A stretch of 64,000 bases of DNA from Alphaproteobacteria bacterium (GTDB lineage Bacteria > Pseudomonadota > Alphaproteobacteria > CALMVH01), in NCBI GenBank assembly GCA_965199265.1, contig CBDAQV010000001.1, forward strand, positions 316,180-380,179, written 5' to 3'. The notes under the pieces are model-generated. The model saw nothing but the letters and a program-made list of their open reading frames with translations, was not told the DNA's origin and made no database searches. Numbering within the stretch: the stretch's first letter is position 1; the number at the start of each line of letters is the position of its first letter. This document shows, in pieces, positions 1 to 64,000 of this stretch. The position numbers and the translations under genes were made by a program.

Positions 1-340
1 CGCACCAGCAGGGGGTCGCGCAGCGCGACCGTTCCGAGGATTACGCGCGAGACGCCGCGCTCGATCCAGCCTCCGATCGCTTCCAGCGAACGTATGCCGC
101 CGCCCAGCTGCACGGGAACCTTCACTGCGTCCAGCACCGCGCCAATGGCGTTCCGGTTGACCTGTCGCCCCTCGATCGCACCGTTCAGGTCGACGATGTG
201 CAGCCATTCGAAGCCTTGGCTCTCGAACATGGTCGCCTGCGCGGCGGGGTCGTGATTGTAGACCGTCGCCTCGTTCATGTCGCCACGCAGCAGGCGAACG
301 CACGAGCCGTCCTTGATGTCGATCGCGGGGTAAAGAATCA
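1..340 (-). CDS. hisA: HisA, 1-(5-phosphoribosyl)-5-[(5-phosphoribosylamino)methylideneamino]imidazole-4-carboxamide isomerase (N-terminal part; 3' end runs off the window)
   Basis: Reverse-strand translation gives [22 protein letters not shown]...VQLGGGIRS...RVILGT, the typical HisA N-terminus. The ATG start is at 338-340. Confidence 0.8.
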
Positions 341-519
341 TGGTCGTGAAAGTAGATGAAGCAGGTGTTAACGTCCAGCCGAATGCGCATGAATACGGCT
401 TTGCGCAACGGTCTCCACTCCCTCCATGCTCCTCGGCGGTCCAGATCGATTCCTGGATCGGCGCGCCAAGGAACACGGAGCGGCGGCATGCGTTAGCTGG
501 TGATCGATCACGGGAGTTC

Positions 520-1200
520 ATGATGCCATTCAAGAAAATTTCAACGTTTGCGGCGCTCGGCGCCTTGTCCGCGTCCTTGCTGGCCCAGCCCGCGCTGGCC
601 GCCACGGACCACCAGGAAGTGGTCACTCGCGCCGACGCGACGGTCAACCTTCTCGAGCACAATCCCGACTACAAGCAGTTGGACACGCTGATCGCACGGT
701 CCAAGGCGGTGTTCGTGGTTCCTGAACTGGTCAAGGGCGCACTGGTTGTCGGCGGGGAAGGCGGCGACGGCGTGCTGCTGTCGCGGATTTCCGCCGGTAA
801 GTGGAGCGCTCCCGCTTTCTACTCGATCGGCAGCGCCAGCTTCGGCCTGCAGATCGGCGGCAAGTCGTCGGAGGTCATGTTCATCGTCCTGACCGACAAG
901 GGCTTGAACGCGATCCTGAACGACAAGGTCAAGCTGGGCGCGGACGTGAGCGTGGCGGTCGTTTCCTCGGGCAAGAGCCTTGAGTCCGCCATTGCTCTCA
1001 AGGACAACACCGATATCCTGGCCGTCGGCAAGAGCGATGGCCTGTTCGCGGGCGCTTCCTTCGACGGCGCGGTCATCAGCAGCCGCGACAGCTGGGACCA
1101 AGATTATTACGGCCGCGTGCTGACCGGTCGCGAGATCCTGGCGGGCGATGTCAAGGCTCCCGCGGGCGCAAAGGAGCTTGAGCACGACCTGGTAAAGTAG
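520..1200 (+). CDS. Secreted SYLF (Ysc84/DUF500) lipid-binding domain protein
   Basis: The long ORF 340-1200 has an internal start [28 protein letters not shown] (signal peptide) at 520. The downstream [14 protein letters not shown]-type SYLF motifs are read by eye. Confidence 0.7.
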
Positions 1201-1339
1201 ATCGGTTTCCGTTCAGCTGGGGTCACGTCATCCTTCGCGAAAGGGGAGGATTTCCCTATAGGATAAAGGCAGGTTATACAGGAGATCCTCGGGTCAAGCC
1301 CCAGGATGACGGTGACTGAAATTCTAAGTTTAGTTTAGT

Positions 1340-1395
1340 ACCAGCTGGAAAAACCCTTCGACGGATCTCGTCGCAAGGGCTTTTTTTTAATTAAC
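1340..1395. terminator. Bidirectional hairpin with a T-run on the + strand and an A-run on the - side, lying between the SYLF gene and hisD
   Basis: An imperfect inverted repeat, cccttcgacgg...cgtcgcaaggg, is followed by tttttttt. Confidence 0.4.
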
Positions 1396-2700
1396 CCGTT
1401 TCCGCTCGCGGACGGCGCGGACGTGGGCGGCAAAGCCTTCGTACTCGGCGATCGTGCTGGTTGGACCTGCGAGTGTTTCGAAACCTTTCCGCGTGCATTC
1501 GGCCACCGTCGTGACCCGCAGGAAGTCGCGCACGGTGGTTGCGGACCAGGTCCGGGCGTTGCCGCCGGTCGGCAACGTGTGATTGACTCCCACGCCGAAA
1601 TTGCCGAGCGTCATCGGCGTCCACTCACCGATCAGGATTTCGCCGCAGGTTGTGAGCCGTGGCTGGAGTTTCTCGGGGTTCCTGACTTTCAATAACAGGT
1701 GCTCGGCGGCGTACTGGTTGCAGACCGCGACCGCTTCGTTCATCGAGTCGGTAACCACGATCCCGCCATAGCCCGCCATCACGGCTCGGCAATACTCGTT
1801 CCGGGGGTGAGGCAACGTTTCCACCATTCCCGGCACGAGCGCGCCGACTTTTTCCGCCAGTTCGGCGCAGGGCGTTACGAGGAGCGAGGCGGAGTCCGGG
1901 CCGTGCTCGGCCTCGTTCAGCAGGTCCAGCGCCGTGTTGTGCGGATCGGCACTCTCGTCGGCGAGGATCAGCGAGTCGGTCGGCCCGGCCGGCATGCCGG
2001 CATCGATGCGGTCGGCCAGCAGGCGGCGCGCCGCGCTGACATAGGCGTTGCCGGGCCCGACCACCTTGATCACGCGAGGAATGCTTTCGGTGCCGTAGGC
2101 CAGCGCGGCGATCGCCTGCGCGCCGCCGACCTTGTAGACCTCGGTCACGCCGCACAGTTCGGCGGCGAACAGGTAGGCGTCGTCCACCCGCCCGTCCGGC
2201 GTCGGCGGCGTGCAGATGACGATGCGCGGCACGCCCGCGACCCGTGCCGTGGTCGCCATCATGTAGACGGTGGACGGGAACGATCCCTTGCCGCGCGGCA
2301 CGTAGATGCCGACGGACTCGAGAGGCGACACCTGTTCGCCTGCCCACACGCCCGGCTGTATCTCCTCGCGCCAGCTTTGCGCGACCCGGGCAAACTGCAA
2401 CTCGTGGAACCGGCGCACGTTTTTCGCGCAGGTCTCGATGGCGGCCTTGATCTCCGGCGCAAGCCGCGCCCGGGCCATGGCGAACTCCTCCGCCGAGGCC
2501 CGGAGCGCGCCGGGCGCGATGGTCGCGTTGTCGAACTGCCGGGCGAAGCGGATCAGTGCCGGGTCGCCTTGCGTGCGCACCGCCTCGATGATCGGCGCCA
2601 CGATGGCGCTCACGTCCGCGATATCGGCTTCGGAGCGGCGCAGCAGCTTGGCTCTTGTTTCGGGAGCGGTTTCGGACCAGCGGTACAGGTTCACGTTCAA
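1387..2700 (-). CDS. hisD: Histidinol dehydrogenase
   Basis: The 437-aa protein carries HisD hallmarks (…GNFGVGVNHTLPTGG…, …AEHLLL…) over its full length. Confidence 0.95.
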   Translation of the reverse strand: MNVNLYRWSETAPETRAKLLRRSEADIADVSAIVAPIIEAVRTQGDPALIRFARQFDNATIAPGALRASAEEFAMARARLAPEIKAAIETCAKNVRRFHELQFARVAQSWREEIQPGVWAGEQVSPLESVGIYVPRGKGSFPSTVYMMATTARVAGVPRIVICTPPTPDGRVDDAYLFAAELCGVTEVYKVGGAQAIAALAYGTESIPRVIKVVGPGNAYVSAARRLLADRIDAGMPAGPTDSLILADESADPHNTALDLLNEAEHGPDSASLLVTPCAELAEKVGALVPGMVETLPHPRNEYCRAVMAGYGGIVVTDSMNEAVAVCNQYAAEHLLLKVRNPEKLQPRLTTCGEILIGEWTPMTLGNFGVGVNHTLPTGGNARTWSATTVRDFLRVTTVAECTRKGFETLAGPTSTIAEYEGFAAHVRAVRERKRVN

Positions 2701-2707
2701 GGCGGTT

Positions 2708-3496
2708 CTACTGTGTTGTATGCATGATAGTCAGGGCCTCTGCCGCCAGTTCGCGTGAGCTTGCGGCGACGAAGCGCCCGGCGAACTCCTGCCCGACGGG
2801 CCGCAGGGTCCAGCCGCCAGCAAAGCCGCCCGCGCCGGTGACAATGGGAATGAGGCCGGCGACGTCGAACAGCTTCAGGTCCTGTTCCACGACCAGATCG
2901 ACCCAGCCCATCGCCAGCAGCCCGTACGCGTAGCAGTCGCACAGGTAGTGCGTCCACTTGGCGGCGCGGCACAGCGTGAGGTAATTCGGGAAGATATTGC
3001 CCTCGAACATGGCGATGGAACCGGTATAAAGCCGCGCCTGTTCGAGCCGGCGCGGCGGGGCGACCCCTATGGTTTTGCCGTTATGCGTGGCGAGGCGGTC
3101 CGCGACCCCGAACCAGCGCTCGCGCGTGAAGGCCTGGTCGATCAGGCCGACCCGGGGCACGCCCTCGTGCAGCAGGCCGATGATCGTGCCGAACAGCGGC
3201 CGCCCGGTCGCGAACGACTTCGTGCCGTCGATGGGGTCGATCACCCAGACGAACTCCGCGTCGGGATTTTCGCTGCCATATTCCTCGCCGATGATGCCGT
3301 GGCCGGGGAAAGTCCGGCCGATCAGCGCGCGCAGTTCCTGTTCGATCTCGCGGTCGGCCTGGGTGACGGGCGAGCGGTCGTCCTTGTCGTCCACCGGGAT
3401 GTCCTGGCGGAAGTATTTCAGCGCGATCGCGCCCGCCACGTCGGCGGCGTGGTCGAAGAACGCGCCGAACAGCTCGTGGTAGTCCGGCTCGCCCAT
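2708..3496 (-). CDS. hisN: Inositol-monophosphatase-family protein, probably a histidinol-phosphate phosphatase (HisN-type)
   Basis: IMPase-fold motifs (WVIDPIDGT, DCYAYGLLAMG) are present. The gene sits between hisB and hisD on the same strand. Confidence 0.75.
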   Translation of the reverse strand: MGEPDYHELFGAFFDHAADVAGAIALKYFRQDIPVDDKDDRSPVTQADREIEQELRALIGRTFPGHGIIGEEYGSENPDAEFVWVIDPIDGTKSFATGRPLFGTIIGLLHEGVPRVGLIDQAFTRERWFGVADRLATHNGKTIGVAPPRRLEQARLYTGSIAMFEGNIFPNYLTLCRAAKWTHYLCDCYAYGLLAMGWVDLVVEQDLKLFDVAGLIPIVTGAGGFAGGWTLRPVGQEFAGRFVAASSRELAAEALTIMHTTQ

Positions 3497-3500
3497 CAGG

Positions 3501-4109
3501 TCACAGGACGCCCTTGGTCGAGGGCACCACGCCCGCCATGCGCGGATCGAGCGCGACGGCCATCTTCAGCGCGCGCGCCAGGCCCTTGAAGCAGGATTCG
3601 GCGATGTGATGATTGTTCTCGCCGTGGAGGGTGGTGACGTGCAGCGTCGCGCCCGCGGCTTGCGCGAAGGCGTGGAAGAACTCGCGGAACAGCTCGGTAT
3701 CCATCTCGCCGATCTTGTCGCGGCGGAACTCCACCTGCCAGACGAGGTAAGGGCGGTTGGACAGGTCGATGGCAACGCGGCTCAGCGCCTCGTCCATCGG
3801 GATGTAGGCGTGCCCGTAGCGCACGATGCCGGCGCGGTCGCCCAGCGCCTTCTTCACCGCCTCGCCCAGCGCGATGCCGGTGTCCTCCGTCGTGTGGTGC
3901 ATGTCGATGTGCAGGTCGCCCTCGGCCCGGACCGTAAGGTCGATCAGGCCGTGCCGCGCCACCTGGTCCAGCATGTGGTCGAGGAAGCCGATGCCGGTCG
4001 CGATGTCGCTTTTGCCCGTGCCGTCGAGGTCGACGTCGACGACGATCCGCGTTTCGCGAGTCGCGCGCTCGATGCGACCCCGGCGGCCTGCCGTGCTGTT
4101 TTCATCCAT
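3501..4109 (-). CDS. hisB: Imidazoleglycerol-phosphate dehydratase
   Basis: [16 protein letters not shown]…[18 protein letters not shown]…[11 protein letters not shown] is canonical HisB. Confidence 0.95.
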
Positions 4110-4204
4110 GCGCTAGCTCTTACAACGCGGCTTGATCCTGGCGCAACTTGATCTTGGCGCAACCCTGCCCACATTGGGCGCATGACGATAACAGGATACG
4201 TTCG

Positions 4205-4765
4205 GTGAGCGACCCCGCGACAAACCCCACGGTCTGGCACGGCACCACCATCTTATCCGTCCGCAAGCACGGCAGGGTCGTGGTCATCGGCGACGGGCAG
4301 GTCACGCTCGGCAATACCGTGGTCAAGGCTAACGCGCGCAAGGTGCGGCGCGTGGGCGGTCCGACGGCGAACGTGATCGGCGGGTTCGCCGGCGCGACCG
4401 CCGACGCCTTCACCCTGTTCGAGCGGCTGGAGACCAAGCTGGAGAAGCACCCCGGCCAGTTGACCCGGGCCTGCGTCGAGCTGGCCAAGGACTGGCGCAC
4501 CGACCGCTACCTGCGCCGGCTGGAGGCGATGATGATCGTCGCCGACAAGGACGTGTCCCTGACGCTGACCGGCACCGGCGACGTGCTGGAGCCTGAGGAC
4601 CAGCTGATCGGCATCGGCTCGGGCGGCTCGTTCGCCCTCGCCGCCGCCCGCGCGCTGATCGACCGCGACGACATGGACAGCGAAGCCATCGCAAGGCGGG
4701 CCATGGAGATCGCCGCGGGAATTTGCATCTACACGAATAACAACTTCACGATCGAAACGCTGTGA
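4205..4765 (+). CDS. hslV: ATP-dependent protease subunit HslV
   Basis: …[31 protein letters not shown]… carries the Thr active site after HGTT. A GTG at 4205 is the likely start; the ORF also runs in-frame from 4148. Confidence 0.9.
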
Positions 4766-6078
4766 CCGCCTTCTCCCCTCGCGAGATCGTTTCCGAACTT
4801 GACCGCTTTATCGTCGGCCAGACCGACGCCAAGCGCGCCGTCGCCATCGCGCTGCGCAACCGCTGGCGCCGCCAGCAACTGCCCGATGCGCTGCGCGACG
4901 AGGTGCTGCCAAAGAACATCCTGATGATCGGCCCGACCGGCGTCGGCAAGACCGAGATCGCGCGCCGCCTTGCGCGGCTGGCGCAGGCGCCGTTCCTGAA
5001 GGTGGAGGCGACCAAGTTCACCGAGGTCGGCTATGTCGGGCGCGACGTCGACTCGATCGCCCGCGACCTGCTGGACATCGCGATGGCCATGACGCGCGAG
5101 AAGCTGCGCAAGGACGTGGCGGCCAAAGCCGAGCTTGCGGCGGAGGAACGGGTGCTGAACGCGCTGGTTGGCGACAACGCCAGCGACGGCACGCGCCAGG
5201 CCTTTCGCAAAAAGCTGCGCGACGGCGAGCTGAACGACAAGGAGATCGAGATCGAGGTCGCCGATACAGGTGGTAGCGGGGGAATGCCGATGTTCGACGT
5301 GCCGGGCATGCCGGGCGCGCAGATGGGCATGCTCAACCTTGGCGACATGCTGGGCAAGGCGATGGGCGGGCGCACCAGGACGCGCCACCTGACCGTCGCG
5401 CAGTCCTACGAAGTGCTGATGATCGAGGAGTCGGACAAGCTGGTCGACAACGAACGCGTCGTGCGCGAGGCGATCGAGGCGGTGGAGCAGAACGGCATCG
5501 TCTTCCTCGACGAAATCGATAAGATCGCGGGGCGGTCGGAGTACAAGGGCGGCGGCGATGTCAGCCGCGAGGGCGTGCAGCGCGACCTGCTGCCGCTGAT
5601 CGAAGGCACGACGGTGCAGACCAAGCACGGCCCGGTCAGGACCGATCACATCCTGTTCATCGCCTCGGGCGCGTTCCACATGGCAAAGCCCTCGGACCTG
5701 CTGCCCGAGCTGCAGGGCCGCCTGCCGATCCGCGTCGAGCTGAAGCCGCTGGTCGAGGCCGACTTCAAGCGCATCCTGCTCGAACCCGAGGCCAGCCTCA
5801 TCAAGCAATACATCGCGCTGCTGAAGACCGAGGGCGTGGACCTCGTCTTCACCGACGATTCCATCGACGCGCTGGCGCGATTGTCGGTCGAGATCAACGG
5901 CAGCGTCGAGAACATCGGCGCCCGCCGCCTGCATACCGTGCTGGAACGCCTGCTGGAGGAGATCAGCTTCGCCGCCGCCGACCAGTCCGGCCAGACGATC
6001 ACCATCGACGGCAATCTGGTTCAGGAACGCATCGGATCTCTGGCGAAGGACACGGATCTCAGCAAGTTCATCCTGTAA
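4762..6078 (+). CDS. hslU: ATP-dependent protease ATPase subunit HslU
   Basis: Walker [19 protein letters not shown] is present and the 438-aa protein matches HslU over its full length. The GTG start overlaps the hslV stop. Confidence 0.95.
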
Positions 6079-6147
6079 AAGGGAATCGCAACCTGTGCGG
6101 CCCGGAAGGCAGTCGACAACATAGTGTCGTAATATTTTAAAGTTACA

Positions 6148-6190
6148 AACGCCTCCCCCGCAAAATATTCTGCGGGGGAGGCGTTTTCAC
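6148..6190 (+). terminator. Rho-independent terminator of hslU
   Basis: A perfect 15-bp stem aacgcctcccccgca / tgcgggggaggcgtt with loop aaatattc is followed by a T-run. Confidence 0.75.
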
Positions 6191-6224
6191 GCTTGCATTA
6201 GAGATTTGAGATTGCATAAATGAA

Positions 6225-6265
6225 AACGCCGCTCGGGAACGGTTGGAGCCAACCCGAGCGGCGTT
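6225..6265. terminator. Second, bidirectional hairpin
   Basis: A perfect 13-bp stem aacgccgctcggg / cccgagcggcgtt has T-runs on both strands. It lies just upstream of the ATG at 6291. Confidence 0.55.
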
Positions 6266-6290
6266 TTGCAACTCCTATCACGAGGCTATC

Positions 6291-7586
6291 ATGATTGAGC
6301 ACGTTAAACCTACGGCACGAATACCAGCAGTTCAAGGGTCGTTTGGGCCACGTCTTTTGTCGTACACCACACAACTCCCGGCGGGGTCTCTTGAAACGAT
6401 CGTTGGCCACGATCCCAGATCGAAACAATGGAAGCGATTGCCCGATGACATAGCTAATATATATGAACACTTGCAGCGTGCGACAACTAAGCAGCGGCTC
6501 GATTCAATTATTCGCTACATACGCTACCGCTTCATGGAGCGTTCAATCGTTGTTGGTGCTTTTCCTGCAATTTCTATTGCCGTCCAAAACAGTACGCCGT
6601 TTGAGCCATATAGTTCTATTTCAGACAGTGGAGTTGGTGTTTTACAATTCGACCTTTCGCGCCGCAATCTTAGGATCGTAGTTGACGGTCTTGGTAGAGC
6701 TTCGGCTAGCCTAGAATTGGTGGAACTCGCTGAATCAGATGACTTAATGCCAGATGCTAAGGTAGCGCTTCAAAGCCTTTTGAAGGATTTTTCTCTGCCA
6801 ACCGTATTTTATATGCCTGCTCCGGGAACGCCTCCTCTCAGCCTTAGAGAAATGCAGCAGCTATTTCATGATTTCAATTTTAAGGTCACTGCAGTACCGG
6901 CTCGTATTGCTATAGCTCTCGACCATTCAGACCTCTATATTGGGCTTGCTAATCGAATAGGTGAGTCAAACCCAATCCAAGTCCATGGCGGTATGGAAGT
7001 TAAAGCAGCCTCATTGGGCAAGAAGTCGACTGCAATCGTCGTCCAGCAAAATCTAGTGAGATTTGTCCGGGCGGCTACTGAGGGGGAACGATTTATAGAA
7101 GGTACATCCAACAGCGACTTGAAGGAGCCGAATCTCACGGATGAAACTCGGGAAGCGTTTGAGGAGGGAATTATAAAGTTTTTGGATGCGTTTTCTGCGA
7201 GTATGGGGCCGGAGAAATTCAAAGATCGTGAAGGTCTCCATTTGACGGCGCCTGGATGGGGTTCTCTCGGATTGATTTATCACGATCTGGCCGAACGACT
7301 GAAGGTTCCTGATGTCCCGTCAGCCGCAGCCAAGATCGGTAAGCTGAATTGGACGCGTTCTGCTGATATGTGGAAGAATATCGTTCGTGAGCGTGATGAC
7401 AAGGAAGGTAATAGGGTACTTGGTCTCGCAGCAGGCGGAGCCCAGAACCGCCGTTATCTTACAAACGCTGTCCGACACTATCTTGGTTTGGATACTCTTT
7501 TGAAAGAAAAAGGTTTCTCAGATGATAAGGAACCTGACGAGTTAGTTTATTCGCCCGCTGCGAAAAGCGTTGATGAGGAGAACTAA
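6291..7586 (+). CDS. Divergent DGQHR-domain (DndB-like, ParB/Srx-fold) protein with DGLGR in place of DGQHR
   Basis: The N-terminal …AVQGSFGPRLLSYTTQLPAGSLETIV… resembles the DGQHR-family N-motif. RIVVDGLGRASA sits at the DGQHR position. Downstream QQLFHDFNFKVTAVPARIAIALD resembles the family's LFxDxN motif. The locus is low-GC, and an RBS gagg lies 5 nt before the ATG at 6291; the ORF track starts at 6243, inside the hairpin. Confidence 0.55.
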   Translation: MIEHVKPTARIPAVQGSFGPRLLSYTTQLPAGSLETIVGHDPRSKQWKRLPDDIANIYEHLQRATTKQRLDSIIRYIRYRFMERSIVVGAFPAISIAVQNSTPFEPYSSISDSGVGVLQFDLSRRNLRIVVDGLGRASASLELVELAESDDLMPDAKVALQSLLKDFSLPTVFYMPAPGTPPLSLREMQQLFHDFNFKVTAVPARIAIALDHSDLYIGLANRIGESNPIQVHGGMEVKAASLGKKSTAIVVQQNLVRFVRAATEGERFIEGTSNSDLKEPNLTDETREAFEEGIIKFLDAFSASMGPEKFKDREGLHLTAPGWGSLGLIYHDLAERLKVPDVPSAAAKIGKLNWTRSADMWKNIVRERDDKEGNRVLGLAAGGAQNRRYLTNAVRHYLGLDTLLKEKGFSDDKEPDELVYSPAAKSVDEEN

Positions 7587-7588
7587 TT

Positions 7589-7813
7589 ATGAAAGGAGGT
7601 TCATTTCACCGCTCTCGGTGCAGGGCTTTAACACCTTCGGATGCAGCCTTGATCAAAGGAATGCTGTCCAGAGGTGATCTGCAGAGCAATATAGCGGCAT
7701 TCTTTGGGGTAAACGGAGGACGCATTTCGGAAATCAATACGGGAAGGCGCTATTCGTCGATTCAGCCAGTTTACGAAGAATTACCTCCTCCTGGTCCGTA
7801 CAAGGTCCACTAA
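7589..7813 (+). CDS. Small helix-turn-helix (HTH) DNA-binding protein (Hin/resolvase- or IS630-type HTH pattern)
   Basis: LTPSDAALIKGMLSRGDLQSNIAAFFGVNGGRISEINTGRRY fits the L-x6-I-x6-G-x5-IA-x2-FGV-x4-I HTH pattern. The ATG lies 2 nt after the stop of the preceding gene, with aaggagg upstream. Confidence 0.5.
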   Translation: MKGGSFHRSRCRALTPSDAALIKGMLSRGDLQSNIAAFFGVNGGRISEINTGRRYSSIQPVYEELPPPGPYKVH

Positions 7814-7920
7814 CTACCACCGGGTATCCCAGGTTTGCCTAAGCAGCCTGGGATATTCTCTGATTATTAATGATATGATGGTCACCTTACTTATTCTGTA
7901 ACGCAAGATTTAAGGTCATA

Positions 7921-8328
7921 ATGATTATTGGGGTTGAAACAACCGCTCCGCCCCCGCCGGAGCCGACGGAGGACGACATTCGCCGCCTGCTCGACGCGTT
8001 CTACGACCGTGTCCGCGCCGATCCGCTGATCGGGCCGGTGTTCCTGCGCGCGCTCGGCACGACCGCGGAGGACTGGGCGCCGCACATGGCGCGGCTGAAC
8101 GATTACTGGTCCAACGTCATGCTGCGCACAGGGCGCTACCGCGGCAACATCCTGCACACCCACCAGCGCTTGCCCGATCTGCAGCCCGAAATGTTCGACC
8201 GCTGGCTGGCGCTGTTCGGCAACACCTGCGCCGAAATGCTCGACCCGGCGCTGGCCGAGAACTTCAGACAGCGCGCCAACCACATCGGCAAGAACTTGCG
8301 GGCCAGTTTGTTCGGCCGGGTGTTGTAA
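7921..8328 (+). CDS. Truncated haemoglobin (group III-like globin)
   Basis: DIRRLLDAFYDRVRADPLIGPVF…HQRLP…, about 135 aa, is typical of the truncated-haemoglobin family. Confidence 0.65.
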   Translation: MIIGVETTAPPPPEPTEDDIRRLLDAFYDRVRADPLIGPVFLRALGTTAEDWAPHMARLNDYWSNVMLRTGRYRGNILHTHQRLPDLQPEMFDRWLALFGNTCAEMLDPALAENFRQRANHIGKNLRASLFGRVL

Positions 8329-8373
8329 CGTAGCGCCGTTGGCGCGATCACTCACCGCGTGGGAGACGCACAC

Positions 8374-9366
<993 letters not shown>

Positions 9367-9412
9367 AGTCAAACCGCCGTTCCGGTGCGGGGCATCCCAT
9401 GCGGGGCATCCC

Positions 9413-9598
9413 ATGCGGGGGCATTCCCGGCCCGATCCGGACCCCGCTCCAGGTCAGCGGCGGGCCCAGCCTGGAGAAGCTGAGGCAGTTCGGCGGCCAG
9501 ACCTCGATCGACCGCGCCAGCCGGCGGAACTCGCCTCGATCTGCGTCCAGCTGGCCGCCGACGGTGCCAGCTATGCCACGGGGAAGGTGTATTGAAGG
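9413..9598 (+). pseudogene. Remnant of the 3' end of a short-chain dehydrogenase gene
   Basis: The C-terminal …ELASICVQLAADGASYATGKVY* looks like an SDR tail, but there is no room for a full gene between the AKR stop and the next gene. Confidence 0.3.
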
Positions 9599-9809
9599 GG
9601 GGCAGCCTTGAGAGTTTGGCGCGTTCCCATCAACCTTCAATGCAACAGCTTGTCGCACTCCTGCATCGCCTCGTCGTATTTGCGGGTGTTCTCGACGTTG
9701 AAAGAACGGTCGTCGAACCCGGCTAGCCGCGCCGCCGCGGCCTTGCGCAACAAATCACGCAGTGAGCGCGTTACATTGCCAAAGGTCCACCCTTCGACAG
9801 GATTTGCCC

Positions 9810-10289
9810 GTGACGCAGCCTCGCATCGCTCCCAAGCTGGTTTATGCCTTTGTCGCGCTTCTGGCGCTCGCGCCACGGGGGGCTTGGGCCGCGGCGGACG
9901 CCGAGAAGGTAACTAGCGGCTCTGGCCCGTCGGACTCGCCAAGCGGCGATTCCGCGCAGGAGCAGCGCCGCGCGAACCACATCGAAGGGCACATTGCCTT
10001 CCTGAAGGCCGAGCTGATGGTCACCGCCTCGCAGGAAGACGCCTGGAGCAAGGTAGCGGATGCCATGCGCGACGACGTGACCGAGTACGAGCAGATGGCC
10101 ACCAAGTACCCGCAGTCCCAAACCGAGCCGACGGCGTTGCAAAGCCTGAACGAACGCGGCGATTTCGCGGGGTTACGCGCCAAAGGCGAAGTGCGCTTCC
10201 TCGCGGCGTTCAACCCGCTCTACGCCAGCTTCTCGCCTAGGCAGAAGCAGGTCGCGGACGATCTGTTCGCCAGCCATGACGACGAGTGA
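9810..10289 (+). CDS. Periplasmic Spy/CpxP-like (LTXXQ-motif family) protein
   Basis: A GTG start is followed by a signal peptide PKLVYAFVALLALAPRGAWAA. Helical repeats contain …LMVTASQEDAW… and …FSPRQKQVADDLF…. Confidence 0.55.
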   Translation: MTQPRIAPKLVYAFVALLALAPRGAWAAADAEKVTSGSGPSDSPSGDSAQEQRRANHIEGHIAFLKAELMVTASQEDAWSKVADAMRDDVTEYEQMATKYPQSQTEPTALQSLNERGDFAGLRAKGEVRFLAAFNPLYASFSPRQKQVADDLFASHDDE

Positions 10290-10302
10290 GCGAGGACAAG
10301 GC

Positions 10303-10641
10303 ATGAAACTTCCTCTTTGCAGCAGAACCAGATCCATGCTGATCCTTGCCGGTGCCGTCGCGGCGCTATGCGGGGTGGGCTGTGTCCCCGTTGCCTCGCA
10401 AGGCTATTACCCGCCCGGTGCTTACGCGCCGGGGGTCGCCGCTTACCCTTATCCCGATTACCCATGGTACTACGGTCCTGAAGTCGATATCTACGGCGGC
10501 TACGGACGCGGCGGTTACGGCGGGTATCGCGGTGGTGGCGGATACCGCGGCGGCGGCGGATATCGCGGCGGCGGCGGGTACCGTGGCGGCGGCTTTCGCG
10601 GCGGCGGTGGTGGCCATGGCGGAGGCGGTGGCCATCGCTAA
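10303..10641 (+). CDS. Secreted glycine/tyrosine-rich repeat protein (GGYRGGG repeats)
   Basis: A signal peptide MKLPLCSRTRSMLILAGAVAALCGVGC is followed by a proline/tyrosine-rich region and then GGYGGYRGGGGYRGGGGYRGGGGYRGGGFRGGGGGHGGGGGHR. Confidence 0.6.
   Translation: MKLPLCSRTRSMLILAGAVAALCGVGCVPVASQGYYPPGAYAPGVAAYPYPDYPWYYGPEVDIYGGYGRGGYGGYRGGGGYRGGGGYRGGGGYRGGGFRGGGGGHGGGGGHR
10500..10640 (+). repeat. Tandem 15-bp coding repeat (ggc ggc gga tac cgc-like units)
   Basis: Direct repeats encode the GGYRG units of the glycine-rich protein. Confidence 0.7.
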
Positions 10642-10648
10642 ACGCTTG

Positions 10649-10861
10649 TCAGGGCACCGGGTCCAATCCGCTGCCGCCCCAAGGGTGGCAACGGCAAATG
10701 CGTAGGAGGGCAAAACGGCCGCCTTTAATCGCGCCGTGACGCCGGACGGCCTCGGTGGCGTACGTCGAGCAGCCGGGAGCAAAGCGGCAGACGCCGCAAC
10801 AGAACATCGCTCCCAGCGTCAACTGGTAGATGCGGATCAGGATCAGCAGAGCGTATTTCAT
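10649..10861 (-). CDS. yidD: Membrane protein insertion efficiency factor YidD
   Basis: [48 protein letters not shown]…CHPWG is canonical YidD. Confidence 0.85.
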
Positions 10862-11223
10862 TTCGCGTCGTTCAATTTGCGGATGATACCGAGTCCCTTG
10901 CACGCAAAGTGCAGATCACCGCGCAGTTCGTCATACGAACGCGTCAGCGTGCCCGCCCTGCCGATCAGCACCAAATCCAGCGGCTTGTCTTCATGTTCGC
11001 CCAGTACCTCGCGCGCGGCCTCGCGCAGGCGACGGCGGGCTCGGTTGCGCTTGACAGCATTGCCGACCTTGCGTGACACGGTAAAGCCCAGCCTCAGGTT
11101 GGCTCCTGGTGAAGCAGGCTCGGCATCGCGACTCTGCACGATGATGCCGGGCGTCACCCATTTGCGATTGGTCGCGGCGACAGCCAGGAACTCGGCACGC
11201 TTCCTCAGCCTGCCAAGAGCCAT
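10858..11223 (-). CDS. rnpA: Ribonuclease P protein component
   Basis: …[30 protein letters not shown]… is the RnpA RNR motif. Confidence 0.9.
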
Positions 11224-11229
11224 CGAACT

Positions 11230-11364
11230 CTACGCCGAAAGCTTCTTGCGGCCGCGTGCGCGGCGGCGGTTCAAAACGTTGCGGCCACCGACAGTGGCCA
11301 TGCGAGCGCGAAATCCATGCCGACGCTTGCGGACAATCCGGCTCGGCTGATACGTCCGCTTCAT
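11230..11364 (-). CDS. rpmH: 50S ribosomal protein L34
   Basis: The reverse-strand translation [44 protein letters not shown] is canonical L34. At 44 aa it is below the 60-aa cutoff of the ORF track. Confidence 0.9.
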
Positions 11365-11468
11365 CGGACACTCCCATAACTGATAAAGTGAAGCGGCTTG
11401 TATAGGACGGGCAGGAGAGGCAAGTCAACAAGGGCGAACCCTGCAGGCGATCCTGCTTAAAAGAACGC

Positions 11469-11494
11469 TTTACAGAAAATTAACTTTCTGTAAA
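11469..11494. promoter_or_regulatory. Perfect 10-bp inverted repeat TTTACAGAAA-N6-TTTCTGTAAA in the rpmH upstream/divergent region
   Basis: Read directly from the sequence. It lies 105 nt upstream of the rpmH start and 9 nt upstream of the ATG at 11503. Confidence 0.4.
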
Positions 11495-11502
11495 CTGAGC
11501 TA

Positions 11503-12237
11503 ATGTTCGAGCATCTGGAAACCAGCATGGGGACGGGCACTTTCGGACGCCGCGCCGCAAGCGAGTCAGGCCGTCGTGTCGACGACGCCTGCGTGCGTGC
11601 ATTCGCCCCTGCCATGCGGGCCGGCAATGCCGAAATGATGCGAGGGCTGGCGCGCCTTGTCGCCCTTCCCCTTTGCGAAGTTCCGGCGCCGGCGCGGCCG
11701 GTGCTGATCGCCGACATCCGCAAGCGGCATACGACGATGCCGTCGGGCCGGGAGATCAGCCACCGCATGCAGCGCTACATGGAGCGCGCCTTGATGCAGG
11801 CGCGACTGCATCTGATGGGCGATCCCGGTGCGCGGGGCGAGTTCGAGCTTGCTGCCCGGCAGTATGCAGACCGTCTGGACATCCGCCGCAGGCTTGCGGC
11901 AACGCATTTTGCCCAGCTCGAGTCCGATGCCCGGACATTGCCCGGCGCGCTGGAATGGTGCGAACGGCTGGTCACGAAGCATACCCCTCAGGAACTGGAA
12001 AGGCTGTGCCTGGGGCAGGCCGCTTCCCGTTTGAATGCCGCCGCGCGCGAGCATGCCGATACGGGTTCCCTGATTTCGGTGCTGGAGGCCACGGCGTCAT
12101 TTCTGTCGGCGGAAAACGGCCCTACGCTCTATGCCCTAGAAAGGGTTCGCCGCGTTCTTGGTGCGGGCTTGGCCAAGGAAGGCGGCGCCAACGGTTCGGC
12201 GGGCGAACTCCGTTTCCGGCCGCGCCGGTTCGCATAG
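11503..12237 (+). CDS. Hypothetical protein
   Basis: A 244-aa ORF starts right after the palindrome. I recognise no motifs, and it could be a high-GC frame artefact. Confidence 0.35.
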   Translation: MFEHLETSMGTGTFGRRAASESGRRVDDACVRAFAPAMRAGNAEMMRGLARLVALPLCEVPAPARPVLIADIRKRHTTMPSGREISHRMQRYMERALMQARLHLMGDPGARGEFELAARQYADRLDIRRRLAATHFAQLESDARTLPGALEWCERLVTKHTPQELERLCLGQAASRLNAAAREHADTGSLISVLEATASFLSAENGPTLYALERVRRVLGAGLAKEGGANGSAGELRFRPRRFA

Positions 12238-12264
12238 TGGTGAAACTGGATCGGCCTCGCCGCC

Positions 12265-12483
12265 TCAGCGCAGCTGAAAGCCGATCTTTACCGTTTCCTG
12301 CACGCGGTAAAGCCAGTTTCCGCTGGCGTCGAGCAGGCCGGTTTCCATCGGCGACTTGTCCGCTTCCATGACGGTGCAGCTTTCGGGCATCAGCACATGG
12401 TCGCCCACGCTGTAATCGTAGTAGCCGCCTTGCGGACGGGTTGATGGTGCCTTTGCCATTGCCACGTACCTGTAGTTAGCCAT
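12265..12483 (-). CDS. Small hypothetical protein
   Basis: A 72-aa ORF has a good RBS (aagggga) upstream and an AT-rich promoter region. Confidence 0.45.
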   Translation of the reverse strand: MANYRYVAMAKAPSTRPQGGYYDYSVGDHVLMPESCTVMEADKSPMETGLLDASGNWLYRVQETVKIGFQLR

Positions 12484-12560
12484 TCCGAGTCCCCTTCTGT
12501 TCCGGTTTGCCCTACGAGGCTTCTCCCCGCGCCATGATTAATCTTGTACGACAAAATTAG

Positions 12561-13220
12561 TTAATTCGGGATTTCGTCGTCCGGAAGAAAACGGGTCGGC
12601 AGGTGGCTCCGCCGGAAATCGGCTTCGTCGCGGGCGGAGGCGTATCCGGGATGCAGGCATTCGACGCCCGCCGCGGTTGCGAGCCAGAGTTCGCAATTGT
12701 TCATGCGCGGCAGCGCCTCAACCCAGTCGAGCGTCTGGCCGGCATGGACCATCGCAAGCACTCTTGTGGTCGAGCGGTGTCCCACGACAATCGCAAGTTC
12801 GGCCGAAGGCACTGGCCGCAACCGTTCCGCATCAAAGCTTCGCAGAACCTCCAGCAAGCCGGGCAGCGTAGTGCCGTCGATCACGCGTCCGAACAAGCCG
12901 GGCTCATCCGGTGTCGGCCGAAACTCGCGAGGGAGAAACCGGATTTCCCCGATGCGGGTATCCTCGATCAACGGCGCGACGTCCAGCCCGCTTCCCGCAA
13001 GGGATTGCGACGCTATCTGCCAGGTCCGCGAGGCACGAACATGTCCGGACGCGAACGGTACGACGGCGCGTACGCCCAAATGGCGCGCGAGCGCGAGCAG
13101 GCGCGGGCCGATCCGGCTTGCCTGTGCCACGCCGTCCGGGTGGAGGGGAGTCGCGGGGTCGTCCGTCCCGCCCTCGATGTTCTTGCCGGTCGCCGCGTGA
13201 CGGAGGAATACAATCGGCAT
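12561..13220 (-). CDS. Histidine phosphatase (phosphoglycerate-mutase-like) family protein
   Basis: MPIVFLRHAATG… carries the RHG motif and has a branch-2-like layout. Confidence 0.7.
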   Translation of the reverse strand: MPIVFLRHAATGKNIEGGTDDPATPLHPDGVAQASRIGPRLLALARHLGVRAVVPFASGHVRASRTWQIASQSLAGSGLDVAPLIEDTRIGEIRFLPREFRPTPDEPGLFGRVIDGTTLPGLLEVLRSFDAERLRPVPSAELAIVVGHRSTTRVLAMVHAGQTLDWVEALPRMNNCELWLATAAGVECLHPGYASARDEADFRRSHLPTRFLPDDEIPN

Positions 13221-13343
13221 GCTTGGCCTTTGCTGGGCGGTGGCGCGTTCGCCGCGGTCGTGACGAATGAACCACGGGCAGCCCTACGTTAGAGTTCGAC
13301 GCACCATGGCAGCAAACACTTCTTTTCGCGCAAGCGCCCGTAT

Positions 13344-15296
13344 ATGTTCGAGCGCATGACTCTAGGAATTCGTACCTTTGACCCGAAGGCCAACCTCGGC
13401 GATCCTTTGTTCAAGGCGCTGGGTCATCCGGCCGCCGCTCCGGGGATTTGCGATTGGGTCGGAAAGCTGGCGGGGATGGGACGGCTTGCCGTCATCGACC
13501 CGCTGGGGCAGTTCTCGTCGCTTGCCGCGCTTTACGACGTTTCATCGCTGAAGGTCGAGGGCCGCTATGTACAGAAGATCGAGGCTCTCTGGGCTGACGG
13601 GGCTCCTGAGTCCGGCGATGCCGGACCCCCGCCGCGTTCCCTGCTGGATCTCGAGCATACAAAGGCCGACGCGGTGCTGCTGGCGGCGTTCGACGACGAC
13701 CACTACCGCCGTGCCATCGCGCCGCTTCTGCCGGAAGGGCTGCCCCTTCTCTCGTTCGACGAACTGCGGCTTGGCGCGCGCTACCTGACCAACAGCAGGC
13801 GCTACCTCGACCCTTTGAACTTCGCGACCAACTTCGCACTGTTCCGCGCCGGCGAGGGTCGGCGCTCGGTGGTGCGGACCGCCAACTACTGGTCCGGCTA
13901 CGGCGCGGTGGAGCCGCGCCTGATGCTGATCCTGTTCGGCGGCGACGGAACCCGCCTTGCCGAATGGGAAGAGCCGTTGCGGCCGCGCCAGAGCATCGTT
14001 CTTGACGCCGAGCAGGTCCGCAGGCGTTTCGGCCTTCCGGCGTTCAGCGGCATGCTGATGATCCATGCGGTCGGGGTCGCCGGGCATGGCGAGGTCAAAT
14101 ATGTGCTGGACGACGTCGACGAGGGCGGGCGCGACCCGGCGCTGACGCACGACACGAACAGCTGGCCCGCGCAGTTCTACTGCGGCCTTCCCGCGCCGCG
14201 AGAGGGCGAGTCCATTCGGCTATGGCTGCAGAACGTCCATCCCGGCCCCATACCGCGCAAAGCTTTGAGCCTCGGCCTCATGGGGCACGAAGACACGGTG
14301 GCGATCGACGAAGAGATTGCCGGCTTCGGCACGCACTGCCTGAAGGTGGAAACTCTGTTTCCCGACAAGGCCTGGCCGGCGCAGTTCGAACTGACCGCAG
14401 GCCACCACATCGTTCGCCCGCGGTACGAGATCGTGAGTGCGACGCCGCGAGGCGGCGCTACCGTGACCTTCGCGCACATGAATGTCGAAAGGATCGACCT
14501 GCGCCCCGATCCCGCGATCGCCAAAGCCGCCCCGCTGATCGGCAAAGGCTACATGCTGCCGGCGCCCATCCTGCCGCTCGGCAAGTTCCGCAACCTCGCC
14601 ATTCCAACGCCCGCCGCGCGGGGGCAAATCCGGCTGCCGCTCGCAATCAGGGTCTATGGCAGTGACGGCACGCCGGTGCTGGAGCGGCCACTGGGCGTCC
14701 TCGCGCGCGATGCGCTGCCCGAAATCGATGTCAACTCCCTGCTCGGCGAAGCGAATGCCGGAGACGAGTTCGAGGGTCATTTCGAGCTTATCTACGACCA
14801 TGAGCACGGAATCGACGTCGATGGCTGGCTGCATGCCTTGTTCCGCTATATCCGCGTCGACGGCGGCCAGATGGGAGACAGCAGTTTTGGCGCGCATGTC
14901 TTCAACATCCCGGTCACCCTGGGCAGCGAGCCCAAATCGTACTCCGGAAAGGCGCCGGGACTCTCGACGCGGCTGTTCGCCAGAGCGGCGCCGGCGCCTC
15001 TGGAGACGTTTATTCATCTGATCTACCCCTCGTCGGGCAAATGGCGCCCCCAGTCATCGACTTCGATCGCCCTCTACGACGCCAACGGCGAGGAGATCGG
15101 GCAGACATCGCTCGAAATACCTCTCAACGGCTCACGGTTCCTAACGGCGTCCGGCCTGTTCGCGGAAAGCGCGCTGCAGCAAGCCGGCCCGTCCGGGTAC
15201 ATGCAGGTTTCCGACCGCACCTGCCGCCTGTTCGGCTACCACGGGGTGATCGGGGCCGACGGGCAGTTCGCCCTCGACCACATGTTCGGGTTCTAG
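13344..15296 (+). CDS. Large conserved hypothetical protein (650 aa)
   Basis: This is an uninterrupted 650-aa frame in a 65% GC context. I recognise no motifs. It sits immediately upstream of the DctP-like gene. Confidence 0.6.
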   Translation: MFERMTLGIRTFDPKANLGDPLFKALGHPAAAPGICDWVGKLAGMGRLAVIDPLGQFSSLAALYDVSSLKVEGRYVQKIEALWADGAPESGDAGPPPRSLLDLEHTKADAVLLAAFDDDHYRRAIAPLLPEGLPLLSFDELRLGARYLTNSRRYLDPLNFATNFALFRAGEGRRSVVRTANYWSGYGAVEPRLMLILFGGDGTRLAEWEEPLRPRQSIVLDAEQVRRRFGLPAFSGMLMIHAVGVAGHGEVKYVLDDVDEGGRDPALTHDTNSWPAQFYCGLPAPREGESIRLWLQNVHPGPIPRKALSLGLMGHEDTVAIDEEIAGFGTHCLKVETLFPDKAWPAQFELTAGHHIVRPRYEIVSATPRGGATVTFAHMNVERIDLRPDPAIAKAAPLIGKGYMLPAPILPLGKFRNLAIPTPAARGQIRLPLAIRVYGSDGTPVLERPLGVLARDALPEIDVNSLLGEANAGDEFEGHFELIYDHEHGIDVDGWLHALFRYIRVDGGQMGDSSFGAHVFNIPVTLGSEPKSYSGKAPGLSTRLFARAAPAPLETFIHLIYPSSGKWRPQSSTSIALYDANGEEIGQTSLEIPLNGSRFLTASGLFAESALQQAGPSGYMQVSDRTCRLFGYHGVIGADGQFALDHMFGF

Positions 15297-15299
15297 GAC

Positions 15300-16328
15300 T
15301 TGGCGCGCCGCCCCTACCGCAACGTCGCGGCGCTTTGCCTGGCGCTTCTGCTGACCTTGCCCCTGCCGGCCATGGCGGCGGGCTCGGGCGTGGTCGTTGC
15401 CAGTTCGGGAAGCAAGGACAGTGTCCGTTTCGCCGAATGGCAGGAGTTCCGGCGCAACGTCGACGACAGGAGTAGCGGCTCGCTGCTGCTCGACTACCTC
15501 ATCTTCGGTGAGCTGGGTTCGGCGCAATCCATGCTCCAGGCGGTCATGACCGGCAGGGCGAGCATCGGCGGCTTCGGTTGCGGGGGCATCACCGCGGCCA
15601 TTCCCGAACTGGCCGTGCCGCAAATGCCGTTCCTGTTCGCCAGCCGGGAAGAAGCCGATTTCGTCTTCGATCGTTTCCTGACGCCGATCTACTCGGACAT
15701 CCTTGGCTCGCACGGACTGGTCCTGCTGCGCTGGACCGATTTCGGGTTCATGGAACTTTATTCAAGGGAACCGGTGCGTTCGCCTTTCCAGCTTGCGGGC
15801 AGGTCAGTCCGCACAGTCGGCAATATATCGGGTCCCGAAATGCTAAAAGCGGTCAGGGCCATCCCGGTCGAAGTCGGAATCGGTGAAATCGCCGACTCCA
15901 GCCAGAGCAACAAGCTGTTCGGCAGCGTCGGCACCTTGCAGAACTACGAGCGCGTGCAATCCACTTTCCCCTATGTCACCAATACCGAGCATTCCTATAA
16001 CTGCGGCGTGATCGTCGCCAACAAAGGCTGGTTCGACTCGCTGGCGCCTCAGGAACGCGACATCCTGCGCGCCTCATACCCTAAAATCGCCGACATGCGC
16101 GGTGCGCTGCAGGCCGAGGAAATGAGCCTCAGGATCAGGCTGGAGACAAAGGGCAGCGTGTTCCTGGCGCTGTCGGCGGAGGAACACAATGCGTGGGCTG
16201 CGGCGGCCTTGCCCCTTTACCCTACCATACTGAAGCAGGCCGGCGGGCGTGCCGTCGAGATCTATGACCTGATCCGGGCTGGCAAGCAGGCGTTCCTGCG
16301 AGAGCCGGCCTCAAGCCCCTTTCACTGA
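15300..16328 (+). CDS. TRAP-transporter DctP-like periplasmic solute-binding protein (orphan; no dctQM adjacent)
   Basis: A signal peptide is followed by …SGSLLLDYLIFGELGSAQSMLQAVMTGRASIGGF…, typical of the DctP family. Confidence 0.65.
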   Translation: MARRPYRNVAALCLALLLTLPLPAMAAGSGVVVASSGSKDSVRFAEWQEFRRNVDDRSSGSLLLDYLIFGELGSAQSMLQAVMTGRASIGGFGCGGITAAIPELAVPQMPFLFASREEADFVFDRFLTPIYSDILGSHGLVLLRWTDFGFMELYSREPVRSPFQLAGRSVRTVGNISGPEMLKAVRAIPVEVGIGEIADSSQSNKLFGSVGTLQNYERVQSTFPYVTNTEHSYNCGVIVANKGWFDSLAPQERDILRASYPKIADMRGALQAEEMSLRIRLETKGSVFLALSAEEHNAWAAAALPLYPTILKQAGGRAVEIYDLIRAGKQAFLREPASSPFH

Positions 16329-16420
16329 CATTGCGCATTTTTCGATGGGTAAGTACGAAAAAACTTTCATGCCGGCGCGATCGGTGGTTTAATGTGACCA
16401 AATCGTGTCGGGGGACTTCG

Positions 16421-16585
16421 ATGAACAATGATCGTAACGAGATAGTCAACGATCTGAGGCTTAGAGAAGCCGCGGAAGCTATGAGCAAGCTTTATAGCGA
16501 AAAAGGTTCGGCTGGCTACAAAGCTTTGATAAAAGTTGTTTCCACACCTGCTAACGGCAGTGGTTCCAGAAACTTCGATTTGTGA
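16421..16585 (+). CDS. Small hypothetical protein (54 aa) in an AT-rich pocket
   Basis: MNNDRNEIVNDLRLREAAEAMSKLYSEKGSAGYKALIKV… is preceded by an RBS gggggac. Confidence 0.35.
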   Translation: MNNDRNEIVNDLRLREAAEAMSKLYSEKGSAGYKALIKVVSTPANGSGSRNFDL

Positions 16586-16599
16586 TTTTCCAGCCTGTA

Positions 16600-16637
16600 A
16601 AAAAAAGGGCGGCCTCTTCAGGCCGCCCTTTTTTTGT
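16600..16637. terminator. Bidirectional rho-independent terminator
   Basis: aaaaaaaa gggcggcc tcttca ggccgccc tttttttg. Confidence 0.8.
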
Positions 16638-16645
16638 GGTTGTAG

Positions 16646-16861
16646 TCAGACGCGGCTGATCGAACCGCGTTTGTCGGCAGAGTCGTTCTTGGAATCGCGC
16701 AGAGCATCCTTCATCCCGCCCATCGCATTCTGGGCCTTGCCGGTTTCACGCATTGCGGCGCCTTCAGTTTTGAGCTTCACGTCACCCGTGAGTTTCCCTG
16801 CCGCTTCACGAAGATTGCCTTCAGCCTGGCGGAACGCACCGTTTACCCTATCCTTGTCCAT
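16646..16861 (-). CDS. CsbD-family stress-response protein
   Basis: MDKDRVNGAFRQAEGNLREAAGKLTGDVKLKTEG… is canonical CsbD. An RBS ggag precedes the start. Confidence 0.8.
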   Translation of the reverse strand: MDKDRVNGAFRQAEGNLREAAGKLTGDVKLKTEGAAMRETGKAQNAMGGMKDALRDSKNDSADKRGSISRV

Positions 16862-16940
16862 GAAAATCTCCTTTAAGTACATATTATACAACCCCAAATA
16901 CGCCCGAATTGTTCCCGGCAGCAGACCTGGCAAGCTTGAC

Positions 16941-18515
16941 TCAGCTTTTGACCGGCACGCAATGGGTCAGGACCGAACACGCGCGCTTGGCTTGCAGTTC
17001 GTTCAGCCCGGTCAGTTCCGCGCGGTAGGCGTGGCGGTGGCGGGCGTGAAGCGCAACGGATACGGGATGCGCCGCGCCGCGCACGTCCTGGGGCAGGGTG
17101 GCGACGGCTTTCTGCAGGATTGCGTCGCTTACCAAGCGGCTTGAATAAGTCCCGATCTCGACTCCCCAGGTAGGGTTTCGGCCTGCCTGGGGTGCGGAGT
17201 AGGAAGGGTTATGCATCGGTGCGCGAGGAGCGAGCGGGGCCGCAGGCGCTTCCGAAGCGTCGGCATCGCCTTGCGCAGGGGCTTCCGGCTTGAGCGGAGG
17301 CGGCGGCGATGTCACTACCGATGGTGACGGCGACGTCAGGTCGGCTTCGGTGACCGCCAGCGTTGCGGGCCCTGCAGAAGGGGTTGCGCGCACGGGCGGA
17401 GGCGTGGTCGCCGGGTAGCCGGCGCTGCTTGCGGTCTGCAAGGCGGCGGGGGTTGGCGACGGCATACCGGGCAGCGGCGCCGCAACGATTGCGGCAGGCG
17501 AAGCTGGAGAACCCTCGCCGCCTTCTACATCGTCGCCGGCTTCGGACAGGTCCACGCCATCGACCTTGCCTGCGGGGGCCGCCAGCCGGGCGATGGAGTT
17601 CTCGGCCGCCAGTTGCGGCTTTTCCGGTGGCGGCGCGGCGGTGTCCAGTGGAGCGCTGGCAATGGTCTCCTGCATGGCGCCCGAAGCCGGCGGCTGTCCG
17701 CCAACACGGGAAAACCCGTCATCCAGAAGGCCTGCCATGTAATTGTCGCGTGCCACCGCGCTGCTGCCGCCGAAGACGACCGCAATCAGGCGATGCCCGT
17801 TTCGTACCGCCGAGGCGGTCAGGTTGAACCCCGAAGCGCGGATAAAGCCGGTCTTGATCCCATCCATGCCGGGATAGCGGCTCATCAGGTGGTTGTGATT
17901 GGGATGGTTGATTCCATTGTAAGTGAACGAGCGCGTCGAGAAGTACCGGTAATACTTTGGGAAGCGCTGGATCGTCGCCTCCGCGAGCACAGCCATGTCG
18001 CGCGCGGTGGTCAGCTGTTGCGGGTCGGGCAGGCCGTTCGGGTTGTTCCAGTGCGTGTTAGTCATGCCGAGGCTGTGCGCACGGCTGGTCATCATCTGCG
18101 CGAACTGCGCCTCGCTGCCGCCGATGTTCTCGGCCAGCACCATGGCACAGTCGTTCGCCGACAGCGTCACTGCCGCCAGCACGCAGCTCTGGACGCTGAT
18201 CGTGCTGCCCGGGCGCAGGCCCAGCCTGCTGGGCGCCTGCTCGGCGGCGAGCTGCGTAACGGAAAGTGGCGTCGATAGCGACAACCGCCCTTGGCTCAGC
18301 GCCTCGAAAGTCAGATACAGCGTCATGATCTTGGTCATCGACGCCGGATACAGCTGCACGTCCGGGTTGCGGGCGTTGAGGATCCGGCCGGTGCCGGCAT
18401 CGACCACGATGAATGAATCAGCCGATTGAGCGCGGGCGCTTTCCCCCAGCAAAGGCAGCGCGAGGACGGAGCAAACCAGGGCAAGGCAGTTTCTCAAGGC
18501 GAAGGCACGAAGCAT
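16941..18515 (-). CDS. D-alanyl-D-alanine carboxypeptidase (S11, PBP5/6-like) with a proline-rich linker and C-terminal SPOR-like domain
   Basis: SMTKIMT (SxxK), SAND…, and KTG motifs are present. A long Pro/Ala-rich region is followed by a SPOR-like terminus. Confidence 0.85.
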   Translation of the reverse strand: MLRAFALRNCLALVCSVLALPLLGESARAQSADSFIVVDAGTGRILNARNPDVQLYPASMTKIMTLYLTFEALSQGRLSLSTPLSVTQLAAEQAPSRLGLRPGSTISVQSCVLAAVTLSANDCAMVLAENIGGSEAQFAQMMTSRAHSLGMTNTHWNNPNGLPDPQQLTTARDMAVLAEATIQRFPKYYRYFSTRSFTYNGINHPNHNHLMSRYPGMDGIKTGFIRASGFNLTASAVRNGHRLIAVVFGGSSAVARDNYMAGLLDDGFSRVGGQPPASGAMQETIASAPLDTAAPPPEKPQLAAENSIARLAAPAGKVDGVDLSEAGDDVEGGEGSPASPAAIVAAPLPGMPSPTPAALQTASSAGYPATTPPPVRATPSAGPATLAVTEADLTSPSPSVVTSPPPPLKPEAPAQGDADASEAPAAPLAPRAPMHNPSYSAPQAGRNPTWGVEIGTYSSRLVSDAILQKAVATLPQDVRGAAHPVSVALHARHRHAYRAELTGLNELQAKRACSVLTHCVPVKS

Positions 18516-18706
18516 GCACTGTCTCAACCGTTTGCCTCCTGCTGATGCGGCTGGCAGCTTAAGTAGCGTTATGGTTAACAAGGTGCAAAGAAAATGGGAG
18601 GGAACAGCGACAAGGCGCGGTGTATTCTTGCGCGAAGCGCATATATTGTAGCGAAGCGGTCAGGCCAAAGCGGGGCAGGGCCCGCGGATAAAGGCTTCGA
18701 TCAGGG

Positions 18707-19057
18707 ATGCGCATGTCCGACCACGACAAGAACAAAGAGGGAGCGGGCGGGCCGGATAACGAGTCGGGTACCGGCCTTGCGGTCAAGCCCAAGCCCAAGG
18801 TCAAGAAGCCATCGCTTTACAAGGTCCTCATGCTGAACGACGACTACACGCCGATGGAGTTCGTGGTGCACGTCCTGGAGCGATTCTTCCGCAAGAACCG
18901 CGAGGAAGCGACCAAGATCATGCTGAACATCCATCGGCGCGGCGTCGGCCTGTGCGGCGTCTACACCCATGACGTGGCGGAAACCAAGGTCAACCAGGTC
19001 ATGGAGTTCAGCCGCAAGCACCAGCACCCGCTGCAATGCACGATGGAGCGCGAATAA
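18707..19057 (+). CDS. clpS: ATP-dependent Clp protease adaptor ClpS
   Basis: …[25 protein letters not shown]… is canonical ClpS. Confidence 0.9.
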
Positions 19058-19197
19058 CTGTTTGCCGCAACTCTTAACACCGGCGCATCCGCTTCCCATA
19101 TTCCTTGAACACAGCGAGACGGTGACTCCCGGCGCAGCCAAGCTTCTCTTAACCATGAGGGCCTAGACTGGACGCCAAGGACCGGACCGCAGGAGGG

Positions 19198-21525
19198 GTG
19201 AACATGCTATCACGCAACTTGGAACAGACACTGCACCGGGCCCTGGCCGAAGCGAACGCCCGGCACCACGAATATGCCATGCTGGAGCACCTGCTGCTGG
19301 CGATGACCGAGGACCAGGACGCGGTGGGCGTGCTGAAGGCCTGCGGCGTCGACCTTGTCAAGCTGCGCAAGGACCTTTCCGATTACATCGACACCGAACT
19401 GACGGACCTCGTCAGCGATTCGGGCGAGGAGGCCAAGCCGACCGCCGGCTTCCAGCGCGTGCTGCAGCGCGCCGCGATCCACGTCCAGTCCTCCGGCCGC
19501 GAGCAGGTGACAGGGGCCAACATGCTGGTCGCGCTGTTCTCCGAGCGCGAAAGCTATGCTGTGTATTTCCTGCAGGGGCAGGACATGACCCGGTTCGACG
19601 CGGTCAATTTCATCTCGCACGGCATAGCCAAGGTGCCGGGACAAGGCGAGCCGAAGCGTGCGCAGGGCGCGGTCGAGGCGGAACAGCCGTCGGCCGAAAA
19701 GCCGAACAAGAAGGGCAACGATGCGCTGGAAAGCTACTGCATCAACCTCAACAAGAAGGCCTTGTCGGGCCGCATCGACCCGCTGATCGGCCGCGAAAGC
19801 GAGATCGAGCGCACGATCCAGGTGCTGTGCCGCCGTTCGAAGAACAACCCGCTCTATGTGGGCGATCCCGGCGTCGGCAAGACCGCGATTGCCGAAGGCC
19901 TCGCCCGCCGCATCGTGCACGGCGAAGTGCCCGAAGTGCTCAAGGATGCGACCATCTTCAGCCTGGACATGGGCGCGCTGCTGGCCGGCACCCGCTACCG
20001 CGGCGATTTCGAGGAGCGGCTGAAGGCCGTCGTCAACGAGATCGACGCGCTGCCGGGCGCAATCCTGTTCATCGACGAGATCCACACCGTAATCGGCGCG
20101 GGTGCGACCAGCGGCGGGGCGATGGACGCCTCCAACCTGCTGAAGCCGGCGCTGGCCAACGGCCAGCTGCGCTGCATCGGCTCGACCACCTACAAGGAAT
20201 ACCGCGGGCACTTCGAAAAGGACCGCGCGCTGGTGCGGCGTTTCCAAAAGATCGACGTCAACGAGCCCTCGATCGAGGACGCGGTCAAGATCCTGACCGG
20301 GATCAAGCCGTACTACGAGCAGCACCACAAGGTCCGCTACACCGGCGAGGCGATCAAGGCGGCGGTCGAGCTGTCGGCGCGCTACATCGGCGATCGCAAG
20401 CTGCCGGACAAGGCGATCGACATCATCGACGAGGTCGGCGCGGCGCAGATGCTCCTGCCGGAGAACCGGCGCAAGAAGACCATCGGCGTCAAGGACATCG
20501 AGGCGGTGATCTCCAAGATCGCGCGCATCCCGGCCAAGACCGTCAGCCGCGACGACAAGGAAACGCTGCGCAACCTGACCACGACCTTGAAGACGCTGGT
20601 GTTCGGGCAGGACAAGGCGATCGATGCGCTGTCCAGCGCCATCAAGCTGGCAAGGGCCGGGCTGCGCGACCCGGAAAAGCCGATCGGCTCTTACTTGTTC
20701 TCAGGTCCCACCGGCGTCGGCAAGACGGAAGTCGCGCGCCAGTTGGCGCGGACGCTGGGCATCGAAGTCACGCGCTTCGACATGTCGGAGTACATGGAAC
20801 GGCACACGGTCAGCCGCTTGATCGGCGCGCCTCCGGGCTACGTCGGCTTCGACCAGGGCGGCCTGCTGACCGACGCCATCGACCAGCACCCGCATCAGGT
20901 GCTGTTGCTGGACGAGATCGAAAAGGCGCACCCCGACCTGTTCAACATCCTGCTGCAGGTGATGGACTACGGCAAGCTGACCGACCACAACGGCAAGGCG
21001 GTCGATTTCCGCAATGTGATCCTGATCATGACGACCAACGCCGGCGCGGCGGACATGGCGCGCAACACGATCGGCTTCGAGCGCGAGGAGCGGACGGGCG
21101 AGGATACCGACGCGATCAACCGCACCTTCACGCCCGAGTTCCGCAACCGCCTGGACGCGATCATCCCGTTCGCGGGCTTGTCGACCGACATCGTCGGGCG
21201 CGTGGTGGACAAGTTCGTGATTCAGCTGGAGGAGCAGCTGGGCGACAAGGGCGTGACCATCACCCTGTCCGATCCGGCGCGAGAGTGGCTGGCGAACAAG
21301 GGCTACGATTCGCGCATGGGCGCACGGCCCCTGGCGCGCACCATCCAGGAGTTCGTCAAGAAGCCTCTGGCGGAGGAGCTGCTGTTCGGCCGTCTGTCCA
21401 AGGGCGGCGGCGTCCGCATCGACGTCGGCCGAAGGCAAGCTGACCTTCGAGTACGAGGAACCGAGGCAGCCGCCCAAGGCCGACGTGCAGGAAGAGCCGG
21501 AGGAGGTTTTGGAGTAGCTGGGTGA
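19198..21525 (+). CDS. clpA: ATP-dependent Clp protease ATP-binding subunit ClpA, with an apparent -1 frameshift near 21428 affecting the last about 30 codons
   Basis: Two AAA+ modules are present ([16 protein letters not shown]). After …GGGVRIDVG the conserved acidic tail [29 protein letters not shown] continues in the +1 frame and ends at 21517. Confidence 0.9.
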
Positions 21526-21922
21526 CTTTTGGACCGACAGCTTACTCGTCATCCCGAACTCGTTTAGCGACTCATGGGACAGCCGACGCCCTGTTTACAA
21601 CTCGACGAGTTTTGTTCGCAAAAATAGCGAAAGCCGAAGAATGGGTCCTGATCCACGCTGCTTCGCGGCTGTCAGGATGACAATTGTGTTCTAAGCTGGC
21701 CACCAGTGGCGAAAGCACTCATCTCGCTTAGGAGAAAGCCGAGCCACTCGACGTAACCATCCGTCCATCTTGCAACCGCTTCTCGCTGGACGCGGCAAGA
21801 TCGCATAGCTGTGCCCGAACTGTCAGGGCTCCCCCGGTTGTATTTACGTTTTGCTAACGAATCGCTTGACGAAATCCTGACATTTGTTCAAGTTTCAAAC
21901 TCATTCCCCCTGTGAGAAACGG

Positions 21923-22498
21923 ATGGCCGATAACCGTACTCTGGCAATGCAGTTCCGGGGAGCGACCGAGGCGAACTCCACGCCTCAGGTCCGAACGGTC
22001 ATGAAGCGAAGCCTGCATCCGTTGATTGTTGCCCATGTCTACGGGCGGTTCGTCAGCGGGTACTCGATGGAGGGTGACTCCACGATGCCCGCTCACGCCG
22101 GGGCCGTGCTCGTTCGCAGTTCGGCTCCGGCCTTTCAGCTCGGCCAGTTCAGGCGCGCAGGCGGCGTCGTTCTTGACATCGGTAATGACGATTATCTGAA
22201 ACCCAGCCAATTCCTGGTCAGGGAAGCCTATCTTGGCAAGGCCAGCGAAGAGCAGCTTTGCCGACTGGACGAGGGCAGGCGGCTTGGGCTCGATCTCGTC
22301 TCGGCGCTGCCGCAGGCGCAAGGGTCGGACGAGGAGAGTTTTCGAAAAATCAAGGCAAGAATCGAGGCGCCCCTTGCCCTCGAACACGCGCCGCCGATGA
22401 TTCAAAAAACGTACCCGGCGCTCGGCTGGATTCCTCCCTGCTTGGCGGCAGGCCCAAGGCCGGCTCGTCAAACATGGCTCTTACAAACAGTTGAATGA
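21923..22498 (+). CDS. Hypothetical protein with weak S24 (LexA/UmuD-like) peptidase-like motifs
   Basis: …RFVSGYSMEGDSTMPAHAGAVLVRS…GGVVLDIGNDDYLKPSQ… resembles the UmuD/LexA Ser-Lys dyad region (SG[DM]SM … K) by eye. The start MADNR at 21923 follows gagaaacgg. Confidence 0.45.
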   Translation: MADNRTLAMQFRGATEANSTPQVRTVMKRSLHPLIVAHVYGRFVSGYSMEGDSTMPAHAGAVLVRSSAPAFQLGQFRRAGGVVLDIGNDDYLKPSQFLVREAYLGKASEEQLCRLDEGRRLGLDLVSALPQAQGSDEESFRKIKARIEAPLALEHAPPMIQKTYPALGWIPPCLAAGPRPARQTWLLQTVE

Positions 22499-23043
22499 CC
22501 AGCATGGAAAAGCCCAGCCCCTTCTCGCGTTTCATCAACTGGATGAGCAACGACGAAATGAAGCGAGCAAACCAGGCCAATAACAACGAAACCGTTCGGG
22601 AAGCGGTCCTGGACGTCGTGGGCTGGCGCTTCGAGCGGCTTGTGTTCGTGATCCATAACTCAGATTCCGGCGCCGCCGCCGGAAAAGGGTTGGTTCCCGC
22701 GCTGTGGGGCGACCTGGTGGCGCGCGACGGTATGCGTGACCAGATCGATACCTTCCGCGCCGCTGGCGGCGTCGCCCTCAACCGCAGATCGGTCGATGGC
22801 CTGCGCCCTACCGACTTCTTGGCAAAGCTGGCCTGCCAGGCGCGCGGCACCGCGCAGTGGGAACCGATCCTGGCGCGCATGCACGCGGTCCAGAGGCTCG
22901 GGCTTGTTTTCGACGAACGAACCCTTTCGCGCACCGCTCGCAGAATGCAGGCGTACGGAAGCAACGTCGTGAAGGAGCTGCGCCAGGAACTGGACGCTCC
23001 TGCCGGGTTTGGTCATGGATCCGGCAACGCCCGCTATCCTTGA
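22495..23043 (+). CDS. Hypothetical protein, translationally coupled to the upstream gene
   Basis: ATGA overlaps the stop of the upstream gene. The 182-aa protein has no recognisable domain. Confidence 0.5.
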   Translation: MTSMEKPSPFSRFINWMSNDEMKRANQANNNETVREAVLDVVGWRFERLVFVIHNSDSGAAAGKGLVPALWGDLVARDGMRDQIDTFRAAGGVALNRRSVDGLRPTDFLAKLACQARGTAQWEPILARMHAVQRLGLVFDERTLSRTARRMQAYGSNVVKELRQELDAPAGFGHGSGNARYP

Positions 23044-23046
23044 CGC

Positions 23047-23622
23047 ATGACGACCGAACTCACCGCTTATATCATCCAGGGCCTGTGGCTGTTCTGGGCG
23101 CTGTGCTGGCTGGCCGCTTCGGTGCGCAACAAGAAGGCGCGCGACCGGGAGGCGACGTGGTCGCGGCTGCGCTACCAGATCGTGATCGCGGCGGGCGTGC
23201 TGCAGCTGTTCCTGGGCCTGCCTACGCTCGACAACGCCGACTCCGAGCTGTTCACCCGCTATCCGGGATTTCACATCGTCTGCGTCCAGCTGGTCGCCGC
23301 GGGCCTGGGCTGGGCGCTTTACGCGCGCTTTCACCTTGGAGCCAACTGGAGCGGGACCGTGCAGGTAAAACGAGACCACCAGCTGATCCGCAGCGGCCCC
23401 TACCGCTACACGCGTCACCCGATCTACTCCGGGCTGCTGCTTGCGTTCCTCGGCCTCGACCTGTTCCTCGACCGGTGGCTGGGCATTCCCGCCATCCTAT
23501 TGTTGGTAGCCGGTTTCCGCATGAAGATCGCGCGCGAGGAAAAGTTCATGCGCCGGCAGTTCGGCCGCATGTACGAAGCCTACACCGCGGAGGTGCCCAT
23601 GCTGCTGCCGCGTCTTTTCTAG
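23047..23622 (+). CDS. Isoprenylcysteine carboxyl methyltransferase (ICMT)/PEMT-family membrane methyltransferase
   Basis: …LIRSGPYRYTRHPIYSGLLLAFLG… is the ICMT-family signature. Multiple transmembrane (TM) helices are present. Confidence 0.75.
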   Translation: MTTELTAYIIQGLWLFWALCWLAASVRNKKARDREATWSRLRYQIVIAAGVLQLFLGLPTLDNADSELFTRYPGFHIVCVQLVAAGLGWALYARFHLGANWSGTVQVKRDHQLIRSGPYRYTRHPIYSGLLLAFLGLDLFLDRWLGIPAILLLVAGFRMKIAREEKFMRRQFGRMYEAYTAEVPMLLPRLF

Positions 23623-23677
23623 GGAACGCACGCTCCGTGCCAGTGGTTGACTCGGCATATCAATCAGGGAGCTTTCC

Positions 23678-24001
23678 ATGTCCTCAGGCGAAACAACCAC
23701 CGATCACGACACCATCCGCGAATGGGTCGAAGCGCGCGGCGGCGTGCCGGCGACTGTCACCGCGACGGAGGAAGGCGAACACGCAGGCATCCTGCGGATC
23801 ATGTTTCCCAAGGCCAAGCAGGCACACGACGACAATCTGGAACAGATCGAGTGGGAAGAGTTCTTCGAAAAGTTCGACGATTCCGAGCTGGCGTTCCTTT
23901 ACCAGGACAAGACGGCGGACGGTAAGGAAAGCCGGTTTTTCAAGTTTGTCCACGGAGGGGAGCACAGGAAAGCAAAGGCGACCAAGCGCAAGTCGGCCTG
24001 A
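23678..24001 (+). CDS. Small conserved hypothetical protein
   Basis: An RBS gggag precedes MSSGETTTDHDTIREWVEARGGVPA… in an acidic 107-aa protein. Confidence 0.5.
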   Translation: MSSGETTTDHDTIREWVEARGGVPATVTATEEGEHAGILRIMFPKAKQAHDDNLEQIEWEEFFEKFDDSELAFLYQDKTADGKESRFFKFVHGGEHRKAKATKRKSA

Positions 24002-24061
24002 TCTTCTTGTACTTTCGACTGTGTATTGTTAACCTGTTGTTTACCGACGGGGAAAAGTTGG

Positions 24062-24586
24062 ATGGCTGATATGCGCGCGCAGATCCAATTGGCCAGGATT
24101 CAAGACGATGCGTGGCTGTGGGGCACCTTGGTTGCCAGATTGATGGAAGCAGATTTCCCGGAGGGGATGAAGGCAGCGCTTAGCGGTGTGGCCCGGGGAA
24201 GTCCCGGAGGCGCGGTAAAACGCCGCGCCGGCGAACTGATTGTCGGCAATTTGCAGTTGTTTGCCGAAAGCGACGTTCGCGAGGCGATGGACGCGGCGGT
24301 CACGGCGGCAATCTACTCGGCTCCCGACAGCGAAACGCGGGCGCGCGCGACCGAGTTCGTCGTCACGAACCTGGAGCGTCTGGCCGGCATAGACAGCAAG
24401 CTGGCGGCCGATAACTCCCGGTTTGCGCTGAGTTGGACAAAGCCGGGCAGCAAACTGGAACGCGAAGCCGCAACGATCTGGAGTCGGCTCAAGGTCCAGC
24501 AGCCCGGAAGGGAACGGGAAACGGCCTACTCCGAATCCATGCTGTTTGACGAGTCGCCCTGTTCCTCCGGGGTCAGGAGCGCCTGA
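24062..24586 (+). CDS. Hypothetical protein
   Basis: A 175-aa ORF begins MADMRAQ…. It has no motifs. Confidence 0.4.
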   Translation: MADMRAQIQLARIQDDAWLWGTLVARLMEADFPEGMKAALSGVARGSPGGAVKRRAGELIVGNLQLFAESDVREAMDAAVTAAIYSAPDSETRARATEFVVTNLERLAGIDSKLAADNSRFALSWTKPGSKLEREAATIWSRLKVQQPGRERETAYSESMLFDESPCSSGVRSA

Positions 24587-24675
24587 CGTTCTTCTGTGAT
24601 CCTCGCTGGCGACGGCCAATAACGGGAACCCTCCTCGTGCCAGGCCGTTAGACCCTCGAACTCGAGGAGACAGTC

Positions 24676-25956
24676 ATGGCAGTGAAATTGAAGCCCGTCG
24701 GAGAGCAGGTCGTTGTTCTTACCGGCGCGACCAGCGGCATAGGGCTGGCATCTGCCAAGCGTTTTGCGCGCGAAGGTGCCAAACTGGTGCTTGCCGCCCG
24801 AAACGAGGCGGAACTGAGCAAGCTCGTTGCCGAGATCACTGCTTCGGGAGGGGAAGCTGTTTCCCATGCGCTCGACGTAATGGACCGGGCGGAAGTTGAA
24901 AACCTGGCCCAGACCGCGATCAGCCGGTTTGGGCGCATCGACACTTGGGTCAACGACGCCGGAGTCGGGATCTGGGGCAAGCTGGAGGAGATCAGCGAGG
25001 ACGACAACCGCCGCCTGTTCGACACGAACTTCTGGGGCCTCGTGAACGGTTCTCTGGTCGCGACCAAACACATGAAGGAGAGCGGCGGCGCTATCATCAA
25101 CCTCGGCAGCGTCGCGTCCGAGGTCACTTTGCCGTACCAGTCGATGTACAGCGCTTCCAAGCACGCAATCTTTGGCTTTACGGACGGTTTGCGGCAGGAG
25201 TTGGCGATCGACAAGGCGCCGATTTCGGTGACCTTGATCCGGCCTGCAGCGATCGGCACGCCTTTCGGCGAGAAAGCAAAGAACTACCTGAAGCAGGAGC
25301 CGCAACTGCCGCCTCCCGTCTACGACGTGGAGGAGGTCGCGATCGGCATCGTTTACGCCGCGGGCAACTCCATCCGCGATGTGTACATCGGCGGCGGCGC
25401 GAAAATGATGACCGCGCTGAACAAGATCGCCCCGCGGGTCGTCGACTTTGTAGCCGAGAAGATCATGGTGAGGGCGGAGTTGAAAGGGGAGCCGGCGCGA
25501 CCACGAAACGACAATCTGTTCGGCAGCGTGAGCGAAGGCAGGGAACGGGGTGAGCAGGTCAGCCACAAGCCGATGCCCAGCCTGTACACGCGCGCCCTGA
25601 CCCATCCCGCCGCCGCGCTGAGCGTGCTGACGGGCGTGGTCGCGGTCGGCGCGGCGTTATCCTACGCGTTGGCTGAGCACAGGGCACAGCGAGGGTTCGG
25701 GGGCCACGCGCGCAAGGTCGCGGAAAACCTGGCCCACCACGCGGGCCGTTTCGGCGGACGCTTCAGTGATTATGCCGGACATGCCCGGAACCGGGCAGGC
25801 GATGCTTCGGATCAGGCTGGCCGTTTCGGCAACCGTTTCGCCGGCCGTCTCAGGGATTGGGCGGACGACGAAGTTTCTACTCGCGCGCTGAAGTACGGAA
25901 GGAAATATGGAAAGTGCGCGCAGCGCTGGGCCAAGGATCACAACTCGTTCGATTGA
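24676..25956 (+). CDS. Short-chain dehydrogenase/reductase with a C-terminal TM segment and Gly/Arg-rich GRFGGRF repeats
   Basis: The SDR N-terminus VVVLTGATSGIGLASAKRF, NDAGVG, and YSASKHA are followed by the TM helix LSVLTGVVAVGAALSYALA and a repeat tail. Confidence 0.85.
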   Translation: MAVKLKPVGEQVVVLTGATSGIGLASAKRFAREGAKLVLAARNEAELSKLVAEITASGGEAVSHALDVMDRAEVENLAQTAISRFGRIDTWVNDAGVGIWGKLEEISEDDNRRLFDTNFWGLVNGSLVATKHMKESGGAIINLGSVASEVTLPYQSMYSASKHAIFGFTDGLRQELAIDKAPISVTLIRPAAIGTPFGEKAKNYLKQEPQLPPPVYDVEEVAIGIVYAAGNSIRDVYIGGGAKMMTALNKIAPRVVDFVAEKIMVRAELKGEPARPRNDNLFGSVSEGRERGEQVSHKPMPSLYTRALTHPAAALSVLTGVVAVGAALSYALAEHRAQRGFGGHARKVAENLAHHAGRFGGRFSDYAGHARNRAGDASDQAGRFGNRFAGRLRDWADDEVSTRALKYGRKYGKCAQRWAKDHNSFD

Positions 25957-26012
25957 GGTGTGTTGCCTGGTGTCATTCCCGTCTCTCGAGGGATGACACT
26001 AGGTACGTAGCT

Positions 26013-26750
26013 TTAGTTCGCTTGCTGCCCTGCAAGCTCCAGCAGCTTTGTACCATCGCCTGAGATAAGGGCAACCAAAGGTATCAATTGTTCGAATTGC
26101 TCAAAGCGGCAGTGCGCAATGCCTTCGTTGCGGCAGTGCTCGGCAAGGTCGGCCTTGGCGAAAACGAAATCGGCCGCGCCTGCGGTGCAGAAGTCGGAGT
26201 TGCCGTTGCCGATCAAAACGCTCTTGCGGTTACGCAACCGCCCTAGGGCGGCGCATTTGCAGACTCCGGCTTCGACCGCGCAATCCTTGTCACCGTACGG
26301 GAACTCGACTGTGCAGCCCCCTTTGGCGATGAAGCCAAGGGTATTGCACAGAACATCCAGATTCTGGATCCCGTGCCGCGCGAAAACGTGACGGACCGCC
26401 ACATCGAAGCCGTCGCTGACGACGGTCAGCGGCAGCCCGGCCTTCGTGGTTTCGGCAAGGAAGGCGGGAAAGCCAGGATCGATGGAGACGCCGTCCAGCA
26501 GCGTGACGACATCCGACTCGCCGGCGTGCAGCAGGGCGGTCTGACGCAGCCGCGCTTCGCGGCTGCCGAACTGCCCGGATGCCTGCGCCTCGTCGATGGC
26601 CTTCCACTCCGGCGTCGCAAACCGGTTCATGATCTCGGCAAGCGTGTCTTCGGACGAGATCGTGCCGTCGAAGTCGCATAGGATTTGCCAGCGCAAAACG
26701 TGACTCCCATCGTGGGGACCGGAGGCGCTTTCTAGCGATTGCGGTGGCAT
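26013..26750 (-). CDS. HAD-superfamily phosphatase (MtnX/phosphoserine-phosphatase-like)
   Basis: ILCDFDGTIS is DxDGT motif I, and …LIGNGNSDFC is motif III. Confidence 0.7.
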   Translation of the reverse strand: MPPQSLESASGPHDGSHVLRWQILCDFDGTISSEDTLAEIMNRFATPEWKAIDEAQASGQFGSREARLRQTALLHAGESDVVTLLDGVSIDPGFPAFLAETTKAGLPLTVVSDGFDVAVRHVFARHGIQNLDVLCNTLGFIAKGGCTVEFPYGDKDCAVEAGVCKCAALGRLRNRKSVLIGNGNSDFCTAGAADFVFAKADLAEHCRNEGIAHCRFEQFEQLIPLVALISGDGTKLLELAGQQAN

Positions 26751-26780
26751 GTGTCCACGACGAAGGTTACACTGTCGTCC

Positions 26781-28001
26781 ATGCTGATTGGGATGATCAA
26801 ACGGCTGATTCCGATCGGCATGCTGACCTTCATCTGGCCGAACGGATCAATGTACCGCTTCGGCGAGATGGTGCCGAACGGGCCGCGCTTCGACATCGTG
26901 ATTCGCTTCACCGATCCGTGGATCGTATGGAAGATCGCGTTGTTCCCCGAACTTTGCTTCGGGGAAGGCTACACGGACGGGCGCATCCTGTTCGAAAAAG
27001 GCAGCCTGCCCGAGTTCTTCGACCTGTGGGTCGCGAACGTGCAGGCGCGCAAGGCCGGTCCCGGTCTGCTTTCGCGGCTGCGGCTGACGGTTCTGCGCCG
27101 CCTCCAGCAATGCAATGATCGCCTGCGCGCCCGGCGCAACGTCGCGCACCACTACGATCTGTCGGACCTGCTGTACAAGCAGTTCCTGGACAAGGACCGG
27201 CAGTATTCCTGTGCCTATTTCACCGCGCCCGGCATTTCTCTGGAAGAGGCGCAGGAAGCTAAGAAGCGGCACATCGCGGCTAAATTGCGCCTGCAGCCGG
27301 GCCTGCGCGTGCTCGACATCGGCTGCGGCTGGGGCGGGATGGCGCTGGCCCTTGCCCGGTCCGCCGACGTCCATATCACCGGAATCACCTTGTCCGAGGA
27401 ACAGCTGCGCGTGGCCCGCGCCCGCGCCGAGGAGGCGGGCCTGTCCGACCGCGTTTCCTTCGAGCTGTGCGACTACCGCGAGGTTCAGGGACAGTTCGAC
27501 CGTATCGTCTCGGTCGGCATGTTCGAGCATGTCGGCGTGCCGCACTACCGGGATTTCTTTGACCGCCTACGCGACCTCCTGACCCCGGATGGAATTGCGC
27601 TGGTCCATTCCATCGGCCGGCGCGGCGGCGCGGGGCTGACCAACCCGTGGATCCGCAAGTACATTTTTCCCGGAGGCTACGTCCCGGCGCTGTCGGAGGT
27701 TCTGCCGGCGGTGGAGCGCTCGGGGCTGTGGGCCACCGATGTCGAGGTGTTGCGCCTGCACTATGCGGAAACGCTGCGGCATTGGCGCAAGCGTTTCCAC
27801 GAGCGCATGCCGTTTGTCCAGCAGATCTACGATGAGCGTTTCTGTCGCATGTGGGACTTCTACCTCGCCGCTAGCGAGGCGGCGTTCCGTTACAATCACC
27901 AGATGGTCTTCCAGTTGCAGCTGACTCGCGCCATCGACGCCGTGCCGCTGACGCGCGACTATATGGTGGAGGAGGAAAGGACGCTGCAGGGCGTCCTGTG
28001 A
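26781..28001 (+). CDS. cfa: Cyclopropane-fatty-acyl-phospholipid synthase
   Basis: The SAM-MTase motif VLDIGCGWGG is present, and …DRIVSVGMFEHVG… plus …FIHSIG… are typical of the Cfa family. Confidence 0.85.
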   Translation: MLIGMIKRLIPIGMLTFIWPNGSMYRFGEMVPNGPRFDIVIRFTDPWIVWKIALFPELCFGEGYTDGRILFEKGSLPEFFDLWVANVQARKAGPGLLSRLRLTVLRRLQQCNDRLRARRNVAHHYDLSDLLYKQFLDKDRQYSCAYFTAPGISLEEAQEAKKRHIAAKLRLQPGLRVLDIGCGWGGMALALARSADVHITGITLSEEQLRVARARAEEAGLSDRVSFELCDYREVQGQFDRIVSVGMFEHVGVPHYRDFFDRLRDLLTPDGIALVHSIGRRGGAGLTNPWIRKYIFPGGYVPALSEVLPAVERSGLWATDVEVLRLHYAETLRHWRKRFHERMPFVQQIYDERFCRMWDFYLAASEAAFRYNHQMVFQLQLTRAIDAVPLTRDYMVEEERTLQGVL

Positions 28002-28039
28002 CAGGTAGGAATAGTCTCCCTCGCGACAGGTTCTGAAAC

Positions 28040-28951
28040 ATGTCCCGTCTTCCCGGCCTGTTCCGCGACTTAGCCCTGCCGGTGATCGGCGCGCCGCTGT
28101 TCCTGGTTTCCGGCCCGCGGCTCGTGATCGCGCAGTGCAGGGCCGGGATCGTCGGCACGTTTCCGGCGCTGAACGCCCGGCCGGCGACGCAGCTGGGCGA
28201 GTGGATCGGGCGGATAGAGGACGAGATCGACGGCGTGCCGTACGGCGTCAACCTCATCGTTCACCATACCAACGAAAGACTGGAGCAGGATCTCGCCACC
28301 TGCTTTCAGCATCGCGTGCCGCTGGTCATCACCAGCGTCGGCGAGCCGTCGGCCGTGGTCGAAGCGGTGCACGGCTATGGCGGGCTGGTGTTCCATGACG
28401 CGACCACGGTGCGCCACGCGCGCAAGGCGGCCGACGCCGGAGCCGATGGCCTCATCCTGGTCTGCGCCGGGGCGGGCGGCCACGCCGGGCTACTCAGCCC
28501 GTTCGCGCTGGTTGACGAGGTGCGCGCATTCTATGACGGCCCGCTGGTGCTGGCCGGGGCGATCACCCGCGGACATCATATCCGCGCCGCGCAGGTCCTG
28601 GGGGCGGACATGGCGTACATGGGCTCGCGCTTCATCGCCACGAGCGAAGCCGACGCGCAGGGCGAGTACAAGCAGATGCTGCTGGACAGCAACGCCGCGG
28701 ACCTGGTCTACACCGCCGCGTTCAGCGGCATTCCCGCCAACTACCTGCGCCGTAGCGTCGAGAAAGCCGGGCTGAGTCCGGAAGATCTATCCGGTGGCGG
28801 TCCGGGTACCGGCTTCAACCACGCCACCCGCGGCGCGAAAGCGTGGAAGGACATCTGGAGCGCGGGGCAGGGGATCGGCGCGATACACGACATCCCCATC
28901 GTCGCCGAACTGGTCGCGAGACTGAAGGCGGAGTACGAAGCGGCCAAGTAA
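28040..28951 (+). CDS. Nitronate monooxygenase (2-nitropropane dioxygenase-like, NMO family)
   Basis: …PVIGAPLFLVSGPRLVIAQCRAGIVGTFP…LILVCAGAGGHAG… is the NMO fold. Confidence 0.8.
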   Translation: MSRLPGLFRDLALPVIGAPLFLVSGPRLVIAQCRAGIVGTFPALNARPATQLGEWIGRIEDEIDGVPYGVNLIVHHTNERLEQDLATCFQHRVPLVITSVGEPSAVVEAVHGYGGLVFHDATTVRHARKAADAGADGLILVCAGAGGHAGLLSPFALVDEVRAFYDGPLVLAGAITRGHHIRAAQVLGADMAYMGSRFIATSEADAQGEYKQMLLDSNAADLVYTAAFSGIPANYLRRSVEKAGLSPEDLSGGGPGTGFNHATRGAKAWKDIWSAGQGIGAIHDIPIVAELVARLKAEYEAAK

Positions 28952-28954
28952 TCG

Positions 28955-31324
28955 TCAGCCGCGCAGTTTCGCCCCGGTCGCCTCGCTCACCGACTTCACC
29001 ACCGCCTTGCCGACCTCGTCGATTTCCGCGTCGGTCAGGGTTCGGTCGGCGGGTTGCAGCGTGATCGAGACGGCGACCGATTTCTGACCCTCCTCAATGC
29101 CTTTTCCGGTGTAGACGTCGAAGATTTCCGCCGACTGGATCAGCGCCTTGTCGGCCGCACGGACAGCCTTCAGCAAGGCGTCGGCCCTGACGTCGCTGGC
29201 GACGACGAAGGCGAAATCGCGCTCGACCGCCTGATAGGGCGAGAGCGCCAGCAGCGGCCGGGCCGATCTCTTCTGCTTCGGTTCTGGCAACGCGTCCAGG
29301 AAGATTTCCGCCGCCGCGACTGGATGGCTGCTTCCGTGCGCCTTCAGCACGTTCGGATGCAATTCACCGAAATACGCCAGCGGCTTGTGGCCCATTTTCA
29401 CCGTGCCGGACCGGCCGGGGTGATACCAGGCAGGTGCCCCGGCCTCGACCGACAGGCTGGCCGGCGCGCCCAGATGCGCCAGCAGCGTCATGGTGTCGGA
29501 CTTGACGTCGAATACGCCTGCGGCGCGGGCCTGCCCCGCCCAGCCGCGCGGCACGGCGTCGCCCGCGCGCACCAGCCCGGCGATGGTCTGCTGGCCGGAC
29601 TCGCGGTAGACCGGGCCAACCTCGAACAGCCCGCAATCCTTGACACCGCGCGCGGCATTACGCGCCACGGCGTCGATCAGGTTGGGCAGGATCGAGGTCC
29701 GCATCGCGTTCAGATCGGTGCTGATCGGATTCAGCAGCGTCAGGCTCTCGGCCTGCGGCTCGAACCGCGCCAGGGTTGCGGAGGACACGAACGAAAACGT
29801 AACCGCCTCATGCAGGCCTCGGCTGGCCAGCAGGCGTTTCGCCTGCATGGGGCGTTTCTGCAACGGAGTCAGTGCCGAACGTGTCGTCGCATTCATGCGC
29901 GGCAACGGCGTTGCCGGAATCTTGTCGTAGCTTTCGAGGCGCAGCAATTCCTCGACCAGGTCGGCCTCGCCGTGGACGTCGCCGCGCCAGCTGGGCGGGA
30001 TGATGGTGGTGCCTTCGAAACGGAAGCCGGCGTGCTCGAGCAGTTGCAGCTGTCGCTCACCGGCGAGCTCCACGCCGCCCAGCGTCTTGACGCGGTCCTC
30101 GCGCAAGGTGAGCTCGCGCCGCCAGTGCGGCTGCGATCCCGCGACCACGACCTCGCTCGCCTCGCCGCCGCACAGATCGACGATCATTTTCGTGGCCAGC
30201 TCGGCCGCGTCGAACACCAGCGCCGGGTCGAGGCCGCGCTCGAAGCGGTAGCGCGCATCGGATTGGATCTGCAGCTCGCGACCCATGGCGGCGACCGCGC
30301 CGGGGCGGAACAGCGCGACTTCGAGGAAGACGGAGGTGGTATCCTCGGTGCAGCCGCTCGCCTCGCCGCCGACGATGCCTGCCAGCGACACCGGACCGCC
30401 GCCGTCGGCTATGACGACGTGGCTGGGCTTTATCTGGTAAGTCTTGCCGTTCAGCGCTTCCAGGCTTTCGCCGTCATGCCCGTGACGGACGACCAGGCTG
30501 CCTTGCATCCGCGCGACATCGAAAACGTGGAGCGGCCGGCCGAGGTCGAAGGTGAAGTAGTTCGTGATGTCCACGAGCGCCGAAAGCGGGCGCAAACCGA
30601 TGGCGCGCAGCCGGTCCTGCAGCCAGCCGGGGCTGGGTCGGTTACTGACGCCGCGGATGGTGCGGCCCACGAATAACGGGCAGTCGCCGCGCGTGTCTTC
30701 CGCGATGGTCACACCGATCGGGCTGTCGAAAATGCCGGGCACCACGGTGCGGCGCAGCGGCTTGAAGCTTCCCATCCCGCCAGCGGCCAAGTCGCGCGCG
30801 ATTCCGTGCACGCTAGCGCAATCGGCGCGGTTGGGCGTCAGGCTGAGTTCAACGACGGGATCGCCGCTGTTCAACACTTCGCTGACCGGCTGGCCCGGTT
30901 GCGCGCCGGGTGGCAACTCCAGGATGCCGTCGGCGTCGCCGGACAGGCCCAGCTCGGCGGCCGAGCACAGCATGCCTTGGCTCTCGACGCCGCGGATAAT
31001 TCCGGCTTTCAGCGCTTGTCCCGTCGACGGGATCACGTCGCCGGGACGTGACACCACGACCTTAATCCCGGCGCGTGCGTTGGGGGCGCCGCAGACGATG
31101 GTAAGATGGCCGTTACCGGTATTCACGTCGCACACGCGCAGGCGGTCGGCATTGGGGTGCGGCTCCGCTCGCGTGATCTCGCCGACGATGAACGGCTTCA
31201 GCCCCGCGCCCGGCTGCTCGATACGCTCGACCTCATGGCCGAGTGCCGTCAGCTTTTCGGCGATCTGGCCGACATCGGCGTCGGTATCGAGGTGATCCTT
31301 CAGCCAGGACAGGGTGAACTTCAT
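28955..31324 (-). CDS. pheT: Phenylalanine--tRNA ligase beta subunit
   Basis: MKFTLSWLKDHLDT… starts the protein, which matches PheT over its full length. The upstream in-frame extension to 31381 is unlikely. Confidence 0.95.
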   Translation of the reverse strand: MKFTLSWLKDHLDTDADVGQIAEKLTALGHEVERIEQPGAGLKPFIVGEITRAEPHPNADRLRVCDVNTGNGHLTIVCGAPNARAGIKVVVSRPGDVIPSTGQALKAGIIRGVESQGMLCSAAELGLSGDADGILELPPGAQPGQPVSEVLNSGDPVVELSLTPNRADCASVHGIARDLAAGGMGSFKPLRRTVVPGIFDSPIGVTIAEDTRGDCPLFVGRTIRGVSNRPSPGWLQDRLRAIGLRPLSALVDITNYFTFDLGRPLHVFDVARMQGSLVVRHGHDGESLEALNGKTYQIKPSHVVIADGGGPVSLAGIVGGEASGCTEDTTSVFLEVALFRPGAVAAMGRELQIQSDARYRFERGLDPALVFDAAELATKMIVDLCGGEASEVVVAGSQPHWRRELTLREDRVKTLGGVELAGERQLQLLEHAGFRFEGTTIIPPSWRGDVHGEADLVEELLRLESYDKIPATPLPRMNATTRSALTPLQKRPMQAKRLLASRGLHEAVTFSFVSSATLARFEPQAESLTLLNPISTDLNAMRTSILPNLIDAVARNAARGVKDCGLFEVGPVYRESGQQTIAGLVRAGDAVPRGWAGQARAAGVFDVKSDTMTLLAHLGAPASLSVEAGAPAWYHPGRSGTVKMGHKPLAYFGELHPNVLKAHGSSHPVAAAEIFLDALPEPKQKRSARPLLALSPYQAVERDFAFVVASDVRADALLKAVRAADKALIQSAEIFDVYTGKGIEEGQKSVAVSITLQPADRTLTDAEIDEVGKAVVKSVSEATGAKLRG

Positions 31325-31409
31325 CGCGGGGCCGTTTGGTATGGTGAAGGGTTGAATATATAGCACTGTCATTGCGTGCACAGCACGGAATACGTCGCCG
31401 TAACGACAA

Positions 31410-32030
31410 CTATGATCCGGTGGGCCACGCCTTCATGGCAGCCTCGACCGTGGCCAGCAGCGAAGCGCGCGTCGCGCCGTCTCGCGCCAGCACCGATAGG
31501 CCCTGGATCAGCGCGATCACCAGCCCCGAGAGCGCGCCGGCCTGGGTCTGGGCGGGCAGTACCTTGTCCGCGATGTCGCGCTCGATCCGTACTTTCAGCA
31601 GGGCTTCGATCCCGCCCCGGATCGAGGCGACTTCCTGCCGGACGTCTGCCGATCCCGCCGATCCGCTAGCCGTCGCGCTTGCCAGCAGGCAACCCGGCGG
31701 CGTCGACTCTCCCGTGAACGCGATTGCGGCGGCACGCAGCATACCGTGTGCCGCTTCGTATGATGTCGCGGCGACGTCGATGGTGCGCGCCATGGCGTCG
31801 CGCTCGCCCGCGTAGCGCTGAACCGCTGCCAGGAACAGCTGTTTCTTGTCGCCGAACGCGGCGTACAGGCTGGGAGCGCTTATGTTCATCGCGGCGGTCA
31901 GGTCGCTGATCGACGTAGTCTCGTAGCCGTAACGCCAGAAAGTCAGCATCGCGCGCTGGAGGACGGCGTCCTTGTCGAAGGAGAGCGGACGGCCGGTTCG
32001 ACGCCTCGCCACCGGTTCATGAACTTCCAT
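31410..32030 (-). CDS. TetR-family transcriptional regulator
   Basis: The N-terminal HTH reads …FDKDAVLQRAMLTFWRYGYETTSISDLTAAMNISAPSLYAAFGDK…. Confidence 0.8.
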   Translation of the reverse strand: MEVHEPVARRRTGRPLSFDKDAVLQRAMLTFWRYGYETTSISDLTAAMNISAPSLYAAFGDKKQLFLAAVQRYAGERDAMARTIDVAATSYEAAHGMLRAAAIAFTGESTPPGCLLASATASGSAGSADVRQEVASIRGGIEALLKVRIERDIADKVLPAQTQAGALSGLVIALIQGLSVLARDGATRASLLATVEAAMKAWPTGS

Positions 32031-32107
32031 AACGATCGCTCCGAAACAGGTTGCCCAGTGTTCTGAAATAACATATCCGTATCGAACACTACAGAAGGTC
32101 AAAATCA

Positions 32108-33184
32108 ATGTCGCTTACCAATTTTCGCACGCTCGGCCGCTCGGGGCTGGTCGTCAGCCCTTTGGCCCTCGGAACGATGACCTTCGGGCCTGGCGGCTGG
32201 GGCGCGGACGAGGCGACATCGCGCGCGGTCTTCGATGCCTACCGCGGCGCGGGCGGCAATTTCGTGGATACCGCCGATATCTATACGAGCGGCACGAGCG
32301 AGGAATTCGTTGGCCGGTTCATCAAGGACAGCAGGTCGCGCGACGATGTCGTCCTGGCGACGAAGTTCGCGTTCAACGGTTCGTCAAGCCCGCTCGCGGC
32401 AACACAGGGCGGCGGCGGCAACCCGAACGCGGGCGGCGCCGGGGCGAAGAACATTCACCGTGCGCTCGATGCCTCGCTGAAGCGGCTCGGAACCGAGTAC
32501 ATCGACCTGTACTGGATGCACATCTGGGACGGCGTCACGCCGGTCGAGGAGATCGTGCAGACGCTGGGCGACCTCGTCCGCGCGGGCAAGATCCGGTACT
32601 ACGCCCTGTCTGACATCCCGGCATGGCTGGCGATGAAAGCCGCCACGATCGCCTCCGAGCGGCGCATCCCGGGTCCGGTCGCGATGCAGGTAGAGTACTC
32701 GCTGGTCGCGCGCGACGTGGAGGGCGAGCACTTTCCGGCGGCGCGGGAGGCGGGCATGGGCGTGCTGCCGTGGAGCCCGCTCGCGGGTGGCTTCCTCACG
32801 GGCAAGTACAAGCGCGAGGACACGGGCAACACCGGCCGCCTCAGCGGCGCGAACCCGTTCGGGAACAGCAAGTTCACCGACCGGAACTGGAGCATCCTCG
32901 ACACGCTGAAGGAGATCGCGGGAGAAGCCGGGCGTTCCGCCGCGCAGGTGGCGCTGGCCTGGGCCATGGCACGCCCGGGCGTCACCTCGACGATCATCGG
33001 GGCAAGGACGGTGCAGCAGCTCGAAAGCAACATCGCGGCGACCGACATCCGGCTGAGCGAGAAGCAGATGACGCGCCTGAACGAGGCCAGCGCCCCAGCA
33101 CTGGGGTTCAGCGCGGCACTGACGATGCCGATGATCCGCCGCATGGTCTTTGGCGGCAACGAGGTGACCGGCTGGGGCGAGTAG
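32108..33184 (+). CDS. Aldo/keto reductase (divergent from TetR)
   Basis: …LGRSGLVVSPLALGTMTFG…DTADIYT…IDLYWMH… are AKR blocks. Confidence 0.9.
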   Translation: MSLTNFRTLGRSGLVVSPLALGTMTFGPGGWGADEATSRAVFDAYRGAGGNFVDTADIYTSGTSEEFVGRFIKDSRSRDDVVLATKFAFNGSSSPLAATQGGGGNPNAGGAGAKNIHRALDASLKRLGTEYIDLYWMHIWDGVTPVEEIVQTLGDLVRAGKIRYYALSDIPAWLAMKAATIASERRIPGPVAMQVEYSLVARDVEGEHFPAAREAGMGVLPWSPLAGGFLTGKYKREDTGNTGRLSGANPFGNSKFTDRNWSILDTLKEIAGEAGRSAAQVALAWAMARPGVTSTIIGARTVQQLESNIAATDIRLSEKQMTRLNEASAPALGFSAALTMPMIRRMVFGGNEVTGWGE

Positions 33185-33249
33185 ACGGCGGCGTCACACG
33201 GCGGCAGGGCACGCTGGTACGGATTCCGGCCGTGCCGGCCGAAATGGCG

Positions 33250-34317
33250 TTATAGTCCCATGGCGAGGCTCGGCTGGTCGAGCATGGAGAAGCCGTAATG
33301 CTTCAGCCAGCGCATGTCCGCCTCGTAGAACGAGCGGATGTCGGGGATGCCGTATTTGAGCATGGCGATGCGTTCCACGCCAAAACCGAGCGCGAAGCCT
33401 TGGTAGCGCTCCGGATCGATGCCGCAGTTCTTGAGGACGTTCGGGTGCACCATCCCGCAGCCGCCAAGCTCCAGCCAGTCGCCGTAGTTGCCCAGCTTCA
33501 GCTTGCCGCCCTTGCGGTCACAGCCGAGATCGAGCTCGGCCGAGGGTTCGGTGAACGGGAAGAAGCTGGGGCGGAAGCGCACGGGCAAATCGTCTATGCC
33601 GAAGAAGGCACGGGCGAACTCCATCACCGTCCAGCGTAGGTGAGCCATAGAGATGTTCTCGTCGATCGCCAGAAGTTCGAACTGATGGAACATGGGCGAG
33701 TGCGTCTGGTCGTTCTCGTTTCTGAACGTTCTTCCGGGCGAGACAATGCGGATAGGCGGCGTCTTGTTCATCATCGTGCGAATCTGCACGTTCGATGTCT
33801 GGGTTCTCAGCAGGCGCGTTTTCCCTTCGGCATCGGATGGAAGGTAGAACGTGTCCTGCATCTGGCGCGCGGGATGGTCCTCGGACAGGTTCAGCGCCTC
33901 GAAATTGTGCCAGTCGTCCTCGATGTCCGGTCCTTCGGCAAGGCTGAAACCCATATCGGCGAAGATCGCCACGATCTCGTCGATCGTCTGGCTGATCGGA
34001 TGGATCGTGCCGGTTTCAACCCGGACGGGCAGGGTGACGTCGAGCCGCTCGGTCTCGAGCCGCTGCGCCAGCGCCGCCTCGCTCAGGCTCGCCTCGCGCG
34101 TCTCCAGCGCCGCTGTCACTTCCGCCTTGGCGCTGTTGACGGTGGCGCCGAACGCGGCGCGCTCGTTCGGGCCCATCTGGCCCAGGGTCTGCATCGCACC
34201 GGCGAAACTGCCTTTCTTGCCGAGGGCGGCGAGGCGCACGGCTTCCAGCGCCGCCAGGTCGCTCGCCTCGCCGATCGCGGTCAGGATCTCGGTCTTCAAC
34301 TCGTCGATGTGCTGCAT
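33250..34317 (-). CDS. pheS: Phenylalanine--tRNA ligase alpha subunit
   Basis: …FRNE…HQFE…GFALGFGVERIAML… are class II aaRS motifs. Confidence 0.95.
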   Translation of the reverse strand: MQHIDELKTEILTAIGEASDLAALEAVRLAALGKKGSFAGAMQTLGQMGPNERAAFGATVNSAKAEVTAALETREASLSEAALAQRLETERLDVTLPVRVETGTIHPISQTIDEIVAIFADMGFSLAEGPDIEDDWHNFEALNLSEDHPARQMQDTFYLPSDAEGKTRLLRTQTSNVQIRTMMNKTPPIRIVSPGRTFRNENDQTHSPMFHQFELLAIDENISMAHLRWTVMEFARAFFGIDDLPVRFRPSFFPFTEPSAELDLGCDRKGGKLKLGNYGDWLELGGCGMVHPNVLKNCGIDPERYQGFALGFGVERIAMLKYGIPDIRSFYEADMRWLKHYGFSMLDQPSLAMGL

Positions 34318-34321
34318 GGGC

Positions 34322-34864
34322 TTATGTGCCAGAGGAAGTTTGGAGGTCGCAAAGGTAACGCTTCACATCGCGGGTTCGGGTGAACCTGTATTTGGCAAGA
34401 TGGGCATAGCGCGGATCGGAAAGCAATCTCGGGTATCGCGCGCGATTCTTGCCGTAGCTTTTCACGAACCATAGCAGAATCGACTCGCGGCTGAGAAACG
34501 TCTTGTGGAAGGACTCCCGGTTGCCCGCCCACAGCTCCTCGCGCCGGAACGCGCGCCGCAAAGTCCGGCGCAGCAGCCGGGCGAACGTAATGGCGGCGGG
34601 AAAGTCCAGCCAGATCAGCGTGTCCGCGCGGTCCCAGATCAGGTCGCGCGCCTTGCTGTAATTGCCGTCCACCACCCAAGCGCCATCTTCCAGCGCGGCG
34701 GCGACGCGGGCGCGGAACAGCTCGGTTGTGGTCTCCGTCCAGTTCGCCTCCCAGTGCAGCGCGTCGAGTTCAACGTGAGGCACATGCAGGATCGCGGAAA
34801 TCCACCGAGCAAGCGTGGACTTGCCTGATCCTGTGGTGCCGATGATGACGATACGGCGTGGCAT
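34322..34864 (-). CDS. P-loop NTPase (adenylate-kinase/topology-modulation-like) inserted between rplT and pheS
   Basis: The Walker A is RIVIIGTTGSGKSTLA. Confidence 0.7.
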   Translation of the reverse strand: MPRRIVIIGTTGSGKSTLARWISAILHVPHVELDALHWEANWTETTTELFRARVAAALEDGAWVVDGNYSKARDLIWDRADTLIWLDFPAAITFARLLRRTLRRAFRREELWAGNRESFHKTFLSRESILLWFVKSYGKNRARYPRLLSDPRYAHLAKYRFTRTRDVKRYLCDLQTSSGT

Positions 34865-34870
34865 GGAGGC

Positions 34871-34895
34871 AAAAAGGGGGCTTGCGCCCCCTCCT
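34871..34895 (-). terminator. Rho-independent terminator after rplT
   Basis: A stem gggggc-ttgc-gccccc has an A-run on the + strand, which is a U-run on the - strand. Confidence 0.65.
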
Positions 34896-34916
34896 GTCAA
34901 TAATATCCGGGTTGAA

Positions 34917-35282
34917 TCAAGCCGCTTTGTTCAGGCCCGTCTTTGCCTGCTCGACCAGCGTGGCGAAGGCTTCGGGTTCCAGCGCGGCGATGTCGGCCAG
35001 CACCTTGCGGTCGAGGTCGATGCCGGTCTTCTTCAGCCCGCCCATGAATTGCGAGTAGGTAAGGCCGTGCAGGCGCGCCCCGGCGTTGATGCGCTGGATC
35101 CACAACGCGCGGAAGTCGCGCTTCTTGTTGCGGCGGTCGCGGTAGGCGTATTGCAGCCCCTTCTCGACCTTTTCCAGCGCGATGCGGTAATTGGTCGACG
35201 ACCGGCCGCGGTAACCTTTCGCGAGGTCGAGAACTTTTTTGTGTCGAGCGTGGGACGTCTGGCCCCGTTTCACGTGCGCCAT
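34917..35282 (-). CDS. rplT: 50S ribosomal protein L20
   Basis: [27 protein letters not shown]…[16 protein letters not shown] is canonical L20. Confidence 0.95.
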
Positions 35283-35286
35283 GGTG

Positions 35287-35499
35287 TCAGACCTTCCTCT
35301 TGCGCTGGTAGGGGAGCCATTGGCGCACCAGGCCCGCGTCGCATTCGTTCAAAAGGCCGGTACCGCGGTTGCGGACCTTGGCCGAATGCGGCTTGCTGAT
35401 CAGGCGGTGCTGGGTGTTGGCCCGCTTGCACTTCACCTTGCCGGTGGCGGTCACGCTGAAACGCTTCTTCGCCCCGCTCTTCGTCTTCATCTTGGGCAT
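35287..35499 (-). CDS. rpmI: 50S ribosomal protein L35
   Basis: [14 protein letters not shown]…LPY is canonical L35, with an internal start at 35499. Confidence 0.9.
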
Positions 35500-35627
35500 T
35501 TTGTCCTCACGGAGTGGAAGCACCGGAATGGTGCGGAACAGGCGGTTGGGCATGCCCGGAACGTAAAGTCCCGCCTCGCCACCTGAGTGAACGCGCGTTT
35601 ATACGGGCGTGTGGAGCGAAATGCAAG

Positions 35628-36095
35628 CTAGGCGTTGAGCTGAGCAACCCTTAAAACCAGCGCTGTCGCAAAGCACAGCCAGCCCAGCAGAGGCAACAGC
35701 ATCAACCCCGCGCGGCAGCCGCGGCGGCGGGCGCGAAAGGCGATGGCGGCGGTGAGGGCGAACGTCACGAGGATGCCCGCCAGTCCCGGCATGCGGTCCT
35801 GGAAGCCCAGCGTATAGAACGGGTAGGCGAGGCATAGCACGACCAGCACCACGATCAGCCTGGCCCCGTTCGGGTCGTCCGACTTCAGTGCCAGCCAGCG
35901 CGCCGCGCCCATGGTGCCGAACAGGACCGTCCAGACGATGCCGACGACGTAGCCCGGCGGCGCCCAGGACGGCTGGATGTCGCGGTCCGGCTGCCGCCAG
36001 CCAAGCGCGAAGATCAGGCCGTTGGTAGCCAGCGCCAGCGCGACGAAAACCGCGACCTGGACGGCCAGGCCCCGCCGAGACCAAAGCTTGCGCAA
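35628..36095 (-). CDS. tspO: TspO/MBR-family tryptophan-rich sensory protein
   Basis: Five TM helices and Trp-rich motifs (…GYVVGIVWTVLFGTMGAARWLAL…) are present. The start is uncertain; a TTG at 36095 abuts the upstream gene's stop. Confidence 0.7.
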   Translation of the reverse strand: MRKLWSRRGLAVQVAVFVALALATNGLIFALGWRQPDRDIQPSWAPPGYVVGIVWTVLFGTMGAARWLALKSDDPNGARLIVVLVVLCLAYPFYTLGFQDRMPGLAGILVTFALTAAIAFRARRRGCRAGLMLLPLLGWLCFATALVLRVAQLNA

Positions 36096-36097
36096 GC

Positions 36098-36670
36098 TTA
36101 CCCCGGCTTCGGGAGTTTGGGTTTGGGAGCGGACGGGGCGGGACGCGCGCCGGCATGTTCCGTTTGCCACTCCTCCCACAGCGCCGCCACGTCCCGCTTG
36201 TCGGAGTCCAGCATCTTGAAACCGGCGCTGCTCCTGGCGTAGCGCGGATCGTCGCCGGGCGTGACGATCACCGGCGGCGCCTTGAACTGGTCCCCGGTGA
36301 TATCGACGATCATGCCGTCGGCCAGCACCCAGGAATGCCCCTGACGCACGCCTGCGACCAGAAAGCCTTCGCCGGTATCGGTGCCGGCCTGGAACTTGGC
36401 ATCATGGCCTTGCTGCTTGAGCACCTGCTCCAGGAACCTGCTGGACAGCACGCATTGCTGGGCCGATGGAGTTGGCGGCGGGGTCGCGTACGACAGGCCC
36501 CTGGTCCAGCGCGGCTCCAGAAATGCACGCACCTCGGTCGCGATCGCGGTCAGGCGTTCGACTGTGTCGGCGTCCTGGCCGGGAGCGCCGGCCGCCGGTG
36601 CCTCCGCGCCCTTGCGCAGCGAGCCGAACAGGCTTTGGGACGGGCGGCTGCCTTTGTCTGACATGTCCAA
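36098..36670 (-). CDS. Hypothetical protein
   Basis: A 190-aa ORF lies upstream of tspO on the same strand. It has no motifs. Confidence 0.45.
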   Translation of the reverse strand: MDMSDKGSRPSQSLFGSLRKGAEAPAAGAPGQDADTVERLTAIATEVRAFLEPRWTRGLSYATPPPTPSAQQCVLSSRFLEQVLKQQGHDAKFQAGTDTGEGFLVAGVRQGHSWVLADGMIVDITGDQFKAPPVIVTPGDDPRYARSSAGFKMLDSDKRDVAALWEEWQTEHAGARPAPSAPKPKLPKPG

Positions 36671-36904
36671 GTTCTAGCAGGTTCGGACGGCAGGAGCAAC
36701 GCCGCCGCCGTTAGCGCAGGGCCATCGCTTGAAGTACCTTCAACTCTGACAGATGTTTGACCTGACGCCACTGTATTTGCGTCATCCCGTGCGCAGCACG
36801 GAATCCATAGCGACAGTGCCGCGTCGGAGGTATGGATCTCGGCTGGCACGGCCAGAATAACGGGCTGGCTTTTCTCTGCAAAGAATTCCTTGCGTAAATG
36901 TCGG

Positions 36905-36940
36905 AGCAAAAAAGGCGGCGCGCTTGCGCGGCCGCCCTCT
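36905..36940 (-). terminator. Rho-independent terminator of the Mn-catalase gene
   Basis: A hairpin ggcggccgcgcaagcgcgccgcc is followed by tttttt on the - strand. Confidence 0.7.
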
Positions 36941-36959
36941 TGCGTCGAAACCCGACGGC

Positions 36960-37886
36960 TCAGCGCGACTTCTTGAACAGCTTGGTCGCGATCTCGAACA
37001 TTTCCTCCGGCGCGTATTCCGGAGTGAAGGCCGTCGCGTTGCCGGTCAGGTTGGCGATCTTGGCGCCGTCGGGCGCGCCCTCGACCACTTCCAGCTCGCC
37101 TGGCGGGTCGCCCGGCAACGCTTGCTCGCCGTTGCCCCAGATACCCGCCATCTCCTTGTACGTGTCGCCCTGGCTGTTGGTGTACAGGAAGCGGTGCTTG
37201 CCCGCCTGCAGGTACTTGTCGCACTCGGGGATCTTGGACAGGTCGATGTTCGGCACCGGCAGCATCTTTTCGATGTTGACGCCCGTCAGCTTCTTGAGCG
37301 CCAGCGCGTAGGCGTGGGCGTGGACCGAGCCGCGCACCAGCAGGTACGCACACACTTCGCGGCCCGTCGGCCCACTCAGCGTCTGATAGGTGCGCAGCTT
37401 GTGGATGCGCGCGCCGCATTCGAGGTGGAAGTTGAACAGCGTGTCCATGATGAGGTTGCCCGTGCTGGTCACGAACGTGCCGTTCCAGGGGATGCCGTTG
37501 CTGTCCACCGGCATCGCGCCGCCGCCGTTCGAGATGAACGACGCCGCCGAGCGGATGTCCACCATGTCGGCGAAAGGCGAGTCGGAGATATCCGCGTCGC
37601 CTTCCTCGTTCGCCGGATCGTCCGGGCCGTTCGCCAGCATGGCGACCCCGTTCGACACCAGTTCGACGTGGCCGACTTCCTCGGCGGTGATCGAGGCGAC
37701 GATGCTGTAGAAGGGCCGCAGCTTCGCCTTGGAGCGGAAGTTGAAGCTCTGGTACATGTAGTTGTTCAGCGTGGACATTTCGCCGTACTTGCCGCCCAGC
37801 AGCTCCTGCAAGGCCGCGGCCTCGTTCGGGTCCTGTTTGGTCGGCTCGGGGATGGCGGTCAGCAGCTGGTCTAGGCGCAGGAACAT
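36960..37886 (-). CDS. Manganese catalase (pseudocatalase) family protein
   Basis: MFLRLDQLL…[22 protein letters not shown]…AEEVGHVEL… is the ferritin-like Mn-catalase signature. Confidence 0.85.
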
Positions 37887-38016
37887 CGGGGTAGCCTCGG
37901 TTTGGTTTCGGGGTGGTAAGCCGCCCGGCGACGTTACGTTCCTATTCACCGTTCGCATTTGTTCTAAGTGCCGCGCCGCCCTTTGTCAGTCCTGCGTTCC
38001 CGACTATATAAAACCC

Positions 38017-40149
<2,133 letters not shown>

Positions 40150-40234
40150 GCATTCAGCCGCGCTCTTCAGCCATCTTCGCCTCGGATCGCCTGCTGCATC
40201 GGCATCAGGCGATCGCCGTTCGCTCTTCTACCCG

Positions 40235-41425
40235 TCAGTCCAGCGCGCGCGAGAAAGGCTCCAAGTTCCAGCGGCTATTGCCGCGGCGCAGGGTCTCCAG
40301 CGCGTTGCGCTGGAGCTTTGCGACTCCTGGTTTCGATACCTGCAGCAACTCGCCTATGGCCTTGAGGGTTGCCTCCTGTTTTTCCGGAAGGCGCTCGTCG
40401 CCGAGGCCGAACGCCAAGGAAAGTACTTTCGACTGGCGCGGAGGCAGCGACTGCAAAGCTTGCCCAAGGCGGGCATGAAGCTGCTTGCGCAAGATTCCTG
40501 TCACCATGTCGGCTTCCGGATTGTACGTCGTCTTCGTGTCGGCGAGCGCGCGGTCGCGGCCGTAGAGCTCCGGGTGCTCGAACGGGTGGTCGTCGCGCCG
40601 CACGCTTCGCCATTTGCGGACTTCGTTCGGCTTCATTCCCAGTTCCCGCGCGACCTGCTCCGCGCTGGGCAGGACGCCATCGCGCGCGATCGCTTGGGTT
40701 TCGGCATCTTGCACCGCGTCGAGCGTCGAGTGGACATGCGCGGGGACTTGGATGGTCGAGCTGTGCTGCAGTACGTAACTTTTCGCGTAGCCTACAATGT
40801 ATGTTTTAGCATAGCTGGAAAAACTAAGCTGGCTTGCGGCATCCCAGCGGTCCACCGCGTTCACAAGGCCGAGTACGCCCTCGGACCCGATGTCCTTGTG
40901 GTCGGGCCGGTCGGCATAGCCATGGAGAAAGCGAGGCACCAGCGGCAGGTTGGCTTCCGCCATGCGCCCCTTTGCATCGATCAGTCGCGCGGATGCATGG
41001 CTCGTTTTCGTGTTCAGCGCCTGTGCCTGCGCGGGCTCGGCATAGCCAGCGCTTACCGCCGCCTGCGGCACGCCGGCGATCAGCTTGTCGGGCAGGCGCA
41101 CGTCCAGCATGCGATCGATGAGTTCGGCGCGGGCCAGCGGCGTCACGCGCGCCTTCGCTGTCAGCGCGTAGCAAGTTTCCCCAATACCGCTGGCCCGGGC
41201 CCGAACCACGCGCTCGGCGATGGGCTCAGTACCGGCAAAGCGAGGAACATGGACGTGGACAGACCTTTCCAGGAACCTGTTCGTCCCGGCTTCTCGGTAC
41301 AGGTCGCCCAGCACGGCAAGGCCCGGCTTGCTGGCGCATAGCACATCGAGGATATCGCGCCGGGCATGGTCCATAGCAGCGGCGAAGCCGCGGTTCAAAA
41401 CGTAAAAAGACGGTTTATCGGGCAC
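40235..41425 (-). CDS. Sigma-70-family RNA polymerase sigma factor (RpoH/group-3-like regions 2-4) with an unusual 150-aa N-terminal extension
   Basis: Region 2 reads DIGSEGVLGLVNAVDRWD…FSSYAKTYIVGYAK. The region 4 HTH reads …ATLKAIGELLQVSKPGVAKLQRNALETLR. The start at 41425 is a GTG. Confidence 0.75.
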   Translation of the reverse strand: MPDKPSFYVLNRGFAAAMDHARRDILDVLCASKPGLAVLGDLYREAGTNRFLERSVHVHVPRFAGTEPIAERVVRARASGIGETCYALTAKARVTPLARAELIDRMLDVRLPDKLIAGVPQAAVSAGYAEPAQAQALNTKTSHASARLIDAKGRMAEANLPLVPRFLHGYADRPDHKDIGSEGVLGLVNAVDRWDAASQLSFSSYAKTYIVGYAKSYVLQHSSTIQVPAHVHSTLDAVQDAETQAIARDGVLPSAEQVARELGMKPNEVRKWRSVRRDDHPFEHPELYGRDRALADTKTTYNPEADMVTGILRKQLHARLGQALQSLPPRQSKVLSLAFGLGDERLPEKQEATLKAIGELLQVSKPGVAKLQRNALETLRRGNSRWNLEPFSRALD

Positions 41426-41519
41426 GACTGTGTCCTTGAATGACTATATTCATCTTTTATAAAGGATTAAACGAGTTTTGCCAAGGGCAAAGCGGTTGAT
41501 GATGCAGATGCCGTGAAAA

Positions 41520-42194
41520 TTAGGCTTCGTAACAGCTGGTTTCGCGCCGCAGCCGAGGCAGTGAATGGATTCGCACGGTGTCCGGCGTGTGCAGCCCAAG
41601 CTGTCTTGTGCCGTCGCCCGAGTAAGGCGGCCGCTCGGGAACGAGCCTGATTTCGGCCGGATCCGCCGATCCATACCAGCCGCCGAGCTCGAGCGGGGGA
41701 ATGCTGGCCCTGCGCCGGCTACCCAGCGTATTCGCCAATTCGGAACGATGCTCTTCGATGTACTCCAGCGTTTTTTCAGCGATGGCCGCCCTCCTGCCAT
41801 TGTCATACTCATCGGCTCTGTCCCGCATCCGTTCCAGATCGTTTTTCGGCATGTGACGCAGAAGCGGCAAGCACAGGCCTGCGCTCAGGATCATCAGCAG
41901 GCCGCCTCGTTCGATAGCCTTGCCGAAATCTTCCTCCATGGCGGCCGATGTCGTTGCGCCATGATCGCTGGCGGGATTGCCGTCCGCCATCGCCCTGACC
42001 GAGACACCCGCGACGAGCGCTCCGCCAAGAACGGAGGTACTCGCCAAAGCCGCGCCGTACGAAAAGGAAGTTATCGCCCCGGCCGCCAGGGAGAGATCCA
42101 GCAGTACCGTGACGGGCCTTTTTAGCCGTCCAAGGCTTGTTTGGCCCGAAGTGGGGTGTTCGGAACTGTCATCGATTGAATGGGCCAACCGCAT
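41520..42194 (-). CDS. Hypothetical membrane protein
   Basis: Hydrophobic segments are present. It lies directly upstream of the sigma-factor gene on the same strand. Confidence 0.4.
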   Translation of the reverse strand: MRLAHSIDDSSEHPTSGQTSLGRLKRPVTVLLDLSLAAGAITSFSYGAALASTSVLGGALVAGVSVRAMADGNPASDHGATTSAAMEEDFGKAIERGGLLMILSAGLCLPLLRHMPKNDLERMRDRADEYDNGRRAAIAEKTLEYIEEHRSELANTLGSRRRASIPPLELGGWYGSADPAEIRLVPERPPYSGDGTRQLGLHTPDTVRIHSLPRLRRETSCYEA

Positions 42195-42306
42195 CTCCAC
42201 AGACTGTATAATTTTACAGATATCCACTGGAGCCCAACACGTGTCAAGTCAGCTGTAGCGAGGCGATTGACGCGCCCCGAGCCGTGCCGCTATGAACAAC
42301 GCCAGC

Positions 42307-42396
42307 GGAGAGGTGGCGGAGCGGTTGAACGCGTCGGTCTCGAAAACCGAAATACCCTCACGGGTATCGGGGGTTCGAATCCCCCCCTCTCCGCCA
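42307..42396 (+). tRNA. tRNA-Ser (anticodon CGA)
   Basis: A manual cloverleaf gives a 7-bp acceptor stem GGAGAGG/CCTCTCC, an anticodon stem TCGGT/ACCGA with loop CTCGAAA, a long variable arm ATACCC/GGGTAT, a T-arm GGGGG TTCGAAT CCCCC, and a CCA end. Confidence 0.9.
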
Positions 42397-42418
42397 CGCT
42401 CCTGGCGGGGATTGCTGG

Positions 42419-42976
42419 TCAGACTATCCGGTTAGCACCAATACTGGGCTTTGTCCGGGGATTGATAGTGACGGCAAGAATATCGGCATTGCCGATGTGA
42501 ACTGCCTTTGCCACGCCATGCAGGTGGTGCAGCACGTGCCACAATCCGCCATGGCTCACGACCAGGTTGGTTCCTCCTTCCAGAGCTGCCAGCGCGGACG
42601 ATATTCTGTTGTAGAGAACTGGCAGGGTTTCACCGCCCGGCGGGTCGACCCAGGCCAGCAGGTGCGGGTACACGTCCGCGAACGGGACACCTTCCCACTC
42701 GCCGAAGCTACGTTCACGCCAGTTCGTATCGCCCTCGATGCAACTTGACATGACCGCCAGAGTGTCGCCCACGATTTGAGCGGTTTCCAGCGCGCGCGGT
42801 TGCCCGCTGTGAATGATGCGGTCCGGCTTGATGCCCAACCCATGCAGAGTCTGCGCGGCGGTTCTTGCCTGTACTCGGCCCAGCGGCGTCAGCGGATGAG
42901 AGGTTTGGCCGCCGGCGCAGATCGCTTCGACATTGGCGGTGGACTCGCCGTGGCGCATGAAAAGGAACCTCAGCAT
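42419..42976 (-). CDS. Histidine phosphatase (phosphoglycerate mutase) family protein
   Basis: MLRFLFMRHGEST… is the RHG catalytic motif. Confidence 0.75.
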   Translation of the reverse strand: MLRFLFMRHGESTANVEAICAGGQTSHPLTPLGRVQARTAAQTLHGLGIKPDRIIHSGQPRALETAQIVGDTLAVMSSCIEGDTNWRERSFGEWEGVPFADVYPHLLAWVDPPGGETLPVLYNRISSALAALEGGTNLVVSHGGLWHVLHHLHGVAKAVHIGNADILAVTINPRTKPSIGANRIV

Positions 42977-42983
42977 GTGCCCG

Positions 42984-44063
42984 TCAGAAAGCAGGTTCGG
43001 CCGCCTTGGAGCCAACGGTCGAAGCAAGGCGACGCAGAGCCGAACCCGCACCGAACCCGTTCTGACGCAGCGTGGCGTTCAAGGCCTGCGGCTCGAGATT
43101 TTCGGCAACCATGCGATCCCAATTGCGCGCTGTCGCGTCCGGCACGTCCCGCATGGTTTGCCGTCCTTGCGCGTCCCAGAATGCAAGCCAGCCTAATGAG
43201 CCTGTCAGAACCACACGTGTCATTGCCGGCCGCGCGTCGATAAGCGCGCGGCGCTGGTCATTCGCGCGATCTCCGCTGAACTCGTTCAGCCAGGCGGAAA
43301 AGAATTTCTGGCTGGTCCCAACGGGCCAGACCGGGTTCGCCAAAGGATCGAACTGACGCGCCACAGGACACACGGGCATGGAAATGTCGATCAGCGGGCA
43401 ATCGACGGTCGCGTACTCCAGATCGGGCATCCACGCCTTGCCCGAGCGATCGATCAGGAAGTTGCCGGCATGCGTGTCGGAGGCGATGAAACCGACCGGA
43501 AGCGCTGCTACCTTGGCCATGTGGGACAGATCGTCGCGAGCTTGGTCCAGCGCACCGGTAAGCAGAGCCTTGGATCCGGAATTCAGGCGCGGACTTTCCA
43601 GAGCCGGGGCAAGAAACATGTCGATGAAGCCACGCTGAGAGTCACCCAGCATCGCCGGCGCGGAGAGCGCCGGGGGCGGCGCAGTACGGTGTATTGCGGC
43701 CAGTGCCGCAGCGATCGCCGGATAATCGATCGCAAAATCCGCTGTGCGCTGGTAAGGGACGCGCTTTACGATCAGGGCTCCGTAGGCAAGACCGTCTTCT
43801 GGCCGGATCACTGTCAGAAGCGGGGGTGTATGCCGCGAAGCCGCCGCGGCGCTATAGACGGTTTCCTGTTGCGACAGGTACTCGTCGGCGGTCATCCACG
43901 TGTTGCCGCGCGGTACCCTGGCCAGCCAGCCGCTATTCCCGAGCACGACATGATCGTGGTTGAGGCCTGATCCTTTCAGGAAGTGCAAATCACCTGGTTT
44001 CACCGACAAGCCGGCATGTTCGCGAACAAGGTCGGACAATCGTTCTGGTTTAAAGGAGGTCAT
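42984..44063 (-). CDS. Phosphotransferase-family (APH/choline-kinase-like) protein kinase-fold enzyme
   Basis: …DTHAGNFLID…MPDLEYATVD… correspond to the HxDxxxxN and D motifs. Confidence 0.7.
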   Translation of the reverse strand: MTSFKPERLSDLVREHAGLSVKPGDLHFLKGSGLNHDHVVLGNSGWLARVPRGNTWMTADEYLSQQETVYSAAAASRHTPPLLTVIRPEDGLAYGALIVKRVPYQRTADFAIDYPAIAAALAAIHRTAPPPALSAPAMLGDSQRGFIDMFLAPALESPRLNSGSKALLTGALDQARDDLSHMAKVAALPVGFIASDTHAGNFLIDRSGKAWMPDLEYATVDCPLIDISMPVCPVARQFDPLANPVWPVGTSQKFFSAWLNEFSGDRANDQRRALIDARPAMTRVVLTGSLGWLAFWDAQGRQTMRDVPDATARNWDRMVAENLEPQALNATLRQNGFGAGSALRRLASTVGSKAAEPAF

Positions 44064-44309
44064 GGAGGGTTTGGCTTTTCAGCAGCGTGGTCGAAGCATG
44101 TCGAGAATAAAAAAACGGTCGCAAGGTTATAATCCAGGTCGCTTAGAATAGTAATAAAAATTTAATGTCTGGACAGGCTCGGTGAACAGTTGGACATGGT
44201 AAACCTGCAAAGGTCACCATAGCTGCAAAAAAGAAGCGTCCGGGCCCGACCTGGGTAGTTTCCCATGGTCCGACGAAGCAACTACAGTCTGTTCCATTCA
44301 CGACAGTCC

Positions 44310-47300
44310 TCAATAATCCAGCGTGTAAGTAACCCCCAGCCCGGAGGACGAATCCGAGCCCACGGTGCCGTTCACCGTCACGTTCGGGGCGACTTCGACT
44401 TCCAGCTTGGCGGCGCTCGATCCGGCGGTCAGGCCCTGCTGCACGCCCAGGAACACGCCGTTCGCGATGTACTTGCCGCCGCTGATCGCGGTCCCGGACA
44501 GCGCGCCCTGGTTCTGGCTGGTGCTGGTGGCGGACGCGGTGTCGGCAAGGCCCAGCCGGTCGAGGCCGGTCGACTGGCGTAGGCGGTCGAACACGTCCAG
44601 CCCGCCGCCGCCGGCCAGCGAGGCGGCGGCCTCGGCCAGCTGCACGCCCTCGGCGGCGCTGACCTGGCTGGCGTTCTCGCCGAACAGGACGTGGCTGAGG
44701 ATCTCGTCCTGCGGCATCGGCGGGTCCGAGTTCAGGGCGATCTTCGGCAGGCTGGCGGTGCCGGTCACGTCGATGCGCGCGGTGATGCCGCTGGCGCTGG
44801 CGGTCGCCTCCACGTCTAGGCGCGGGTCCACCGACTTGCCGCCCTCGAACACGATCAGCCCGCGCGTCAGCTTGAAATCCTTGCCCAGCGCCGACAGGGT
44901 GCCCGACACCGTCCGCAGCTGCCCGGCGATGACGGGCGCGGCGGCCGTGCCGGTCACCGCGATCCGTCCCGCCCAGGTGCTGTCCAGGCCGCGGCCGCGG
45001 ACGAAGCACTGGCCAGGCACGTCGACCTGGACGTCGAGGCCAACGGTAATCAGCGGCGGCGCGTCGGCATCCGTCCCTTTGCGGACAGGATGCCGGCTGT
45101 CGATGCGCACCACGGTCAGCGTCGGCTCGGCGCTCGGCATGCGTCCCGGGATGGCGAGGTCGGCGCGCGGGATCGTGGCGCGCAGCCTGACCAGCGGCGC
45201 GCTCACGGTGCCGGTCACCTCCAGCATCCCATCGGCGCGGACGGTCGCTTCCTCGCTCCGGGTCAGCAGGAAATCATGAACCGCTCCGGCGATGTTGAGC
45301 GTATGCGGCACGCCCGCGGCAAGGCTGACATCGCCGCTCGCCTTCACCGTCCCGTCCGCGCCGTCCGTCGCGCGGAGCGAGGCGAGGGTCACGCGCTGGT
45401 TGTCGCCCGCCAGGTCGAGTGTGACGTCGCGCAGCTGGGTGCCGAGCGCCTGGTTGTCGTAGCGCCCATCGGCCACGCGCAGATGACCGGAGTAAACGGG
45501 CGCGGCCAAGGTGCCGCGCACATGCGCATCCACCGCCAGCGACCCCGCGACCCGGTCCTCGCCGATCGGCAGGCTGGCGGCCAAATCGGCGAACTTGCCG
45601 CTGCCGGTCACATCCGCCGCCACGGGCGCGTGCTCGTCGATGCCCAAAGCAAAAGGCTGGAGCGACAGCCTCGCCGGCACCTCGCCCGCCAGCTTGAGGG
45701 CAAGCCCCTGCCGCGCGGCGACGGTGCCGGCCAGCGCCACGCGCCCCTTGCCGAGCGTAGCGATAAGCCCGGCCGCGAACAGGTTCGCCTTAGCTTGCGG
45801 GGACGCGGTGTCGTAGTCGAAGTCGGACACGGTCAGCCTGGCCAAACCTCCGGGCGCGCTCGGCTTTCCGGACAGGGAAAGATCGAAATCCACATGGCCG
45901 CCCAGCGTGGGCTGCCCGAACACCGGCCCGAACTCGGCCAGTGAAACGCCACTGGTCGCGAGGTTGAGAGCGACCGCGGCGGGTTTGAGCGAACCCGTGC
46001 CGGCCAGCGTGGCGGAACCAACGCCGAGCGCCAGCCGGTTGGTTTCCACATTCTCGCCGCGCCTGGTCGCCGTGAATGGGACGCGCAACTGTATCGGCAG
46101 GCGCTCGAAGTGCCCGGTAAGGGAGGCGACCGTCAGCGTGAGCGTCTGTGCTGCCTGCTGGACCATGCCGGACGCCGCGAGCTTGAAAGGCTCGGTCGCC
46201 GTTCCGCCAGTCGCGATGCCGAACTTCCATTGGCCCGGAGCTGCGGCGGCCAGCTTGGCCGTCGTACTGTCCAGAACCGCCGATCCGGCGTGCAGCGTCG
46301 TGGCCGTCAGAGTCGCCGTGCCGGTCGGCTTGCCAGTGACGTTCGCCAACTTCGCCGATACATCCAGCGCGGCGAGGGTCGTGCTTGCAATCGCCAGGTT
46401 GGCGGCGTGCAGCTCGGCACCGACTGACTGGCCGTTTTGCACGGCGAGCGCAATCCTGCCGTCGATCTTCCCGGCAAGGGCAGTGCCGGCCAGCCCGGAC
46501 CACGCGCCGAGGTCGGGGATCGACAGGGCCAGCGCGCCGTTCGCCCGCTTGTCCGCCGTATCGACGGCAAGGTTGCCCGAAAGGCTTGTGTCCTTTGCCT
46601 TCAGCGAAATGCCGCTCAGCGCGATCGTCCTGTCATCCGGGCGACCAATCTTAGCCGCAAACGAGCCGTTGAGGTCGGGGCGGACGAAGCGAAGGGAAAG
46701 ATCGCCGCTCTTTGCCGCAAGGCTGGGCAGGTTGGCATCGAGCGTCAGGCTGTCCAGCGTCACCGTGCCCAAAGCCAGCTTGACGCCGTTCGCCGTCAGC
46801 GATCCCGACAAATCTTCCGCTTTGCCCGCGATGTCGGCGCTTGCGTCCAGGCTGCCGGCCAGCGTCCTGCCAGCGAGCGCGCTGAAGCGGGACAGGTCTT
46901 CGATCCTCGCCGTAACCCGGCCGGCGCTCGATTGATCGTCCTTGCGGCCCGTCGCGGCCAGCACCGCGCCGGGCATGGTCAGCGTCGCGTCGTCAATGGC
47001 AATGTTCCTGCCGCTTTCGGCGACGCTCGCCTTGAGTTTCAGCGATGCCGCGCGGCCCAGATCGTCGGGAAGCCCCGCAATCTTCAGATCGGTCAGCGCT
47101 GCAAGCCCCGCTATCTTCAAGTCGTCCACCGTACCCGACAAGTCGGCGTTCACAACCAGAGCGCCGCCCAGCGGTCGGCCTGCCAAGGCTTGCAGCGTCG
47201 ACAGGTCGGATCGCGCTGTAAGGCTCGATTTCACAGCCCTCGTATCGGTCGCATAGGCGGCGCTGCCTGACAGAGTCGCTGCCTGCAAGCGCAGGGCAAG

Positions 47301-48239
47301 AGCGGGAACGCTCCAGTCGTCGCCTTCCTTTGTCGCTTCCAGCTTCAGCGTTGCCGGCTGGATCAGGTCGCGGAACGGCTCGGGCAACAGTCCTTTGTCC
47401 GACAGCGAGAGATCGGCGGCGTAACGCTGCCGCTTCCCGGTAATTTCTAGAAACAGGGTTGAATCCAGCCGGGCAATCTCGCCGGCGGAAAGGGCCAGCT
47501 TGCCTTGCCATGCCGAGAGCGGTCCGTTCCCATCCAGCGTCAGCGTAAGCGGCAGGTGATCTTGACGCTTCAGCACCGTATCGAACAGGACTCCGCTCGG
47601 CTCGGAGATTGCGGCGGCGAGCTTGATCGAGTTGGTTGCCACGTCGTACGACAGCCGAAGGTCGGCCAGCCCGCTTTGGCCATCGACGCGGCGAAGGTTC
47701 AGCGCCACGTCGGCGCTCCTAGCCGTCGCGTTGCCGTGCGCGTCCAGCGCCAGAATCGCCGGCGTGCCGGTCAGCGACGCGCCAAGGCCGATATGCCGGA
47801 TCGCGAGCCGGTCGAGTTCGATCCGCAGAGGCAGGTGGAACGACTTGGTCTTCTCCGGATTTTTCTCGTCCGCCTGCGGCGAGGGCGCGCGCGCCATGTC
47901 GATGGCCGAGGCACCGAGCCAAGCGATGTGCAGCCGCCTGCTGAACAGCGCCAGCGGCTGGACGTGCAGGCGCAGGCCGCGCAGGACCAGCCACTCGCCA
48001 TCCTTGTCGGCAAGCGCGATGCGCCCGACGCCTATGTCGAACGGCACCGACCCGGTCAGGCCTGTCACTTCGATTTGCTGTCCGGGAGTGCTGCCAAGCC
48101 TGGAGATCTCTGAAGCGGCAAAGCTCTTTCCGCTGTCGGTCTGCAGCCAGCCAACGGCAGCCGTTACTGCCAGAACCAGCAGCAGGACAAGGCAGCCCAG
48201 TACGGCCAGCACGCGCTTGAGGCTGCGGACAGGTTTCAT
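44310..48239 (-). CDS. tamB: Translocation and assembly module subunit TamB (AsmA-like/DUF490)
   Basis: A 1309-aa beta-rich protein has an N-terminal signal anchor. It lies immediately downstream of the Omp85-family gene. Confidence 0.8.
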   Translation of the reverse strand: MKPVRSLKRVLAVLGCLVLLLVLAVTAAVGWLQTDSGKSFAASEISRLGSTPGQQIEVTGLTGSVPFDIGVGRIALADKDGEWLVLRGLRLHVQPLALFSRRLHIAWLGASAIDMARAPSPQADEKNPEKTKSFHLPLRIELDRLAIRHIGLGASLTGTPAILALDAHGNATARSADVALNLRRVDGQSGLADLRLSYDVATNSIKLAAAISEPSGVLFDTVLKRQDHLPLTLTLDGNGPLSAWQGKLALSAGEIARLDSTLFLEITGKRQRYAADLSLSDKGLLPEPFRDLIQPATLKLEATKEGDDWSVPALALRLQAATLSGSAAYATDTRAVKSSLTARSDLSTLQALAGRPLGGALVVNADLSGTVDDLKIAGLAALTDLKIAGLPDDLGRAASLKLKASVAESGRNIAIDDATLTMPGAVLAATGRKDDQSSAGRVTARIEDLSRFSALAGRTLAGSLDASADIAGKAEDLSGSLTANGVKLALGTVTLDSLTLDANLPSLAAKSGDLSLRFVRPDLNGSFAAKIGRPDDRTIALSGISLKAKDTSLSGNLAVDTADKRANGALALSIPDLGAWSGLAGTALAGKIDGRIALAVQNGQSVGAELHAANLAIASTTLAALDVSAKLANVTGKPTGTATLTATTLHAGSAVLDSTTAKLAAAAPGQWKFGIATGGTATEPFKLAASGMVQQAAQTLTLTVASLTGHFERLPIQLRVPFTATRRGENVETNRLALGVGSATLAGTGSLKPAAVALNLATSGVSLAEFGPVFGQPTLGGHVDFDLSLSGKPSAPGGLARLTVSDFDYDTASPQAKANLFAAGLIATLGKGRVALAGTVAARQGLALKLAGEVPARLSLQPFALGIDEHAPVAADVTGSGKFADLAASLPIGEDRVAGSLAVDAHVRGTLAAPVYSGHLRVADGRYDNQALGTQLRDVTLDLAGDNQRVTLASLRATDGADGTVKASGDVSLAAGVPHTLNIAGAVHDFLLTRSEEATVRADGMLEVTGTVSAPLVRLRATIPRADLAIPGRMPSAEPTLTVVRIDSRHPVRKGTDADAPPLITVGLDVQVDVPGQCFVRGRGLDSTWAGRIAVTGTAAAPVIAGQLRTVSGTLSALGKDFKLTRGLIVFEGGKSVDPRLDVEATASASGITARIDVTGTASLPKIALNSDPPMPQDEILSHVLFGENASQVSAAEGVQLAEAAASLAGGGGLDVFDRLRQSTGLDRLGLADTASATSTSQNQGALSGTAISGGKYIANGVFLGVQQGLTAGSSAAKLEVEVAPNVTVNGTVGSDSSSGLGVTYTLDY

Positions 48240-50062
48240 CAGAAGGCCTGCCCGATGCTGGCGTAGATCTGGATCGACCCATCGGTGCTGCGCTTGCGCA
48301 GCGGCACGGCGATGTCGAGGCGCAACGGGCCGAGCGGCGTCATGTAGCGGGCGCCCATGCCGCCGTCGTACAGCAGGGTGCGGCTGAAGTCGGGGATGGG
48401 AGTTTCATAGTACGATCCCGCTTCGGCGAACGGCACGATGTCGATGTTCTTCCAGACGGGGATGCGCAACTCGGCCCCGCTTTCGAACACCGACTTGCCG
48501 CCGATCGGGTTGCCGTCGGCGTCGATCGGCCCCGCGTGCTGGAAGGCGTAGCCGCGCAGCGAGCCGCCGCCGCCGGAGTAGAAGCGCAGATCGCGCGGCA
48601 GGTCGCCGAACGCAACCCCTTGGATTGATCCAAAACGGACAAATTCAGCCGTTACCAAGCCGCCCCTCTCCGAAAGGCTCTGGTAGGCGGTTGCCCTGGC
48701 GTCGGCGGTGACGAAGCGCAGAGCGCCGAAATTGGACTCGCCAAGCGACGGGGTCAGGTCGAGGGTCACGCGGTAGCCGTGCACGGGGTTGAGCAAATCG
48801 TTCGAGTCATCGAATTTGAGCGAGAGCGGCACGGTAGCAAGGTCGTAGTGCTGGCCGCCCATGTCGGTGGAAAGGTTGGCGTGTGCCCCGCCGACCCCGA
48901 CGCTGGCGGTGACGTGCGCAAACAGCGTGCGTTCAAGGTCCACTTCGGCAAAGACCTTGCGGCTGCTGTAGGGGTCGACTGTCTCGTCCGACAAACCGCC
49001 GGTGATCTTCAACGACTGGTCGGGCCTGCCGACGTCGGGAAGGGCCAGCGTTGCGATCGCGTTCTTCTCCTGGTTGCCGACCTCTGCCGACAGCCTGAGT
49101 TTCTCCGCGTCGCCGAACAGGTTGCGATCCTCCCAGAACACGTTTGCCAGGATGGCTTGGCTGGTGCTGTACTCCGCCGTGGCTCCGACGGAGTGCTTGT
49201 CGCGCTCCGCCGCATCAACGATCATCGGGATGGAGCCGTCGGCGTCCACCTCCGCCGCGGGATGGATGTTCACGGTGCTGAACAGTCCGGTGCCGACCAG
49301 CGCCTGCTTGGTCGCATCGACCGGCGTGCTGTCGTAGTCGGCGCCGGCGTTCCATTTCAGCCGGTTCTCCACGTAGGTGGGGTCGAGGTCCGTCAGCCCG
49401 GTGATCGACGTCAGACCGAACCATGCGAACCCGCCGGGGTCGACGGTGTAGGTCACCCTCATCGCATGCGTCGCCACGTCGATCACCGAAACAGGCGCGG
49501 ATACGACCGCCAGCGGGAAACCGCCGGTGGTGAACACCTTTAATATCTTGCCCTGCGCATCCAGTACCGCACGGGCCAGCGCCGGCTTGCCGAGCTCGAG
49601 GCCGACCATTTCGGGCGCCAGTTTCGCCGACAGAGGAAGCGCCGCCCCCGTAGCAGTCACGATTTTCGCCGAAGCGAGGGTATAAACCTCGCCCGGGTCC
49701 GCGATCATGGTGATGCCGACCGGTAACGCGGTTTCGTCGATCCTGGTTTCGACCTTGCCGTCGTAGAACCCGCGCGATGCCATGGCTTTCTTCAGCCGCT
49801 CGACGTCGGCTGTGACGCGGGCGCGCAGGGCGACGTCGTTCGCGGGCGCCTTTTTCCTCTCAGCGATCAGGTCGGAACTGTCTTCAAGCGCTTGCCTGAG
49901 GTCGCCTTCTGGGACGCCGGTGAGCTTCACCTCGTAATCCACGCCTTTAGGCTTGTCCCCGAACCAGTCGCACGACGTCAGGCCGGTGATCATGGCCAGC
50001 ATCCCCGTCAACTGGAGAGCTCGGCGCGCACGGGTACGGAACGGGAAAATCTTGCGGAGCAA
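48239..50062 (-). CDS. tamA: Outer-membrane Omp85-family protein TamA (POTRA domains plus beta-barrel)
   Basis: A lipoprotein-like signal peptide is followed by POTRA repeats and a C-terminal barrel ending …IYASIGQAF. Confidence 0.8.
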   Translation of the reverse strand: MLRKIFPFRTRARRALQLTGMLAMITGLTSCDWFGDKPKGVDYEVKLTGVPEGDLRQALEDSSDLIAERKKAPANDVALRARVTADVERLKKAMASRGFYDGKVETRIDETALPVGITMIADPGEVYTLASAKIVTATGAALPLSAKLAPEMVGLELGKPALARAVLDAQGKILKVFTTGGFPLAVVSAPVSVIDVATHAMRVTYTVDPGGFAWFGLTSITGLTDLDPTYVENRLKWNAGADYDSTPVDATKQALVGTGLFSTVNIHPAAEVDADGSIPMIVDAAERDKHSVGATAEYSTSQAILANVFWEDRNLFGDAEKLRLSAEVGNQEKNAIATLALPDVGRPDQSLKITGGLSDETVDPYSSRKVFAEVDLERTLFAHVTASVGVGGAHANLSTDMGGQHYDLATVPLSLKFDDSNDLLNPVHGYRVTLDLTPSLGESNFGALRFVTADARATAYQSLSERGGLVTAEFVRFGSIQGVAFGDLPRDLRFYSGGGGSLRGYAFQHAGPIDADGNPIGGKSVFESGAELRIPVWKNIDIVPFAEAGSYYETPIPDFSRTLLYDGGMGARYMTPLGPLRLDIAVPLRKRSTDGSIQIYASIGQAF

Positions 50063-50204
50063 TGATACGCCTTGTGTGAAGGCGACTCTGGTAAACTACC
50101 GGTTCGCGACTCTCAAGGAAAGCGCGACCGCAACCGTCACATTGCGTGACGTGCAGGCAGGCAAGATGCCGCTTCGCGCCGTTGACGGTGCAGCCTCTTT
50201 CCTT

Positions 50205-50465
50205 TCAAGCCTTTCGGTCGCTACAAGCCTGGGCGACGAGGAGCCGGGCAACCGCCAATCTCAGCGCTTGCATGTCGGCGCTAACCGCCTCGTCTTTCTG
50301 CGGCGAGAGTTCAGCACCAGCGGCGGCCACCGCGACCAGGGCGGTGATCAGCGCCGGCGAAACCGGCGCTGGCGCAGGCTGCGGGGACGGCTGGTTCTTC
50401 TCGGCTCTGAAGACGATGATTTTGGCAACGGCGGGAGCCGGAAACTTCTTTTCCACATCATCCAT
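50205..50465 (-). CDS. Small hypothetical protein upstream of tamA
   Basis: An 87-aa ORF begins MDDVEKKF…. Support is weak. Confidence 0.25.
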   Translation of the reverse strand: MDDVEKKFPAPAVAKIIVFRAEKNQPSPQPAPAPVSPALITALVAVAAAGAELSPQKDEAVSADMQALRLAVARLLVAQACSDRKA

Positions 50466-50621
50466 GCAGCCTCCCTGGATTAGGCACGGCGGTCGGGAAG
50501 GCCCCCGCATGCAGCGCTTAAAGTGACTTTCATTCGGCTCGTCGTTTCTACGAACTTAGGTTGGATTATAAGGTGCGAGCTTACGCCAGCATTACGGCGG
50601 CAGACGCGACGGAGGCATTGT

Positions 50622-51298
50622 ATGCGAATGCTCGTGGTGGAGGACGATCCGAGGCTGGGGCCGCTCGTCGCGGGCAACCTGTCGCGCAGCGATTTCGTGG
50701 TCGATCTTGCGAACACGCTGGAGGACGCCGAGGCGTACCTCAGCACTACCCACTATTCATTGCTTCTGCTCGACCTCCATCTGCCCGACGGCGACGGTTT
50801 GCGCCTGTTTGCCCGGCGCGGCCGCAGCGGGTTCCCCGCACCATTGTGGTGACGGGAGCCGACGGCGTTGCCGATCGGGTTCGCGGGCTGGACGCCGGCG
50901 CGGACGATTACATCGCAAAACCGTTCGCTCATGATGAGCTGATGGCGCGCATCCGCGCCGTGCTGCGGCGGCCGGGGGCCATGCGCGGTTCCGTGCTGTC
51001 TGCCGGCGACGTTGACTTCGACGTCGCCACCAGAGTGGTAACGGCGGGCGGCGTGGTGCTCTTCCTGCCGCGGCGCGAGCTGGTCATCCTTGAGTCGCTC
51101 ATGCGTTCCGCCGGCTGCGTGGTGATGCGCGAAAGTCTCGAGGAAGCGGTCTACGCCTATGGCGAGGAACCCTTGTCCAACGCGACCGAAGCCAATATCT
51201 CCCGCTTGCGCAAGCGCCTGAGGCAGGCAGGCAGCCGGACGGAAATCCAGGTCGTGCGCGGGCTGGGATACCGGCTTGCCGTCGAAAAGGATGCTTGA
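50622..51298 (+). CDS. OmpR-family response regulator, interrupted by a -1 frameshift in a C-run near 50837-50843
   Basis: The receiver [13 protein letters not shown]…[12 protein letters not shown] ends at a stop at 50852. The rest ([28 protein letters not shown]… plus the winged HTH) continues in another frame through 51298. Confidence 0.7.
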
Positions 51299-51303
51299 GG
51301 GCG

Positions 51304-54186
51304 ATGTCGCTTGCCCGAAAACTCGTCTTTTCCCTCGCGCCCTTCTACGTGCTGTCGCTCGGGCTGGCGGCGCTGCTGCAGTTCCGGCTGCACGCGCCAG
51401 CGTTCCTATCCGTGGCGGTGACGCTCGTTCCCGTCGTATCGCTGCCCGCCATCGTGCGACGCGTGCTGCACCCGTTGAGCGAAGCGGCCAGCCTGCTTAG
51501 GGAAGAGAGGGCAGGGAGCATCGCCGGCGTCCCGAGGGAAATCGCGCCGTTCCTTGCCGCGCTGAGCATCGAACGCGAACGCACGGCCGCGATCCGTACG
51601 CGGGAAAAGGGGTATTTCGACAGCCTCGCGCACGAGTTCCGTGGCTGCCTCGGTATCCTGCAGGCACGGGTGGACCTGCTGTTCCGGGACGAGAAAAATG
51701 CCGAGTTCAGCGCCGACGTCGCTCGGCTGACCCGGCTTGTCAGCCAGCTGCTGCTTCGCGCTCGGCTTCGCGTGCGCAGCCTCGAGCTTGCCGAGCAGGA
51801 TCTTTCGCAGATCGTGCGCGGCGTGCTCCTAGAAATGGCGCCGATCGCCTTCGACGAGGGGAAATCGATCGGCTGCGATCTTCCGGAGGCGCCGGTCATC
51901 GCTCTGGCAAACCTCCCTGTCCTCCAGGACGGGCTGCGCAACCTGATCCTGAACGCAATCCAGCATACGCCTGCCGGAACGGAGGTTTCTGTCACGCTGA
52001 CCAGCGGCGGCGCGATTACGGTGCGCGATCACGGTCCGGGCATTCCCGAGATTTACCACGAAGAAGTTTTTCAGCCATTCTGGAAACTGCGGAACCAGAA
52101 CCGCAACGGCGCCGGCCTCGGCCTCACGATCGTGAGGGAAACAGCATTACTCCATAACGGTCGGGCCGCCGTTTCGACGCACGAGCAGAACGGGGCTGTG
52201 TTTTCCCTTGTCATTCCTGTCATAGGCAAGGCTGAGGATGACCGCCCGACTCCGCGTCAGCCTGTTTCGGGTTTCTGGAAACGCAAGGCGGCCCGCGCGG
52301 CGGTTGATTTTTCCGCTATCGTCAATTTTTCAGACGACGCAATATTCACCACCGACGCCCTCGGGAACATCACCAGCTGGAACGGGGCCGCCGAACGTAT
52401 TTTCGGGTACACCGCCTCGGACATGACCGGCAGGTATGCGCCGACGCTCCTTTCGAAAGATCGTGTCAGAGACAGGGATCTTATCCGCGAACGGATCGTG
52501 CAAGGGCTGGAGATCGAGCGTTACGACACCATCCTGCAGCACAGGGACGGCAGCACCGTTGCCGTGTCCCTCAGTGTTTCGCCGGTGTTCAATCACGATG
52601 GGGTTGTCATCGGCAGCACCTCCATCGCCCGAGATGTGCGTGAGCGCAAGCAATCGCAAAAAGCGTTGCAGGAGAAGCTGCATCTGCTTTCGACCATTAC
52701 CGACAACGCCGCCGAGGCGATGTTCATGTCCGATGCCGATAACCGGATCACGTTCATGAACCGTGCCGCCGAACATCTTTGCGGCTGGACCTTCGCCGAG
52801 ATCAAGGGCCGGTGCCTGCACGACGCGATTCATTACAGGTATCCGGATGGCAGCGCATTCCCGCGCGAGAAATGTCCCTTGCTCGGCATATACCGTACCC
52901 TGCAGCCGATTCGGGAGCTCGACGATGTCCTGGTGCATCGCGATGGCAGCCTGATCGACGTCGCCTACTCGAGCGCACCCATCGTTGTCGGCGGGGTCGT
53001 CACCGGGTCGGTGCTGGTCGTCCACGATATCCGGGATCGCAAGAAGGCGGAAGCGACCCTGCAGCAGGCGCAGAAGATGCGCGCCATCGGCGACCTGACC
53101 GGCGGCATGGCCCATGACTTCAACAACGTGCTTGCCATCATCATCGCCAACCTCGACGCGTTGCTGGAGGAAAAAACCGGCTCCGCCGATGCCGCGGAAC
53201 TGGCATCCAATGCGCTGCAGGCGGCGATCAGCGGCTCGGAGCTCACCCGGCGGCTGCTTGCCTTTGCGCGCCGGCAGTCGCTGCGGCCCGAGCCGATCGC
53301 GCTCAATGCCCTGATCGAGGCGACGGTGCGGCTTTTAAGGCGGACGCTCGGCCAGGAAATCGAAATCGAGCTTGCGTTGTCGCCCGCGCTCGGCACGATC
53401 GTCGCCGATCCGGCGCAGCTCGAGGCGACCCTGACCAACCTTGCCGCCAACGCGCGCGACGCGATGCCCGCAGGCGGCCGGTTGGCGATCAGGACCCGTA
53501 ACGAAACTCTGGATGAAAGCTACGCCGCCGCGCACCTCGACATCGTGCCGGGCGCGTACGTCGTGATGGAGGTCAGCGATACCGGCGCAGGCATGCCGCC
53601 TGAAGTGATGAGCCAGATTTTCGAACCGTTCTTTTCGACCAAGGACAGCCAGGGCGGCACAGGGCTGGGCCTGTCGATGGTGTTCGGCTTCATCAAACAG
53701 TCCGGCGGCCATGTCGCGGTTTCGAGCATCGTCGGCCAGGGCAGCTGCTTTCGCCTCTATTTCCCGCTCGCCGGGGTTGAAGCAAAGCCGTCGTCCCTGC
53801 ACGCCGCGACAAGCCCTGTCTACGGCAAGGGGCAAACGGTCCTTGCGGTCGAGGACAGCACTGCGCTGCGCCTTATCCTGATTCGCCACCTGAAGGACCT
53901 TGGTTATCGCACGCTTGAAGCCGCCGACGCCGCGGCCGCGCTCGGGATTCTCGAGCAGCAGCCGGTCGATCTGCTGTTTACCGACGTTGTGATGCCGGGG
54001 ATGAGCGGCTTCGACCTGGTCGGGATCGTCCGGCGGCGCTGGCCAGCAACCCGGATTGTCGTGACGTCGGGTTTTCCCGAGCTGAAGGTCAGCGACGCGG
54101 CTCCAGGCCGTGGGAACGTTAGTCTGGTCGTCAAGCCTTACCGCAAGGACGAGCTTTCGCGCGCCCTTGCCGACGCCTTGGGCTGA
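51304..54186 (+). CDS. Hybrid sensor histidine kinase with two HisKA-HATPase cores, two PAS domains and a C-terminal receiver
   Basis: Core 1 has SLAHEFRGCLG and …GLGLTIV. PAS x2 follow. Core 2 has GGMAHDFNNVL and …GTGLGLSMV. The receiver reads VLAVEDSTALR…DLLFTDVVMPGMSG. Confidence 0.85.
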   Translation: MSLARKLVFSLAPFYVLSLGLAALLQFRLHAPAFLSVAVTLVPVVSLPAIVRRVLHPLSEAASLLREERAGSIAGVPREIAPFLAALSIERERTAAIRTREKGYFDSLAHEFRGCLGILQARVDLLFRDEKNAEFSADVARLTRLVSQLLLRARLRVRSLELAEQDLSQIVRGVLLEMAPIAFDEGKSIGCDLPEAPVIALANLPVLQDGLRNLILNAIQHTPAGTEVSVTLTSGGAITVRDHGPGIPEIYHEEVFQPFWKLRNQNRNGAGLGLTIVRETALLHNGRAAVSTHEQNGAVFSLVIPVIGKAEDDRPTPRQPVSGFWKRKAARAAVDFSAIVNFSDDAIFTTDALGNITSWNGAAERIFGYTASDMTGRYAPTLLSKDRVRDRDLIRERIVQGLEIERYDTILQHRDGSTVAVSLSVSPVFNHDGVVIGSTSIARDVRERKQSQKALQEKLHLLSTITDNAAEAMFMSDADNRITFMNRAAEHLCGWTFAEIKGRCLHDAIHYRYPDGSAFPREKCPLLGIYRTLQPIRELDDVLVHRDGSLIDVAYSSAPIVVGGVVTGSVLVVHDIRDRKKAEATLQQAQKMRAIGDLTGGMAHDFNNVLAIIIANLDALLEEKTGSADAAELASNALQAAISGSELTRRLLAFARRQSLRPEPIALNALIEATVRLLRRTLGQEIEIELALSPALGTIVADPAQLEATLTNLAANARDAMPAGGRLAIRTRNETLDESYAAAHLDIVPGAYVVMEVSDTGAGMPPEVMSQIFEPFFSTKDSQGGTGLGLSMVFGFIKQSGGHVAVSSIVGQGSCFRLYFPLAGVEAKPSSLHAATSPVYGKGQTVLAVEDSTALRLILIRHLKDLGYRTLEAADAAAALGILEQQPVDLLFTDVVMPGMSGFDLVGIVRRRWPATRIVVTSGFPELKVSDAAPGRGNVSLVVKPYRKDELSRALADALG

Positions 54187-54262
54187 TTTTACCGCCGTTT
54201 TAGTGGGAACGCTCGGAAGGCGCGATGGTTGACAAGGAACCTCAGCAAACCGGAAGGCGGCC

Positions 54263-55372
54263 ATGACCGATCCCACCACCGCGACGATCAACCCCGTTCG
54301 CTTCGAGCCTTCGATGGAGCACCTCGAGAAGAACGAGTCAGAAACGATCGCCACGCTCGAGGAAACCATGACCAAAATTCGCGAAAAGACCTACTCGGAC
54401 ATGGGTCACGCGGTTCGCAGTGTCCACGCCAAGAGCCATGGCGTCCTGCGCGGCCGCCTGAAGGTGATCGACCGCCTGCCGCCCATGCTGGCGCAGGGTA
54501 TCTTTGCCAAGCCCGCGACCTATCCGGTGGCCATGCGGCTGTCTACGCTTCCTGGCGACATCCTCGACGACAGCGTTTCGACTCCGCGCGGGCTTGCCCT
54601 CAAGGTCGTCGGTGTCGAAGGCGCGCGCCTGCCCGGCAGCGAGGGCGAGGAGGTACAGGACTTCGTGATGGTGAACGCGCCCGCCTTCGCGGCGGGTACG
54701 GCAAAGGAGTTCGTCGGCAACCTGAAACTGCTTGCCGCGACGACGGACAAGGCCGAAGGGGCAAAGAAGGTGCTGTCCGCGATCAACCGCGGCGCCGAAG
54801 CCGTGATCGAAGCGTTCGGCCTGAAAAGCTCCATGATCTCGACCATGGGCGGGCAGGCCGAAACCCATATCCTCGGCGAAACCTTCTACTCGCAGGTACC
54901 GATCCTCTACGGCGAGTACATCGCCAAGGTTTCGGTAGCGCCCATTGCTCCGGCCTTGACTGCTCTGACCAAGGCGCCACTCGACGTCAGCGGCAAGCCG
55001 AACGGCTTGCGCGAGGCGGTGCGGGAGTTCTTCGCCTTCCAAGGCGGCGAGTGGGAACTGCGCGTGCAGCTTTGCACAGACATCGACAAGATGCCGATCG
55101 AGAACGCGGCGAAAATCTGGCCTGAAAACGAAAGCCCTTACATCGCCGTGGCCCGCATCACGGCCCCGCCGCAGGACAGTTGGAGCGCTGAGGCAGTTCA
55201 GGCGATTGACGAGGGATTGGCGTTCGGCCCGTGGAACGGCATTGACGCGCACCGCCCGCTCGGCTCGGTGATGCGGGCGCGCAACGCGGCCTATGCGCAG
55301 TCGGCGCAGTTCCGTTCGGAAAGGAACGGCTGCCCGGTCCACAAGCCGCGCAAGGATCCGGTTTCGGCCTGA
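54263..55372 (+). CDS. Catalase-related (catalase-fold haem) protein
   Basis: …RSVHAKSHGVLRGRLKV… and …PGDILDDSVSTPRGLALKV… mirror the catalase core motifs. Confidence 0.65.
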   Translation: MTDPTTATINPVRFEPSMEHLEKNESETIATLEETMTKIREKTYSDMGHAVRSVHAKSHGVLRGRLKVIDRLPPMLAQGIFAKPATYPVAMRLSTLPGDILDDSVSTPRGLALKVVGVEGARLPGSEGEEVQDFVMVNAPAFAAGTAKEFVGNLKLLAATTDKAEGAKKVLSAINRGAEAVIEAFGLKSSMISTMGGQAETHILGETFYSQVPILYGEYIAKVSVAPIAPALTALTKAPLDVSGKPNGLREAVREFFAFQGGEWELRVQLCTDIDKMPIENAAKIWPENESPYIAVARITAPPQDSWSAEAVQAIDEGLAFGPWNGIDAHRPLGSVMRARNAAYAQSAQFRSERNGCPVHKPRKDPVSA

Positions 55373-55425
55373 GCCTCGTTCCTGGGCAGGCTGGCAGGGC
55401 GCGGCGCGATTTGTTAGAAGGGGCG

Positions 55426-56154
55426 ATGAGCTACACGGTTGCCGCCTTTTACCGTTTCGTGACGCTCGCGGACCCGTCGACGCTGCGCGACGACCTCTGT
55501 TCGCTGTTCGCCGCAGACCGCTTGTGCGGCACGTTGCTGATCGCCGGCGAGGGCGTGAACGGCACACTCGCCGGATCGGCTCAAACCATTGATAGGTTAC
55601 TGACCGTACTTTCCGATCGAGTCGGACTCGACCGGGCCGGGGTGAAGTTTTCCAGGGCCGACCGTGCGCCGTTCGGGCGTCTGAAATTCAAGCTGAAACG
55701 CGAGATCCTTACCTTCAACGAACCTGGTCTCGATCCGGCTAGGCCAGGCCACTATGTACCACCTGCGGACTGGAACGCGCTGATCGCCGATCCGGACATC
55801 CTGCTCCTCGATACCAGGAACCGGTACGAGATCGATCTAGGCACCTTCGCCGGCGCGATCGATCCCGGCATCGAGACATTCAGCCAGTTCGCTCGCTACG
55901 TCCGCGAAACCCTTGACCCGGGGCGGCACCGCAAGGTGGCGATGTTCTGCACCGGCGGCATCCGCTGCGAGAAAGCCTCCGCCTTCATGCGCCGGGAAGG
56001 CTTTGCCGAAGTCTACCACCTCAAGGGCGGGATCCTGAAATACCTCGAGGAAGTGCCGCGCGAGGAAAGCCGCTGGCATGGCGAATGCTTTGTCTTCGAC
56101 GAGCGTGGCTCGCTGGGGCATGGGATTTTGCAGCGCTGTGACGTCTTCGATTGA
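55426..56154 (+). CDS. Rhodanese-domain protein of the UPF0176/YceA (TrhO) family
   Basis: …AAFYRFVTLADPSTLRDDLCSLF… and …MFCTGGIRCEKASAFM… are present. Confidence 0.7.
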   Translation: MSYTVAAFYRFVTLADPSTLRDDLCSLFAADRLCGTLLIAGEGVNGTLAGSAQTIDRLLTVLSDRVGLDRAGVKFSRADRAPFGRLKFKLKREILTFNEPGLDPARPGHYVPPADWNALIADPDILLLDTRNRYEIDLGTFAGAIDPGIETFSQFARYVRETLDPGRHRKVAMFCTGGIRCEKASAFMRREGFAEVYHLKGGILKYLEEVPREESRWHGECFVFDERGSLGHGILQRCDVFD

Positions 56155-56272
56155 AGTAATTATACCGTCATCCTCGGCCAAAGCCGGGGATCTTTCCCCA
56201 AGGCAGCACTGTCCTGATAGAGATCCTCCGTTTTCGCTAAGGATGACAGGTCGTACTGTGATGAAGCTGACG

Positions 56273-56848
56273 CTACTTCGTCGGGAAGAACGGCAACAGC
56301 GCCGCGCTGCTGCGTTCGATCAGATGCACGAAAGCGTCGGCTTCGCGCTTGTCGCGCATGTGCGGCTTGAACTCGGCGACGATCTGCTGCCAGACGGCAG
56401 CCGGTACTTTCTCCAGCACGCGTTCATCAACCAGGATTTCGACGTGGCGCTCGAGTTTCGAACAGAACAGCAGCACCAGCGGCTCGTCGTGCCGGGACTT
56501 CAGCTTGACATGCGCATAGGTCAGCCTCGCCTGACGCCACGCCGCCTTGCGCAGGCTCGCGTTCGGCACCAGCTCGTGCCGCAGCCAGCGGTTCTGCAGG
56601 CAGGCGAGCGCGGCCAGCGCGATGACGAACTCGATCGCCATCAGGAAATCACTTGTGAGCGGCGGGCCCGCGAGCGCCACGACAAAACCGCCGACCAGGG
56701 CGGCGATCAGCGAATGCAACAGCGCGAATGAGCCGTAGCGGCTGCTGAACGGGACGGAGACCAGCCGGATGTCGGCCGCAACCCTGCGCTTGGCGGCGGC
56801 GATCGCGGAAGTAACGCGCGCGTGATCGGCATCGTGCGCGATCACCAT
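56273..56848 (-). CDS. Hypothetical membrane protein (third gene of the lemA-TPM cluster)
   Basis: TM helices are present and the gene overlaps the TPM gene stop. Confidence 0.5.
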   Translation of the reverse strand: MVIAHDADHARVTSAIAAAKRRVAADIRLVSVPFSSRYGSFALLHSLIAALVGGFVVALAGPPLTSDFLMAIEFVIALAALACLQNRWLRHELVPNASLRKAAWRQARLTYAHVKLKSRHDEPLVLLFCSKLERHVEILVDERVLEKVPAAVWQQIVAEFKPHMRDKREADAFVHLIERSSAALLPFFPTK

Positions 56849-57621
56849 GAGCCGGATGCTCCGCCGCCGCCGAACGACCCACCGCCGCCCGAGAAACTAT
56901 CCTCGCGTTGATTGCCGCCGCTACTCCAGCTCTGCGAGGCCAAAAGCCCCAAGGGCAGCCACAGACCTGACCCGCCGGAGCGACGCATGAACAAGACCAG
57001 CAGGATGATGAAAAAGAGTGCGCCGGGGCCGATGATCCCTGCGCCGGAACCGGCGATTGCGTTCCTGGCATAGACGTTCGGGCCTTCGGTCTGTGATGAC
57101 ACGACGGGCAGGCTTTGCGCATTGTCCTGCTCACCCAGCACCTGCAACAACGCGCCCGTGCCGTCGACGACCCCTTTGGCAAGGTCGCCTGCCTTGAAGT
57201 CCGGCACGATGATGCCGTTGATGATCTCCGAACTCTTCGCGTCGGTCAGCGTTCCTTCCAGGCCATAGCCAACCTCGATCCGCACCTTGTGCTCCGCCGG
57301 GGCGACCAGCAGGATGGCGCCGCTGTCCTTGCCTTGTCTGCCGATGCCCCAGGCGCGGCCCAGCTGGTAGCCGTAGTCCTCGATCGTCTGCCCTTGCAGC
57401 GAGGACACGACCGCGACCACGACCTGCTGCCCCGTCTTCGCTTCATGCTGAGCCAGCTCGGCTGTCAGCTGCTGCGTTACAGGCAGGCTGAGCACATGCG
57501 CCTGGTCGACGACACGCCCGGTCAGCGGAGGAAAGTCGAGCACCGCGGCGAGGCAGGGGCCGGACCAAAGCAGCGCCAGCGCAAGGCCCATCGCGGCGAG
57601 GCACCGCGCGCGGTTGCCCAC
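56842..57621 (-). CDS. TPM-domain (YgcG-like) protein with a Gly-rich C-terminus
   Basis: A signal peptide and the TPM domain …LTGRVVDQAHVLS…VVVAVVSSLQGQTIEDY… are followed by a TM segment and a GGSGG tail. Confidence 0.8.
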   Translation of the reverse strand: MGNRARCLAAMGLALALLWSGPCLAAVLDFPPLTGRVVDQAHVLSLPVTQQLTAELAQHEAKTGQQVVVAVVSSLQGQTIEDYGYQLGRAWGIGRQGKDSGAILLVAPAEHKVRIEVGYGLEGTLTDAKSSEIINGIIVPDFKAGDLAKGVVDGTGALLQVLGEQDNAQSLPVVSSQTEGPNVYARNAIAGSGAGIIGPGALFFIILLVLFMRRSGGSGLWLPLGLLASQSWSSGGNQREDSFSGGGGSFGGGGASGSW

Positions 57622-58226
57622 TAGAACTTCACCTGAGGCGCCTGCTGCGCTTCCTCGGAGATGCTGAACGTCTCGCGCGGCTTTAGGTCGGGGTACATGA
57701 CCGAGGCGATCCAGCGGTTCGGGATCGTACGCAGCGCGGTGTTATAGTCCTGCACGGCGGCGATGTAGTCCCGCCTTGCCACCGTGATGCGGTTTTCCGT
57801 GCCCTCGAGCTGGCTTTGCAGGTCGGAGAACTGCCGGTCGGCCTTCAGGTCCGGGTACTTCTCCGAAGCCACCATCAGGTGCGACAGCGCGCCGCCCAGC
57901 TGCCCTTGCGCCTGCTCGAACTGCTTGAAGGCTTCCGGGTTCTGCGTCAGGTCGCCGGCGTTGACGGTCACGGCCGTCGCCTTGGCGCGGGCTTCGGTCA
58001 CCTCCACCAACGTGTCTTTCTCGAAGGCGGCGTAGCCCTTCACGGTCGCGACCAGATTGGGAATCAGGTCCGAGCGCCGCTGATACTCGTTGAGCACCTG
58101 CGACCACGACGCTTTCGCCTTCTCGTCCAGCGTCGGCAATTGGTTGACCGCGCCGCAACCGGACAGGCTGGCGGCGAGGACAAATAGGAAAACGAATTTG
58201 GTGATGGTATGGCTGAACAGGCGCAT
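57621..58226 (-). CDS. lemA: LemA-family protein
   Basis: …LDEKAKASWSQVLNEYQRRSDLIPNLV… is canonical LemA. Confidence 0.85.
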   Translation of the reverse strand: MRLFSHTITKFVFLFVLAASLSGCGAVNQLPTLDEKAKASWSQVLNEYQRRSDLIPNLVATVKGYAAFEKDTLVEVTEARAKATAVTVNAGDLTQNPEAFKQFEQAQGQLGGALSHLMVASEKYPDLKADRQFSDLQSQLEGTENRITVARRDYIAAVQDYNTALRTIPNRWIASVMYPDLKPRETFSISEEAQQAPQVKF

Positions 58227-58346
58227 GAGATTCCTTGTTTCGCAGGCTTCTAGCATGCTTGAGCCTACAGCGGAACAGCCTCGACTCATGCAAAAAGGCG
58301 ATTGCATAGAGATTAATAATTTGGTAATCCATTCATTAAAATTTTG

Positions 58347-59438
58347 ATGATCCAAGCCATGATGTCCGATCCTGATCAGTCCGAGGCGCAACTTGGTCGT
58401 CCCATACACAGCAGGCCTTGGCAACGGCTCCTCGGGAGAATCGCAATTGGCACCGTAGCCACGTTGGGCCTCGCGGAAATGACGCTTTTTGGCGCGGTCG
58501 GCTATATTATACATTGTGACAACACCCATCCCGTGAAAGCCGCCGATTCATTTGCGAATGTGAATGGCTATCAGGCGACGTCGCATGGTGTACTCAGTTC
58601 TACTCGCCAAATGGACACAGGAGCCTTTTTCACCGAGTTCGATGCAGAAGCGCGCCGCGACGGTGGACTCGATCGGGCATTTGCAGCGGCAAAGGACAAA
58701 GCCGATCCGATTTCGCTCCGGCTTGCCGCGGCGCAGGCTGTGATCGAAGTGACAAGCGGCATCGAGGACATGGGCGTGAAGGTGCAGGCGGTGAACTCAT
58801 TCGTCAGCCGCACGATTGGCTATGATCAGGAGAAAGCGAATTCGTCCTGGAAAGTCGATCATTCGACATGGCTGCAAACTCCCGATGAAACCTTGAGTAA
58901 AGGCAAGGGAGTGTGCGGGGATGTCGCGCTCTTGAAAATGGCCATGTTGCTCCGGGTTGGTTTCAGGCCGGAGAATGTTGGAATTCTGGAGATTTCAGCC
59001 GATAAGGATGGAACAAGCGATCTGCATGTCGTGGCTCTGGTCCGGATCGACAAGCGTAACTATATTCTCAACAACGACAAAAATCCCAATTTCGACCCTG
59101 CCGACCAGTTGCTTCATCAACTGCACCTTACACCTGCGGGGTGGTACACGGGAGGTATGGAAAAAAAAGATACCGCGTACCCGTTGGCTATAGTGGGCTT
59201 GCGCGGAAAAACCCTTCTGAGCGAAAACAAGACGGCCAGGGAGGATACCGATCCAAATGGATGGTATCTAAGCCGCAGTTTGGCCGAGGATATGGATCGG
59301 CTCGGTCGAGTCTGGTATGTCAGCGACATCCTACAATACAACGTGCAAAATCTCGCTGCCGGTAAGCCGCTGCTGAAGCTGCAGACCATGCCGAAATCAG
59401 CCGCTACTCCTCCCCCTTCGCGGCACGCCGGTAGCTGA
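58347..59438 (+). CDS. Transglutaminase-like cysteine-protease-fold protein (membrane-anchored)
   Basis: Candidate Cys/His/Asp triad residues are read by eye: GKGVCGDVALL (Cys), DLHVVALV (His), and NNDKNP (Asp). An N-terminal TM helix is present. The GC content is locally lower. Confidence 0.65.
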   Translation: MIQAMMSDPDQSEAQLGRPIHSRPWQRLLGRIAIGTVATLGLAEMTLFGAVGYIIHCDNTHPVKAADSFANVNGYQATSHGVLSSTRQMDTGAFFTEFDAEARRDGGLDRAFAAAKDKADPISLRLAAAQAVIEVTSGIEDMGVKVQAVNSFVSRTIGYDQEKANSSWKVDHSTWLQTPDETLSKGKGVCGDVALLKMAMLLRVGFRPENVGILEISADKDGTSDLHVVALVRIDKRNYILNNDKNPNFDPADQLLHQLHLTPAGWYTGGMEKKDTAYPLAIVGLRGKTLLSENKTAREDTDPNGWYLSRSLAEDMDRLGRVWYVSDILQYNVQNLAAGKPLLKLQTMPKSAATPPPSRHAGS

Positions 59439-60213
59439 CAATCCCGCGCTTGGAGGCGCGCAGGAAGTCGATCAGGCGCATCGCGGGTTCGAAGTCGCCG
59501 TGCGCCTGGAACGCCGCCTCGATCTTCTCCTCGAACTTTCCAGGTCTGACGAAGATCGCCTTGAACACCGTGTTCAGGCGGGCGATGTCCTCGGCGGAAA
59601 AGCCGCCGCGCTCGAGCCCCACGCGGTTGATGGTAACCAGCCGCGCGCGGTCGCCCTGGACGATGCAGAAAGGCGGCACGTCCTGGCTGACCATCGAGCC
59701 CGCGCCGAGGAAGGCGTGGTCTCCGACGCGGCAGAACTGGTGGATGCCGGACAGGCCGCCGAAGATCACGTGGTTGCCGACCGTCGAGTGGCCGCCGAGG
59801 GCCGCTGAGTTGGTGATCCAGTTGTGGTTTCCGATAACGCAGTCATGCGCGACGTGGCAGCACGCCATCAGCAGGTTGTTCGAGCCCAGCCGCGTCACGC
59901 CGCCGAACTGTTCGAGGCCTGGCTGTACTGTCACGTACTCGCGCAGGATGTTGTTGTCGCCGATCTCCAGCCGCGAGGTGCCACCGAGGAACTTCAGGTC
60001 CTGCGGCTGCGCCCCGACGGAGGCGAACTGATAGATCTGGTTGCCCTCGCCCAGCCAGGTGTCGCCTTCTAGCACCACGTGGCTGCCGATCCGGTTGTTC
60101 GGACCCATCCGCACCTGCGGTCCGATTACGGAGTAAGGCCCTACGCTCGAGCCCGCGCCTATGATCGCGCTGTCGTGAACGATGGCTGTCGGGTGTATCC
60201 CTTCAAACCACAT
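59404..60213 (-). CDS. lpxA: Acyl-ACP--UDP-N-acetylglucosamine O-acyltransferase
   Basis: Left-handed beta-helix hexapeptide repeats and …QFASVGAQPQDLK…HVAHDC… match LpxA over its full length. Confidence 0.9.
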   Translation of the reverse strand: MWFEGIHPTAIVHDSAIIGAGSSVGPYSVIGPQVRMGPNNRIGSHVVLEGDTWLGEGNQIYQFASVGAQPQDLKFLGGTSRLEIGDNNILREYVTVQPGLEQFGGVTRLGSNNLLMACCHVAHDCVIGNHNWITNSAALGGHSTVGNHVIFGGLSGIHQFCRVGDHAFLGAGSMVSQDVPPFCIVQGDRARLVTINRVGLERGGFSAEDIARLNTVFKAIFVRPGKFEEKIEAAFQAHGDFEPAMRLIDFLRASKRGIVSYRRAAKGEE

Positions 60214-60543
60214 ATATCCCCCTGTTGGCTGTGCTGGACATGGAGGCGGCTGCCCCGCGCCCGTGATAGCGGGTCGGCAGCCTGGCGCTTCCTCACATAC
60301 TGTTACCGAATGTTGCACGGGATCGGAACCCCTTGGCTGAACAACGCAGGCGCTCTTTCCAGCCTGTCAGGGGCAATCTCTTAAAGAACGAATATGACCG
60401 TCATTCCGGCCGGCATGGCTGAATCCGTACCTCCGGTACAGCGGCGCGGTCGGTATGGATTCCGTGCTGCGCAGGGGATGACATCGGACTGCGAGGATCG
60501 CTGGGGAAAGTTGGGAGTTCTTCAAGAGGTCAACCCTGGTAAG

Positions 60544-63081
60544 TTACCAGCTGATCTTCACGCCGACTTCCACCGTGTGATCCAGCTCGTGCGTCCGCAC
60601 GGCAGCGTCGTAGCCGATGCTGGCGGTCAAGTTGCCCGGGAACGCGGCGGTCAGGCCCGCGCCGGCAAGGGCGGCGTCGCGCCCGGGATGGACGCCCGAG
60701 ATGCGGAACCCCGCCGCCGGCGCGCCGACGAAGTTCTCCGTCAGGGGCTGGTTTACGTCCATGAAGTCGTGCAGGTAGCTGGCGCGCAGTTCCGGGGTCA
60801 GGACCGTGCCGTTGCCGGTGGTCACCTTCAGGGTGGCGCGCGCCCCGGCGGTTGAGCGCAGCGCGTTCAGCGTGTCGCGGTTGACGACAAGGTTCAAGCC
60901 CGTCGCAGGCGAGCCGCCGGTGCTGTACGAGCTTTGACTGATGTTGTCGTACTCGACCCCGACGCGCGGCGCAATCCGCAAGGCTCCGTCGACAAGATCC
61001 TGCCGCACGTCGAAACCGTGGCTGAGGCCTGCCTCGGCGGTGACTTCGTCTCCGCTGTGCCGCGAGTCCTGCACTACCGTGGCGGCGGATGTCGTCGCGA
61101 ACTCGTTGTCGCGATACTGGTTGAAGGCGTAGCCGACCGCCGCGTCCAGGACCAGCGGCACGGGCTGCAGGTTCTGGCTGGCATAGGCGGTCAGGCGGTA
61201 CGTGTCGATATCGTTGCCTTCGCCCGACACGCCCGAAAGATTGAAATCGGTATGCTCGTAGCCGATTGCCGCGCCGACCAGCGTGCTGTCGGTGACCTTG
61301 GCATCCACTCCTGCCACAATGCCGCCCGTACCGTATTGGAAGTTTGCAAACCCAGTTTCGCCGCCTGCCTCGCCCAGCACGCCGTAGCCGTGTACCCAGA
61401 CGCTGGGCTGGTCAGCGGTCACGATCGCCGGCTCGCCGCCCGTGCCGAACAGCGGCAGGTCCGTGTCGTTCATCGCCACGTCGAACGTGCCGGGCAGGCC
61501 GGTGTTGGCCTCCGTTCCGCCGCTGACGCCTTGGCGATGATCCATGCGCTGGACGATGAAGTTCTGGAAGCTTGTCAGGTTCGCAAGGTCGATGGTCGCG
61601 ATGTCCGCCCGCAGCTCGCCCGCAAGCCCGTCGAGCGCGGTGCGCTGCGCGGCATTGCCCGAAGCGACGATCGGCAGCAAGCCGCGCAACATGTTGGAGG
61701 TGGTCGAAGGAACGATCGAGGCGATGGCGCCCGCGATGTTGGACTCGTCGGGCGTTAACCCCCCTTGCGCAAACGCTTGGCGCACGAGGGCCTGCACGCC
61801 CTGCAGTCCGGTGATCGCGCCCGACGCGGTCGGCGTTGCGGTCGTCCCGGCAGAAACTGAAGCAGGCTCTCCGGAAACCGGAGTGTTGGATGTCGGGTTT
61901 TGCGGCGCAACGGTCAGCAGGTCAACCTGGTTCGGCAGGTACTGGGCAAGGAAAAAGACATTGGCGTTTGAAGCCACCTCCGTGCTGGCGAACGTTCCGG
62001 CGACACCGCTGCCGGCGGTCAGAACGGGATAGATCCTGCCTGTCGCATAGGCACCGGCCGCGGGCGTGACGAGGATGGTTCCGCCGATGGTTGCGGAACC
62101 GCCAACAGACAGCAGGCTGGCCGATTGCGGGGTGACAGCAACGGCAAGCGTGCCAAGCGCGCCTTGCGTGTAGTTTCCGTTAACGCTGAGCGTGCCAACC
62201 GAAAAGCCGGCTCCCGGCTGGACGACGCCGCTGCTCGCCACGTTCCCGGTGATCGCGCCGTTGCCGAGCAGCATGCCGCCGGATTGCACCGCGACCGAAC
62301 CGGCCAGCGAGGCGAGCGGGTGCGCAGCATCGCCGACCTGCAGCATGCCGCCAGACACCGTGGTGCCGCCGCTGTACGTGTTCTGCCCGTCAAGGGTCAG
62401 TAGGCCGTTGCCGATCTTGCCCAGCGATCCCGGACCCGTGCCATCGCCGATAGCGGTCGTGACCACGACGTTGTTGCCGGCCGTGTCGAACGTGCCGCCG
62501 CTGGCGTTGATTGCGATGGGCTCCGCCAGCGTCATCGAGGCGGTGGTTTGCAGCGTACCGCCGTCGAACAACAGGCCTGTGAATGTATGCGAGTCGTTGA
62601 AGTTGTCCGGGCTGGATATCGACAGGGCGCCCTGATTGACGATCGTCAGGCCGGTATAGAGGTTGGCGCCCGACAGCGTCAGCGTGCCTAGCCCCGTCTT
62701 GACCAGCGGGCCGGTCTGCGGTCCGGGCGAAAGCGAAAGGCCTTTGAAATCGGAAACCGTGCCGGACAGGGTGACATTGTTTCCGTTTGTGTCGAAGGTG
62801 CCGCCGCCGCTCGCCAATGCGACCGGTTCCACAAGGGTCAGCGGCGCCAAGGCGCGCAGCGTTCCCGCGGCAAGCGTCAGGCTGGCGCCGGGCTCGGCGT
62901 CTGCGACATCCGATGGGCTCGTGACGGCCAGGACGTTTCCGCTGACAGTCGTACCGCTTGCGGCAGTGTCCGACCACGCCGGGGAGGCCAGGGACCCGGC
63001 AAGGCAGAGCGCGGTAGCCGTCAGCAGGATGGAACGCAGGGAGGCGGCCCGCACAGTTCCCGACAAATTAAGTTCTTTCAT
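60544..63081 (-). CDS. Autotransporter (type Va) with a Gly/Thr-rich passenger and C-terminal beta-barrel
   Basis: A signal peptide is followed by repetitive GTL/TLSG beta-helix-like repeats. The C-terminus has a barrel ending in …VGVKISW. Confidence 0.8.
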   Translation of the reverse strand: MKELNLSGTVRAASLRSILLTATALCLAGSLASPAWSDTAASGTTVSGNVLAVTSPSDVADAEPGASLTLAAGTLRALAPLTLVEPVALASGGGTFDTNGNNVTLSGTVSDFKGLSLSPGPQTGPLVKTGLGTLTLSGANLYTGLTIVNQGALSISSPDNFNDSHTFTGLLFDGGTLQTTASMTLAEPIAINASGGTFDTAGNNVVVTTAIGDGTGPGSLGKIGNGLLTLDGQNTYSGGTTVSGGMLQVGDAAHPLASLAGSVAVQSGGMLLGNGAITGNVASSGVVQPGAGFSVGTLSVNGNYTQGALGTLAVAVTPQSASLLSVGGSATIGGTILVTPAAGAYATGRIYPVLTAGSGVAGTFASTEVASNANVFFLAQYLPNQVDLLTVAPQNPTSNTPVSGEPASVSAGTTATPTASGAITGLQGVQALVRQAFAQGGLTPDESNIAGAIASIVPSTTSNMLRGLLPIVASGNAAQRTALDGLAGELRADIATIDLANLTSFQNFIVQRMDHRQGVSGGTEANTGLPGTFDVAMNDTDLPLFGTGGEPAIVTADQPSVWVHGYGVLGEAGGETGFANFQYGTGGIVAGVDAKVTDSTLVGAAIGYEHTDFNLSGVSGEGNDIDTYRLTAYASQNLQPVPLVLDAAVGYAFNQYRDNEFATTSAATVVQDSRHSGDEVTAEAGLSHGFDVRQDLVDGALRIAPRVGVEYDNISQSSYSTGGSPATGLNLVVNRDTLNALRSTAGARATLKVTTGNGTVLTPELRASYLHDFMDVNQPLTENFVGAPAAGFRISGVHPGRDAALAGAGLTAAFPGNLTASIGYDAAVRTHELDHTVEVGVKISW

Positions 63082-63320
63082 TTATCGCTCCTTAAACTGC
63101 GTTTCTTTTAAGTAATTTGATGTACTTTGTCTACAGTTTTTAGTGGTTAATAGATCAGGCTCGTTATGAATGAATGATCTTGGTTAAAAATCCTGCTTCC
63201 GATCGACATTGTCGATTCTATAGTTGAAAGCATGAAATCTCGCTGTTTCCCCGGATCGGTTTACGATGGCGCCATGATTTACACCGCCCTGCCATCCGCC
63301 TTCGCTGCGGCGATTCGCGC

Positions 63321-64000
63321 GTGAGCCGTTTTCTCGTCACCGGCGGCGCCGGGTTCATCGGCACTCACCTGGTGCGCGCGTTGCTGGGCGAGGGACACGA
63401 TGTCCGCGTGCTGGATGATCTTTCCAGCGGAAAAGCCGCAACCTTGCCGCCTGGGACGGAGCTTGTGATCGGTTCGGTGACCGACGAGGCCTTGGTCGGC
63501 CAGGCTTTGGAAGGATGCGACGGCTGTTTTCACCTTGCCGCCATAGCCTCGGTCGAGCGCTGCGCCCGGGACTGGGCCATTTCACATTCGGTCAACCTCA
63601 CGGGGCTGATCCGCGTCTTCGAAGCCGCACGCCCCACGCCGGCGCGAAGGGCCGTTCCGGTCATCTACGTTTCGTCGGCAGCGGTCTACGGCGACAACCC
63701 GGCCGTCCCCCTGGACGAAACGTCCGCCCTGTCGCCGATCTCGGCCTACGGCGCGGACAAGCTGGGCTGCGAATTGCACGCGAGGGTGGCGCATCTGGCT
63801 TACGGCATACCGTCCATCGGGTTTCGCCCGTTCAACGTCTACGGGCCGGGCCAGGATGCAGGCTCGCCCTACTCAGGCGTGATCTCGATTTTCGCCGAAC
63901 GCCTGCGCTCGGGGCGGGACCTCACGGTTTTCGGCGACGGCGGGCAGACAAGGGATTTCGTCGCCGTGGCGGATGTCGTCGAATGCCTGAAACGGGGTAT
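63321..64000 (+). CDS. NAD-dependent epimerase/dehydratase (UDP-glucose 4-epimerase-like), with the 3' end beyond the window
   Basis: A GTG start is followed by FLVTGGAGFIGTHLV and …YVSSAAVYG…YGADKL…. It is not in the ORF track, which requires a Met. Confidence 0.75.
   Translation, partial: MSRFLVTGGAGFIGTHLVRALLGEGHDVRVLDDLSSGKAATLPPGTELVIGSVTDEALVGQALEGCDGCFHLAAIASVERCARDWAISHSVNLTGLIRVFEAARPTPARRAVPVIYVSSAAVYGDNPAVPLDETSALSPISAYGADKLGCELHARVAHLAYGIPSIGFRPFNVYGPGQDAGSPYSGVISIFAERLRSGRDLTVFGDGGQTRDFVAVADVVECLKRG

Follow-up and report, generated by a model that had tools for sequence, protein, structure and literature searches.

A horizontally acquired two-gene cassette encoding a divergent DndB-family protein, with a conserved palindrome and a conserved stem-loop upstream

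Downstream of hslU, the 64-kb stretch of DNA analysed here (the window) contains a low-GC segment coding for a DndB-like protein (gene A) and a small helix-turn-helix (HTH) protein (gene B). The GC content, profiled in 300-nt windows, is 0.45-0.53 from about 6000 to 7950 whereas both flanks lie at 0.64-0.70, in agreement with the preliminary description of this DNA, in which 6.1-7.9 kb had been read as AT-richer than its surroundings. On the right, the segment is followed by a truncated-haemoglobin gene from 7921, and the sequence between the last hairpin and this gene is AT-rich. The features of the segment are collected in Table 1. All three hairpins are far more stable than shuffled sequence, and the one announced at the right end was recovered. 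The two on the left had been taken for flanking terminators that bracket the island: they are real and stable, but both proved to be conserved internal parts of the cassette. A search of Rfam with positions 6050-8000 returned sub-threshold microRNA and sRNA noise and nothing else.

Table 1. Features of the low-GC cassette (positions in the window).
Feature	Position	Strand	Remarks
GTCGAC hexamer	6114-6119	not assigned	adjoins the palindrome; kept in the close clade
Hairpin 1 (inverted repeat)	6147-6186	not assigned	-35.3 kcal/mol, z -8.4
Promoter-like stretch	6193-6222	+	TTGCAT at 6193-6198, A/T-rich -10-like block at 6215-6222
Hairpin 2 (5'-leader stem-loop)	6223-6267	+	-34.1 kcal/mol, z -4.7, 15-bp perfect arms
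Gene A, DndB-family protein, 431 aa	6291-7586	+	DG[L][GA]R subfamily
Gene B, small HTH protein, 74 aa	7589-7813	+	ATG 2 nt after the gene A TAA
Terminator-like hairpin after gene B	7822-7858	+	-24.2 kcal/mol, z -4.06, 0/200 shuffles as stable

The neighbours of the cassette differ in every locus examined, so that it is found in unrelated genomic contexts, and in 29 of 31 loci the gene is poorer in GC than its flanks, the mean difference being 8.7 points. These results bear out the foreign origin first suspected from the composition: the segment of about 6.1-7.9 kb is a self-contained, horizontally acquired cassette. For the most part no integrase or transposase is present near the loci, one of them (L035) having an integrase nearby. 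No convincing target-site duplication or terminal repeats were detected in 5950-8050. The nearest homologues of the downstream haemoglobin are just 65% identical and are not located beside hslU in the two contigs examined; as no empty site was found for comparison, the insertion boundaries are not fixed.

The gene A product was analysed with family models. Its length, like that of its database copy (P0001), is 431 residues; the earlier figure of 432 includes either the stop or the Ile codon in front of the gene (6288). The protein matches the Pfam DndB model PF14072 with 75.6 bits (E = 5e-21; gathering cut-off 29.1 bits) over model positions 13-337 of 338, which confirms the DGQHR/DndB-like assignment proposed from the letters alone. 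With the NCBIfam DGQHR domain model TIGR03187 the score is 54.2 bits, just under the cut-off of 58.85 bits, and with the DndB equivalog TIGR03233 it is 27.6 bits for a cut-off of 328, so that, by model, the protein is not DndB proper. It is full length, consists of a ParB/Srx-fold domain at the N-terminus and a helical domain at the C-terminus, and has every invariant residue of the family. The DGLGR motif, encoded at 6684-6698, retains the GxxRxxA phosphate-binding pattern as DGLGRASA, with G134, R137 and A140 conserved (R137 in alignment numbering, R136 in the 431-aa protein). Judged from its sequence, the N-terminal domain probably binds nucleotide. The subfamily lacks the Q and H of DGQHR, and nucleotide handling may consequently differ from that of DndB. 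Comparison of the gene A model with the PDB by Foldseek gave no match at E<=0.001, a sequence-profile search of the PDB gave chance matches only, and PHROGs gave no match. In PADLOC-DB 2.0, gene A matches DndB only, weakly (25.8 bits), and gene B matches nothing. The C-terminal half of the gene A product (from about residue 184) matches the DndB model alone at E<=1, with no DUF1524/HNH, and no nuclease or HEPN motif was detected in the protein.

The form DG[LMI][GA]R is present in 80/80 aligned family members and the canonical DGQHR reappears in the most distant matches only, which establishes DGLGR as the mark of a genuine divergent subfamily, as had been proposed. The family is small and sharply bounded, with 307 cluster representatives at E<=1e-3 among 1.84 billion, and is taxonomically mostly alphaproteobacterial. 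No match was found in the phage collection searched, and in the plasmid collection the family occurs on 1 of 72,556 records, a cyanobacterial plasmid. Some databases label the homologues "DNA sulfur modification protein DndB".

Gene B begins directly behind gene A, as first described, and is probably translationally coupled to it, to judge from the 2-nt gap and a GAGGAG upstream. Its AF2 model (pLDDT 79.5) contains three helices, at 16-28, 32-39 and 43-51, and this predicted three-helix bundle upholds the identification of the small protein as HTH; the C-terminus is the conserved LPPPGPY. The more precise label "Hin/IS630-type" found no support: no HTH_7, HTH_23 or related model of Pfam or NCBIfam matched at E<=1, and the top fold matches, all HTH proteins (ArdK, CENP-B, IstA, C.Esp1396I and KorA), had E>0.1 in every case. 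Its 127 homologues correspond to no Pfam family, and PHROGs gave weak matches, the best being with a functionally uncharacterised family (E = 6e-4). The small HTH family to which gene B belongs is located directly downstream of three distant ParB-fold clades, that of gene A included. It also follows a DGGHR-type PF14072 protein (189.5 bits; L121 and L122) and a 480-aa family (L123 and L125) with a DGGHN motif and a weak AIPR (abortive infection) match, of 22 and 13.8 bits for a Pfam threshold of 25. A profile comparison ruled out this 480-aa protein as a relative of the gene A family (probability 0.2%). In Sphingobium, a plasmid carries the HTH gene next to a gene for DUF1883-TIR, in a neighbourhood of HEPN/MNT and Eco57I-like genes; L121 adjoins a RES/Xre toxin pair.

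The gene that follows the gene A homologue was recorded in 76 loci. It codes for a DNA methyltransferase in 19, immediately downstream and nearly always on the same strand, for the small HTH protein in 6 (one locus being counted in both classes), for a zinc-ribbon protein in 7 and for other small proteins in some, and nothing was recognised in 39. As to whether the DGLGR variant travels with the HTH partner, the pairing recurs in distant branches, but at 6/76 loci it is occasional and not obligatory. The methyltransferases belong to three unrelated families (N6_N4_Mtase, phage-type Dam and C5 methylase), and two close relatives, L005 and L048 (64% identity), carry one. Most loci have no adjacent methyltransferase, and these are scattered over the tree. 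A search of the 64-kb window for the three methyltransferase families and for the zinc-ribbon and HTH2 partners returned nothing below E = 0.03. A restriction gene was looked for behind the methyltransferases and rejected: the ORFs at this position are unconserved between loci, have host-like GC content and give no Pfam match, for which reasons the cassettes appear to be two-gene units. Clustering of the neighbouring ORFs of about 110 loci yielded no conserved family beyond the partners listed above, and no dnd domains were seen among the Pfam-annotated neighbours. This clustering gave no indication that the larger system evoked in the preliminary description is dnd or dpd, and it is a methyltransferase that recurs instead. 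The more general suggestion of an accessory module or a remnant of a larger system came close, relatives often carrying a methyltransferase that is absent from the copy in the window.

The core of hairpin 1 (6156-6177) is the palindrome CCCCGC-N10-GCGGGG, present in a single copy within the 64-kb window. When searched as CCCCG[CT]-N9-12-[GA]CGGGG, it was found in 50 of the 87 non-redundant related loci, between -280 and -60 relative to the gene; the spacer is 10 in 37 of them and 11 in 13, and the background amounts to 3 matches over 652 kb. It keeps a fixed distance and occurs across all partner types, down to 32% protein identity. As the DndB-like protein is the sole protein common to the palindrome loci, this distribution was counted in favour of the DndB-like protein as its binder, and we infer that the palindrome is a putative operator or loading site of that protein. 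It might instead be bound by a host factor, or serve recombination. The outer stem of hairpin 1 is specific to the window and, with the T-run, may also terminate hslU. Further upstream, GTCGAC is enriched in the -200 to -100 bin only (0.25 per locus vs 0.03-0.10 in the other bins); within the clade at 57% identity or higher, most loci carry it between -82 and -230.

On the other side of the palindrome, the stretch 6193-6222 reads as the putative promoter of gene A; a second TTGCAT lies within it at 6212-6217. A consensus promoter scan selected another site, which overlaps the start codon and was not accepted; our assignment of this stretch as a promoter is therefore weak. In the relatives, TTGAC is found within 70 nt after the palindrome in 22 of 53 loci vs 5.7% in shuffles, and extra palindrome half-sites within 80 nt in 24 of 53. 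Hairpin 2 ends 24 nt before the ATG of gene A. Over 23 aligned loci, pairing in its helix of 13 pairs amounts to 88.3%, and 12 of these pairs have undergone compensatory changes; such pairing was reached by 0/500 shuffles, and slid controls pair at 26-47%. No Rfam family was found for it, and the leader stems of distant clades are entirely different.

Taken with published work on DndB, these features lead us to favour, at roughly even probability, an autoregulated and probably NTP-gated DNA-binding protein of DndB type, linked to DNA modification and here found without a methyltransferase. The gene A product would bind as a dimer to CCCCGC-N10-GCGGGG, just upstream of its own promoter-like stretch, and such binding would autoregulate the operon, as for Salmonella DndB at TACG-N10-CGTA; the transcript would begin with the conserved stem-loop. 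The second gene is interchangeable across the family, with a DNA methyltransferase in a quarter of the loci and, in this window, the small HTH protein and no methyltransferase. Within functions linked to DNA modification, the protein itself would most likely serve as a regulator or partner whose DNA binding is gated by NTP. Points that weigh against this reading are the loss of Q and H from the motif, the 39 of 76 loci in which no partner was recognised, the want of a methyltransferase of the three families throughout the 64 kb, and the weak promoter assignment. DndB recognises TACG-N10-CGTA palindromes within the promoter of its own gene (PMC4507180), a work cited in PMC10164549 describes it as an ATP-modulated autoregulator, and a DndB-like protein binds ATP and GTP (PMC12704722). 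The DndB proteins of the dnd phosphorothioation systems of Salmonella enterica and Streptomyces share with gene A the PF14072 domain, the N-terminal ParB fold with a helical C-terminal domain, and a palindrome of short half-sites about 10 nt apart upstream of their own gene. In contrast, gene A has DG[L][GA]R in place of DGQHR, fails the equivalog model widely, has half-sites of another sequence and belongs to a cassette of one or two genes, the second variable, with no dnd genes seen among the neighbours. The same differences leave hardly any credit to an ordinary DndB that regulates a dnd phosphorothioation cluster elsewhere in the genome, an idea to which the Pfam match and the database names of some homologues lend themselves. 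The score of 27.6 bits for a required 328, the loss of DGQHR, the clustering of about 110 loci, which gave the listed partners only, and a palindrome unlike the published DndB operator all speak against it.

A methyltransferase directly downstream in 19/76 loci, L005 and L048 included, would also be expected of a helper ATPase of DpdB type whose partner methyltransferase has been lost, the copy in the window being a leftover or serving a methyltransferase elsewhere. DpdB, a ParB-fold ATPase, is required for the insertion of preQ0 into DNA by DpdA (PMC10164549) and resembles gene A in its ParB fold, its helical C-terminal domain and its place beside a DNA base-modifying enzyme, so that it is a possible model, by analogy, for the methyltransferase-linked relatives. 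It differs by its DGQQR motif (DGLGR in gene A), by its TGT-like transglycosylase partner (DpdA) and by its large cluster; the partners here are methyltransferases or small proteins, and no modifying enzyme accompanies the window copy. Phage and prophage proteins in which a ParB-type fold is fused to N6_N4 DNA methyltransferases (PMC12704722) show the same coupling, but these are single, prophage-enriched polypeptides with a canonical ParBc, whereas here the genes are separate, the fold is of the DndB branch, three methyltransferase families are involved and the phage collection gave no match. We consider the helper role unlikely: the window protein is full length with every invariant residue, a pure helper leaves the conserved operator-like palindrome unexplained, and the loci without an adjacent methyltransferase are a majority spread across the tree, so that the DndB-like protein must owe its maintenance to some independent function. 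Its being the sole gene common to many unrelated chromosomal sites, mostly without integrase or transposase, and the conserved palindrome near one end could also denote a selfish minimal cassette, in which the DndB-like protein would ensure mobility or maintenance as a ParB-fold nickase specific for the palindrome, and the second gene would be cargo; some ParB/Srx proteins nick DNA, according to work cited in PMC12839542. This is very improbable in our view, since the window has neither flanking direct repeats nor a second palindrome, GTCGAC is enriched upstream only and not at the right end, no empty site was found for comparison, the family is nearly absent from plasmids and absent from the phage collection, and L035 does have an integrase nearby.

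The company kept by the HTH family raises the case of a two-gene abortive-infection or defence module, where the gene A product would be a ParB-fold NTPase/nuclease effector or a sensor acting on incoming DNA, the HTH protein its regulator, and the methyltransferase of relatives the protection of the cell's own DNA. The occurrence of this family downstream of three distant ParB-fold clades, the DUF1883-TIR, HEPN/MNT and Eco57I-like genes of the Sphingobium plasmid and the RES/Xre pair next to L121 are in its favour, and ParB domains of DndB/AIPR type have been assigned to defence loci in published work (PMC3632139, PMC10853773). We nevertheless hold it to be rather unlikely. No nuclease or HEPN motif was detected, and for the C-terminal half the DndB model alone gives a match; unlike the AIPR, AbiU1 and DUF262 proteins (GmrSD, SspE, BrxU), gene A carries neither DUF1524/HNH nor another nuclease domain, and its sequence does not match theirs significantly. 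The PADLOC match to DndB is weak, PHROGs gave none for gene A, and the AIPR scores are under the Pfam threshold. The association of one conserved protein with three methyltransferase families of differing chemistry is hard to reconcile with a restriction enzyme adapted to the target sequence of a single methyltransferase, and a restriction-like effector should be toxic in the absence of its methyltransferase, yet none is adjacent in 39 of the 76 loci or in the window. A more specific proposal, in our opinion improbable as well, is a ParB-fold NTP-gated clamp at a parS-like site which, with an interchangeable partner (methyltransferase, small HTH, zinc-ribbon or YjzC-like protein), would police DNA modification or exclude invading DNA, the HTH protein being KorA-like and the whole an undescribed autonomous cassette. 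KorB-KorA of IncP plasmids likewise combine a ParB-fold NTP-dependent DNA binder at palindromic operators with a small HTH co-regulator, and one of the fold matches of gene B, none of them significant, is KorA. The resemblance is architectural alone: gene A has no detectable homology to the KorB HTH and dimerisation domains. If this proposal were true, the pairing of a small HTH protein with a ParB fold, seen in three distant clades, would be a general two-component design of defence or anti-defence.

For the source genome, the annotation of the two apparent hslU terminators is corrected by these results, and the 22-23-bp palindrome, the promoter-like stretch and the covarying 5'-leader stem-loop form a set of cis-elements that is directly testable. 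A rare small HTH family emerges as the recurrent partner of three distant ParB-fold clades. ParB-fold proteins of DndB type have been known from phosphorothioation systems, and their relative DpdB, of the same fold, from 7-deazaguanine systems. The subfamily of gene A ties the DndB-type proteins to small DNA-binding partners and, by way of three unrelated methyltransferase families, to the ordinary methylation of DNA, suggesting that the DndB-type fold has a general role as regulator or co-factor of DNA-modifying and DNA-surveillance functions.

The preliminary description had recognized an AT-rich island after hslU, and this is borne out by the GC profile in 300-nt windows: the GC content is 0.45-0.53 within approximately 6000-7950, versus 0.64-0.70 before and 0.62-0.70 after this segment. 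Other local dips in the window are found at 1201-1500 (0.53) and 12301-12600 (0.57), in surroundings of 0.62-0.70. The low-GC cassette carries gene A, coding for a DndB-family protein, and gene B, coding for a small HTH protein. The codon at position 6288, upstream of the gene A start, encodes Ile, and the database copy of the protein (P0001) likewise has 431 residues. The gene B start was confirmed 2 nt past the gene A stop codon (TAA), and the three hairpins noticed on first reading are real, with a stability far above that of shuffled sequence. No tRNA gene was present within the first 16 kb of the window.

Features of the cassette and of its surroundings in the window
Feature	Position	Strand	Remarks
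hslV + hslU	hslU end, 6078		upstream of the cassette; hslU matches the AAA_2 domain
Palindrome	6156-6177		single copy in the window; core of hairpin 1
Stem-loop (hairpin 2)	6223-6267		
Gene A	6291-7586	+	431 aa
Gene B	7589-7813	+	74 aa; GAGGAG upstream
Group III truncated haemoglobin + aldo/keto reductase genes			downstream of the cassette
ORF, Gly/Tyr/Arg-rich repeat protein	10276-10641	+	GGYRGGGGYRGGGG...; signal-like N-terminus
ORFs, yidD- and rnpA-like	10649-11223	-	adjoin the preceding ORF; likeness by sequence alone

As the first reading had proposed, gene A belongs to the DndB/DGQHR type: it matches the Pfam DndB family (PF14072) with 75.6 bits (E=5e-21) for a cut-off of 29.1. It reached 54.2 bits with the DGQHR domain TIGR03187, under the cut-off of 58.85, 27.6 bits with the DndB equivalog TIGR03233 (cut-off 328) and 25.8 bits with the PADLOC DndB model, for which no cut-off is given; a PHROGs search returned no match. 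The motif DG[LMI][GA]R, which is DGLGR in gene A, was observed in 80/80 aligned full-length family members whereas the canonical DGQHR appeared only among the most distant matches of the profile search, in agreement with the suggested divergent subfamily. Gene A also keeps, as DGLGRASA, the G..R..A pattern through which ParB and DpdB bind nucleotide phosphate (PMC10164549). This is a small family with sharp limits: of 1.84 billion cluster representatives, 307 match at E<=1e-3 and 115 still do so at E<=1e-30. Its hosts are mostly Alphaproteobacteria, including Sphingomonadaceae, Stellaceae, Rhodospirillaceae, Bradyrhizobium and Beijerinckiaceae.

For comparison, 27 genome loci, 80 metagenome loci and a few more obtained by exact look-up were collected with peptide patterns, a retrieval possibly biased toward some subclades. 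The cassette is mobile. Its flanks vary by locus (Tol-Pal and ABC transporter genes, methionine-synthase paralogues, a sigma factor with an integrase), and the GC content of the gene is lower than that of its flanks in 29 of the 31 loci with enough flanking DNA, by 8.7 points on average. One family member, on a cyanobacterial plasmid, was detected among 72,556 plasmid records and none in the phage collection. An empty site was not found, the closest haemoglobin homologues being only 65% identical and not adjoining hslU, and no flanking repeats were seen around the window cassette. At L033:4898-9764, the cassette and a 258-aa ORF without Pfam match lie between Meth_synt_2 genes of 217 and 345 aa, and may represent an insertion beside or into a duplicated gene. 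At L083:2809-7400, a phage Mu F-like gene lies ~1.1 kb upstream of a DndB-like gene with its Dam-type methyltransferase gene; a location in a prophage remnant is therefore possible for at least one member of the family.

Alignment of the 150 nt located 5' of the gene revealed a common architecture across loci. The palindrome CCCCG[CT]-N10/11-[GA]CGGGG is found at -280 to -60 in 50 of the 87 non-redundant loci whose upstream DNA was long enough, namely 22/24 at >=57% protein identity, 24/44 at 40-56% and 4/19 below 40%; the spacer measures 10 nt in 37 of the 50 loci and 11 nt in the other 13. The pattern occurs three times elsewhere in the same 652 kb. TTGAC follows within 70 nt in 22/53 loci (5.7% in shuffled sequence), further half-sites are present within 80 nt in 24/53, and GTCGAC stands beside the palindrome in the close clade. 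The palindrome is kept regardless of the second gene, down to 32% protein identity, and the DndB-like protein is the sole protein common to all palindrome loci. In Salmonella, DndB binds palindromes of the form TACG-N10-CGTA in the promoter of its own gene (PMC4507180); it has been described as an ATP-modulated autoregulator (cited in PMC10164549), and binding of both ATP and GTP is known for a DndB-like protein (PMC12704722). From this conservation, with its single common protein, and from these parallels, we infer that the gene A product would bind the palindrome and regulate its own expression.

A GC-rich stem-loop lies 5' of the ribosome-binding site, its end being separated from the ATG by 20-34 nt in the close clade. 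When 23 loci are aligned, pairing reaches 88% over the 13 pairs of the helix (26-47% in slid controls) and 12/13 pairs show compensatory changes, a level attained by 0/500 shuffles. Distant clades have a wholly different stem sequence but keep a hairpin in the 5' leader, within 90 nt of the ATG; no Rfam family matches hairpin 2. Because this upstream architecture is shared across loci, the two left hairpins, previously taken for terminators bracketing the island, both belong to the cassette, one having the conserved palindrome as its core and the other being the conserved stem-loop. An additional role as hslU terminator is possible only for the part by which hairpin 1 extends beyond the palindrome in this window, T-run included. 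Perfect complementarity exists between GGCGTTTTCA (6180-6189), the 3' arm of hairpin 1, and TGAAAACGCC (6221-6230), the 5' arm of hairpin 2. Both hairpins have the outer stem AAACGCC/GGCGTTT in common, and an alternative, attenuator-like pairing excluding both is therefore possible.

Downstream partners were counted in 76 non-redundant loci with downstream DNA. They were an N6_N4 methyltransferase (PF01555) in 10, a phage-type Dam (PF05869) in 5, a C5 cytosine methylase (PF00145) in 3, a small HTH followed by a C5 methylase in 1, a small HTH of the gene B family in 5 more, a zinc-ribbon protein of ~70 aa in 7, a second HTH type of ~125 aa in 4 and a YjzC-like protein in 2; none was recognised in 39, partly through missing sequence, many metagenome contigs being short. 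Genes past the methyltransferase are unconserved and of host-like GC, hence apparently two-gene units without evident restriction gene. Partner types are interspersed on the neighbour-joining tree, where L032, the window's nearest relative, carries the other HTH type. The census methyltransferases are absent throughout the 64 kb of the window. Clustering of neighbours gave no further conserved family and, within this search, no link to dnd or dpd. The literature searched contained no paper on this subfamily, on the palindrome or on the association with methyltransferases. PPGPHAG opens the proteins of the second HTH family (L032:7295-7666, L093-L096) and LPPPGPY closes those of the gene B family, so that two different small partners of the same DndB-like family have a PPGP[HY] peptide in common, at opposite ends. 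The YjzC-like protein (~64 aa) directly follows the DndB-like gene in L035 and L037, and is homologous (pairwise E=5e-7) to that encoded at L030:6230-6421 after a solitary gene B homologue, which joins the small partners into one network.

Gene B belongs to no Pfam or NCBIfam family. Its 127 homologues share the core ...KGML.RGD.Q.DIAA.FGVNGGRI.EI.TG... and a C-terminal LPPPGPY. The structure model has three helices and its top fold matches are all HTH proteins (ArdK, CENP-B, IstA, C.Esp1396I, KorA), none with E<0.1. The family also occurs without DndB-like neighbour, for example on a Sphingobium plasmid and on a chromosome with a YjzC-like gene. On the Sphingobium plasmid contig (L028:5495-6717), the HTH gene lies just upstream of a DUF1883-TIR gene, near HEPN/nucleotidyltransferase, Gp49/HTH and Eco57I-like genes, and its own leader, too, contains a stem-loop, located after a TTGACG -35-like element and before the start codon. 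Two further ParB-fold proteins have a gene B homologue directly behind them: a PF14072 protein of DGGHR type, which shares just 22% identity with gene A, over part of its length, and a family of 480 aa in which the motif is DGGHN and the match to AIPR is weak. The former (189.5 bits; L121:2544-4309 and L122) stands beside a RES/Xre toxin-antitoxin pair. The latter, without Pfam family above its threshold, is 53% identical between L123:2547-3989 and L125:2559-4004, where the long-form gene B homologue overlaps it or lies 12 nt away. Given this recurrence after DndB-like and two other ParB-fold proteins, the small HTH is a facultative, genuine partner of DndB/AIPR-type proteins. As to whether it travels with the DGLGR protein, it does recur, also after other ParB-fold proteins, but the pair was found in only 6/76 loci.

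All functional statements on the cassette have sequence analysis alone as their basis. The company kept by the small HTH and the AIPR link would suit a role in defence or abortive infection, which we nevertheless regard as unlikely: no nuclease motif was found in the gene A protein, many loci are devoid of methyltransferase, and the methyltransferases present elsewhere are chemically different. A DpdB-like helper having lost its enzyme would agree with the relatives but misfits the methyltransferase-less majority of loci, and appears somewhat more doubtful still. That the gene A product could be a mobility determinant seems quite improbable, and a canonical DndB, in view of the membership tests in which the protein fell short, is highly improbable. 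The reading that we propose, with about even confidence, is that of an autoregulated, probably NTP-gated DndB-type DNA-binding protein which would be tied to DNA-modification functions, the window carrying a methyltransferase-less variant.

Follow-up and report, generated by a model that had tools for sequence, protein, structure and literature searches.

A superfamily of CGTC-tagged REPs, comprising the families CGTC-1 to CGTC-4, was described by Di Nocera, De Gregorio and Rocco in 2013 (BMC Genomics 14:522, PMC3733652). These repeats carry a CGTC tag, which is TGTC in many repeats, followed by a stem of 8-9 bp whose first two pairs are almost invariably complementary A/T residues, a loop of 4-5 nt (with exceptions in loop length in some species) and a short unpaired tail, mostly CCA (PMC3733652). 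Dimers with the tags outside predominate, and are separated by spacers of 20-100 bp with ends that are often complementary (PMC3733652). CGTC-tagged REPs are found mostly in alphaproteobacteria, near 3' ends and between convergent or co-directional ORFs, in tens to thousands of genome-dispersed copies, and in none of the carrier species surveyed were CGTC units found to flank a RAYT or another gene of the IS200 type (PMC3733652). CGTC-1 was equated with dRS3 of Neisseria, and CGTC-1 and CGTC-4 with RPE-6 and RPE-4 of Rickettsia, respectively (PMC3733652). Nf prophages integrate at dRS3, which is also a proposed mediator of gene insertions and rearrangements (PMC3898611).

We analysed a stretch of 64 kb, hereafter the window, with a G+C content of ~64%. 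ClpA encoded in the window shares 93% identity with its counterpart in a sister MAG (CBDAQZ01 / ERZ25067493), and its nearest named relative is ClpA of Roseiterribacter gracilis (Rhodospirillales, 83%). The host is an uncultured lineage that is absent from the 2013 survey (PMC3733652). A preliminary description of this DNA had listed six sites of a dispersed, MITE/REP-like family of short intergenic palindromes with GTCATYCC and GGRATGAC termini, and the sequences that it quoted were all found at the positions it gave or no more than a few bases away. We conclude, with a probability of roughly 0.9, that the repeats of the window are CGTC-tagged REP elements, a class already described, which would be spread and lost through the action of an enzyme provided in trans.

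The repeat unit, delineated by a GTCAT-anchored hairpin scan and alignment, spans ~30 nt and is composed of an unpaired (C/T)GTC tag, a hairpin and a short tail. Its stem starts with an A-T and a T-A pair (ATYCC…GGRAT), the interior of the stem is variable yet base-paired, and the tail is CCA/CCG, or CTY in a second subtype. When 17 units, taken from the window and from the sister MAG, were aligned, no variation was seen at G2, T3, A5, T6 or the closing A and T (17/17), nor at pairs 5-32 (A-U) and 6-31 (U-A), and C4 of the tag is kept in at least 90% of the units, one of which has a CGTT tag. The outer six pairs are 91% paired compared to 82% in shuffles, none of 500 shuffles reaching 91%, and pairing drops to 62% or less when the partner column is slid by one. 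Paired interiors that differ from copy to copy include GTGC/GCAC, GGTGC/GCACC, GGCGC/GCGCC, GGATGGGC/GCCCATCC and CGC/GCG. These compensatory changes demonstrate selection for the hairpin. Aligning and folding the copies had been put forward in the preliminary description as ways to check the family, and both bore it out: the copies can be aligned well past their 8-bp termini, and they fold into hairpins with compensatory changes. In contrast, the 8-mer GTCATYCC, one of the termini named there, occurs 7 times within the window versus 4.0 expected, a count attained in 12 of 100 shuffles. Because this count is at chance level, the 8-mer was dropped as diagnostic. It is the tagged hairpin, in most cases as part of a head-to-head dimer, that defines the family, and not an 8-bp terminal inverted repeat.

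Among the 10 significant units of the window, the tag is CGTC or TGTC in eight, CGCC in one (33249) and CGTT in one (36862); all eight units of the sister genome have a CGTC or TGTC tag. Two subtypes were distinguished. Units of the main ATTCC subtype have stems of 9-12 bp, loops of 3-4 nt, mostly 3 nt, and CCA or CCG tails, except for ACG at 31367, and seven of the eight sister units likewise end in CCA/CCG, the other one in CAA. Units of the ATCCT subtype (1226 and 56166), together with sister unit L001 20-49, have stems of 8-9 bp and loops of 4-5 nt, and ATCCT tails are CTC, CTT or TTC. Relative to the described superfamily, the differences are modest, and concern the stem and loop lengths of the ATTCC subtype and the CTY, rather than CCA, tail of the ATCCT subtype. 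Shared features are the tag, the A-T/T-A foot, the CCA-like tail, the dimers and their heterodimers of two unit types, the spacer range, the complementary spacer ends, the alphaproteobacterial host, the placement at 3' ends and the lack of an adjacent transposase.

To locate the units, we used a covariance model (R1) trained partly on units of the window, which detected 10 window units at E<0.01, including 33217-33249, a unit absent from the training set. Since R1 had been trained partly on window units, a second model (R2) was built exclusively from units of the sister MAG. R2 recovered 36780-36810 (E 4e-7), 60453-60483 (E 1e-6), 33217-33249 (E 5e-5) and 60399-60430 (E 2e-4) in the window, and was marginal on the 31367 unit (E 0.16). 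A match of R1 inside the clpA coding sequence of L017, over the Walker B motif (E 0.0075), was rejected as a false positive, and because of it R1 E-values near 0.01 were not trusted alone. A pattern for the ATCCT subtype gave four window matches versus 0 expected, a partly circular result as the pattern was derived from the same four units; this subtype is further backed by related units in L014. Furthermore, the 26-mer GTCATCCCGTGCGCAGCACGGAATCC occurs twice in the window at no more than one mismatch, versus 0 expected.

The significant set is made of four head-to-head dimers and two singletons, that is 10 units in total. The first dimer, of the ATCCT…AGGAT-CTY subtype, lies at 1226-1311, with units at 1226-1257(+) and 1279-1311(-) and a 33-nt spacer, and was detected by the hairpin scan, by R1 (E 5e-4 and 4e-3) and by the subtype pattern. 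It is located between the convergent Ysc84-like gene (340-1200, +) and hisD (1387-2700, -), 25 nt past the former and 75 nt from the stop codon of the latter. A second ATCCT dimer, at 56166-56248 (units 56166-56197(+) and 56217-56248(-), 31-nt spacer; R1 E 9e-6 and 6e-6; fold z-score -2.7), separates a UPF0176/rhodanese gene that ends at 56154 from a convergent TPM-domain gene with its stop codon at 56273, 11 nt past the former and 24 nt from the stop codon of the latter. The two other dimers are heterodimers supported by R1, R2 and their mutual homology. The one at 36780-36862 combines an A unit (36780-36810, +) and a degenerate B unit (36830-36862, -, tag CGTT) around a 31-nt spacer, 97 nt downstream of a Mn-catalase gene (36960-37958, -), and the one at 60399-60483 combines a B unit (60399-60430, +) and an A unit (60453-60483, -) around a 34-nt spacer, 60 nt downstream of an autotransporter gene (60544-63081, -) and 80 nt upstream of an lpxA-like gene (59404-60318, -).

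The singletons are an A-type unit at 31367-31397(+), TGTC-ATTGCGTGC-ACA-GCACGGAAT (R1 E 6e-4), 12 nt past the stop codon of a TetR gene and 42 nt upstream of the pheT ATG (31324), and a B-type unit at 33217-33249(-), CGCC-ATTTCGGCCG-GCA-CGGCCGGAAT-CCGTACC (R1 20.1 bits, E 0.004; R2 25.9 bits, E 4.6e-5; fold -8.6 kcal/mol), which abuts the pheS stop codon 32 nt past the stop codon of an aldo-keto-reductase gene. Four of the six sites listed in the preliminary description (36781, 60397, 56166 and ~31352) were thus recovered by R1, the hairpin at 25967-25996 proved real but ambiguous as a family member (R1 10 bits, E 2), and 21546-21690 was not supported (R1 E 1.3, z-score -0.9). Conversely, dimer 1226-1311 and unit 33217-33249 had gone unlisted. 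The near identity in reverse orientation that it reported between the copy at 36781 and the right arm of 60397-60494 was confirmed, as the 42 nt at 36781-36822 and those at 60441-60482 show 90% complementarity; 36771-36875(+) can even be aligned end to end with 60390-60492(-).

The prevailing arrangement is a head-to-head dimer with the tags outside and a spacer of 31-34 nt, its ends being mutually complementary (CCATAC…GTATGG). RNAalifold predicts that the dimer folds into two small hairpins in addition to an outer and a central stem. Eight of the 10 significant window units are paired in this way, as are all four elements of the sister genome and the element of L014. At 83-86 bp, with inverted termini and a dispersed intergenic distribution, such elements could be taken for classical MITEs, which would derive from an insertion sequence by deletion, end in GTCATYCC/GGRATGAC, be moved by a DDE transposase and leave target-site duplications. 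However, no target-site duplication or other flanking direct repeat was found at any of the window or relative copies inspected, nor was an excision footprint. What is conserved is the tag and the hairpin foot, with interiors that differ by copy, whereas MITE copies usually share their interior, and lone units exist (31367 and 33217). Furthermore, no transposase was found among the 50 window ORFs scanned or in the gene tables of related loci L011-L018, and no related insertion sequence was found. We consider a MITE origin extremely improbable. The REP-like interpretation of the palindromes, on the other hand, is supported by the tagged hairpins and their compensatory changes, and the MITE half of the earlier label is not supported, neither duplications nor a transposase having been found.

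The same geometry brings to mind the GTAG REPs and REPINs of Pseudomonas, E. coli and Stenotrophomonas, which likewise consist of hairpins with an unpaired conserved 5' tetranucleotide arranged as inverted doublets that can be folded into one long hairpin, are dense in 3' intergenic DNA and are presumably recognised as single strands. The elements might then be strict REPINs, whose mobilisation would depend on a RAYT (a REP-associated tyrosine, HUH Y1 transposase) that is encoded elsewhere in the genome, binds the hairpin and cuts single-stranded DNA beside the tag. That conservation is confined to the foot of the hairpin and its flanks, the interior being free to vary, fits such recognition of a folded single strand. 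Nevertheless, the tag is CGTC and not GTAG, and the survey found no RAYT/IS200-type gene flanked by CGTC units in carrier species (PMC3733652). Pfam scans of individual ORFs, from which all gene assignments were drawn, revealed no transposase, Y1_Tnp or IS200/IS605 domain among the 50 window ORFs scanned, so that the association with IS200/IS605 or other transposases, which the preliminary description had proposed to look for, did not materialise there, and no RAYT is present in the gene tables of L011-L018. A strict REPIN system is unlikely on these grounds, though not negligible, and we retain the assignment to CGTC-tagged REPs.

Within this class, the closest sequence parallel is dRS3 (CGTC-1) of Neisseria. 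A unit of the sister genome, GTCATTCCCGCGAAGGCGGGAATC (L001 24-43), is an exact match to the dRS3 pattern ATTCCC-N8-GGGAAT, which has no match in the window even at one mismatch. The same unit would encode VIPAKAGI, the peptide listed for a Rickettsia CGTC-1 insert. Rickettsia RPEs often lie in frame inside genes, whereas the significant units of the window are all intergenic, apart from which there is one doubtful in-frame candidate (52210-52242). Unlike the Neisseria system, the window has no large repeat arrays, no filamentous prophage and no Piv-type recombinase, and its host is an alpha- and not a betaproteobacterium. No match to the elements was found in Rfam, at gathering scores or at permissive E-values, BLAST of one dimer against plasmids gave no match, and a literature search on the 8-mers returned primer noise only. 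The exact 24-nt hairpin is rare in public data, with five matches each in GTDB genomes and JGI metagenomes, neither of which includes the source genome; its only carriers are the sister MAG and one Chloroflexi MAG, in which it is fused to a different repeat module. The density of 10 units per 64 kb gives the copy number for these 64 kb alone, and density is uneven among relatives, with 0 units in the 22-kb locus L011 and 0 in L013.

As stated in the preliminary description, the copies are intergenic, which the Pfam-assigned flanking genes confirmed for every significant unit. They lie 0-97 nt from the nearest stop codon, in convergent (1226, 33217 and 56166) or co-directional (31367, 36780 and 60399) settings, and never between divergent genes. 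Since all copies are downstream of genes, they could in principle be immobile RNA structures (for instance stabilisers of the 3' UTR, processing sites or terminators) whose mutual resemblance arose by convergent selection. However, no U-tract or T-run follows the hairpins, a terminator scan of 25-38 kb and 21.3-22.7 kb flagged no REP unit, and no Rfam match was found. Moreover, near-identical 42-nt copies at unrelated loci and an A/B heterodimer combination found at three sites argue for copying rather than convergence. Related genomes also differ in the subtype present in their pheS-pheT spacer. Convergence of immobile structures is therefore very doubtful as an origin of these CGTC-tagged REPs.

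The pheS-pheT spacer was found in four states. In L013 it is empty, with a 1-bp gap between the genes; in the sister MAG (L012) it contains one hairpin tagged on both sides; in L014 it contains a full dimer of the ATCCT/ATTCT type; and in the window one unit of type B and one of type A, with their tags outward, bracket a 1.8-kb cassette (31398-33216) that encodes a TetR regulator (31410-32108, -) and an aldo-keto reductase (32108-33184, +), as assigned by Pfam. This cassette is absent from three relatives, in which pheS adjoins pheT. The series shows turnover, including absence, at an orthologous site. The units that bracket the cassette are of the same two types, A and B, as those of the intact heterodimers at 36780 and 60399. 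A clean insertion of the cassette into the spacer of a dimer was considered and rejected, the tail of the A unit, ACGTCGCC…, being unlike the spacers of the intact dimers. The same TetR/aldo-keto-reductase pair occurs in other genomes, at 84-85% protein identity and in other contexts, without REP units. That the cassette carried its own REP units was likewise rejected, as two other genomic contexts of the gene pair have none. Because the cassette occurs elsewhere without REP units, the REP site probably predates it. Hairpins of the sister MAG are near perfect, with folds of -9 to -13 kcal/mol, and those of the window are mismatched and, when folded singly, weak, at -2 to -8.6 kcal/mol; for this reason, the window copies look older.

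Other REPs of the window also lie close to differences between genomes. The 36780 dimer is within a window-specific segment between tspO and uvrB, and the 31367 and 33217 units are in or at the edges of window-specific segments. Synteny with the sister genome stops just before the 56166 dimer and restarts just past the 60399 dimer; these two dimers flank a 4.2-kb LemA/TPM/lpxA-like segment, in place of which the sister MAG has a different gene. The 3' end of clpA is also a synteny break, and coincides only with the unsupported candidate at 21547-21689. Differences in gene content without REPs occur in the same region as well, namely an extra gene at 34322-34900 and the pheT/NMO/CMAS junctions. 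The association between REPs and breakpoints is suggestive only, since both need intergenic DNA and since several of the gene-content differences lack a REP. The earlier proposal of a mobile or recombinogenic family is nonetheless in keeping with the variable states of the pheS-pheT spacer and with the coincidence of units and synteny breaks. On the sole basis of their presence or absence in relatives, the units themselves would be mobile.

The variable pheS-pheT spacer parallels the dRS3 repeats, the intergenic mosaic elements and the 'minimal mobile element' sites of Neisseria. By analogy with dRS3 and the Nf-phage recombinase, or with attC and IntI, CGTC REP dimers might be recombination sites at which a dedicated hairpin-recognising enzyme inserts or exchanges cassettes. 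The TetR/aldo-keto-reductase cassette between two outward-tagged units would fit this proposal, as would the 4.2-kb segment between dimers 56166 and 60399, with its different gene in the sister genome, and the strictly uniform orientation of the units found on bona fide phage genomes. Like attC sites of integrons, the elements are imperfect palindromes in which the ends are conserved and the interior varies yet stays paired; they are suited to folded-strand recognition and bound gene cassettes. Unlike attC sites, they have GTCATYCC/GGRATGAC termini instead of RYYYAAC/GTTRRRY core sites, and come without IntI, attI or a cassette array; Pfam found no integrase in the window, and the cassette of the window is made of two divergent genes with their own promoter region. 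We hold a role as dedicated recombination sites to be decidedly unlikely.

Three further sites resemble the units less closely. The first, at about 25970-25998, is a hairpin tagged on both sides, tGTC-ATTCCCG-TCTCT-CGAGGGAT-GACa, found by pattern (fold z-score -3.4; R1 10.3 bits, E 2) between convergent SDR and HAD genes (25972-25997). It has the form of the hairpin found in the pheS-pheT spacer of the sister genome (L012 11080-11105) and is one of two window matches to the pattern GTCATYC-N5-25-GRATGAC, versus 0.01 expected. The hairpin at 25972-25997 is therefore not a product of chance; its family membership is ambiguous, and it may be a collapsed dimer. The second, past the clpA stop codon at 21547-21689, was considered as a candidate decayed dimer, CGTCATCCCGA… / …TCAGGATGACA. 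The best unit within 21546-21690, at 21639-21682(-), scores 11 bits with R1 (E 1.3), and the site has neither a match in Rfam nor an intrinsic terminator; three relatives have a canonical terminator at the matching position. Membership of 21546-21690 in the family is not supported.

We put at about even the chance that 21546-21690 and, less so, 25967-25996 reflect a fortuitous recurrence of GC-rich palindromes. The 8-mer count at chance level, the R1 E-values of 1.3 and 2 and a fold z-score of only -0.9 at 21546-21692 are all in line with such recurrence; on the opposite side, the doubly tagged form at 25972 exceeds expectation 200-fold and recurs in the sister-genome pheS-pheT spacer, and the two ends of 21547-21689 share one deviation, …GGAC for …GGAT. 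The third site, at 52210-52242(+), is an in-frame palindrome tagged on both sides, GTCATTCC…GAGGATGAC (pattern match; R1 9.1 bits), that encodes VIPVIGKAEDD inside a hybrid histidine kinase gene, in the linker preceding the PAS domain. Either a remnant of a REP inside a gene or a fortuitous match could account for this palindrome.

Searching viral contigs with the pattern GTCATTCC-N9-16-GGAATCCAT revealed 160 matches. The stem is extended by at least three nested pairs in 138 of them, when ~5% would be expected, and a C or T precedes GTC in 139. Since these matches are mostly extended and tagged, the frame of tag, foot and tail around a freely varying but paired interior is a widespread class. 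In phage contigs with multiple copies, we observed that all units are on one strand (10/10, 12/12, 15/15 and 6/6). Where orientation is clear, the units are opposite to the gene strand, as in L056, L072 and L091, the last of which has all 10 units opposed to its terminase, portal and capsid genes. Because the phage units are all on one strand, opposite to the genes, they point to a strand-specific role, either in RNA or on one DNA strand. The placement of all phage units on one strand counts in favour of strict REPINs as well, and the opposition to the gene strand in L091, L056 and L072 counts in favour of a strand-specific, possibly RNA-level role of the kind considered above for immobile 3' structures.

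Taken as CGTC-tagged REPs, the units of the window would be non-autonomous, and would spread and be lost through recognition of a folded single strand comprising the hairpin foot, the tag and the tail. The mobilising enzyme would act in trans and be encoded outside the window. Once resident, units may act as structured 3'-UTR hairpins, and may also act as hot spots for the insertion or exchange of DNA.

For annotation, CGTC REP units explain several otherwise puzzling palindromes, which are not to be taken for terminators, small RNAs or MITEs. A repeat first noticed in the sequence of a single stretch of DNA is hereby assigned to a described class that is mechanistically unsolved, with no mobilising enzyme known, and an uncultured alphaproteobacterial lineage is added to the hosts of CGTC REPs. 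The one-strand, gene-opposed units of phages provide a clue as to whether these repeats act at the level of RNA or of single-stranded DNA, and the four-state pheS-pheT series links them to change in gene content.

CGTC-type REP units were also found on six IMG/VR viral contigs, where they are present in multiple copies and on one strand only. All units shared the same strand within each contig: 10/10 on the contig represented by L091 and L026, 12/12 on L062, 15/15 on L068, 6/6 on L056/L094, 4/4 on L072 and 8/8 on L044. On all six, the units are singletons located between structural genes rather than dimers. Among them, L091 represents a bona fide tailed phage, in which the genes for terminase, portal, HNH and capsid proteins are without exception on the strand opposite to the REP units.

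Furthermore, a 25-nt unit (TGTCATTCCGTGCGCAGCACGGAATC) is common to the alphaproteobacterial sister MAG and to the MAG of Chloroflexi bacterium 54-19 (MKTJ01), which carries copies in L002 (305-335), L003 (3086-3116) and L004 (5562-5592). In this Chloroflexi bacterium, the unit is fused to a second repeated module (CTCCGGTCCGTTGGACAATGTCAC), and more diverged units lie close by. Chloroflexi is not listed among the phyla with CGTC repeats in the 2013 survey of Di Nocera et al. (PMC3733652).

In the window, the palindrome GTCATTCC…GAGGATGAC (52210-52242), tagged on both sides, lies in frame within the gene for a hybrid histidine kinase (51295-54186), where it encodes VIPVIGKAEDD in the linker ahead of the PAS domains. 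This sequence could represent what is left of a REP unit inside the gene, or it could match by chance.

The approximately 970 bp located 3' of clpA (21526-22494) contain no Pfam-supported gene, terminator or Rfam match, and divergence of gene order between the window and the sister MAG starts exactly there. In three relatives, a canonical intrinsic terminator directly follows clpA. The PEMT and SDR genes found downstream are common to the window and to the relative L017.

In the intergenic region 16329-16940, two sub-threshold Rfam matches, suhB/mmgR (27 bits vs a gathering score of 41) and L20_leader (31 bits vs 59), fall at 16527-16643, which may correspond to an alphaproteobacterial small RNA. 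We also observed two tandem repeats at 10496-10628 and 9384-9429, of 18 nt and 14 nt (CATGCGGGGCATCC); the 18-nt repeat looks like a glycine-rich coding repeat with GGYGGC-type codons.

A low-GC island (6079-7920; GC 0.49 vs about 0.64) carries, just downstream of ORF 4762-6078, a DndB-like ORF (6243-7586; PF14072, E 6e-21), probably a defence-related gene obtained by horizontal transfer.

Between pheS and rplT, the P-loop kinase-like gene (AAA_18/SKI) at 34322-34900 is missing in the relatives L012 and L013, and the equivalent position in L014 is occupied by a MazE/PIN pair plus one more ORF. The rpmI-rplT-pheST cluster has here a further variable slot, one devoid of REP units. The aldo-keto reductase (32108-33184), which is accompanied by a divergent TetR partner, shares 80-85% identity with proteins of many unrelated Alphaproteobacteria, including Sphingomonas, Bradyrhizobium and Lichenicoccus (see also contexts L015 and L016). 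The two genes have a different neighbourhood in each genome, which suggests horizontal exchange of the pair as a module.

Follow-up and report, generated by a model that had tools for sequence, protein, structure and literature searches.

Two Paralogous Genes of a Lineage-Restricted, Predicted All-Alpha Family Next to an ICMT-Family Methyltransferase Gene in an Alphaproteobacterium

Three closely packed genes downstream of clpA

Do three closely packed genes from an alphaproteobacterial genome form a single system, and is the product of the first of them a Ser-Lys peptidase? The genes lie within a stretch of 64,000 nucleotides, called the window here. An initial annotation, made from the sequence alone, had read them as a translationally coupled cassette encoding an S24/UmuD-like protein, a protein of no recognizable domain, and a membrane methyltransferase of the isoprenylcysteine carboxyl methyltransferase (ICMT) family. 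The packing is as described there. The three genes are co-oriented on the plus strand, genes 1 and 2 share an ATGA overlap at positions 22495 to 22498, and a spacer of 3 nt (CGC) separates the stop codon of gene 2 from the ATG of gene 3 at position 23047. We also agree that no described system has this combination. The features of the locus are listed below; L002 through L010 denote related loci on other contigs.

clpS, 18707..19057, plus strand: conserved left flank; the L002 ClpS gene (PF02617) is 87% identical
clpA, 19198..21525, plus strand: 775-aa ORF, conserved gene that bounds the variable slot on the left, GC3 of 0.88
Spacer, 21526..21922, no strand: 397 bp without a recognized element
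Gene 1, 21923..22498, plus strand: 191 aa, member of an orphan family predicted to be all-alpha
Gene 2, 22495..23043, plus strand: 182 aa, same orphan family as gene 1, always the copy adjacent to the ICMT gene
Gene 3, 23047..23622, plus strand: 191 aa, ICMT/PEMT-family integral-membrane SAM-dependent methyltransferase
g4, 23678..24001, plus strand: acidic protein of 107 aa that occupies another variable slot, with the ICMT gene on one side and g5 on the other
g5, 24062..24586, plus strand: 174-aa soluble helical protein, conserved partner downstream of the ICMT gene
SDR, 24676..25956, plus strand: membrane-anchored short-chain dehydrogenase (PF00106, 2.3e-49), conserved right end of ICMT-g5-SDR

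The spacer between clpA and gene 1 has the lower GC content that had been reported (0.524 versus 0.636 for the whole window), over 397 bp rather than 370 bp. The palindromic element that had been placed in it was not borne out. The spacer contains only a modest, imperfect hairpin at positions 21645 to 21676 (-16 kcal/mol; z = -1.9; equaled by 9 of 200 shuffles), which occurs once in the window and lies outside the window's strong hairpins. The sequence TGTCAGG occurs three times in the spacer, and the spacer shares no repeat with the rest of the window. An Rfam search of the spacer gave no match at an E value of ≤1, and the Rfam matches of the entire window included none of relevance. Neither a sigma-70-like promoter nor a plus-strand terminator was found between clpA and gene 1, and the spacer holds no recognizable remnant or pseudogenized copy of the gene 1/2 family. 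From gene 1 to the end of g5, the only plus-strand terminator-like site before the hairpin at the g5 end itself (24572 to 24587) lies inside g4.

Judged by sequence homology, genes 1 and 2 are real genes rather than chance ORFs, since both have same-frame homologs on two other contigs (E = 9e-16 and 2e-17). An antisense ORF at positions 21854 to 22471 was rejected as a true gene, because the plus-strand frame has homologs in the related loci and the antisense frame has none. An alternative start for gene 1 is the TTG at position 21884. The codon bias of gene 1 is weak, with a GC3 of 0.68, compared to 0.77 to 0.81 for gene 2 and 0.87 to 0.88 for clpA and the ICMT gene.

Genes 1 and 2: peptidase pattern, relatives, and predicted fold

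Gene 1 does carry the residues that had suggested a peptidase, S45-G-Y-S48-M and K93, and its Ser-to-Lys spacing of 45 residues is inside the S24 range. The likeness to the S24 family (the C-terminal domain of LexA, UmuD, and lambda CI; PF00717) consists of this G-x-S-M, with a Lys about 45 residues beyond it, and nothing more. As a candidate S24/UmuD-like peptidase, gene 1 failed every test, namely profile, Ser, Lys, fold, LexA similarity, and box. No match to PF00717 or to another family was obtained with gene 1 or with any of the eight members of its family, described below (Pfam at E ≤ 1 and E ≤ 10; NCBIfam at E ≤ 1), and phmmer against the PDB returned noise only. Comparison with E. coli LexA gave a P value of 0.41 by hhalign over 10 columns of the HTH part and an E value of 5.8 by BLASTP. 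In the other family members the S48 column is gapped or holds a residue other than Ser, and in the nearest ortholog, P0126, the whole SGYSM stretch falls in a gap. K93 is an Arg in six members and a Gln in P0126, such that seven of the eight members lack a Lys in this position. The alignment thus has the Ser/Lys pattern lost across the family.

The predicted structure points the same way. S24 domains are all-beta, whereas gene 1 is predicted to be all-alpha, and the SGYSM stretch sits in a linker of that model with pLDDT values of <50. No LexA, UmuD, or CI chain was among the Foldseek PDB matches of the gene 1 and gene 2 models. The alphaproteobacterial LexA box, GTTCN7GTTC, was absent from positions 21526 to 21922 at up to one mismatch, and its 62 matches in the whole window are close to the 49 expected by chance; for the gammaproteobacterial box, CTGTN8ACAG, the check was by eye only. 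Genes 1 and 2 are not Ser-Lys peptidases.

The description of gene 2 as lacking a recognizable domain conceals what matters most about it, its paralogy with gene 1 (27% identity over 113 aa; E = 1.3e-6). Searches with tblastn and blastp linked the two genes to each other, to five genes of L003, and to one gene of L002. Gene 1 is most similar to the L003 gene at 4681 to 5142 (P0126; 40% identity over 92 aa; E = 9e-16), and gene 2 is most similar to the copies adjacent to the ICMT gene, L002 7559 to 7903 (P0125; 42% identity; E = 2e-17) and L003 5188 to 5784 (P0127; 36% identity). These ortholog identities are higher than the 27% between genes 1 and 2, and therefore the duplication is older than the split of these genomes. 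The family alignment, A1, comprises eight members (genes 1 and 2, five from L003, and one from L002) of about 150 to 210 aa, with pairwise identities of 21 to 42% and pI values that span 4.7 to 9.9. Conserved in this alignment are an N-terminal motif, A-R-x-A-N-S-x-P-x-V, a central motif, P-A-x-W-G-D ... F-x-x-A-G-G-V-x-L-N-R-x-x-x-D-G-x-R-P-S-D-x-L, and, following it, W ... A-A-x-x-x-G-x-x-F-D. The conserved core of gene 1 covers about aa 56 to 150. Its C-terminal 40 aa have a GC3 of 0.56, no counterpart in P0126, and pLDDT values of <50, and this tail is probably the result of read-through into a former spacer.

The known distribution of the family is narrow. With every filter disabled, a local HMM search recovered the eight members and nothing further in the window or in L004 to L007. 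Word-indexed searches of 5.8 billion proteins with genes 1 and 2 returned self matches only, and a HMMER full profile search of 1.84 billion representatives, with a profile built from gene 1 and gene 2 only, returned those two plus P0125, P0126, and P0127, which are the L002 and L003 genes. That profile missed three known L003 members, and the three-contig distribution is therefore a lower bound. Two metagenome scans with closer family subalignments gave no relatives, two plasmid tblastn searches were empty, and the family had no match in Pfam, NCBIfam, PDB, PHROG, or PADLOC, a PDB profile search yielding only a chance histone match (E = 0.49). The lineage is thinly sampled, each protein that was looked up being a singleton 90% cluster. 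In L002 and L003, respectively, identities to the window are 93 to 97% (intact fragments) and 76% for ClpA, 74% and 69% for the ICMT protein, 63% and 56% for g5, and 42% and 36% for gene 2, with 40% for gene 1 against L003. By these identities, the gene 1/2 family evolves about twice as fast as its neighbors.

AlphaFold2 (AF2) models of both proteins, which were built on a five-sequence alignment and are of moderate confidence, are all-alpha. The gene 1 model is all helix without strands (pLDDT 66.5, with residues 36 to 53 and 152 to 191 below 50), and the gene 2 model has nine helices and no strands (pLDDT 72.7; pTM 0.68), with a core at residues 68 to 150 of pLDDT 85 to 93. In three separate Foldseek searches (PDB and BFVD), ankyrin-repeat proteins led the weak top matches of both models. 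None was significant (best E = 0.67 to 2.2; TM 0.2 to 0.35), the best being 9kbu_A with a probability of 0.69 and an rmsd of 3.9 Å over 104 columns. Profile comparison by hhalign with the DARPin E3_5 gave a score of 17.4 (P = 0.053 to 0.057), whereas shuffles gave 11.0 ± 1.7 and none of 80 scored as high. The consensus ankyrin x4 scored 18.2, which 3 of 80 shuffles reached, and a TPR control scored 7.9. In the DARPin alignment, AGGVALNRRSVDGLRP of the family is paired with ANGADVNATDNDGYTP.

The family may resemble ankyrin proteins (Pfam clan Ank; DARPins; the Bdellovibrio immunity protein Bd3460) in that its models suggest helix-turn-helix units joined by a loop, and the ankyrin motif G-A-D-V-N-x-x-D-x-x-G-x-T-P can be placed in register with the family loop A-G-G-V-x-L-N-x-x-x-D-G-x-R-P. 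It differs in its low TM scores and in an extra conserved N-terminal helical segment with the A-N-S motif. Unlike ankyrin proteins, none of the eight members matched a Pfam ankyrin model at an E value of ≤10, a search in which HMMER filters may drop weak matches, and comparison of the family profile with itself for an internal repeat (approximately 33-residue periodicity) gave no off-diagonal alignment (P = 0.83). The models suggest a degenerate ankyrin-like helical-repeat ancestry for genes 1 and 2, and it is because of this assignment that we infer a role in protein binding.

Gene 3 and gene order across the related loci

For gene 3, the family assignment of the initial annotation held. Its product matched PF04191 (3e-13; 50.5 bits against a cutoff of 25) and PF04140 (2.5e-12; 47.5 bits against a cutoff of 24), which assigns it, at the level of sequence, to the ICMT/PEMT family of membrane methyltransferases. 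Among the structures and enzymes of the ICMT family (the Methanosarcina acetivorans homolog 4A2N, Ste14/ICMT 5V7P and 5VG9, and RhlM), 4A2N aligns with essentially all of gene 3 (E = 6e-13 over residues 13 to 190 of 191), with R-H-P-I-Y and E-E-x-x-x-x-x-x-F-G-x-x-Y-x-x-Y visible in that alignment; gene 3 has the C-terminal R-H-P-x-Y-x-G ... E-E ... F-G-x-x-Y-x-x-Y of the family. Like other prokaryotic members, it is about 190 aa long with several membrane segments, which a crude method (Kyte-Doolittle, 19-residue windows of ≥1.6) placed at residues 43 to 61, 75 to 93, and 137 to 162. It differs from a true isoprenylcysteine methyltransferase in scoring 79.8 bits, under the cutoff of 160, against the NCBIfam equivalog NF040696 (isopcys_mtase). 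The sole characterized bacterial ICMT-family enzyme, RhlM, acts on an amphiphilic lipid substrate (PMC11069360); gene 3 differs from it in having no rhamnolipid genes close by. By analogy, O-methylation by gene 3 most likely targets an amphiphilic substrate that partitions into the membrane.

Orthologs of gene 3 share 74% (L002), 69% (L003), 62% (L004), 60% (L005/L006), and 57% (L007) identity with it, and a contig scan with gene 3 produced only an uninformative, 38%-identical Novosphingobium fragment. The slot between clpA and the ICMT gene holds one family copy in L002, two here, and five in L003. L003 repeats the order gene 1 type, gene 2 type, ICMT, and L002 repeats a gene 2 type followed by ICMT. 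Co-conservation of the three genes is narrow, seen in the immediate clade but absent beyond it, in L004 to L010. Upstream of the 62, 60, and 57% orthologs the genes are unrelated and no family member lies within 8 to 10 kb, and three remoter orthologs (L008 to L010; 42 to 45% identity) likewise have unrelated upstream genes and contexts. The gap to the ICMT gene measures 3, 42, and 97 nt here, in L003, and in L002, respectively. The ATGA overlap and the 3-nt spacing are specific to this genome, and therefore genes 1 to 3 are probably cotranscribed here without being a dedicated functional triad.

What is kept lies on the other side of gene 3. The order ICMT-g5-SDR is retained in L004 and L005, and ICMT-g5 in L002 and L003. 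These stable neighbors, a helical g5 and a membrane-anchored SDR, set gene 3 apart from the known ICMT-family cases. The g5 ORF opens with a TTG at position 24026 and is conserved from the Met at position 24062; its product is 63, 56, 46, and 40% identical to those of the genes downstream of the ICMT gene in L002, L003, L004, and L005, respectively, and matches designed helical-repeat proteins weakly (7mwq_B; E = 1.4e-3). The SDR has a single hydrophobic segment, at residues 310 to 333, and is 53 to 54% identical to the SDR genes in the same position in L004 and L005. The intervening g4 has no family or PDB match and is absent from L002 to L007, its position being occupied by a Fic gene in L004 and a NUDIX-like gene in L005.

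Competing explanations for the locus

We give a probability of about 0.6 to the reading that genes 1 and 2 are helical-repeat paralogs specific to this lineage, which probably bind proteins and which adjoin an unrelated lipid-type methyltransferase module, and that the three genes are not one three-part system. Under this reading, genes 1 and 2 are ancient tandem duplicates from a lineage-restricted family of soluble all-alpha proteins, a family that fills a copy-number-variable slot from clpA to the ICMT gene. They would most likely be nonenzymatic protein-binding modules whose partners may differ among paralogs. Gene 3 is an ordinary bacterial ICMT-family inner-membrane methyltransferase with g5 and the SDR, rather than genes 1 and 2, as its stable partners. 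The ATGA overlap probably arose through loss of the gene 1 stop codon, which extended the reading frame across the former spacer.

A different view would make genes 1 and 2 dedicated soluble partners of the ICMT enzyme, cotranslated with it and serving as carboxyl-methylated substrates or as substrate-presenting adaptors. A gene 2-type copy stands directly upstream of the ICMT gene, on the same strand, in three of three family-bearing genomes, which could reflect a functional link to the ICMT enzyme, and the overlap, the 3-nt spacer, and the run from gene 1 to the end of g5 with a terminator-like site only in g4 fit as well. We nevertheless consider it unlikely, given that the 62, 60, and 57% ICMT orthologs retain g5 and/or the SDR without the family, that the spacing to the ICMT gene widens in L003 and L002, that one to five copies and rapid divergence are atypical of an obligate enzyme partner, and that in L003 other genes separate most copies from the ICMT gene. 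The family might instead be an orphan array of immunity or anti-effector proteins, ankyrin-like inhibitors each directed against a separate toxin or enzyme that competitors deliver, which would explain the tandem duplication and diversification. Like polymorphic-toxin immunity arrays, it consists of small, divergent, co-oriented paralogs, predicted to be cytoplasmic, in tandem and in numbers (1, 2, or 5) that vary among close relatives; it also evolves faster than its flanks and is highly variable in charge, and its weak ankyrin-like matches include Bd3460 (5ced_B and 5cec_B). This, too, seems improbable. Those matches have probabilities of 0.05 to 0.14 only, no Pfam immunity family or PADLOC model was matched, and no toxin, secretion-system, or Rhs/CDI gene is present in the window flanks or related loci. 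The neighbors there are clpSA, DD-carboxypeptidase, DctP, ICMT, SDR, CFA synthase, and PheT, placing the array in a core-chromosome locus beside clpSA, between clpA and housekeeping-type genes.

Position alone suggests that the family could modulate ClpS/ClpA as adaptors, anti-adaptors, or dedicated substrates, as in all three genomes the array follows clpS-clpA immediately and in the same orientation, and no terminator-like site lies between clpA and gene 1 in this window. Against this, L002 and L003 have a clear hairpin and T-run after clpA, Pfam and NCBIfam revealed no similarity to known Clp adaptors, and clpSA is universal while the family is on three contigs only, making such a role very unlikely. 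We regard it as equally far-fetched that genes 1 and 2 are decaying or nonfunctional ORFs in junk spacer. The low GC3 of gene 1 relative to its neighbors, its unconserved tail and low-confidence linker, and the orphan status of the family would fit, but three diverged contigs have kept intact ORFs of similar length whose motifs are conserved and whose orthologs correspond in position, the models are confident in their cores (gene 2, pLDDT 85 to 93), and the GC3 of gene 2 is higher. The least credible explanation, which we hold to be extremely unlikely, is an HTH-less, self-cleaving S24 Ser-Lys peptidase working in a damage- or phage-responsive system with an unknown partner and the ICMT enzyme. 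The S-G-Y-S-M at residues 45 to 49, the Lys 45 residues on, and the tight packing speak for it; the failed family and LexA comparisons, the missing box, the state of both sites in P0126, the all-alpha model, and the lack of any PADLOC or PHROG match speak against it.

A bolder proposal is that the family is new, fast diversifying, and ankyrin derived, forming arrays of one to five genes at a fixed hotspot below clpSA in which each paralog neutralizes or recruits a different protein. The paralogs would then be immunity or anti-effector proteins, or ClpAP adaptors or anti-adaptors. We consider this doubtful; if true, this thinly sampled bacterial lineage would possess, at the hotspot, a chromosomal "binding-protein nursery" of a new kind.

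On the preferred reading, of lineage-specific paralogs beside an unrelated methyltransferase module, the S24-based three-gene system does not exist as proposed, and so there is no new damage- or phage-response module to infer. The case warns that chance can give an orphan ORF a short motif of catalytic appearance. The finding that stands is a small unannotated protein family whose detectable members are all on three contigs. It occupies a variable hotspot flanked by conserved genes and is a useful illustration of how genes arise and diversify within one lineage. Gene 3 adds one more case to the large and almost uncharacterized bacterial ICMT family, and g5 and the membrane-anchored SDR are better candidates for its functional partners than the upstream genes.

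Gene packing and the spacer behind clpA

The three genes flagged in the initial annotation (genes 1 to 3) follow clpS and clpA on the plus strand. They were compared with L002 to L007, contigs that carry orthologues of the ICMT-family gene 3 with their surroundings.

Features around clpA and genes 1 to 3 (window positions)
18707-19057, +, clpS
19198-21525, +, clpA
Between clpA and gene 1, spacer of 397 bp, GC 0.524 versus a window mean of 0.636
21923-22498, +, gene 1, 191 aa; alternative TTG start at 21884
22495-23043, +, gene 2, 182 aa
23047-23622, +, gene 3, 191 aa
23678-24001, g4, acidic 107-aa orphan
24062-24586, g5, 63, 56, 46, and 40% identity in L002, L003, L004, and L005
24676-25956, membrane-anchored SDR, 53 to 54% identity in L004 and L005

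The tight packing proposed for the three genes was borne out, with an ATGA overlap between genes 1 and 2 at 22495-22498 and a 3-nt spacer (CGC) ahead of gene 3. The palindromic element placed in the clpA-gene 1 spacer amounted to only a modest imperfect hairpin (21645-21676, -16 kcal/mol, z = -1.9) with no second copy found in the window, and searches of the spacer for a strong short-range inverted repeat, a remnant of the gene 1/gene 2 family, and a GTTCN7GTTC LexA box found none. Within these 397 bp there are three copies of the heptamer TGTCAGG, at 21670-21676 (+), 21821-21827 (+), and 21876-21882 (-), against seven in the entire 64-kb window; the second and third copies lie in inverted orientation 48 bp from each other, immediately upstream of gene 1. 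The corresponding stretches of L002 and L003 lack TGTCAGG, and the repeats, noticed post hoc, may be a local operator or may be due to chance. A GC-rich hairpin with a T-run (GGGCCGGGGAGGAAACTCTCCGGCCCTTT) stands right behind the clpA stop in L002 (6513-6560) and L003 (1256-1300). It is missing from the window, compared at 21526-21560, so transcriptional read-through from clpA into gene 1 would be possible in this genome.

Elsewhere in the window, GC dips below the mean at 6001-8000 (0.48 to 0.49), 16001-17000 (0.55), and 58001-59000 (0.55), stretches that may be islands or intergenic or RNA regions. A perfect 16-nt hairpin at 16600-16635 (AAAAAAAGGGCGGCCT / AGGCCGCCCTTTTTTT, 4-nt loop), with A7 and T7 runs at its sides, resembles an intrinsic terminator for both directions, placed between DctP-like and DD-carboxypeptidase genes.

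A paralogous family in the clpA-ICMT slot

GC at third codon positions (GC3) is 0.68 in gene 1, 0.77 in gene 2, and 0.87 to 0.88 in the ICMT gene and clpA, and codon-position GC supports coding in the frames listed, weakly for gene 1. An antisense ORF across gene 1 was rejected as an alternative; unlike genes 1 and 2, it is without matches in related loci. Neither gene matched Pfam or NCBIfam, and word-indexed searches of 5.8 billion proteins returned only the queries themselves. Orthologues of gene 3 exist at 74, 69, 62, 60, and 57% identity, and in the two closest loci, L002 and L003, clpS and/or clpA lies upstream of the ICMT gene as in the window, with unannotated genes between. Local tblastn/blastp matched gene 1 to L003 4681-5142 (40% over 92 aa, E = 9e-16) and gene 2 to L002 7559-7903 (42%, E = 2e-17), L003 5188-5784 (36% identity), and L003 1997-2617 (29% over 137 aa). 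Both genes match one and the same L002 stretch and are also similar to each other (27% over 113 aa, E = 1.3e-6), so they are paralogues within a single family. An eight-member alignment comprises five copies from L003, two from the window, and one, frameshifted, from L002, a 3x assembly; when every six-frame ORF in the window and L004 to L007 was searched by HMM with filters off, no further copies were found.

The L002 slot holds its family copy and an opposite-strand RNase_T-like exonuclease gene (6596-7177, -; RNase_T/DEDDh-like, PF00929 E = 1.3e-4, 23.0 bits versus a cut-off of 24). The L003 slot holds five copies and a further pair of proteins, 195 and 197 aa long and paralogous to each other (2686-3273 and 3270-3863, 4-nt overlap; 30% identity, E = 1.7e-20), which have hydrophobic, signal-peptide-like N termini and no Pfam match. 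The closest relative of gene 1 is L003_4681, and those of gene 2 are the ICMT-adjacent copies L002_7559 and L003_5188. With each gene closest to its own counterpart, the duplication predates the split of the window, L002, and L003 genomes, both paralogues having been retained.

Identity to the window protein (for genes 1 and 2, to their counterparts)
ClpA: L002 93-97%, L003 76%
ICMT: L002 74%, L003 69%
g5: L002 63%, L003 56%
Gene 2: L002 42%, L003 36%
Gene 1: L002 no orthologue, L003 40%

The family is thus diverging at roughly twice the rate of its neighbors. The last 40 residues of gene 1 have no counterpart in P0126 (L003 4681-5142, its positional orthologue), a pLDDT below 50, and a GC3 of 0.56; L003 gaps equivalent to the gene 1/gene 2 junction measure 46 to 102 nt. 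The ATGA overlap thus probably arose when gene 1 read through into a former spacer.

A HMMER search of 1.84 billion representative proteins, with a profile built from genes 1 and 2 only, gave five proteins at E ≤ 0.001, namely, genes 1 and 2, P0125 (L002 7559-7903), P0126, and P0127 (L003 5188-5784), the latter three being exactly the L002/L003 genes. Since this narrow profile overlooked three of the known L003 copies, the family may have more distant relatives beyond those detected; nothing was added by two scans of metagenomes or by two tblastn searches of plasmids. Every window protein looked up was a singleton cluster at 90% identity, found on a single contig of 517,144 bp. The source lineage is therefore poorly sampled, which inflates the apparent orphan status of its proteins.

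Fold of the gene 1/gene 2 family

Gene 1 had been read as S24/UmuD-like from a Ser-Lys pattern. The residues are present (S45-G-Y-S48-M and K93) but are no family-wide feature: the S48 column is gapped and non-conserved in the eight-member alignment, six members have Arg opposite K93, and P0126 lacks the entire VAHVYGRFVSGYSMEGDSTMP stretch and has Gln at the K93 position. No family member matched PF00717 at E ≤ 10, comparison of gene 1 with E. coli LexA gave an hhalign P of 0.41 and a BLASTP E of 5.8, and PADLOC and PHROGs gave no match. The AlphaFold2 models are helical throughout (gene 1, pLDDT 66.5, pTM 0.63, with the SGYSM stretch in a linker of pLDDT <50; gene 2, nine helices, pLDDT 72.7, pTM 0.68, core 85 to 93), and Foldseek against the PDB returned no LexA, UmuD, or CI chain. 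With no profile match, Ser and Lys not conserved, helical models, and no LexA box, computation, as far as it can go, refutes the S24 reading.

The family proteins are predicted to be soluble, no 19-residue hydropathy window reaching the 1.6 cut-off (maximum, 0.87), and their pI spans 4.7 to 9.9. Conserved motifs are A-R-x-A-N-S-x-P-x-V at the N terminus, P-A-x-W-G-D ... F-x-x-A-G-G-V-x-L-N-R-x-x-x-D-G-x-R-P-S-D-x-L in the center, and, after it, W ... A-A-x-x-x-G-x-x-F-D. Foldseek gave nothing significant for either model; among its weak matches, ankyrin-repeat proteins come first, with both models in the PDB and with the gene 2 model in BFVD, the best match being 9kbu_A (probability 0.69, rmsd 3.9 Å over 104 columns). 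In hhalign, the family AGGVALNRRSVDGLRP falls in register with DARPin ANGADVNATDNDGYTP, scoring 17.4 versus 11.0 ± 1.7 for shuffles (0 of 80 as high); consensus ankyrin x4 scored 18.2, a value that 3 of 80 shuffles attained, and a TPR control scored 7.9. Unlike ankyrin proteins, however, the family gives no match to Pfam Ank models and has no detectable internal repeat. We consider it more probable than not, though unproven, that the fold is a degenerate ankyrin-like helical repeat.

The ICMT gene, its partners, and the role of the slot

The ICMT-family assignment of gene 3 held: PF04191 and PF04140 matched above cut-offs, 4A2N aligned over residues 13-190 (E = 6e-13) including the C-terminal cofactor stretch, and the protein has several hydrophobic segments. 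It falls below the NCBIfam equivalog cut-off for true isoprenylcysteine methyltransferase. The protein is a genuine ICMT/PEMT-family membrane methyltransferase, an ordinary ICMT-family enzyme. The only characterized bacterial member is RhlM, which methylates the carboxyl group of a rhamnolipid; RhlM aside, this large family is unexplored in bacteria (PMC11069360).

Beyond L002 and L003, the upstream side differs: in L004 the ICMT gene is preceded by an ECF sigma/anti-sigma pair, in L005 by hslVU, and in L007 by amine oxidases, and ICMT relatives at 42 to 45% identity have unrelated upstream genes. The L004 locus also encodes GcrA, which points to Alphaproteobacteria. Conserved neighbors across orthologous loci lie on the downstream side (g5, SDR), with the order ICMT-g5-SDR kept in L004 and L005; gene 3 is stably associated with these downstream genes, and ICMT-g5-SDR may be the real functional unit. 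In the SDR, residues 310-333 make up a C-terminal hydrophobic segment, and the protein also carries a long tail rich in Arg and Gly; g5 shows a weak resemblance to designed helical-repeat proteins (7mwq_B, E = 1.4e-3). A second variable slot, from ICMT to g5, contains g4 in the window, a Fic gene in L004 (8593-9729), a NUDIX-like gene in L005 (10698-11381), and nothing in L002 or L003. With a terminator-like hairpin behind g5 (24572-24587), any operon would reach past the three flagged genes.

Possible minority readings are that the gene 2-type copy is functionally linked to ICMT, that the family has an immunity-like role, or that its role is Clp-related, but support for all three is confined to position and architecture. 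The gene cluster is real, and its functional reading as an S24 triad is wrong. Genes 1 and 2 form a fast-evolving pair of orphan paralogues, all-alpha, probably ankyrin-like, and probably protein-binding, that lie in the slot of variable copy number behind clpA.
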